64,000 nt of DNA from contig NW_027590123.1 of assembly GCF_964213995.1 (NCBI RefSeq), forward strand, positions 1,054,001 to 1,118,000, written 5' to 3'. The notes under the pieces were generated by a model. It was not told where the DNA came from, did not search any database, and saw only the letters and a program-made list of their open reading frames with translations. This document shows, piece by piece, positions 1 through 64,000 of this stretch. The DNA is from Mustelus asterias. Lineage: Eukaryota. The translations under genes were made by a program, and so were the position numbers. The first letter of the stretch is position 1. Each line of letters begins with the position of its first letter.

Positions 1-10797: not shown

Positions 10798-11451
10798 TTT
10801 TGCAAGTACAGATGATTGATATGCTGAAGGGCATTTTGTTTAAATTTGTTACAAAGCACGAATCGAGAAGGCAATTTACCAGCCAGTTCAACGACTATCA
10901 CAATGCACATTGCTGAACGTCTGGCACCAGATGCCTGCAACGTCAATGCTTTTCATATTTTCGCTACTCTTTAACTCCTCCGTTGAAAGAGGGAAGCAGT
11001 TGGTGTCGTACAAGAATAAATTGACTGGAGTTCGGCAAGTGCGTGCGTGCGTAAGTGCGCGCGCGTGTGTGTGTGTGTGTCTGCGTTGTGGTAGAAAAGT
11101 CTCCTGTCTTCGATCAGAGTGCTGCCAATTCTAAGGTGTAACGCACTCTGGCCTCTCGCTCCGACTTCTTGATTAAATTGGGACAGGTGAGTGACTGAAT
11201 GCCACATGTAGGTGGACCCCTTGCCCACTATGGCTTCCCTGCCTTTCAGCGCTGTGTATTCATGAGCAATTGTCCTCTGGGGCTGATGCAATGACGCCAG
11301 GAGAGTCATTCGCTGCATCATCTGCAATGTGACTGCGGTGGAATTTGCTGAAATTTCCCTGTGTTTAGATTACCACTTTTTGCGAATTTAAAATGAAATG
11401 CCCTTCAGCAAACCCAACATCGCTGCAAATAGCAGCTGGATGCTCTGTTGT

Positions 11452-11517
11452 AGGATCTCTGGTCGAATGGTGAGCATCTGAATCCAGCGAACCGAATTTA
11501 AATTTAGGCGGATCCTT
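11452..11517 (+). pseudogene. Degenerate tRNA-Gln relic with an anticodon-arm deletion
   Basis: AATGGTGAGCA-TCTGAATCCAGCGAACCGAATTTAAAT, followed by a downstream flank paralogous to 10815+ and 24905+. Confidence 0.55.
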
Positions 11518-12611
11518 GCTCTTCTTTGCCATTGTTGAGGATTGATTTGTTGAAGGACCTTTTGTTTAAATTCCTCACAAAGCAGGCATTGGGGGGACAA
11601 TTTGTCAGCCAGTTCAACTTCTATTACACTGCACATTGCTGAGCCACTGGCGACAGGTGCCTGCATCAACAATGTTTTTTTAAAAATCTTTCACTACTCG
11701 TTAACTCCTCTGTTGAAAGAAAAGAACATTTGGTGTTACACACCAACAACCATTCGACTGGAGACTGGCAATTATTGAGCAAGCGTATGTGTGTATCTGT
11801 GTGTGTGTGCGTGTGTTTGTGTGTGTGTGCCTGTGTTTATGTGTGTGTGCGCGTGTGTGCGTGTGTGCGTGTGCGCGTGTGTGTATGTCTTTTGGGAGAA
11901 AGGCCGAATGTCAAAGGTCAGAGTGCTGTCGTTTCCATGGTGTGACTCTTCGCAATCCGGACTCTCGCCATCCCACCTCTTGTTTAAATTAGGACAGATG
12001 AGTGAGTGAATGGCACCCCGAGGTGGACCCCCTCCAAAATATATATTGAATTAGGAACATATTTTGAAATGACTAATCCTCATTTTGTATTATTTCATGT
12101 CAAACAGGGTGACGCATCGTTGTATCTTATTATTAATTAAAACCTTAACCCTTTAACTACGTAAGGAGGCAAAGTTCAGTTAAAGAAAACTAATCCAAAT
12201 GGAATTAGAAAAAAACTACACTGGCGTTACGGCAAATCCCACCTCAAAGCAGAAAATATTGGAAACACTTTCTAGGTCAAGCAGCGTCTATGGAAATGGA
12301 AACAGAGTGAATGTCACTGACGTCGATCCAAACTGGAAGACATTAGAGATTTAATGGTTTACGAGCAAATGCAGAGCGAAGAAAAATACAGGGAGAGAAC
12401 TCTACTTAGGACCTTGTGATAGGATGTAAGGCTGGAGTGATTGAATGACATTGCAGATGATTGTTGTTCCCACAGACACAATCTCCCGGATCCTCGTTCA
12501 AATCTCACGCAAAATGAGAAGAAAACTTCCCGCTGAATTAAGCACAAACTCTTCGAATGCCGGGGAAGTAGAGATAGTTTTAACTCAGAAAGCAGAAACC
12601 GTGAGATTAAT

Positions 12612-12820
12612 AGGGCGGCAGGGTGGCACGCTGGTTCGCACTGCTTCATCACAGCGACACTGACCCGTGTTCGATTCCCGGCTTGACTCACTGCCCATGT
12701 GGAGTTTGCACGTTCTCCCCGTGAATGCGTGGGTTTCCTCCCACAGTCTGAAAGACGTGCTGGTTAGGTGCACTGACCCGAAAAGGCACTGGAGTGTGGC
12801 GACTGGGGAATTTCACAGTA
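12612..12820 (+). mobile_element. tRNA-derived SINE (paralog at 26390-26630)
   Basis: GGGCGGCAGGGTGGCACGCTGGTTCGCACTGCTTC head and GTGGAGTTTGCACGTTCTCCCCGTG core. Confidence 0.75.
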
Positions 12821-13411
12821 AATTGTTGTTACTCAAACCAGGTGGGGAAACAGCGTCTCAGCATGCCCGAAGTCAAACTGTCGCCCCATTTTCAGTTGTT
12901 TTAATCAGCTCACCTCTCAATTTTCTAATCTAACGAGAGAACAGTCTCATCCCACTGCATCACTCCTCCCAGAACAACTGCCTCATTATAGGATTAAATG
13001 CAGTGAACCTTTGTTCAACATCGATAGCGAGAGAATAGAGGGAGCAAAGAGCAAAAGGGGGAACAGTGATCGATGCACAGACAGAGAGACTGAAAGAGTG
13101 AAAGAGTCTGAGACAGGTTTTCAGCAACAGAGAGGGACAGAGAGTGAGGCAGACACTCACAACCCAATATACAAACAACAACTCTCTGAACCCACAAGCA
13201 TGGGATGCTCTGATTGGGTGAATAAGAATTAAGTGAATGTCCGCAAAAATTGTCACTTTTTGAAAATGTCTAGATTCTCTGTGAGTGTGCTGTGCTAACA
13301 GAAGCCTTGCAGTCAGTGCTCGGGTTATCAAGTCCGACCCCATGTGAACCAATTCCAACATATCACGGGAAATAAACAAACAGAATCCGCTCCTTGTCCA
13401 TTTCGGAACAA

Positions 13412-13501
13412 AGGCTTGCCCACAATTTGAACCCGGGACCACTCGCACGTTTGCAGATTTTAACATCCAAAGCGAGAATCACACCCCTAGTCCATCAAGC
13501 C
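13412..13501 (-). pseudogene. Intron-containing tRNA-Pro(TGG), probably a pseudogene
   Basis: Reverse complement GGCTTGATGGACTAGGGGTGTGATTCTCGCTTTGGA[TGTTAAAATCTGCAAACG]TGCGAGTGGTCCCGGGTTCAAATTGTGGGCAAGCC; 72 nt plus an 18-nt insert after position 37; T-stem mismatches. Confidence 0.8.
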
Positions 13502-14567
13502 ATCTCTCAAATAGCATGTCAACTAAATGTATTTTCACTGCCATGTAAAAGCGGATCCGACATCTGCACTGAAATGTGTTGAGGTTGGAAAAACTCAGGA
13601 AGTTAGCCGGCGTGTGTGCATATGGAAACAAAGTTAAACCTTCACCTCCATGACCTTTCATTAACATTGGGAATGTTTAGAAATAGAAGAAGTTTTTAAA
13701 AAGTGAAATCTAGCAGGGAGGAAACATAACAACATCTGGTAGCGTGGAAGCCAGGAGAAAATAAATGAGGGAAACAGAGAATGACAGAATGATTACACCA
13801 CAGAATGAGACGATTACAACGTTACTTGCACGACTCACATGTGTTGTGGGTGTAGGGGAAGCAGAGGACGTACTGTACATATACTTCAACAGAACTGCAG
13901 TGATGAGGTTGGTGGGCTTGAAAATTGAACGTTACACATCGAATCATAGGAACATGGGAATTGGAAGCAGATGCAGGCAAATTCAGCCCTTTGGTCCTGC
14001 TCCACCATTCAATCAGATCATTGTTGACCTCTCCTTGATCTGAAATCCACCTCCCCACCTGTTCTCCATATCCTTTAATGGATTTTTCTTTACCAGAACT
14101 AAATCTATCCTTTCTTGAAATCATTGAACGATTCAGATACGACCGCGCTATGGAACAGCGAGTTCCACCAATTCACCACCCTCTGCGAGCAGTAGTTCCC
14201 CCTCATCTCAGTTTTCAATGTACCGGCTCTCAAACTATAGAAGTGATCTCTTGTTCGACATTGCCCCATAGGAAGAAACGTTTCGTCTACCTTTGCTCTA
14301 TCAATCCATTTAGAGTTTTATATACCTCGATCAGATTCTCCTTCATCCTTCTAAACTTCAGCAGCTTGTGGGATTATTTCACCTCACCCTCAATTCCATG
14401 TCCCAACGAATTCAATCCGTGTTGTCATCAGCTGAAGGAGACATTTATGTTCTATCCAAACAGAACATTTTGAAGGAGAAACATGTCACAAGTGAAAAAG
14501 ATCTGAGATAGAAATAATGAGCAAGGTTCATAAGTTAAGTCAGTTTAAAAAACACAGTTCACTAGTT

Positions 14568-14636
14568 TCCCTGGTAGTTCAGTGTTTGTGTTCAACATTC
14601 CCCCAGGGATAACTTGTTTCAATTCCCGCTGAGGAA
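14568..14636 (+). pseudogene. Highly degenerate tRNA-Glu-like relic (paralog ~28418-28487)
   Basis: TCCCTGGTAGTTCAGTG...GTTTCAATTCCCGCTGAGGAA keeps Glu-like ends and a B-box remnant. Confidence 0.45.
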
Positions 14637-15560
14637 AATAAGACTACTTGCTCTCAGCAAACCATCAATAATGATCTGATTTACTCTCCGATCGAATACA
14701 GGTCTACTAGAATCAGCCGAGTGAGGTTTGCAAGTTTATATCAGAGCTGGAAATTTCACATGTGCAACACTTCAAGAATAAATACAGAAAGAGAAGGAAA
14801 GTGTAAGGCAGCAAAGTACGAACGGTTGAGACGTTTTTGCAAGGTAAAATCTGTCTGGTAATGGGTCAGATTTTACTGTTTACAGTGACACTGAATTATG
14901 AAACTGTTCCCTCACCCTGCATTGAAAAGCATTTGGAAATATTTCTGTCCGGTTCCGAACAGTCGGAAGCAAAAGTGATGAATGCAGTGGAGTGTCCGTT
15001 GTATGTTATCATTGGCTGAGCACATCACTGGTGTTGAACCACAAGTTGCCATTTTGAAGGAGAAAGCTGTTTGTGGCGAAACTGGTCTGGCGTGAAAACA
15101 AAAGCAGCGTGGATAATTTAAATTCTAAAACACGCTGTGAGCTGGTGGTTAGAGTTTGACTTTTTCGCTGCTGTTTAGATTACTGGTCTGGAACTGAAGA
15201 TTTATTGCCAGCATCCAAACTCTGAAAACAAATGTGAGTTATTGCCTGGATGAACACATAAAACATAATATGATCCTTAAGTGCAGACTCTGTGCAAATT
15301 CAACAGGAGGTTCCGTTGTCATTTCTGGCAGGAAATTGGGAAGAGACGAGCTTAAGGACAGTTTAAATGATGCCGGCCCTTCACTGCAGCTCATTGTGTC
15401 TCTGACGTGAGATGATTTCTGTTTGTTTCGCAGTTCAGACTTACCTGAATCAGAGAAGGAGCAGGCTCCTTCCTCCTGATGGCCTTTCCAAGGTCCATTG
15501 CGTTTAATGAATTTCGGTAACATTATCATTAAATAACATGATCGCGATGCGTTGCAACGT

Positions 15561-15642
15561 GGTAGCGCGGCCGAGCGGTCTAAGGCGCTGGATTAAGGCT
15601 TCAGTCTCGACGGAGGCGTGGGTTCGAATCCCACTGCTGCTA
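15561..15642 (+). tRNA. tRNA-Leu(AAG), variant (U8>C, G:U-rich acceptor stem; may be non-functional)
   Basis: 82 nt GGTAGCGCGGCCGAGCGGTCTAAGGCGCTGGATTAAGGCTTCAGTCTCGACGGAGGCGTGGGTTCGAATCCCACTGCTGCTA. Confidence 0.8.
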
Positions 15643-16267
15643 GGATTTGGCCGAACTGCTCAATTTGCATGCAAGAGTGTATGCCGTGTCGTTTCTGTCA
15701 GGAACAACGAGCAGACATATGACTAACTGAAAAAGTTGCTGGGGTAAAGCAGTGTGTGTGCAAGTGGCTCCTTTCGAGAGCATATACAGGCTGAATTTCC
15801 GACTGCGGAGTCAGGAGACATGTTGAGATGTTCCAGCATTGTCTGTTTTTGTTTCAGATTCCAGCATCCGCAGTATTTTGCTTTTACCGCCACCATTTAC
15901 ATTCCGTTTTTTTTTGTCTATCACAACTTTGTCAACTCTTACGCACGGCTCCCACCCTCACCCCCCGTATCTCCCACACTTAAAGTGTAAATCTCGTCCT
16001 CCTTTACTGTCTTCATCTTTGATGACTGACCACACAGATTTGAAATGTTGGCTCTATTCTCTCTCCAGAGATGCCGTCATGCCTGTTGAGATTTTACAGC
16101 ATTTTAAGTTTTTCTTTTAAGTTCCAGCATCGGCAGTAATTTGCTGTTGGCTGAAGGAATCATTGGTGTTCTATCAAAACATGAGGGTTTTTTTTCCGAC
16201 AATCCTTTCTTGAGTATTTGAAAAACGCTACAATGTACCAGTCAGATGAAAGCATTTTCTCCCATCT

Positions 16268-16339
16268 TCCCTGGTGGTCTAGTGGTTAGGATTTGGCGCT
16301 TTCACCGCCACGGCCCGGGTTCGATTCCCGGTCAGGGAA
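16268..16339 (+). tRNA. tRNA-Glu(TTC)
   Basis: 72 nt TCCCTGGTGGTCTAGTGGTTAGGATTTGGCGCTTTCACCGCCACGGCCCGGGTTCGATTCCCGGTCAGGGAA; stems intact; TTTT terminator at ~16346. Confidence 0.93.
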
Positions 16340-18109
16340 TGCTGATTTTATAGCTGCCGACCAGCACATGATTTAGGAGGGGCTGAAATTACTTCCTGAT
16401 CGATCACAGGAGTGATCATTGTGCCAGTTTGAGCTCCCTGGAGAAACAAAATAAACCCATTTGCACAATCCCGTCAATTGTCCCTGGCAATTTATGTTTA
16501 CATCCTCCCTTGCTTTATATCACAGAACATCCGTTTTGTTCTTTTCACAGGTTGATTCATGGCGTTACCATCAGAAAATGTTGGAAATACTCGGCAGGTC
16601 AGTTAATGTTTCGTGGCAAATGCGTGATTATTTCTGAAAGCTGAATTACTCTGAAATTGAAAACATTTGGAAATGTTTCTGTAAAGATGAAATACTGCTC
16701 ATGCTGGAACCTGAAACACAAAAAAAAGTACTTGAAAATCTCAGCAGGTCTGGCAGCATCTGTGAAGAGAAAACAGAGCCAATGTGTCGAATCAGGAAAT
16801 CTGAGGAAGGGTCATCCAGATTTGAAACGTTTGTTTCCTCACAGAGGTTGTCAATCCTGCTGAGATTTTCCACCATTTTCTATTCCTGTTTAATAAGTTT
16901 CTGCTCAGGATTGAACCAGGAAATTTGCCTGTGTACGGCGACCGTGATAAGTACCACACTACAGAAACCCTGCGATGCAATGATGTAAGGAAACTGGCTC
17001 CACAAACACGTCAATTACCGACAGGAATTTATATTTGCATTGTGTCTGCTGGTACCTCCTGTTAAAATGTTTAACGATACAATCTACTGCGTAGAATTCG
17101 TGTGATAACATGCACGACCTACCTTGCATTAAATTGATCTTTCTCTACACCCAAACTATGACTGTAACAGTACGTTCTGCACTCTCTCGTTTCCTTCTCG
17201 ATGAATGATATGCTTTGGCTGTGGAGCGCGCAAGAAAAATACTTTCCGCTGTATGCTAATGCATGTGACAATAATAAATCAAATCAAAGTTACTCCATGA
17301 AGTTAATTAATTGAACATTTAGCAGTGATGGGCTTCTATCACGCGCTTTAACTAACGCGACTGCCTTGAATTCAGGACCTGAGACTTGAATGCTGTTAGC
17401 AGAATCCATTGGTACCGGAACTGATATTGACAGTGAACAGAATCAATGAAAGAAAACTGGACTACATGTCCCATTGAGCCTCTCCACGACAAAAACAAGG
17501 CAGATCCGTAACCTCAACCCCAATTTCCCAGCTTATCCCAATAGGTCTTCATTCCCTTAGATTCCAAAATCACTCCAACTCAACCTTCAATATCCTCAGC
17601 GACTGAGGATCCACGTACCTCTGGGCAGCTGCAGAATTCGAAAGATACACAAGCGTTTGGGATAAGAAATGTCTCCTTACCTCAGTCATAAATGGCTGGC
17701 ACCTGACCCAGAGAATGTAGGTCCAGAGTGCCTGACCGAGACACTTGTCGCCATTCTAACCCACTTATCCTCACACATTTACCATGGCTCATCCATCTGA
17801 CCGACATCAACTGCACCGTGAGTGAGAGAGTGAAAGCAGAAATATGACAGTGGCGATTTTACTGAGCGCATTTTCTTTCCAATAATTGGAAAAAAAATAT
17901 TTTGTTGGATCCATATTCAGTTCATATTCAACAACGAAATACAATCTGGGAACTTTCAAGCAGTAAATTTCGATCATGTTCGACCCTGTTTCGAATCGGA
18001 CAGTCTATCCTATATGATAAGCCTCACACTATAGAAACTCTGCTCATGACCAATGTGACCGGCCTAGGATATCAAACCGTGCAGTCAGATTGCAATTTAG
18101 AACCTTGCG

Positions 18110-19345
18110 TGGGTTCTTAATTATACTGGCTGCTTTGCCGAGGCAGCGGGAAGAGCCAATGGATGGGAGGCAAGTTTGCGTGATGATCTGAGCTACGTTC
18201 ACGACCCATTGTAGTTCCTTGCGGTCCAGGGCAGAGCAGGAGCCATACCAAAATGTGATACAACCAGAAAGAATGCTTTCTATGGTGCATCTGCAAACGT
18301 AGGTGAGAGTCGTAGCTGACATGCCAAATTTCCTTAGTCTTCTGAGAAAGTAGAGGCGTTGGTTGGCTTTCTTAACTATAGTGTCAGCATGGGGGGACCA
18401 GGACAGGTTGTTAGTGATCTGGAGACCTAAAAACGTGAAGCTCTCGACCCTTTCTACTTCGTCTCCGTTGATGCAGACAGGGGCAATTTCTCCTCTACGC
18501 TTCCTGAGGTCGAGGACAATCTCATTCGTTTTGTTGACATTGAGGGAGAAATTATTGTCGCCGCGCCAATTTCACCAGCTTCTCTATCTCATTCTTGTAC
18601 TCTGTCTCCTCATTATCTGAGATCAGACCCACTACGGTGGTGTCGCCAGCAAACTTGAAAATCGAATTGGAGGGGAATTTGGCCACACAGTCATGGATAT
18701 ATCAGGACTGTAGTAGGGGGCTGAGAACACAAACTTATGGGGCACCAGTGTTGAGGATGACCGTGGAGGAGGTGCTGTTGTCTATCCTTACTGATAGTGT
18801 CCTGTGGGTTAGGAAGTTCAGGATCCAGTCGCAGAGGGAGGAGCCGAGGTCCGGGCCATGGAGTTTGGAGATGCGTTTCGTCGGAATAAGGCTGAGCTGT
18901 AGTCAATAAATAGGAGTCTGACATAGGCGTTTTTGTTATCTAGGTGTGCCAGGGTTGAGTGCAGGGCCAGGGAGATGGTGTCTGCTGTGGACCTGTTGCG
19001 GCGGTCGACGCACTGTAGTGGACCCAGGCAGCCCTGGAGGCTGGAATTGAATCGTGCTATGACTAGCCTTCGAAGCACTTCATAATGATGGATGTCAGAG
19101 CCACCAGACAGTATTCATTACGGCACGCTGCTTGGATTTTCTTTGGTCGTGGGATGATGGTTGTCTTCTTGAAGCAGAAGTAAAGAGAGTTTGAAGATGT
19201 CTGCGAATACCCCCGCCAGCTGATCCACGCAGGATCTGAGTTCACGTCCGGGTACCCCATCCGGGCCAGTCGCTTTCAGTGGGTTGAACTTCGAGAAAGC
19301 TGCTCCGACATCTGCAATGATGACCTCTGGTACAGTTTCATCCAA
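18110..19345 (-). mobile_element. Rex1/Babar-type LINE fragment, decayed
   Basis: Broken ORFs give KATGPDGVPGRELRSCVDQLAGVFADIF, TTIIPRPKK...VALTSIIMKCFE, NRSTADTISLALH...VRLLFIDYSSA and YVCRCTIESILSGCITFWYGSC. Confidence 0.85.
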
Positions 19346-20308
19346 GGCTCCCAGGGTGGAGGGAATGCATCGTTTCTGTCAAGTACTGATTACACATTCA
19401 CCGAACCAAAGATTCCCTGTTGGAAAGCGGGCGGAAGTATACTTTTAACCTCAGAGTGAGGAAATGAGCAATGATTCACGTTTATTGCTGAATATTAACT
19501 GAATACTGTATTTTATACTGTGTTACACTTCCCCTTCCCCTTCACAGTTCTGTATTCAAAGCCGACAGAACATTTTTCGCAGACTCTCCTTTCCAACTCT
19601 GAATGGTCAGAAAGCTTCCCTCAAACCTGCACAGTCCGGCTGATTGCTGTTGATTTGTTTGTGATTATTAAAGGCGAAGCCACGTTTCAGATGGGGAAAC
19701 AAACCCAACAATTATTCTCTCTTCTCCGGCTCCACATTGGAGACAGGGACAAGCAGCAGGATTTTAACCCGCAGTCTCCAATCACCCGCTGACAGCAGAA
19801 AGGAGCGAATGCAGATGCACCTGTACGTTGGTTTAAACTCAGAGTGAGAATTTATTGTTGAAAATTAACTCAACAGAGTATTTTACACTGCATGTTACAT
19901 TTCCCCATCCATCTGTGCACACACAAACACAATATTTTTCACTGACTCCCGTTTCCAGCTCTGACGGTTCAGAAAGCTTCTCCCAAACCTGCACATTCCG
20001 GATCTTCCTTGCGTTCGTTGAACAGAAGCACCGCTGATCAACATTTATTGCCCATCCCCAGTTGAGGGGCAACCACTTTGCTGTCGCTCTGGAGTCATGT
20101 GTCGGCCAGACCATCTCACAACAACAGATTTCCTTCCATTAGTGAATCATGATTTTTAGCAACAACAGATGTTGTTTGATGGCCATCAGTGGATTTTTAT
20201 TCCAATCTTATTTATTGTATTCAAACTCCACTGGCTGCACTGGCCGTCCCTCGAATATTAGCTGGTCGAGGGATCACACCACTGGACGATCGTCTCACCT
20301 AAAACAAC

Positions 20309-20403
20309 TGCTCCAGGTGAGGCTCGAACTCACAACCTCGGCAAAGCCCGCTGCCTACACTGCTGTATGAGCACCGCGCGCTAACCGATTGCGGCATTAG
20401 AGC
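20309..20403 (-). pseudogene. Intron-containing tRNA-Ile(TAT)-type gene with anticodon changed to CAT
   Basis: Reverse complement GCTCTAATGCCGCAATCGGTTAGCGCGCGGTGCTCATA[21 nt]TTGCCGAGGTTGTGAGTTCGAGCCTCACCTGGAGCA; body matches vertebrate Ile-TAT, with acceptor and D-stem mismatches. Confidence 0.8.
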
Positions 20404-20789
20404 ACTGTGTTTTGCTCATTTGTGTCAGATTATTAAAGGCTGCAGCAGCGTTACCTCCGTTAGTAACAGTTATTCGAGGCCACATTTCAGACAGGGAAAC
20501 AAATCCATCGCTGATTTTTTTCCCCCCCGGCTCCACAGTGAGTGAGACAGGGAGAAGCAGCAGGATTATATCCCGCAGTCTCCAATCGCCAGCAGAAAGC
20601 GGCGATTGCAGCTTCAGTCAGCGGGTTCCTGCCCATCCCTGGGACACATGGTCCAATTCCGTTCAAACCTCACCATAAACCGAACACAAGCTCAGCAAAA
20701 CGCAAATAGATCATGTCCGGCTCACTGCACCTTCGAGTAGCATTTACACAACACCTGAGTGATTCACAAACAAAATTCACTCCAACTTT

Positions 20790-21435
20790 CCAGAACTGTG
20801 AAGAAGGCCTATAGTGTGTTAGCTTTTATTAACAGGGGGTTGGAGTTTAAGAGCCGTGGGGTTATGCTGCAACTGTACAGGACCTTGGTGAGACCACATT
20901 TGGAATATTGTGTGCAGTTCTGGTCACCTCACTATAAGAAGGATGTGGAAGCGCTGGAAAGAGTGCAGAGGAGATTTACCAGGATGCTGCCTGGTTTGGA
21001 GGGTAGGTCATATGAGGAAAGGTTGAGGGAGCTAGGGCTGTTCTCTCTGGAGCGGAGGAGGCTGAGGGGAGACTTAATAGAGGTGTATAAAATGATGAAG
21101 GGGATAGATAGAGTGAACGTTCAAAGACTATTTCCTCGGGTGGATGAAGCTATTACAAGGGGGCATAACTATAGGGTTCGTGGTGGGAGATACAGGACGG
21201 ATATCAGAGGTAGGTTCTTTACGCAGAGAGTGGTTGGGGTGTGGAATGGACTGCCTGCAGTGATAGTGGAGTCAGACACTTTAGGAACATTTAAGCGGTT
21301 ATTGGATAGGCACATGGAGCACACCAGGATGATAGGGAGTGGGATAGCTTGATCTTGGTTTCAGATAAAGCTCGGCACAACATCGTGGGCCGAAGGGCCT
21401 GTTCTGTGCTGTACTGTTCTATGTTCTATGTTCTA
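20790..21435 (+). mobile_element. CR1/HER1-type LINE 3' fragment
   Basis: ORF 20759-21352 is nearly identical to the C-terminal part of 2122-2916; (GTTCTAT)n tail. Confidence 0.92.
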
Positions 21436-21972
21436 ACTTTTCATTGAAAAAGTCCTCCATTTGGTTGAAAAACTGAGTGTTGTGGATCTGGAAATAAGCA
21501 CCATGGGATTTGTGTTACGCAGTGACTTGTTTCCCTTGGTTAGCCCTCAGGTTTGCAATTCCATTTGTGTGACATATTGAAGCGAATCTTGTATCAAAAT
21601 TAGGAGAAAACAAGGGAAATATTAAATCTTGGAACAAATCGTGAGGGAAATGGATCAAAATATTTGGAAGGAGGTGTTATTGATGATTGAGTGGAAAACA
21701 TTGGATCGCTGGGCGACTGGTTTTCAGTTCCATTCCCTCGTGTTGAATTCCTCCCTGTGATAAGAGACATGGATTCATTTTACCTGCACGTTCATAGGAG
21801 AAAGGGAATAACCAACACGCTACTGCAGTGCTGCGGGATCAACGGAACTAAAGAGACTTGTATAGAATTGTAAACAGTGCGGTCATGCTGCAGTTCTGGA
21901 ACAGGCTTTGCAGAAATAGAATTGTGGTTATTGACACACTAGTTTAGAATACATTTAACAGTTGCGACTGCA

Positions 21973-22034
21973 GTCTCTGTGGCGCAATTGGTCAGCGCGT
22001 TCGAAGGTTGGTGGTTCGAGACCACGCAGGGACG
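21973..22034 (+). pseudogene. tRNA-Asn pseudogene lacking the anticodon loop (12-nt deletion)
   Basis: GTCTCTGTGGCGCAATTGGTCAGCGCGTTCG^AAGGTTGGTGGTTCGAGACCACGCAGGGACG; 62 nt versus 74 nt for canonical Asn-GTT. Confidence 0.85.
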
Positions 22035-35229: not shown

Positions 35230-35460
35230 CATTCTTTAATTTATTTGTTAGTCACAAGTCCAGCTTACGTTAACACTGCAGCGAAGCTAACCGAGTCGTC
35301 ACAGTTCGTGTCAATGCACTTAACCAGTACGTGCGAAAAAGCCTCAGCACTCAGAGAAAACCCACGCAGACACGGGGAGGACACACACAGACAGTGGCTC
35401 ATGCTGGGAATCGAACCGGGGTACGGCAAGTTATGTGAAAGTAGCGCTAATGACTAACCT
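35230..35460 (-). mobile_element. Decayed tRNA-derived SINE
   Basis: Plus strand shows AACCCACGCAGACACGGGGAG...ACAGACAGTGG...GGGAATCGAACC, the reverse complement of the SINE core and B box. Confidence 0.65.
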
Positions 35461-38400
35461 TCCTTCTATTCTCCAGAACTGCTCGCAAGCGATTTGGAAT
35501 GAGACCAGCTCTCTCACTGAACACACTTCAGGCTGGGGTGGACAGATTCCTGATTGAACCGGGAATGAAGTGGAGTGGGCGGTAAAATTAAATTGAAACC
35601 CAGGATTAATCATGAGTTAAAGTTTCGCGTTCAGTTATTAAGTTTAATAGTATTTGAAATATATAAATTACTACAAATATGTTTGAGATAAATATTTACG
35701 AAATTAATAATGTCGATAACACTGGTTATCAGCAGAGCTGGAAGCACATGAGAAATACTGTCATTGACGCCCATGGACTAAATGATAAAGAAAAGCTGTG
35801 TAACAATAAAAGCTGGTGGCGGAGGGGGCGGGGGGGGGGGGGGGGGCGGTGTGGGGGCGGAAAACACAGCGACAGTTCGGTCTCTGGATGGTCTCGAATC
35901 ACCAATCTCTCAATTAATAACCAAGTTCGCTGACTGATCGCGCCAGAGAGGATGACATGGCTGTCGCTATGCGTGACATGCTAAATCAGGCTGGAAGCGT
36001 TTTCTCTGCAAATTTGACGCCAGTTCTATTTGCACCAAACCTGATATAGGAAGACCACATGATGATATAGTTGACAAATCTAAACAAGTTCCTTGGACTA
36101 CTTTACCTCCACAGTGTTGTTTTGATGCAGTGGTTAAATCCTTCCGCCAAAAATGGGAAAAAGGGCCGTTTGATAGAGCAGATACGGACAAACTACTTCC
36201 ATTGACTTGAGTCCGGAAACAGAGGACTGGGATTGAAGATCATTAAAGACAGAGAGACTTGCATTTATATAGAGCCTCTTCCTACCAGCGGACGTCACAA
36301 AGAACTTTCCAACCACTGAAGGACTGTCATAATTGAAAAAAGAAATCGAGTTAAATACTGAAGAGGACATCACGAATTGAACAAGGAACCTCTAGATATG
36401 CAGTCAAATGCTCGACAACTGAGCGTCAAGCCTCCGCCTTTGTCGTTCCTCAAGCGCCTGTCACGCTCACTGTCTATATTTACGTTTGCTCCTGCGTGCG
36501 TCACTGTGGTTATGTACCCGGAGGGTGTGAACACATTTTTAGCATCAAAACCTCTGTTCACTTACTGTATAAATCTTCACGGTAAATGGTACAAAACATA
36601 ACAAAAGTTTTGAAGTTGTAAGAGGAACTGACACTTCCTGTTTCTTTTTGAGTGGAGACATTTTTGACTCAGTTCCCGTATGTTCCATAGCGGAAGCTGA
36701 CTAAAATTTCACTGATCAACATTTAAAAGGACATTGGTTTACTTGGTGCGATGGTGGGTTACAATTCTATATCTAGAACGACTGCATCAATTTCGATCAG
36801 TTACTGAGAATGGCATTAGGTTCGATAGTATGTGCAGGGCTGATATAACTTGTCTAATTTTATTTGAATTCGACATTGCTAAATCTAATCCTATCATAGC
36901 GTCCCTGCAGTGAAGAATCAGGACATGCGGCCCATCAATTTTGAACCAACTCTTTGATATATCATCTTACCCAGTTCTAAATGATCAGCCCCACATCCTG
37001 AGACTGTGCACCTTTTTCTAGATTCCCTGACTAGCGGAAACAATCTCATGTCTTTCGTCTGACTCCAGAGAATTATAACACAATTTACTCAGCATTTCAT
37101 GAATTTCAACATGGGGAACACGACAAGCCCCCTTTGTTCTACAGAACCTCCTAGTTTCATGCCATTCGTTGAATACTTCGTTGTCAAATTACTCCTTCTA
37201 AATTTTATCACCACACTCTTTTCAGGGTTAAATTCCATCTGCAACTTACCGGCCCATTTGAACATTCCATCCATATCCTCTTGTCGTCAAAGAGACTCAA
37301 CCTCAGTGTTAACCACTCGCCAAATGAAAGTGGTCATCTTTCAATCTGTATTCTCTGACAACGCTGGCAGTTTTAGACTTCACAGTCAACTGATGGGACG
37401 AGTGGAATGTGCAGGAAACGTTTTGATTGCAATTTATTGAAGGACTGAATGTGGATTTTTCTCTCTCCCTTTGGCTCTCCACAATCTGGCCGATGAAAAA
37501 CAGAATGAGAGAGAGGCGGAGAAGATAGGAGTATGAGGACGATGTTGATGTGGGGCGGTTTATTAAGAGAGGCAAAGGTTCTGTAGTTCTCTACAGAGTT
37601 GGAGTGGGGAGAGGTGACTGATAGAAGTTGGAGCTCAATTGCTGATGCTGAATGTACATACAGCACTAGTCCAGGCGTGAGGAGGTTTAGTGGTTGTGCA
37701 GGGAGAACCTAGCCAACCATCTCCAAAAGGAAACCCACCGATTCCTGTTAATCATCTGGAAAATCTGAACTGGACCGCCTCGACTGCAATTATATTTCCC
37801 ATAAAATAACGAGAGGCAGGAGTATACACATTATTTCTAATATGGGTTCTCCATCCACAGTGCTGCAACCGTCAAAGCCTCGGGTCACTTGTTAGAGTGT
37901 GGTATTAAAAGGAGCTACTAGCTCCATTTGTCACAGTTGTGTCCAGCGCCACACGATCAGCTGAATGACCACTGTTCGCACCATCGATTTTCTACTGTTC
38001 TATTTTTCACCAGAGGGTACTTATAAAATTATATCGGGTATATTTCAGATTAAATAATATTTTATTGCCAGTTTTACAAAAACTCTGGACTGATACTTTC
38101 TTTTTCAATCTACCAATCAAAAGTAATCGAAGGCTTTGAATATTACCAGGATAAGTTAGTTGAAATTCCAAGACTTTTCGAGAATGCAACTGTTGAAGAT
38201 CGAAGGAATAGCTTCCACACAGACTGCAGGGAACATGGCATAAGGAAGAAGATGAAAGTTTGAATGAATAATACAGGGCACATCCTCACTTATCTCCAAA
38301 GATACCAGAAATTTTACATGTGTTTCCGAAAGTAGTTTGGACACGTGATTTACCCCACTCTCGGAGTAATCTCCATAAAATATTATCTGTGAACAACTTG

Positions 38401-38924
38401 AGGGTAAATGTCTGTCTTATTGATTTTAAACTGTTTCTTGCTGAATAGCAGCAGTGCAATGTTTCCAATCATCCTGCTTCTGACACCTCTCTTGCATGAA
38501 CAGAAGAATCCCGAATCTGCACTAATTTCATGATTACAATTTCATTCAAATTCTGAAATTGTAGGCTGACATTATGTGATAGAAATATTCGTAACTCCTT
38601 TAATTCACTTCAGTTCAGTACATAGTGTTAATCAATATTCATCTTTTTTCACCAAACTGCTGGACAAATCTGTTTGCCTTCAGTCAGTTCCTGTACTATG
38701 AGTGCAAAAGACTTTCAATAAACATATATTTTGCAATAAAAGCCGAAGTAATCATGTTTGTTCATTGATCGTGATTAATGTCATTCCGCACATCATTTAA
38801 TTGTTTCACCAGGGACTTTCCTCACTTGGTAAATATAGAATGTTTTCATTGTGCGCATCAGTGTTAAAAGTGAGAGTGGTCTCCAGTACAACCAGTGATC
38901 ATTGAATCTCAGAGTCACTAAACC

Positions 38925-39021
38925 ATGTTCTGGATTATTCCACTTGAGCTTCGTGTTGCTTGGGTACTTCACGATATCCAAAGGATTTACTACCCACTCC
39001 TCGCTGCAGTTGGTGTAGCTG
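38925..39021 (+). CDS. GPR139-like class A GPCR, exon 1
   Basis: ACCATG after an in-frame TAA; MFWIIPLELRVAWVLHDIQRIYYPLLAAVGVA plus a phase-1 G, then donor GTGAGT at 39022. Confidence 0.85.
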
Positions 39022-39700
39022 GTGAGTTAAATTTCACTCTGTTGATTGCACTTGTCCATGAGACCCAGTTAATAATTTTATAATGTGCAAACTTCATGTT
39101 GCATATGTGCTAATGCAATTGGAAAATTTCTCTATCTTCCCAGCAGACATTTTCCCTACTCTTGCCTGGTGGTTGCTCTCTATTTCCCAATCTCCCCCCT
39201 CCCCACTACCAACCCCCTCTCCTCACTCCCCCCACTCCCACCACACCTTCACCGGCCACTTCCACTATTCCTGCCTTAATATCTACAGGGTCCTGCCTCA
39301 GTAAAATAAAATATATAATTTCCAGTTTTGTGATTTACAACCAATTCCAAATCAACTTATGCAATATCTTCAGATGCACAGTCTGCAGCACAGTCACAGC
39401 AGAATGACCCAGACCAGGAACTTTTCGTCCAAACCCATTGGCACCATTGTGTCTCCCAAATACAAATAAAGAGAAGGCAGGGAATTGGAGATCTGCTCTG
39501 TTGGTAAATTTAGTTTCTTGATACCTCAGTGCGATGCTTTCTTACTGTGAACCCAGTCTCAGCAGAACAGGTGAATCCATGTTTTTCTGAGGCTGGACTC
39601 TGTAAAACAAAATCCTGTAGCTGTTCTCCAGGAACCTGCCAGATTACTGCTCCTGTTCTCAGTCTGAAATATGAGTTAATTGTCTCTCTCTTCCCTGCAG

Positions 39701-40602
39701 TGAACTTATTGACGATTCTTATCCTGTCTCGAGGAAGGTGTGGACTTTCCAAATGTGTCTCACGTTACCTAATTTCCATGTCAGTGGCGGATCTACTCGT
39801 CGTCATCATCGACCTCCTATTGAGGCAAATTCCCATCAGTTTCAGAGCTCAATTTGTCTTCATGTATCACATTGAAGTGTGCAATATCCATGCCGTCCTG
39901 CTTTACGCAGTCACTGACTGTTCTGTCTGGTTCACTGTCACTTTTACCTTTGATCGATTCGTGGCCATTACTTGTCAGAAGCTGAAAATAAAATACTGCA
40001 CTGAGGAAACGGCAACTGTGGTTCTAGGAACAGTGAGTGTGCTATTCACTGTAAAAAACACTTTCTGGTACTTTATGTGTGAGAATAGCTATTGGCTTTC
40101 CAATACTCCCTATTTCTGTTCTGTAGATTTTGATGTCGCCTCCTCACCAGCATGGGCAGCAGCTGAAAGTCTCCACTATATTTTAACCCCGACTATTCCT
40201 TTTTTGTTGGTTGTGCTGTTCAACGTTTTAACCGTTAAATACATTGTAGTGTTGAGTAAAGTCCGCAGGAGACTTCGGACCCACAAGAATGGGGAAAGTC
40301 CAAGTGACCCAGAGATAGAGAAAAGAAGAAAATCTATCATCATACTGTTTGCAATATCGGGAAATTTTCTCCTGTTATGGTCGGTGTTCCTCTTCTATTG
40401 TTTTTATGAACGACTGTACATGTTTAAATTAGTTCTGTCGCGTTTACCACATTTTCTTCAGGAATTAGGATTTATGCTCCAACTCCTGAGTTGCTGCACC
40501 AACACATGCATCTATGCAGTGACACAGACACAGTTCAGAGAGGATCTGAAAAATGTGGTGATGTTTCCAGTAACTGGAATTTTGAAATTCATTAAACAGT
40601 AA
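39701..40602 (+). CDS. GPR139-like class A GPCR, exon 2 (spliced protein ~332 aa)
   Basis: Acceptor CTCTCTTCCCTGCAG|TG, phase-compatible with exon 1. 7TM motifs: VNLLTI (TM1), MSVADLL (TM2), SVWFTVTFTFDRFVAI (TM3), SCCTNTCIY (TM7). ORF intact to TAA 40602. Confidence 0.9.
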
Positions 40603-41899
40603 TAAGCTATTCTATCACCACAACGTATTTATCTGATGTTTTGCACAGAAACTCATCGCAATTAGAAACACAGTGATGTCGATTTTGCTTTATTCATCCC
40701 GATAAATCCATGAACAACAATTGTAGAAATTCAAAAGGAAACGACTTCAGATCCAAAGCTGTCTGGATTTGAATCAGTTAAAATCAGCGATTTAACATGG
40801 GCTGGACACATTGAGTTCCAGAATAAAATATTCGCCTGTCAAATTCGGGAGGAGGTTACTGACCTTAGCATTTTACATCAACACTCATCCCACAACGAAA
40901 ATATCTGCCAGCACCACCCCTACCAACCTCACGGTACCGGCCCCACCACCCGATCTCTCACATCACACGTCCCCCTGCGCACCCCCCCGCCCCCCCGCCC
41001 CGCCGCCACCCCCAACCCCGTTCGGGAAATATTCACTATTGTATCTCGTGATGGTGAATTGAAGAAGTGGATGTGAGATTAATGAAGGCTGGTATTGGGG
41101 AAGAGGAAGTGAAGGGAGGGGTGGTGGGCGTTGCGAGTCATTTGTCGTGTGCTGAGACGACAATGTCCATAAAATATTAGCCCGAAACATCCATACAGTT
41201 GAAATCAGAGTCATGTTGCAGCTGCGACGACATTTAATAAAATCCAGTGCCAGCATTCGACAGCGCACTTGATTCAATTCACTGAGAACTCAAATAACTG
41301 CACAGCAAATCATTCCAATGCGCCCATGAATTTTGCAGTGTGTGTTATAGGTCAGAGTGACGTAAGGCCTCAAATGTGCCGGAGTGTAATCTTCAAATAA
41401 GCAAACACATTTTAATATAGATGGAACAGAGTACAGGCAGGGTTGTGAAGGGTCTCTGGAACACATGAGAACTCAATAATGGAAAATTCAGAGAAAATTA
41501 GATTTGTGTCCAATTATAATGAAATAATACTTAATAAAATCTGGATTTAAAAAGCAGCCAGCTCTTCATAAAAAATTAAAGTGAATGTAAAGAAATAATT
41601 AGCAGTTAAGAGACACATTTATTCGCGAGTGGATGAATATAAATCAAGTATTAAATTCCCTATCCTTGGGCCAGATTTCCTTGTGGATATTATTGAGAGG
41701 GATGCGGATGCCGTTGCTTTGCTAATTGTTTCCTTTTTGGGGAAGCAAGGTATTAAATTTATATTGAAAATCACCTCAAAACTGTTTATTTATCTTGAGC
41801 TTACAAATGATACAATGCCACCATCTGCTGACAACCCACAACTGCTGCAGACGCTGGTCTTTGTGAGTCTCAGAAAAGTTCAGTAACTCGAGACTGCAT

Positions 41900-42425
41900 T
41901 TTTGATTTGATTTATCATTGTCACATGTATTAACATACAGTGAAAAGTGTTGTTTCTTGCATGCTATCCGAATAAACATATTGTACTTAAAGAAGGAAAG
42001 GAGAAAGTACAGCATGTATGGCTACGGTCATAGGTAGGATGGAGAGAAAGATCAACTTTGGTCCATTCAACACTCTGATGGCAACATGGAAGAAGCTGTT
42101 CTTAAGTCTGTTAGTACGTGGCCTCAGGCTTTTGTATCTTTTTCCCAACAGAAGGTGGAAGAGAGAATGTCGGGATGTGTGTGGCCCTTAATTATGCTGG
42201 CTGCTTTTCCGCGACAGCGAGAAGAGTAGACAGTCCCAACGGATGACAGGCGAGTTTGGCGTCATGGACACTTTATAGTTTCCTGCAGGCTTGGAGAGAG
42301 TAGGAGCCGTACATAGCTGTGATACATTCAGAAATAATGCTTTCTATGTTGCATGTGCAAAAGTTGTTTAGAGTCATAGCTGACACGACACATTTCCTTA
42401 GCCTCCTGAGAAAGTAGAGGACCGG
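41900..42425 (-). mobile_element. Rex1/Babar-type LINE 3' remnant
   Basis: LYFLRRLRKCVVSAMTLNNFCTCNIESIISECITAMYGS; similar to 18110-18360. Confidence 0.7.
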
Positions 42426-43832
42426 TTCCTGAAATGTGAAGATTGAACAATATTTTCTGGGATTGAAGTTTACAGCAGGAGCTCGGAGGGCGTATTCGCC
42501 CTTTTTATAAGCAGACACTGTACATGTACTCTGTTCCTCATGACCCATTGGAAGATATTGCCTTGAGATAGAAGGTGGAATTATTTCAGGCTGCGATGTA
42601 TACATTTGAAACAGTTATCAAATATAAATCACACTCAGAATGGGAGTAAGTAAACTTTGCTGCCCTCTGTAATTCCTCTGCCAGACATTGTCAATGTTTC
42701 AGCTTAGCGGAACACCCAAAATACAGAGATATTAATAGGGGCACACACACACACACACACATAGAAATTTAGGGGCACACACAAGTATATGGGCACACAC
42801 ACATGCACAGAGATACATGGGCATACACACAGAGACAGACAGTTGCAGGGGTGTGCGCGCACACACACACACACACAGGTCCTGCTAAAAAGGTTTTCAC
42901 AATAACTTCATTGCAGTGTTAATGTAAGCCTATTTGTTACACTAAAACATACATTTTAATGATTCCATTATAATTGCGCAAATTTCTCAGAATTATTCTT
43001 CGAAAATTGAAGACGCAATCATTTTAAGGACAGATTCATTTATATATATATTTTTTATATATGTGTGTATATATTAAGATATATATATACACACACACAC
43101 ATATCCGTTATTCACATTCTGTCCGTGCTCTTTCAGAAAGAAAGAGTTAAACAAACTATGGCCATATCGTGATACAGGATAAACACTTGAGTTGGAATCT
43201 AAATGCTAAACTTCTATTCTTGCCCCAATTTGACCTACCATTTATAGAGTCGTAGAGTCATTATTCCATGACCTCAACAAGTTTCACACCTACTTATCAG
43301 GGGAGGTATAGGGTTTTTTTTAGAGGCTATGCACGGAGCTGAACCTTTGCTAATACAAAGACTCACGCACTTTCCTGGTGAAAGACTATTCTCTATTCAC
43401 GAACACATGCCAGGAGAGAAGGGCTGTGCAGTCCAACTCTTCTCTGAAGTGGCAATTCAATTATACAAATTTCAAAAGTAATTTTACGCGCCTCCTGATT
43501 CATCATGAGCGAATCATCTTTCGAACAGGTCAATCATTATTAGTAAATGTAATGTACCTTGGCCAATTGCAGATATTCTCTGACAGCATGGATACAATAA
43601 GTTCTCGCGGTTTTTGCCTGATATTCCTACGGCCACCTGTCTTGGCTTTTATCTGGCCTATTTTTTAAGCTGTCTGGAACCACTAGTTTGTCCTTGCTCA
43701 ATCAATGTCTCTTTCACTGAGCTGTCTGGTACCCATGCTGACAAGAGCTATGCTTTGATGTGTGTATTGTTATAACGACGGTGGTTGACTTTACTGGCCT
43801 ACTGTCCATGAAACGTTAGACCCCTGTGGGAG

Positions 43833-43907
43833 TAGCCAAGATGTATACATGTTCAATAATACACTTTCAAAAATAGTGTATTATTGAACATGTATACATC
43901 TTGGCTA
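43833..43907. repeat. Perfect inverted repeat (33-bp arms, 9-nt spacer)
   Basis: TAGCCAAGATGTATACATGTTCAATAATACACT-TTCAAAAAT-AGTGTATTATTGAACATGTATACATCTTGGCTA. Confidence 0.95.
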
Positions 43908-44239
43908 ATGTTTAAATTTTCTAACTGTCGTTATATATCTTTCTATGCTGAGAGCACATCTGTAAAATATATATAAGGCAGTCTGGCATTCTTATCCTAA
44001 GGTAATCCATTCTGTTCTCAGAGTCTTTATGAGTATTTTAAATCCCAAAGTTTTTTGAGCTCCTTTAACGGGAGGGTTTGGTGTTGCCTCTTGTGAAACA
44101 GGTGGGCCATTCGCTAACACAGGTCAACACAGAGGCTAAATGATATTACAATTGTTTCTGGAACTGTGAACTTCCAGGATGGACAGGTTGGTTGAAGTGA
44201 TTCTGATTCAAAGGTGAAATTTGTTTCTGTTAAACCAAC

Positions 44240-44870
44240 TCAATCTCACAGAGACATTGACACTCACTCAAGCACAAGCATGTCCTCACAAGCGCACGCT
44301 GTCATATTCAAACACTCTCTCACATGCACATGCTGTCATACACACTCTCTCATACACATCTCATAAACCACGCACACATGCATCCACGCACACACCTACA
44401 CACACATCTATACACACACACACACACGCACACACGCCATTAACGAAACAGAAGCATAGACTCACACACAGGGATGCAGACAGTGAGAAACTGAAAACCT
44501 CACCGATAGAGGGACACACACACAGATACAGGGGCACACTCAGATGCAGGGTACACAGATATACGCGCAGATATAGGGGCACAGACACACATATGGGGCA
44601 CACACGCATAGATATAGGAGCACAGGCACTGATACAGACACACACACAGATACAGGGACACACACAGGTGCAGGGACACGAACAGATGCAGGGATACAGA
44701 CACTGATAAAGCGGCACACGCACGCTGACACAGAGGCACAGTCACAGATACATTACACACACAGATACGGGAACAGGCACACACGCAGGCACAAACGCAC
44801 ACACACAGCCACCCACACACACAGGCATACACATGCACACAGACATAGTGGTACACAGAGATACAGCACA
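44240..44870 (+). repeat. Degenerate CA-rich low-complexity repeat
   Basis: Imperfect (CA)n and CACAGATACAGGGG-type units. Confidence 0.85.
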
Positions 44871-45190
44871 GTGATATGACCACAGATGCTGCCAAACTTG
44901 CTGAGAATTTCCATCATCTACAGTTTTTAATATGGCTTTATAACAACGTAAAAGAAACAACAAGTCGGCAATGATCAGTATAATCAGGACAAATTTAAAC
45001 ATTGACCAGAATGGCATTTTTACATTGCAAAATTCTGAATTGGAACGTAAGGAGTTTAAGCGAAATGTGTGTAAGTTGCTTTGTGTTTCTATTTTGTGTT
45101 GTCTTGTATGTTTCACCGGAACCACGGGGATGAGGTTGGTGGATTTTTGAAATTGAAAGATATACGTGAGCATTTTTGTGGGACCATTGC

Positions 45191-46778
45191 CCTCTTTTTA
45201 GGTCAAACCAAATAAACAAACTCAGATTAAATCAGGACAAAGTAAAAGGGGCAGCTCCCCAAAGAGGAGGGGGAACAGCCCGAACAGAAATCAAAATACA
45301 AAGGAAACTTAAAAACATCAAATTAAAATGTGATTATTTGGGTCAATAATGCACCCCAACCCCTGCGGTGCCCAGCGGGCGCGGAAAGCATCAACCGCGC
45401 CCGTGGACACCGCATGCTCCCTCTCCAGGGACACCCGGGCGCGAACGTAGCCGCGGTAGAGGGGAAGACAGTCAGGATGGACGGCCCCCTCGATCGCCCG
45501 CTGCCTGGACCGGTAAATGGCGCGTTTCGCCAGGCCCAGGAGCAGGTTCACGAGGAGGTCGCCATCCCGACCCTCCCCTCTCCGCACCGGGTGTCCGTAG
45601 ATCAGGAGCGTGGGACTGAAGTGCAAACAAAACATCAATAAAAGGTTCTTCAGGAAAACATAAAGGGAGTGCAGCCTAAGACACTCAACATAGACATGGT
45701 CCACGGACTCCACAAGGCCGCAGAAAGGGCAGTCTTCGGAGCCCGTGAACCAGTGAATCCTACGGTTGTGCGGAACTGCTGCATGCAACACCCTCCACCC
45801 CAGGTCCCCGACGTAATTGGGGGAGATCCCTCCGTAGAGGGACCTCCAGCGGGGACCTCCGCCGCCCGGCGGCAACAAGGCCCGCCAAGGTGTATCCGGG
45901 CGACAGGCGAGGAGGCGGTAGTGGAAGGTGTGCAGCAGCAGCCCGCACAGGAAACGCCTCCGCGCGGTAGAAAAAGGCACGGAGGGCATTTCCGCGAGGC
46001 GGCTCAGGCTGTGGGGCACCTCACCCAGGGGAGGGGGCTGAGGCTTTGGGCCAATGTGGAATTCCGCCCGAACAGGGGAACGCTCGGGCGGGATCCCACC
46101 GCACGCCTGCGCCGTCTCAAGTTTGCGTGCAGTTTCGGGGCCGAGCACGACCGTCCTAAGGTCTAGGATGGCTTTGGCCGCGCGCCGGACGGACGTCCCC
46201 GCGCGCTCAGCCAGCACGCGGGGTCTCATCCAGCCTGCTCCTCCGCCATCGAGCACGTCCCCGATTCTGGTCACCCCGGCGTCCACAGCCCCCCTCTCCG
46301 CCAGCCACCTGAAGTTATACGGCTGGAGGAGCGGATTCCTGAGCAGCGGCTCTCGCACGAGAGCCGCTACTCCTGACGGGGGAGAGCTGCGTCGCGAGGC
46401 GACCTTGTTCCAGACAGTGAGGAGGTCCTGGTAAAAGACGGGCAACTCCTGCAGGGCGGTCGAAGCACGCCCCAGTTCGATATGCAGGAGCTGCACGTCA
46501 TAATTGAGGCCATGCCACTGGCGGAAGAAATACGTCCCATGGCACACCACTGTGGAGGGGGCTCAACGTAAAGGTACCTCTGCAGGGCCTGGAGGCGGAA
46601 GGTCGCTATCTGAGTGCGGAGGCACACCAGACCTTGTCCGCCCTCCTCAAGCGGGAGATACAGGACCGCAGCAGGGACCCAGTGCAGTCGATTGCCCCAG
46701 AAGAACCGCACGAGGGTTCTCTGGATATCGGTGACAAAGCCAGGGGGAGGGGTCAAAGGGACCAGCCGGCACCACAGC
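45191..46778 (-). mobile_element. Tx1-clade LINE, inverted 3' fragment (ORF2 C-terminus plus 3' UTR)
   Basis: ORFs 45318-46550 and 46367-46798 match the ORF2 C-terminus, with one frameshift near 46530. Element end GACCTAAAAAGAGG lies at 45204-45191. Confidence 0.95.
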
Positions 46779-49700
46779 TCCCAAGGCCCTCCCGCCATTT
46801 TCCTTAATCACGCGGCAGCTCGGGATGAAGTGCTACACCCACCCCGACATGTCTACCGAGGCCTGCGTCAAGGCAATGGCTGGGGTTGTCGGCCCCTCAG
46901 CCATTGTCGCGGCCTCAAAGATGTACGGCCGGGCCGTATTTTTCCTGAAGGCCGAGCGGGCGGTTCGCCTTGCCCTGGAAAAGGGGCTCACGGTGGGCGG
47001 GACGTTCCTGGCGGTGGACCCATTGGAGGCCACCGCCCATAAGATCGTATTATCGAACGTCCCGCCCATCCTACCGAGTGAGCTCCTCCTCCCCCACCTC
47101 CATCTACTGGGGGAGGTCAGGTCCGGGGTGCAGCCGATCCCGCTCGGCCTTCGGGACCCCTCCCTCCGCCATATATACTCCTTCCGGCGCCAGTTTTTTG
47201 TCCGCCTGGCCCGGGAGGAGGAACTGGAGGGAGGGTTCAATGTCCCCCACGAGGGGACCACTTACCGGGTCTTTTGGTCCGCGGACGGTGTGCGGTGCCA
47301 TGCCTGTAAGGAGGCGGGGCACGTGCGGAAAAACTGCCCCGTCTCCAAGGCCGCCGACCACCAACCCAAGGCGGCCGCAGCTGGCACCGCAGCCCCCTCT
47401 CCCCCCAAGCGAGTACCATCTGCCCCCCCGCGAGGGGAGGCCACGCCGGCAGCAGCTGCCACCTCAGCTGCCGGCGGGGGGGGAGCGGAGCCCCCGCGCG
47501 ACCAAAAGGCCCAGAAGGGACCCACGAAAAAGAAGGGGGGTACCGGAACCCCGGCCGCCAGGAAAGACACCCCGACCACCCCGGCAGCCGGCTCGGGGAC
47601 CGCCTCAGTCTCCACCTGCACCCCCCCCCCCACCACCACCATCTGCCGGGCCCGTGGGCTCTCCGGGGCCTAGTGCTGGGTCCGGCGCCCGGGATCATGG
47701 GCCCGAGCATGGGGGGGTAAGCGACCCCGAGCCGGCAAAACTGGCGACGCCGCCACCTCGGGGGGAAGTGACGGGAGAGCAGGGGGGGCGCGGCAAGGCG
47801 AAGAGGGGCGGAGGGCGAGGGGCCTCGCCTGCCCGAGGGCAGGTTAACAAAAAGAGGCGGGGCCCCTCGGGCACCGTAGAGTTCGAGGTCTGCGTGCCCC
47901 TCCCCCCTTGTGAGTCATCTCCTGCCGTGCCCCCACCTGTCTTTGTGCCTTGTCCCGCGAAAAAAGGGGGCAAGGCACCCTGCAAATCCAAGCATGTGCT
48001 GCCTCAGTCCCCCGGCGAGGAGTCTCCGGGGCTGGGTGGCAGCGGGGCCCCCACGGTTCCGTTCCACCCGGCCGGTTACAACCCGGAGTTCTTCTTCAGT
48101 CTGTCGGGGGACTGGGGCGACACTCCAATGTTCATGTCCTCGTGCGACGGCGGCGAAGAGACGATCCACTCGTCCTCTCCGTCCCGACCTTGGACGCTGG
48201 ACATCCCCAACCTCAGTCCGAAGGATACACCGGACCTGGGGGGTGTCCAAGCGTCTGGGGCGGGGGGGGGGGCTGGGCCGCCGTCGCACGGGGGCCCGCA
48301 ATCCGGGAAAGGTGAGCCCGGGGGGAACCCCTCCTCCACCGATCCTGGGGGTGGGATCGGGGAGGGGCGAGGGCTAGTTGGTGGCTCCGTGCCGCCCGCC
48401 GTACGTCCTGCGGCGGGGGACTCGGAGTCGAGGGGCGACCGCCCTGAGGAGGTCAGCGGCTCGGTGGGGGGCACGGGGACACTTTCAGAGTCTGCCCAGA
48501 GCGAGGCGGGGGACTCCCTCGTGCCCCCCACCGAGTCGTCCCTCATCCCCTCCAAGGACCTCAGGGTCTTTATCCGTAGCCATTCCGGTCGCTCCGACAT
48601 AATCCGGCTAGCCCTCGGCCGCTGGCCGGACCTGGCGCAGCTCGTCCGGTCCGTGAAGGCATGCTCGCATGCCTCCGCGGGCCTGGAGAAAATAGAGCGG
48701 CGCTGGGTACTGCGGTTCCTCCACAGGCTCGAAAAGGTGGGGGGTGGACTGGTGAGAATTGCGCCAGCGCCCCCCCCACACACCTAGTTAAGTGGTGACG
48801 GTGGCACAAAGCTGCTGACATGAAGGTGACCATAGCCAGCCTCAACATCAACGGCAGCAGTGGGCCACACCGCAGGTTCCAGAACTTCTCGGTCCTCCGT
48901 GACGGGAAGTATGCGGTGTGTTTCCTGCAGGAAACCCACACCGTTCCGGGAGACGAAGCCCAATGGCTCCTGGAGTGGCGAGGGGGGGTCTACATGAGCC
49001 ACCTCACGCTCGCTTCTTGCGGGGTGGCTATCTTGTTGGCCCCGCGTTATAAGCCGGAGATCTTGGGGGTCAAGGAGCCGGTGCCAGGCCGGTTGCTGCA
49101 CTTGACGGTCCGTGAGGGGGGCGTGGTCATTCACTTGCTGAATGTCTACGCCCCGACCGCTGGACCGCAGCAAACGACTTTCTACGAGAAAGTGTCCGCT
49201 CACATCGACACCATCGCGGGGGGCGAATGCATTATCCTCGGGGGAGATTTCAACTGCATCCTCGAGGCACGGGACCGCACCGGCCCCTGGCTGCGCACTC
49301 CGGCGGTGGTGAAGTTGCGGGACCTGATCGGGTCCCACGACTTGGTGGACGTCTGGAGACATCTCCATCCTGGCTCCAGCGCCTTCACTTTCGTGAGGCC
49401 TGGAGTCGGAGCGTCCAGGCTCGACCGCCTTTACATTTCGAAGGCGCACGTGTCCGGCGTGTCCTCGGTCTCCATGCGGCCGGTGTCGAGCACGGACCAC
49501 AGCCTGGTGTGGGCGGACTTTGCGCCGTCTCGCATCCGGCGGGGGTCCGCGTACTGGCACTTTAACAACACGCTGCTGGAGGACGAGCGCTTCCTGGACT
49601 CGTTCCGTCGATTCTGGGCCGGCTGGAGAAGGAAGCGGGGAGGCTTCCCCTCCTTGAGGCTCTGGTGGGATGTGGGCAAGACTCACGTCCGTACCTTCTG

Positions 49701-52700
49701 TCAGGGGTACGCGAGGGGGTCGACAAAGAGGCGGAAATCCAGGCTCGAGGAGTTGGAGAAGGAGGTGCTCGACCTGGAGGCACGTCTCAGTCGGCCTGAC
49801 GCGGACCCGGCCCTGCGTTCGGAGTACAGGGAGAAGAAGGACGCGCTGCGAGACCTGCAGCTTGCCAGGTCTCGCGGCGCGTACGTGAGGTCGCGGCTCC
49901 AGTTCCAGGTGGACCTGGACCGCGGCTCCCCCTTCTTCTACTCGCTGGAAAGAGGGCGGGCTAACCGTCAGCAGCTCCTTACGCTGCTGGCCGACGACGG
50001 TTCCCCCGTCTCGGATCCGGAGGGCATCCGGGCCATTGCCCGGGAGTATTACACCTCGCTCTTCTCTCCGGATCCGTCCAGCGAGGATGCCCGCAGACTT
50101 CTGTGGGAGGACCTGCCGCAGGTCGGCCCGGAGGGCGTCGGCAGGCTCGAGGCCCCTACCACCATGGCCGAGCTGACCGGCGCCCTAAATGGCCTCAGCC
50201 GGGGCAAGGCCCCTGGGCTGGACGGGCTGACAGTAGAGTTCTTCAGGGCGTTCTGGGACGTCCTGGGGAGCGACTACGCGGGGGTCCTGGGGGAGAGCGT
50301 CGCTACCGGGGAGATGCCCCTTTCGTGGCGCAGGGCCGTCATTGCCCTGCTGCCCAAGAAGGGGGATCTCCACCTGCTCAAGAACTGGTGCCCGGTCTCC
50401 CTCCTCAGCACGGATTATAAAATCTTTGCCAGGGCTATGGCTTCACGCCTTGGATCCGTGCTGGACCACTTGATCCACCCTGACCAGTCCTACACGGTCC
50501 CGGGCCGTTGCATACATGACAATCTCCACCTGGTCCGGGACCTAATCCATCACACCCAGAGGGCTGGTCTGTCGGGCGCCTTCTTGTCATTAGATCAGGA
50601 GAAGGCGTTCGACAGGGTGGAGCACGAGTATTTACTCGGGACTCTGCGGGCATTCGGGTTCGGGACGCATTTTGTCGCCCGGATCCGATTACTGTACTCT
50701 GCCGCAGAGTGTCTGATTAAGGTTAACGGGTCCCTGACGGCGCCCCTTCGCTTCGGGAGAGGAGTACGGCAGGGCTGCCCCTTGTCCGGCCAACTGTATT
50801 CCGTATGCGTGGAGCCATTCCTGCGCCTCTTGCGGAGGAGGTTGTCAGGTTTGGTCCTGCGCGGACCGGACGTAGGGGTGGTCCTGTCAGCTTACGCCGA
50901 CGATGTGCTCCTCATGTTCACGGACCCGGCTGACCTGCGGAGGATGCGAGAATGCCAGGCGGTGTACTCCGCCGCGTCCTCCGCCAGGATCAACTGGGCC
51001 AAGTGCTCCGGACTCCTTGTCGGTCCTTGGGAGACGGACCCCCTCCCGGAGGAGCTCAGGCCTTTCACCTGGAGCAGGACCGACCTCCTCTACTTGGGGG
51101 CCCATCTCTGCCCAGCCGAGGAATCCTGGCCGGCGAACTGGCGGGAGCTGGAGGCCAAAGTCTCCGCCCGCCTGAGTCGCTGGACAGGACTGCTCCGAGT
51201 GCTGTCCTACGGGGCGCGAGCTCGCGTCATAAACCAGCTGGTCGCCTCCATGCTGTGGTACCGGCTGGTCCCTTTGACCCCTCCCCCTGGCTTTGTCACC
51301 GATATCCAGAGAACCCTCGTGCGGTTCTTCTGGGGCAATCGACTGCACTGGGTCCCTGCTGCGGTCCTGTATCTCCCGCTTGAGGAGGGCGGACAAGGTC
51401 TGGTGTGCCTCCGCACTCAGATAGCGACCTTCCGCCTCCAGGCCCTGCAGAGGTACCTTTACGTTGAGCCCCCTCCACAGTGGTGTGCCATGGCGACGTA
51501 TTTCTTCCGCCAGTGGCACGGCCTCAATTATGACGTGCAGCTCCTGCATATCGAACTGGGGCGTGCTCCGACCGCCCTGCAGGAGTTGCCTGTCTTTTAC
51601 CAGGACCTCCTCACTGTCTGGAACAAGGTCGCCTCGCGACGCAGCTCTCCCCCGTCAGGAGTAGCGGCTCTCGTGCGAGAGCCGCTGCTCAGGAATCCGC
51701 TCCTCCAGCCGTATAACCTCAGGTGGCTGGCGGAGAGGGGGGCTGTGGACGCCGGGGTGACCAGAATCGGGGATGTGCTCGATGGCGGAGGAGCGGGCTG
51801 GATGAGTCCCCGCGTGCTGGCTGAGCGCGCGGGGACGTCCGTCCGGCGCGTGGCCAAAGCCATCCTAGACCTTAGGACGGTCGTGCTCGGCCCCGAAACT
51901 GCACGCAAACTTGAGACGGCGCAGGCGTGCGGTGGGATCCCGCCCGAGCGTTCCCCTGTTCGGGCGGAATTCCACATTGGCCCAAAGCCTCAGCCCCCTC
52001 CCCTGGGTGAGGTGCCCCACAGCCTGAGCCGCCTCGCGGAAATGCCCTCCGTGCCTTTTTCTACCGCGCGGAGGCGTTTCCTGTGCGGGCTGCTGCTGCA
52101 CACCTTCCACTACCGCCTCCTCGCCTGTCGCCCGGATACACCTTGGCGGGCCTTGTTGCCGCCGGGCGGCGGAGGTCCCCGCTGGAGGTCCCTCTACGGA
52201 GGGATCTCCCCCAATTACGTCGGGGACCTGGGGTGGAGGGTGATGCATGCAGCAGTTCCGCACAACCGTAGGATTCACTGGTTCACGGGCTCCGAAGACT
52301 GCCCTTTCTGTGGCCTTGTGGAGTCCGTGGACCATGTCTATGTTGAGTGTCTTAGGCTGCACTCCCTTTATGTTTTCCTGAAGAACCTTTTATTGATGTT
52401 TTGTTTACACTTCAGTCCCACGCTCCTGATCTACGGACACCCGGTGCGGAGAGGGGAGGGTCGGGATGGCGACCTCCTCGTGAACCTGCTCCTGGGCCTG
52501 GTGAAACGCGCCATTTACCGGTCCAGGCAGCGGGCGATCGAGGGGGCCGTCCATCCTGACTGTCTTCCCCTCTACCGCGGCTACGTTCGCGGCCAGGTGT
52601 CCCTGGAGAGGGAGCATGCGGTGTCCACGGGCGAGGTTGACGCTTTCCGCGCCCGCTGGGCACCGCAGGGGTTGGGGTGCATTATTGACCCTGATAATCA

Positions 52701-52839
52701 CCTTTTAATTTGATGTTTTTATGTTTCCTTTGCATTTTGATTTCTGTTCGGGCTGTTCCCCTCCTTTTTGGGGAGCTGCCCCTTTTACTTTGTCCTGATT
52801 TAATTTGAGTTTGTTTACTTGGTTTGACCTAAAAAGAGG
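46777..52839 (+). mobile_element. Tx1-clade LINE copy 1 (5'-truncated inside ORF1)
   Basis: Starts about 27 codons into ORF1; ORF1 is frameshifted in a C run at ~47620-47640; ORF2 is intact. Confidence 0.95.
48820..52713 (+). CDS. Tx1 ORF2: APE endonuclease, reverse transcriptase, C-terminal Cys/His domain (1297 aa)
   Basis: EN motifs SLNING, LQETH, GGDFN, SRLDR, TDH; RT motifs PVSLL, LDQEKAFDRV, GVRQGCPLSG, YADD; C-terminal CPFC-x7-H-x4-C. Confidence 0.97.
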   Translation: MKVTIASLNINGSSGPHRRFQNFSVLRDGKYAVCFLQETHTVPGDEAQWLLEWRGGVYMSHLTLASCGVAILLAPRYKPEILGVKEPVPGRLLHLTVREGGVVIHLLNVYAPTAGPQQTTFYEKVSAHIDTIAGGECIILGGDFNCILEARDRTGPWLRTPAVVKLRDLIGSHDLVDVWRHLHPGSSAFTFVRPGVGASRLDRLYISKAHVSGVSSVSMRPVSSTDHSLVWADFAPSRIRRGSAYWHFNNTLLEDERFLDSFRRFWAGWRRKRGGFPSLRLWWDVGKTHVRTFCQGYARGSTKRRKSRLEELEKEVLDLEARLSRPDADPALRSEYREKKDALRDLQLARSRGAYVRSRLQFQVDLDRGSPFFYSLERGRANRQQLLTLLADDGSPVSDPEGIRAIAREYYTSLFSPDPSSEDARRLLWEDLPQVGPEGVGRLEAPTTMAELTGALNGLSRGKAPGLDGLTVEFFRAFWDVLGSDYAGVLGESVATGEMPLSWRRAVIALLPKKGDLHLLKNWCPVSLLSTDYKIFARAMASRLGSVLDHLIHPDQSYTVPGRCIHDNLHLVRDLIHHTQRAGLSGAFLSLDQEKAFDRVEHEYLLGTLRAFGFGTHFVARIRLLYSAAECLIKVNGSLTAPLRFGRGVRQGCPLSGQLYSVCVEPFLRLLRRRLSGLVLRGPDVGVVLSAYADDVLLMFTDPADLRRMRECQAVYSAASSARINWAKCSGLLVGPWETDPLPEELRPFTWSRTDLLYLGAHLCPAEESWPANWRELEAKVSARLSRWTGLLRVLSYGARARVINQLVASMLWYRLVPLTPPPGFVTDIQRTLVRFFWGNRLHWVPAAVLYLPLEEGGQGLVCLRTQIATFRLQALQRYLYVEPPPQWCAMATYFFRQWHGLNYDVQLLHIELGRAPTALQELPVFYQDLLTVWNKVASRRSSPPSGVAALVREPLLRNPLLQPYNLRWLAERGAVDAGVTRIGDVLDGGGAGWMSPRVLAERAGTSVRRVAKAILDLRTVVLGPETARKLETAQACGGIPPERSPVRAEFHIGPKPQPPPLGEVPHSLSRLAEMPSVPFSTARRRFLCGLLLHTFHYRLLACRPDTPWRALLPPGGGGPRWRSLYGGISPNYVGDLGWRVMHAAVPHNRRIHWFTGSEDCPFCGLVESVDHVYVECLRLHSLYVFLKNLLLMFCLHFSPTLLIYGHPVRRGEGRDGDLLVNLLLGLVKRAIYRSRQRAIEGAVHPDCLPLYRGYVRGQVSLEREHAVSTGEVDAFRARWAPQGLGCIIDPDNHLLI

Positions 52840-53019
52840 TCTCTGAATGAGAATTGAGCTTCAGACGGCCTGAAACGTGCCTCCTCTGGGGCAGCGCCTG
52901 CACTTTGTTTCCGGGGTGGGTTTGTTTAAGAAGACGCCCGGTTCTGTTTGTTTTTTGTTTTGTTTGTTTGTTCTTGGCTCCCTGCGGGGAGGAAGGAGGG
53001 AGGTGAGCTGCTGCCTGCC

Positions 53020-53370
53020 TTGCCCGGCCTGCCTGTTGCCTGCCTGCCTGCCGTCTGGCCTGCTTACCTGCCTGCCTGCCGTCTGGCCTGCTTACCTGCC
53101 TGCCTGCCGTCTGGCCTGCTTACCTGCCTGCCTGCCGTCTGGCCTGCTTACCTGCCTGCCTGCCGTCTGGCCTGCTTACCTGCCTGCCTGCCGTCTGGCC
53201 TGCTTACCTGCCTGCCTGCCGTCTGGCCTGCTTACCTGCCTGCCTGCCGTCTGGACTGCCTGCCTGCCTGCCGTCTGGGCTGCCTGCCGTCTGGACTGCC
53301 TGCCTGCCTGCTTGCCGTTTGGCCTACCTGCCGTCTGGACTGCCTGACTGCCTGCTTGCCTGCCATCCGG
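53020..53370 (+). repeat. 28-bp minisatellite in the Tx1 5' UTR (also 60073-60423)
   Basis: Unit CCTGCTTACCTGCCTGCCTGCCGTCTGG, about 7 perfect copies plus degenerate CCTG-rich flanks. Confidence 0.95.
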
Positions 53371-53759
53371 CCTCTGGAGGGTGCGCTCTCCCCGGGGGGA
53401 GGGAGGAAGAGAGGACAGGGAGTGACTGGAGGAGAGGGGGGGGGGGGGGGCGAAGGCGTTTGGACTGTCTCTTTTCCATCTGCAGTGGGGGGGGTGAAGG
53501 CCTTTTCCTAATTCCCCTACCCACTGCTGCTGCCCCCGGGACCGGCACCCCCTCCCCTTTTCCCTCCTGACTGGGGCACCGGCCTTGTGCCTCATCTCCC
53601 TCCTGCTCCTCCAACCTCCTCTCTCCCTCTCTCGCTCCGGGGAGAGAGCACCTACACCCTTCCCCGCCTACCCCACCCTGCCTTATCTTCCCCATCCCAC
53701 ATACGCCCTGCCGTGCATCTGGGCAGTCTCGGGGTGGGTGTAGCACTTCCCCTGATACC

Positions 53760-55847
53760 ATGGCGACATCACCAGCGTCGCCGGTGGCAGGGCCTTCTCG
53801 GCCCACCTATGCGGGCGTGGCGGCTGCCAGAGCCCCCGCCGCTCCCAAGGCCCTGCCGCCATTCTCTTTAATCACGCGGCAGCTCGGGGTGAAGTGCTAC
53901 ACCCACCCCGACATGTCTATCGAGGCCTGCGTTAAGGCAATGGCTGGGGTTGTCGGCCCCTCAGCCATTGTCGCGGCCTCAAAGATGTACGGCCGGGCCG
54001 TATTCTTCCTGAAGGCCGAGCGGGCGGTTCGCCTCGCCCTGGAAAAGGGGCTCACGGTGGGCGGGACGTTCCTGGCGGTGGACCCTTTGGAGGCCACCGC
54101 CCACAAGATAGTAATATCGAACGTCCCGCCCTTCCTACCGAGTGAGCTCCTCCTCCCCCACCTCCATCTACTGGGGGAGGTCAGGTCCGGGGTGCAGCCG
54201 ATCCCGCTCGGCCTTCGGGACCCCTCCCTCCGCCACATATAATCCTTCCGGCGCCAGGTTTTTGTCCGCCTGGCCCGGGAGGAGGAACTGGAGGGAGGTT
54301 TCAATGTCCCCCACGAGGGGACCACGTACCGGGTCTTTTGGTCCGCGGACGGTGTGCGGTGCCATGCCTGTAAGGAGGCGGGGCACGTGAGGAAAAACTG
54401 CCCCGTCTCCAAGGCCGCCGACCACCAACCCAAGGCGGCCGCAGCTGGCACCGCAGCCCCCTCTCCCCCCAAGCGAGTACCATCTGCCCCCCCGCGAGGG
54501 GAGGCCACGCCGGCAGCAGCTGCCACCTCAGCTGCCGGCGGGGGGGGAGCGGAGCCCCCGCGCGGCCAAAAGGCCCAGAAGGGACCTACAAAAAAGAAGG
54601 GGGGTACCGGAACCCCGGCCCCCAGGGAAAACACCCCAACCACCCCGGCAGCCGGCTCGGGGACCGCCTCAGTCTCCACCTGCGCACCACCACCACCATC
54701 TGCCGGGCCCGTGGGCTCTCCGGGGCCTAGTGCTGGGTCCGGCGCCCGGGATCATGGGCCCGAGCATGGGGGGGTAAGCGACCCCGAGCCGGCAAAACTG
54801 GCGACGCCGCCACCTCGGGGAGAAGTGACGGGAGAGCAGGGGGGGCGCGGCAAGGCGAAGAGGGGCGGAGGGCGAGGGGCCTCGCCTGCCCAAGGGCAGG
54901 TTAACAAAAAGAGGCGGGGCCCCTCGGGCACCGTAGAGTTCGAGGTCTGCGTGCCCCTCCCCCCTTGTGAGTCATCTCCTGCCGTGCCCCCACCTGTCTT
55001 TGTGCCTTGTCCCGCGAAAAAAGGGGGCAAGGCACCCTGCAAATCCAAGCATGTGTTGCCTCAGTCCCCCGGCGAGGAGTCTCCGGGGCCGGGTGGCAGC
55101 GGGGCCCCCACGGTTCCGTTCCACCCGGCCGGTTACAACCCGGAGTTCTTCTTCAGTCTGTCGGGGGACTGGGGCGACACTCCAATGTTCATGTCCTCGT
55201 GCGGCGGCGGCGAAGAGACGATCCACTCGTCCTCTCCGTCCCGACCTTGGACGCTGGACATCCCCAACCTCAGTCCGAAGGATACACCGGACCTGGGGGG
55301 TGTCCAAGCGTCTGGGGCGGGGGGGGCGGCTGGGCTGCCGTCGCACGGGGGCCCGCAATCCGGGAAAGGTGAGCCCGGGGGGAACCCCTCCTCCACCGAT
55401 CCTGGGGGTGGGATCGGGGAGGGGCTAGGGCTAGTTGGTGGCTCCGTGCCGCCCGCCGTACGTCCTGCGGCGGGGGACTCGGAGTCGAGGGGCGACCGCC
55501 CTGAGGAGGTCAGCGGCTCGGTGGAGGGCACGGGGACACTTTCAGAGTCTGCCCAGAGCGAGGCGGGAGACTCCCTCGTGCCCCCCACCGAGTCGTCCCT
55601 CATCCCCTCCAAGGACCTCAGGGTCTTTATCCGTAGCCATTCCGGTCGCTCCGACATAATCCGGCTAGCCCTCGGCCGCTGGCCGGACCTGGCGCAGCTC
55701 GTCCGGTCCGTGAAGGCATGCTCGCATGCCTCCGCGGGCCTGGAGAAAATAGAGCGGCGCTGGGTACTGCGGTTCCTCCACAGGCTCGAAAAGGTGGGGG
55801 GTGGACTGGTGAGAATTGCGCCAGCGCCCCCCCACACACCTAGTTAA
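53760..55847 (+). pseudogene. Tx1 ORF1 (gag-like, CCHC knuckle; ~695 codons) with a premature stop
   Basis: CHACKEAGHVRKNC zinc knuckle; TAC>TAA at 54240-54242 where copies 1 and 3 have Tyr; same frame continues to 55847. Confidence 0.9.
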
Positions 55848-55875
55848 GTGGTGACGGTGGCACAAAGCTGCTGAC

Positions 55876-58800
55876 ATGAAGGTGACCATAGCCAGCCTCA
55901 ACATCAACGGCAGCAGTGGGCCACACCGCAGGTTCCAGAACTTCTCGGTCCTCCGTGACGGGAAGTATGCGGTGTGTTTCCTGCAGGAAACCCACACCGT
56001 TCCGGGAGACGAAGCCCAATGGCTCCTGGAGTGGCGAGGGGGGGTCTACATGAGCCACCTCACGCTCGCTTCTTGCGGGGTGGCTATCTTGTTGGCCCCG
56101 CGTTATAAGCCGGAGATCTTGGGGGTCAAGGAGCCGGTGCCAGGCCGGTTGCTGCACTTGACGGTCCGTGAGGGGGGCGTGGTCATTCACTTGCTGAATG
56201 TCTACGCCCCGACCGCCGGACCGCAGCAAACGACTTTCTACGAGAAAGTGTCCGCTCACATCGACACCATCGCGGGGGGCGAATGCATTATCCTCGGGGG
56301 AGATTTCAACTGCATCCTCGAGGCACGGGACCGCACCGGCCCCTGGCTGCGCACTCCGGCGGTGGTGAAGTTGCGGGACCTGATCGGGTCCCACGACTTG
56401 GTGGACGTCTGGAGACATCTCCATCCTGGCTCCAGCGCCTTCACTTTCGTGAGGCCTGGAGTCGGAGCGTCCAGGCTCGACCGCCTTTACATTTCGAAGG
56501 CGCACGTGTCCGGCGTGTCCTCGGTCTCCATGCGGTCGGTGTCGAGCACGGACCACAGCCTGGTGTGGGCGGACTTTGCGCCGTCTCGCATCCGGCGGGG
56601 GTCCGCGTACTGGCACTTTAACAACACGCTGCTGGAGGACGAGCGCTTCCTGGACTCGTTCCGTCGATTCTGGGCCGGCTGGAGAAGGAAGCGGGGAGGC
56701 TTCCCCTCCTTGAGGCTCTGGTGGGATGTGGGCAAGACTCACGTCCGTACCTTCTGTCAGGGGTACGCGAGGGGGTCGACAAAGAGGCGGAAATCCAGGC
56801 TCGAGGAGTTGGAGAAGGAGGTGCTCGACCTGGAGGCACGTCTCAGTCGGCCTGACGCGGACCCGGCCCTGCGTTCGGAGTACAGGGAGAAGAAGGACGC
56901 GCTGCGGGACCTGCAGCTTGCCAGGTCTCGCGGCGCGTACGTGAGGTCGCGGCTCCAGTTCCAGGTGGACCTGGACCGCGGCTCCCCCTTCTACTCGCTG
57001 GAAAGAGGGCGGGCTAACCGTCAGCAGCTCCTTACGCTGCTGGCCGACGACGGTTCCCCCGTCTCGGATCCGGAGGGCATCCGGGCCATTGCCCGGGAGT
57101 ATTACACCTCGCTCTTCTCTCCGGATCCGTCCAGCGAGGATGCCCGCAGACTTCTGTGGGAGGACCTGCCGCAGGTCGGCCCGGAGGGCGTCGGCAGGCT
57201 CGAGGCCCCTACCACCATGGCCGAGCTGACCGGCGCCCTAAATGGCCTCAGCCGGGGCAAGGCCCCTGGGCTGGACGGGCTGACAGTAGAGTTCTTCAGG
57301 GCGTTCTGGGACGTCCTGGGGAGCGACTACGCGGGGGTCCTGGGGGAGAGCGTCGCTACCGGGGAGATGCCCCTTTCGTGGCGCAGGGCCGTCATTGCCC
57401 TGCTGCCCAAGAAGGGGGATCTCCACCTGCTCAAGAACTGGTGCCCGGTCTCCCTCCTCAGCACGGATTATAAAATCTTTGCCAGGGCTATGGCTTCACG
57501 CCTTGGATCCGTGCTGGACCACTTGATCCACCCTGACCAGTCCTACACGGTCCCGGGCCGTTGCATACATGACAATCTCCACCTGGTCCGGGACCTAATC
57601 CATCACACCCAGAGGGCTGGTCTGTCGGGCGCCTTCTTGTCATTAGATCAGGAGAAGGCGTTCGACAGGGTGGAGCACGAGTATTTACTCGGGACTCTGC
57701 GGGCATTCGGGTTCGGGACGCATTTTGTCGCCCGGATCCGATTACTGTACTCTGCCGCAGAGTGTCTGATTAAGGTTAACGGGTCCCTGACGGCACCCCT
57801 TCGCTTCGGGAGAGGAGTACGGCAGGGCTGCCCCTTGTCCGGCCAACTGTATTCCGTATGCGTGGAGCCATTCCTGCGCCTCTTGCGGAGGAGGTTGTCA
57901 GGTTTGGTCCTGCGCGGACCGGACGTAGGGGTGGTCCTGTCAGCTTACGCCGACGATGTGCTCCTCATGTTCACGGACCCGGCTGACCTGCGGAGGATGC
58001 GAGAATGCCAGGCGGTGTACTCCGCCGCGTCCTCCGCCAGGATCAACTGGGCCAAGTGCTCCGGACTCCTTGTCGGTCCTTGGGAGACGGACCCCCTCCC
58101 GGAGGAGCTCAGGCCTTTCACCTGGAGCAGGACCGACCTCCTCTACTTGGGGGCCCATCTCTGCCCAGCCGAGGAATCCTGGCCGGCGAACTGGCGGGAG
58201 CTGGAGGCCAAAGTCTCCGCCCGCCTGAGTCGCTGGACAGGACTGCTCCGAGTGCTGTCCTACGGGGCGCGAGCTCGCGTCATAAACCAGCTGGTCGCCT
58301 CCATGCTGTGGTACCGGCTGGTCCCTTTGACCCCTCCCCCTGGCTTTGTCACCGATATCCAGAGAACCCTCGTGCGGTTCTTCTGGGGCAATCGACTGCA
58401 CTGGGTCCCTGCTGCGGTCCTGTATCTCCCGCTTGAGGAGGGCGGACAAGGTCTGGTGTGCCTCCGCACTCAGATAGCGACCTTCCGCCTCCAGGCCCTG
58501 CAGAGGTACCTTTACGTTGAGCCCCCTCCACAGTGGTGTGCCATGGCGACGTATTTCTTCCGCCAGTGGCACGGCCTCAATTATGACGTGCAGCTCCTGC
58601 ATATCGAACTGGGGCGTGCTCCGACCGCCCTGCAGGAGTTGCCTGTCTTTTACCAGGACCTCCTCACTGTCTGGAACAAGGTCGCCTCGCGACGCAGCTC
58701 TCCCCCGTCAGGAGTAGCGGCTCTCGTGCGAGAGCCGCTGCTCAGGAATCCGCTCCTCCAGCCGTATAACCTCAGGTGGCTGGCGGAGAGGGGGGCTGTG

Positions 58801-59766
58801 GACGCCGGGGTGACCAGAATCGGGGATGTGCTCGATGGCGGAGGAGCGGGCTGGATGAGTCCCCGCGTGCTGGCTGAGCGCGCGGGGACGTCCGTCCGGC
58901 GCGTGGCCAAAGCCATCCTAGACCTTAGGACGGTCGTGCTCGGCCCCGAAACTGCACGCAAACTTGAGACGGCGCAGGCGTGCGGTGGGATCCCGCCCGA
59001 GCGTTCCCCTGTTCGGGCGGAATTCCACATTGGCCCAAAGCCTCAGCCCCCTCCCCTGGGTGAGGTGCCCCACAGCCTGAGCCGCCTCGCGGAAATGCCC
59101 TCCGTGCCTTTTTCTACCGCGCGGAGGCGTTTCCTGTGCGGGCTGCTGCTGCACACCTTCCACTACCGCCTCCTCGCCTGTCGCCCGGATACACCTTGGC
59201 GGGCCTTGTTGCCGCCGGGCGGCGGAGGTCCCCGCTGGAGGTCCCTCTACGGAGGGATCTCCCCCAATTACGTCGGGGACCTGGGGTGGAGGGTGATGCA
59301 TGCAGCAGTTCCGCACAACCGTAGGATTCACTGGTTCACGGGCTCCGAAGACTGCCCTTTCTGTGGCCTTGTGGAGTCCGTGGACCATGTCTATGTTGAG
59401 TGTCTTAGGCTGCACTCCCTTTATGTTTTCCTGAAGAACCTTTTATTGATGTTTTGTTTACACTTCAGTCCCACGCTCCTGATCTACGGACACCCGGTGC
59501 GGAGAGGGGAGGGTCGGGATGGCGACCTCCTCGTGAACCTGCTCCTGGGCCTGGTGAAACGCGCCATTTACCGGTCCAGGCAGCGGGCGATCGAGGGGGC
59601 CGTCCATCCTGACTGTCTTCCCCTCTACCGCGGCTACGTTCGCGGCCAGGTGTCCCTGGAGAGGGAGCATGCGGTGTCCACGGGCGAGGTTGACGCTTTC
59701 CGCGCCCGCTGGGCACCGCAGGGGTTGGGGTGCATTATTGACCCTGATAATCACCTTTTAATTTGA
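55876..59766 (+). CDS. Tx1 ORF2 (1296 aa), intact
   Basis: Nearly identical to 48820-52713 apart from a 1-codon deletion (SPFFY>SPFY) and P>S in the EN domain. Confidence 0.97.
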   Translation: MKVTIASLNINGSSGPHRRFQNFSVLRDGKYAVCFLQETHTVPGDEAQWLLEWRGGVYMSHLTLASCGVAILLAPRYKPEILGVKEPVPGRLLHLTVREGGVVIHLLNVYAPTAGPQQTTFYEKVSAHIDTIAGGECIILGGDFNCILEARDRTGPWLRTPAVVKLRDLIGSHDLVDVWRHLHPGSSAFTFVRPGVGASRLDRLYISKAHVSGVSSVSMRSVSSTDHSLVWADFAPSRIRRGSAYWHFNNTLLEDERFLDSFRRFWAGWRRKRGGFPSLRLWWDVGKTHVRTFCQGYARGSTKRRKSRLEELEKEVLDLEARLSRPDADPALRSEYREKKDALRDLQLARSRGAYVRSRLQFQVDLDRGSPFYSLERGRANRQQLLTLLADDGSPVSDPEGIRAIAREYYTSLFSPDPSSEDARRLLWEDLPQVGPEGVGRLEAPTTMAELTGALNGLSRGKAPGLDGLTVEFFRAFWDVLGSDYAGVLGESVATGEMPLSWRRAVIALLPKKGDLHLLKNWCPVSLLSTDYKIFARAMASRLGSVLDHLIHPDQSYTVPGRCIHDNLHLVRDLIHHTQRAGLSGAFLSLDQEKAFDRVEHEYLLGTLRAFGFGTHFVARIRLLYSAAECLIKVNGSLTAPLRFGRGVRQGCPLSGQLYSVCVEPFLRLLRRRLSGLVLRGPDVGVVLSAYADDVLLMFTDPADLRRMRECQAVYSAASSARINWAKCSGLLVGPWETDPLPEELRPFTWSRTDLLYLGAHLCPAEESWPANWRELEAKVSARLSRWTGLLRVLSYGARARVINQLVASMLWYRLVPLTPPPGFVTDIQRTLVRFFWGNRLHWVPAAVLYLPLEEGGQGLVCLRTQIATFRLQALQRYLYVEPPPQWCAMATYFFRQWHGLNYDVQLLHIELGRAPTALQELPVFYQDLLTVWNKVASRRSSPPSGVAALVREPLLRNPLLQPYNLRWLAERGAVDAGVTRIGDVLDGGGAGWMSPRVLAERAGTSVRRVAKAILDLRTVVLGPETARKLETAQACGGIPPERSPVRAEFHIGPKPQPPPLGEVPHSLSRLAEMPSVPFSTARRRFLCGLLLHTFHYRLLACRPDTPWRALLPPGGGGPRWRSLYGGISPNYVGDLGWRVMHAAVPHNRRIHWFTGSEDCPFCGLVESVDHVYVECLRLHSLYVFLKNLLLMFCLHFSPTLLIYGHPVRRGEGRDGDLLVNLLLGLVKRAIYRSRQRAIEGAVHPDCLPLYRGYVRGQVSLEREHAVSTGEVDAFRARWAPQGLGCIIDPDNHLLI

Positions 59767-60812
59767 TGTTTTTATGTTTCCTTTGCATTTTGATTTCTGT
59801 TCGGGCTGTTCCCCTCCTTTTTGGGGAGCTGCCCCTTTTACTTTGTCCTGATTTAATTTGAGTTTGTTTACTTGGTTTGACCTAAAAAGAGGTCTCTGAA
59901 TGAGAATTGAGCTTCAGACGGCCTGAAACGTGCCTCCTCTGGGGCAGCGCCTGCACTTTGTTTCCGGGGTGGGTTTGTTTAAGAAGACGCCCGGTTCTGT
60001 TTGTTTTTTGTTTTGTTTGTTTGTTCTTGGCTCCCTGCGGGGAGGAAGGAGGGAGGTGAGCTGCTGCCTGCCTTGCCCGGCCTGCCTGTTGCCTGCCTGC
60101 CTGCCGTCTGGCCTGCTTACCTGCCTGCCTGCCGTCTGGCCTGCTTACCTGCCTGCCTGCCGTCTGGCCTGCTTACCTGCCTGCCTGCCGTCTGGCCTGC
60201 TTACCTGCCTGCCTGCCGTCTGGCCTGCTTACCTGCCTGCCTGCCGTCTGGCCTGCTTACCTGCCTGCCTGCCGTCTGGCCTGCTTACCTGCCTGCCTGC
60301 CGTCTGGACTGCCTGCCTGCCTGCCGTCTGGGCTGCCTGCCGTCTGGACTGCCTGCCTGCCTGCTTGCCGTTTGGCCTACCTGCCGTCTGGACTGCCTGA
60401 CTGCCTGCTTGCCTGCCATCCGGCCTCTGGAGGGTGCGCTCTCCCCGGGGGGAGGGAGGAAGAGAGGACAGGGAGTGACTGGAGGAGAGGGGGGGGGGGG
60501 GGGCGAAGGCGTTTGGACTGTCTCTTTTCCATCTGCAGTGGGGGGGGTGAAGGCCTTTTCCTAATTCCCCTACCCACTGCTGCTGCCCCCGGGACCGGCA
60601 CCCCCTCCCCTTTTCCCTCCTGACTGGGGCACCGGCCTTGTGCCTCATCTCCCTCCTGCTCCTCCAACCTCCTCTCTCCCTCTCTCGCTCCGGGGAGAGA
60701 GCACCTACACCCTTCCCCGCCTACCCCACCCTGCCTTATCTTCCCCATCCCACATACGCCCTGCCGTGCATCTGGGCAGTCTCGGGGTGGGTGTAGCACT
60801 TCCCCTGATACC

Positions 60813-62910
60813 ATGGCGACATCACCAGCGTCGCCGGTGGCAGGGCCTTCTCGGCCCACCTATGCGGGCGTGGCGGCTGCCAGAGCCCCCGCCGCTCCCA
60901 AGGCCCTGCCGCCATTCTCTTTAATCACGCGGCAGCTCGGGGTGAAGTGCTACGCCCACCCCGACATGTCTATCGAGGCCTGCGTTAAGGCAATGGCTGG
61001 GGTTGTCGGCCCCTCAGCCATTGTCGCGGCCTCAAAGATGTACGGCCGGGCCGTATTCTTCCTGAAGGCCGAGCGGGCGGTTCGCCTCGCCCTGGAAAAG
61101 GGGCTCACGGTGGGCGGGACGTTCCTGGCGGTGGACCCTTTGGAGGCCACCGCCCACAAGATAGTAATATCGAACGTCCCGCCCTTCCTACCAAGTGAGC
61201 TCCTCCTCCCCCACCTCCATCTACTGGGGGAGGTCAGGTCCGGGGTGCAGCCGATCCCGCTCGGCCTTCGGGACCCCTCCCTCCGCCACATATACTCCTT
61301 CCGGCGCCAGGTTTTTGTCCGCCTGGCCCGGGAGGAGGAACTGGAGGGAGGGTTCAATGTCCCCCACGAGGGGACCACGTACCGGGTCTTTTGGTCCGCG
61401 GACGGTGTGCGGTGCCATGCCTGTAAGGAGGCGGGGCACGTGAGAAAAAACTGCCCCGTCTCCAAGGCCGCCGACCACCAACCCAAGGCGGCCGCAGCTG
61501 GCACCGCAGCCCCCTCTCCCCCCAAGCGAGTACCATCTGCCCCCCCGCGAGGGGAGGCCACGCCGGCAGCAGCTGCCACCTCAGCTGCCGGCGGGGGGGG
61601 AGCGGAGCCCCCGCGCGGCCAAAAGGCCCAGAAGGGACCTACAAAAAAGAAGGGGGGTACCGGAACCCCGGCCCCCAGGGAAAACACCCCAACCACCCCG
61701 GCAGCCGGCTCGGGGACCGCCTCAGTCTCCACCTGCGCCCCCCCCCCACCACCACCACCATCTGCCGGGCCCGTGGGCTCTCCGGGGCCTAGTGCTGGGT
61801 CCGGCGCCCGGGATCATGGGCCCGAGCATGGGGGGGTAAGCGACCCCGAGCCGGCAAAACTGGCGACGCCGCCACCTCGGGGGGAAGTGACGGGAGAGCA
61901 GGGGGGGCGCGGCAAGGCGAAGAGGGGCGGAGGGCGAGGGGCCTCGCCTGCCCGAGGGCAGGTTAACAAAAAGAGGCGGGGCCCCTCGGGCACCGTAGAG
62001 TTCGAGGTCTGCGTGCCCCTCCCCCCCTTGTGAGTCATCTCCTGCCGTGCCCCCACCTGTCTTTGTGCCTTGTCCCGCGAAAAAAGGGGGCAAGGCACCC
62101 TGCAAATCCAAGCATGTGTTGCCTCAGTCCCCCGGCGAGGAGTCTCCGGGGCCGGGTGGCAGCGGGGCCCCCACGGTTCCGTTCCACCCGGCCGGTTACA
62201 ACCCGGAGTTCTTCTTCAGTCTGTCGGGGGACTGGGGCGACACTCCAATGTTCATGTCCTCGTGCGGCGGCGGCGAAGAGACGATCCACTCGTCCTCTCC
62301 GTCCCGACCTTGGACGCTGGACATCCCCAACCTCAGTCCGAAGGATACACCGGACCTGGGGGGTGTCCAAGCGTCTGGGGCGGGGGGGGGGGCTGGGCCG
62401 CCGTCGCACAGGGGCCCGCAATCCGGGAAAGGTGAGCCCGGGGGGAACCCCTCCTCCACCGATCCTGGGGGTGGGATCGGGGAGGGGCTAGGGCTAGTTG
62501 GTGGCTCCGTGCCGCCCGCCGTACGTCCTGCGGCGGGGGACTCGGAGTCGAGGGGCGACCGCCCTGAGGAGGTCAGCGGCTCGGTGGAGGGCACGGGGAC
62601 ACTTTCAGAGTCTGCCCAGAGCGAGGCGGGGGACTCCCTCGTGCCCCCCACCGAGTCGTCCCTCATCCCCTCCAAGGACCTCAGGGTCTTTATCCGTAAC
62701 CATTCCGGTCGCTCCGACATAATCCGGCTAGCCCTCGGCCACTGGCCGGACCTGGCGCGGCTCGTCCGGTCCGTGAAGGCATGCTCGCATGCCTCCGCGG
62801 GCCTGGAGAAAATAGAGCGGCGCTGGGTACTGCGGTTCCTCCACAGGCTCGAAAAGGTGGGGGGTGGACTGGTGAGAATTGCGCCAGCGCCCCCCCACAC
62901 ACCTAGTTAA
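60813..62910 (+). pseudogene. Tx1 ORF1 with a +1 frameshift in a C run (~62021-62027; possibly a sequencing error)
   Basis: ORFs 60813-62033 and 62047-62910 join if one C is removed (7 C here versus 6 in the other copies). Confidence 0.85.
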
Positions 62911-62938
62911 GTGGTGACGGTGGCACAAAGCTGCTGAC

Positions 62939-64000
62939 ATGAAGGTGACCATAGCCAGCCTCAACATCAACGGCAGCAGTGGGCCACACCGCAGGTTCCA
63001 GAACTTCTCGGTCCTCCGTGACGGGAAGTATGCGGTGTGTTTCCTGCAGGAAACCCACACCGTTCCGGGAGACGAAGCCCAATGGCTCCTGGAGTGGCGA
63101 GGGGGGGTCTACATGAGCCACCTCACGCTCGCTTCTTGCGGGGTGGCTATCTTGTTGGCCCCGCGTTATAAGCCGGAGATCTTGGGGGTCAAGGAGCCGG
63201 TGCCAGGCCGGTTGCTGCACTTGACGGTCCGTGAGGGGGGCGTGGTCATTCACTTGCTGAATGTCTACGCCCCGACCGCTGGACCGCAGCAAACGACTTT
63301 CTACGAGAAAGTGTCCGCTCACATCGACACCATCGCGGGGGGCGAATGCATTATCCTCGGGGGAGATTTCAACTGCATCCTCGAGGCACGGGACCGCACC
63401 GGCCCCTGGCTGCGCACTCTGGCGGTGGTGAAGTTGCGGGACCTGATCGGGTCCCACGACTTGGTGGACGTCTGGAGACATCTCCATCCTGGCTCCAGCG
63501 CCTTCACTTTCGTGAGGCCTGGAGTCGGAGCGTCCAGGCTCGACCGCCTTTACATTTCGAAGGCGCACGTGTCCGGCGTGTCCTCGGTCTCCATGCGGCC
63601 GGTGTCGAGCACGGACCACAGCCTGGTGTGGGCGGACTTTGCGCCGTCTCGCATCCGGCGGGGGTCCGCGTACTGGCACTTTAACAACACGCTGCTGGAG
63701 GACGAGCGCTTCCTGGACTCGTTCCGTCGATTCTGGGCCGGCTGGAGAAGGAAGCGGGGAGGCTTCCCCTCCTTGAGGCTCTGGTGGGATGTGGGCAAGA
63801 CTCACGTCCGTACCTTCTGTCAGGGGTACGCGAGGGGGTCGACAAAGAGGCGGAAATCCAGGCTCGAGGAGTTGGAGAAGGAGGTGCTCGACCTGGAGGC
63901 ACGTCTCAGTCGGCCTGACGCGGACCCGGCCCTGCGTTCGGAGTACAGGGAGAAGAAGGACGCGCTGCGAGACCTGCAGCTTGCCAGGTCTCGCGGCGCG
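62939..64000 (+). CDS. Tx1 ORF2 N-terminal part (endonuclease), truncated by window end
   Basis: ATGAAGGTGACC at 62939, collinear with the other copies. Confidence 0.93.
   Translation, partial: MKVTIASLNINGSSGPHRRFQNFSVLRDGKYAVCFLQETHTVPGDEAQWLLEWRGGVYMSHLTLASCGVAILLAPRYKPEILGVKEPVPGRLLHLTVREGGVVIHLLNVYAPTAGPQQTTFYEKVSAHIDTIAGGECIILGGDFNCILEARDRTGPWLRTLAVVKLRDLIGSHDLVDVWRHLHPGSSAFTFVRPGVGASRLDRLYISKAHVSGVSSVSMRPVSSTDHSLVWADFAPSRIRRGSAYWHFNNTLLEDERFLDSFRRFWAGWRRKRGGFPSLRLWWDVGKTHVRTFCQGYARGSTKRRKSRLEELEKEVLDLEARLSRPDADPALRSEYREKKDALRDLQLARSRGA

Follow-up and report, generated by a model that had tools for sequence, protein, structure and literature searches.

The right end of the window (the whole 64,000-nucleotide stretch of Mustelus asterias DNA that we analyzed) holds an array that we read with good confidence as a stack: three copies of a young Tx1L-like LINE occupy the TCTC-led site that it prefers, in a predicted first exon, and were probably built up by two insertions and one local unequal crossover. 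The assembly holds exactly three head-to-tail units with a period of 7053 bp: the junction string found at 52821/52840 recurs at 59874/59893, 7053 bp further on, and the repeats are 99.2% identical across 10.2 kb, which bears out the three or more direct copies reported by the initial annotation. Extending the sequence rightwards, as that annotation had proposed, gave a count of three units, with copy 3 ending at C91:1120959 (window-equivalent 66959, i.e. 2,959 bp beyond the window). The features of the array are as follows.

45191..46778, minus strand: inverted 3' piece from this family, covering unit 5465-7053 (1589 bp), 98.3% identical to the unit
46777..52839, plus strand: copy 1, 5'-truncated at unit position 1001 within ORF1
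48820..52713, plus strand: ORF2 of copy 1, open, 1297 aa, Tx1L-like, with predicted AP endonuclease (PF03372) and reverse transcriptase (PF00078)
50743..53900, plus strand: junction block 1, a 3158-bp segment with an exact match at 57796-60953
52714..52839, plus strand: 3' UTR, T-rich, with a hairpin, ending AAAAAGAGG
52840..52866, plus strand: 27-bp host-target copy with the element-borne GAGAAT allele, matching the copy 3 flank and empty sites
52867..59892, plus strand: copy 2, full length
52913..52930 and again 59966-59983, plus strand: 5' UTR join, where another copy has a 115-nt GT..AG segment
53011..53360 and again 60064-60413, plus strand: 28-bp tandem repeat in the 5' UTR, 12.5 units
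53760-54242, plus strand: ORF1 of copy 2, early stop, 160 aa
55876-59766, plus strand: ORF2 of copy 2, open, 1296 aa
57796..60953, plus strand: junction block 2, identical to block 1
59893..59919, plus strand: second 27-bp target copy
59920..64000, plus strand: copy 3, continuing to window-equivalent 66959
60813-62033, plus strand: ORF1 of copy 3, frameshifted, 406 aa
from 62939, plus strand: ORF2 of copy 3, open, 1297 aa

The junctions had been described as seamless and identical, lacking both poly(A) and recognizable host DNA. The blocks around them are indeed identical and the copies carry no A tail, but each junction contains a 27-bp copy of the host target (52840-52866 and 59893-59919), and this copy recurs after copy 3. 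The sequence following copy 3 repeats the junction spacer as the local target, then runs into a donor-like exon end and about 190 bp of predicted intron, and this right flank matches an empty zinc-finger locus at 86% over 248 bp. On the left, copy 1 is fused head-to-head to the inverted piece with a 2-nt overlap, a feature absent from the initial annotation. This piece represents an older 3' variant. Its flank (GCAA) is off target and also follows a full-length copy on C147, over at least 10 kb at 98.9% identity. We considered C147 as the pre-deletion allele of the array locus, which was not supported, the divergent exon of C147 mismatching the right flank.

To characterize the family, we collected 61 full-length copies from the window, C91:420-480 kb and 78 further stretches, defined as having both ends 6.0-8.3 kb apart and excluding truncated or rearranged copies (row L141 was left out of one comparison, which used 59 of 60, and was read separately). 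ORF2 matched PF03372 at residues 6-227 and PF00078 at 512-760, both above cut-off, giving an N-terminal endonuclease followed by a reverse transcriptase. It is 49% identical to Xenopus Tx1L ORF2 over the full 1297 aa (1330 bits), the match to human L1 ORF2p being weaker (269 bits, residues 3-858 only), which supports the placement of the element in the Tx1 clade of non-LTR retrotransposons already made by the initial annotation. The nearest proteins, at 50-55%, are those of turtles. The ORF2 products of copies 1 and 2, said to differ at about two positions, differ exactly by P221S and the loss of F372; between copies 3 and 1, 11 positions differ. ORF1 is broken in all three array copies, a point not previously noted. 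Among the full-length copies it is open in 23 of 61 (695-707 aa, with a CCHC knuckle, CX2CX4HX4C, visible in the sequence), while a Pfam search with the 406-aa ORF1 fragment from the window gave no match. Both ORFs are open in 16/61 copies, the median pairwise distance is 0.62%, and the LINE family is young. The exact 5' UTR join occurs in 7/61 copies and the 115-nt GT..AG form, with the same flanks, in 1/61; the segment is likely an intron spliced out of the 5' UTR. The last 250 nt of the element contain neither AATAAA/ATTAAA nor an A tail, and AAAAAGAGG is its own 3' end, with 1377 exact 3' ends genome-wide and 0 for the reversed control. AAGAGG, suggested earlier as a short target, is thus the element's own end; the real site is TCTC-led.

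We then gathered 5' and 3' junctions across the genome, the collection that the initial annotation had called for, and recovered this target together with a true duplication of 14-15 nt. A total of 130 element 3' ends adjoin the target site (15 of the 100 listed coming from one minisatellite), to be compared with 217 young-type 3' ends and 1377 overall, with search patterns that are not strict subsets of one another and with segmental duplicates or haplotigs making the site counts non-independent. A further 72 adjoin a second site about 45 bp downstream, and these were of the older type in 12/12 inspected. One published definition calls a family target-specific when one sequence type makes up more than 20% of its flanks (PMC4494074). 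The young subfamily exceeds this value, both by the 130 on-site ends set against 217 and by its full-length copies, 54/61 of which end on a target, and its site preference, anticipated by the initial annotation, is thereby shown; once all 1377 ends including older ones are counted, about 15% (130 + 72) fall in the exon and most are off target. Random flanks, which would have removed the target-specific explanation, were not what we found: even off the clusters, the flank begins with TC in 22/30 young copies, several with 14-15-nt duplications and few in microsatellites. When a change in the endonuclease was weighed against RNA priming as the reason for the shift in target, the two older copies that have this domain proved decayed (81-87% identical).

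The target, led by TCTC, likely lies in a first exon that is non-coding and belongs to clustered C2H2 zinc-finger genes. Empty sites made up 28 of 30 inspected exact target matches, and a C2H2 frame followed on the same strand in 19/20 empty sites, starting at 0.8-5.1 kb, against 0/20 on the opposite strand. Empty targets sit behind CCAAT/GGAAG promoter motifs; upstream of non-tandem 5' junctions, at least two CCAAT boxes lie within 380 bp in 30/31, and a GGAAG motif, which we take to be ETS-like, is present in 29/31. The exon-end motif has 791 exact matches, which are clustered. "First exon" and "host promoter" rest on such sequence features, because no transcript of the exon, splice or exon-element chimera was seen. 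Among the sequencing runs listed as matching an empty zinc-finger locus, none is recorded as RNA. In four presumed-RNA runs from other organisms, contigs cover 24-28 of 30 bins of an empty zinc-finger locus, and the 15 joints listed of 529 all lie among zinc-finger repeats, none at the exon-1 donor; neither outcome speaks for or against transcription. The TC run at the on-target site has 1-6 units and lies inside a unique exon. tRNA or 5S sequence adjoins a minority of sites, downstream of the cut. At the array locus itself the target is an orphan, since no zinc-finger exon occurs within 97 kb downstream and no promoter precedes it.

Full-length copies also carry a 25-34-nt copy of the target at their 5' end, and this tag was shown to travel with the element, because the 5' and 3' 23-mers are identical in 1/14 solo copies. 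The GAGAAT allele is found in 30/61 5' tags vs 0/31 local 3' targets, and we therefore rejected the 27-bp segment as a true duplication. Heads numbered 113 by a query without the tag and 108 by a query with it, 92 of the 100 listed coinciding (counted by eye). The true target duplication, 14-15 nt at off-target insertions, was also found at the target, behind an existing copy (L119, 14 nt).

Family-wide, arrays come from repeated insertion, because adjacent units are mutual nearest relatives in 1/13 pairs; the sole such pair is in the present array. Many other loci carry heterogeneous arrays, 2-4 units long, and we counted 25 spacer variants across 48 junction contexts. Re-insertion and unequal crossover had been posed as alternatives; both apply, re-insertion across the family, with one local duplication or conversion best accounting for the identical junctions here. 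No columns differ between copies 1 and 2 over unit 4957-7053, nor between copies 2 and 3 over unit 1-1061. Over 1023 nt the heads of copies 2 and 3 show no difference, the next closest head having 22, and the tail next closest to that of copies 1 and 2 has 15. Copies 1 and 2 also have 11 rare alleles in common, 5 of them in no other aligned copy. The 3.16-kb junction block was probably duplicated here, by unequal crossover. A clean, recent duplication does not describe copies 1 and 2, which differ at 38 sites across unit 1050-7053, with 34 of these lying before 3000, so further conversion must be assumed. Age by array position, assessed from private mutations, showed no clear difference.

Three independent insertions at the target, with a later 3.2-kb gene conversion making the junctions identical, would depart from our preferred explanation only in the route to three units at this locus. 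In their middle parts, copies 2 and 3 are as distant from each other as unrelated members (14 differences, unit 1050-3000), and other arrays consist of unrelated units. However, rare alleles at 1062 and 4603, beyond the identical block, are common to copies 1 and 2, and one allele present in all three copies occurs in 1/59 others, which makes this route unlikely. It is quite improbable that the third unit is an assembly artefact, through a repeated pass via the identical block or merged haplotypes, and that the true locus is a dimer: the junction blocks do show 0 differences where the copies otherwise differ, and the C147 paralogue or haplotig of the left flank differs in structure, but the middle of copy 2 carries its own alleles, found in neither neighbor, and the heterogeneous arrays elsewhere argue the same way. 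A dimer would leave the targeting result untouched.

That a single insertion was amplified by unequal crossover alone, as a macrosatellite in the making for which target specificity is irrelevant, is highly improbable. The identical junction blocks would fit such a process, as would the roughly 20-fold amplification, on C89, of a 132-bp unit made up of target and 3' end; yet the array has three units rather than many homogenized ones, the tail of copy 3 differs from those of copies 1 and 2 at 15 sites, and the spacer variety and the 12/13 adjacent pairs that are not mutual nearest largely refute it family-wide. In twin-primed 5' inversion, the segment that ends up inverted is the stretch of RNA immediately 5' of the break, and the insert as a whole lies between duplications. 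Insertion of the whole array at once, from a multimeric read-through RNA or by end-to-end template jumping, with twin priming as the source of the inverted piece, is barely credible: the first unit is truncated and later ones whole, and a retrocopy on C3 documents junction-crossing read-through RNA, but the inverted piece is another variant's 3' end and has its own flank, which also occurs with a full-length copy elsewhere, the array lacks a flanking duplication, and a single event would have had to copy about 21 kb.

Upstream of the junctions, 17/30 loci have one block in common. Ectopic recombination is common in zinc-finger clusters and could inflate 5'/3' mismatches. Two readings of a 1111-bp 3' piece that has an upstream flank in common, a long terminal repeat and a zinc-finger retrocopy carried by RNA, were rejected, as the common block is mosaic, spans 2-12 kb and starts away from a target.

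Returning to two insertions followed by a local crossover, we propose the following mechanism. The element probably borrows the promoter of a host zinc-finger gene, so that host exon sequence would form the start of its RNA, and the RNA, for want of a stop signal, would continue past the element's own 3' end. The endonuclease would nick at TCTC and reverse transcription would initiate at the fixed AAAAAGAGG end, which would explain the absent poly(A). The copied exon piece may then anneal to the target and complete the 5' junction, as proposed for R2. Each full-length insertion would leave targets both before and behind itself, where later copies would accumulate, all oriented alike. The stacks would then be reshuffled as copies recombine with one another, a process that in the present array probably duplicated a junction and deleted the promoter along with the 5' part of copy 1. 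An RNA route is indicated indirectly, by the apparent loss of the GT..AG segment and by the C3 retrocopy, which consists of a 3' end, the tag, 121 bp of the next head and poly(A) between 11-nt duplications; because it spans these parts, some RNA appears to have crossed a junction.

Among target-specific relatives, Mutsu targets 5S and Dewa tRNA arrays. Keno targets U2, Kibi (TC)n, Koshi (TTC)n and Tx1-Mar Mariner-N4, while Tx1L inserts into the Tx1D DNA transposon, and tandem insertion has been noted for partner SINEU elements (PMC4494074). Like Tx1L (Xenopus laevis, YTX2_XENLA, P0005), the type element of the clade, the present family has two ORFs, an AP endonuclease and a reverse transcriptase, and a preference for a multicopy target, and it shares with other target-specific Tx1 families, as that source describes them, a specificity ranging from weak to strong. 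Unlike Tx1L, it enters the predicted first exon of protein-coding zinc-finger genes. The cut lies within a short TC run, recalling the target of Kibi, but the on-target site is, unlike those of Keno, Kibi, Koshi, Tx1-Mar, Dewa and Mutsu, a unique 25-34-nt exon sequence with a putative Pol II-type promoter upstream. The donor-like sequence and C2H2 frame following it do not fit an RNA gene of the Keno, Mutsu or Dewa type, nor do the shortness of its TC run and the few off-target microsatellite flanks fit a Kibi- or Koshi-type microsatellite. R2 is co-transcribed with its target, with up to 36 nt of upstream 28S at the RNA 5' end, and this target-derived end is postulated to anneal and yield uniform 5' junctions (PMC3774820). 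R2 inserts into rDNA and possesses a ribozyme and an endonuclease of the restriction-like type, whereas the present family has an AP endonuclease and keeps the tag as an extra target copy. A Drosophila R1 tandem array arose from double insertion at one target, with 33 nt preserved in the junction, and was then expanded by unequal exchange, a route to satellites (PMC5932611). Our array resembles this account in that two insertions probably occurred at the same target, which the junction preserves; it differs in clade and target, in arrays of 2-4 units, and in a spacer that is mostly donor-derived rather than a copy of the local target.

The three-unit array by itself is an already-known kind of outcome. 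In the sources covered, the described targets of sequence-specific LINEs are RNA genes, microsatellites, telomeric repeats and other transposons, and our literature search found no LINE targeting zinc-finger first exons; it included few subscription papers, and the supplementary flank alignments of PMC4494074, outside its scope, could list a similar target. We tentatively suggest that this lineage may have made its niche in the promoters of a roughly 800-member zinc-finger family, being expressed from them and both carrying and regenerating its own landing pad, with host RNA in the 3' read-through partly setting the target, the preferred off-target flank moving from RCAA to TCTC in step with the shift of about 45 bp in the home site inside one and the same exon, and stacks acting as recombination hubs that remodel the clusters. 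Homing to the 5' exon of a large protein-coding family would extend the strategy of a redundant multicopy target to Pol II genes, and in so young a system, where copies with both ORFs open persist, it may be possible to tell apart what endonuclease, 5' tag and 3' read-through each contribute to targeting. The same clusters display steps from double insertion to tandem repeat, in the trimer described here and the minisatellite on C89, as well as element-mediated rearrangement of zinc-finger loci.

We compared the window with itself and found direct repeats starting at 46777, 52840 and 59893, with 99.2% identity across 10.2 kb and junction strings separated by 7053 bp, in agreement with the at least three direct copies of that period described in the initial annotation. 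Reading the contig onward, the rightward extension suggested there, showed copy 3 to be whole and the final unit, ending 2,959 bp past the window. The array and other features of the window are the following:

438-2990 and 20792-21442: inverted pieces of another LINE, CR1-like by eye
8695-18107 and 23319-33857: old local duplication, 80-90% identity
25129-25269: run of N
39778-40602 (+): 274-aa ORF, G-protein-coupled receptor-like by eye
45191-46778: inverted 1589-bp 3' piece, adjoining copy 1
46777-52839: copy 1, starting at unit position 1001; ORF2 open, 1297 aa
52840-52866: 27-bp tag
52867-59892: copy 2; ORF2 open, 1296 aa
59893-59919: 27-bp tag
59920 to window-equivalent 66959: copy 3; ORF2 open, 1297 aa

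Two ORF2 residues differ between copies 1 and 2, and the 3' end has neither an A tail nor a polyadenylation hexamer, both as first noticed from the sequence (the hexamer apart). Each of the three copies has a truncated, stopped or frameshifted ORF1, which in 23 of 61 copies of the family spans 695-707 aa. ORF2 carries AP endonuclease and RT domains, and among its named full-length relatives Xenopus Tx1L comes closest (49% over 1297 aa, far above the match to human L1), which bears out the Tx1-clade assignment; a stingray protein model matches one third of ORF2 at 70%. The host is probably a cartilaginous fish. In a turtle protein model (P0019), a related RT (55% identity) is fused to KRAB and C2H2 domains, so turtle relatives may also lie inside zinc-finger genes, or gene prediction may have merged the two.

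The junctions had been read as seamless, which does not hold: the 25 bp opening each unit recur 3' of copy 3 and run into a donor-like exon end. The genome contains 142 exact instances of the target followed by its native continuation, and 28 of the first 30 were empty sites. Reading 9.5 kb at each of 20 empty sites, we found a C2H2 frame on the same strand at 19 and on the opposite strand at none. CCAAT and GGAAG motifs lie upstream of the target, often between divergent gene pairs, and the exon-end motif has 791 exact, clustered matches. These features lead us to predict that the target forms the short first exon in a large zinc-finger family. At some sites tRNA or 5S rRNA matches adjoin this exon directly downstream of the target (L123:1566-1638, L119:1556-1664), so other short RNAs may use it too. 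The right flank of the window locus holds the exon end and ~190 bp of intron (86% match to an intact zinc-finger locus); since no zinc-finger exon was found over 97 kb downstream and the promoter side is missing, the target here is an orphan.

Target specificity, proposed initially, was supported by genome-wide counts. Among 1377 exact element 3' ends (young type, 217), 130 lie directly at the target site and 72 adjoin a second site that lies ~45 bp further downstream within this exon, counts that do not represent independent events because of segmental duplicates within clusters. All 12 inspected ends at the second site belonged to older variants. Intact heads are nearly all at the target (113 with a query lacking the tag, 108 with the tag), and each of the 30 inspected 5' junctions comes after either upstream sequence of exon type or the 3' end of another copy. 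The 61 full-length copies (both ends present, 6.0-8.3 kb apart) end on native target (31), the next copy's tag (23) or elsewhere (7). Most copies outside the clusters are short and 5'-truncated. In the first 30 of these of all types, most flanks start with RCAA; in the first 30 of young type, TC opens 22 flanks and RCAA 7, with 14-15-nt duplications at several. Off-target pairs of short head-to-tail copies, with a 14-15-nt duplication between members, occur on C11 (L282/L283) and C14 (L287/L288).

We rejected the spacer as a target-site duplication: the 5' and 3' target copies at a locus should then match, and do so in 1 of 14 solo insertions. Given this mismatch, and a GAGAAT allele present in 30 of 61 5' tags versus 0 of 31 local targets (and 1 of 100 listed native target matches), the spacer travels with the element. 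The true duplication is 14 nt, seen where a truncated copy sits at the target behind an earlier copy (L119); the regenerated site is therefore reused. The carried tag parallels R2, whose RNA is reported to retain as much as 36 nt of upstream target sequence; annealing of this stretch has been postulated to prime second-strand synthesis (PMC3774820). It also parallels the co-transcription argument of PMC4494074. A 115-nt GT..AG segment of another copy is missing exactly from copies 2 and 3, and in a retrocopy on C3 (L141:8360-8740, - strand) 11-nt duplications enclose, in order, 200 bp of 3' end, the tag, 121 bp from the head of the following copy, and poly(A). Together these point to a putative Pol II read-through RNA, from which a poly(A)-using enzyme would have made the C3 retrocopy.

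The initial annotation had offered repeated insertion or unequal crossover; the former fits the family, and the latter probably also acted on the array here. In 12 of 13 adjacent pairs the members are not mutual nearest relatives (partner ranks 2-59 of 61), their distances are similar to the 0.62% median across the family, and 48 junction contexts hold 25 spacer variants; the arrays thus consist of separate insertions stacked on one another, by the 'double insertion' route reported for R1 and others (PMC5932611). One exon (G000:C91:432397-462918, L046-L049) holds four unrelated full-length copies and the divergent gene's exon three stacked short 3' pieces; open zinc-finger frames lie to either side. 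Inside another predicted first exon is a minisatellite (L307, G000:C89:2431200-2434400) in which 27 bp of target and the element's last 105 bp make up a 132-bp unit, repeated ~20 times.

The window array is the exception. No difference separates copies 1 and 2 in their last 2.1 kb (next closest tail, 15 differences), and they share 11 rare alleles; the heads of copies 2 and 3 are identical over 1023 nt (next closest, 22 differences). Copy 2 thus reads as copy 3's head on copy 1's body, as would be expected if a dimer had undergone unequal crossover. Before unit position 3000, a divergent block in copy 1 has 34 differences from copy 2, so a clean crossover is insufficient and has to be supplemented by a subsequent conversion or by the rearrangement at the left end. 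Three separate insertions with conversion among them, or an assembly loop, are less likely alternatives.

The array begins on the left with the inverted piece, which belongs to an older variant, has GCAA as its flank and is fused to copy 1 with a 2-nt overlap. At least 10 kb of this flank also follow a full-length C147 copy whose 5' end lies in a zinc-finger exon. Most likely, a rearrangement between inverted copies removed the promoter. A ~99% paralogue or haplotig of window 36023-46778 (L189, L240; G000:C147:250762-268499) is linked by way of a full-length copy with a promoter of the zinc-finger type. Elsewhere, a fixed 1111-bp 3' piece and a common mosaic upstream block of 2-12 kb precede different full-length copies (L004-L030, 17 of 30 junction loci; L221-L239), which points to ectopic exchange between stacks. 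On C1 (L069, G000:C1:112239584-112242604), U2 snRNA sequence is joined to 5'-truncated 3' ends, two in tandem, resembling snRNA-LINE chimeras.

That elements stack in tandem where their target is regenerated is already known, and Tx1 targets on record comprise U2 and U5 snRNA, 5S rRNA, microsatellites, satellites and transposons (PMC4494074; PMC4640811). In the literature searched, an incomplete coverage without Repbase, we found no LINE targeting zinc-finger first exons. The interest of this family thus lies in its target, and the array is a by-product.
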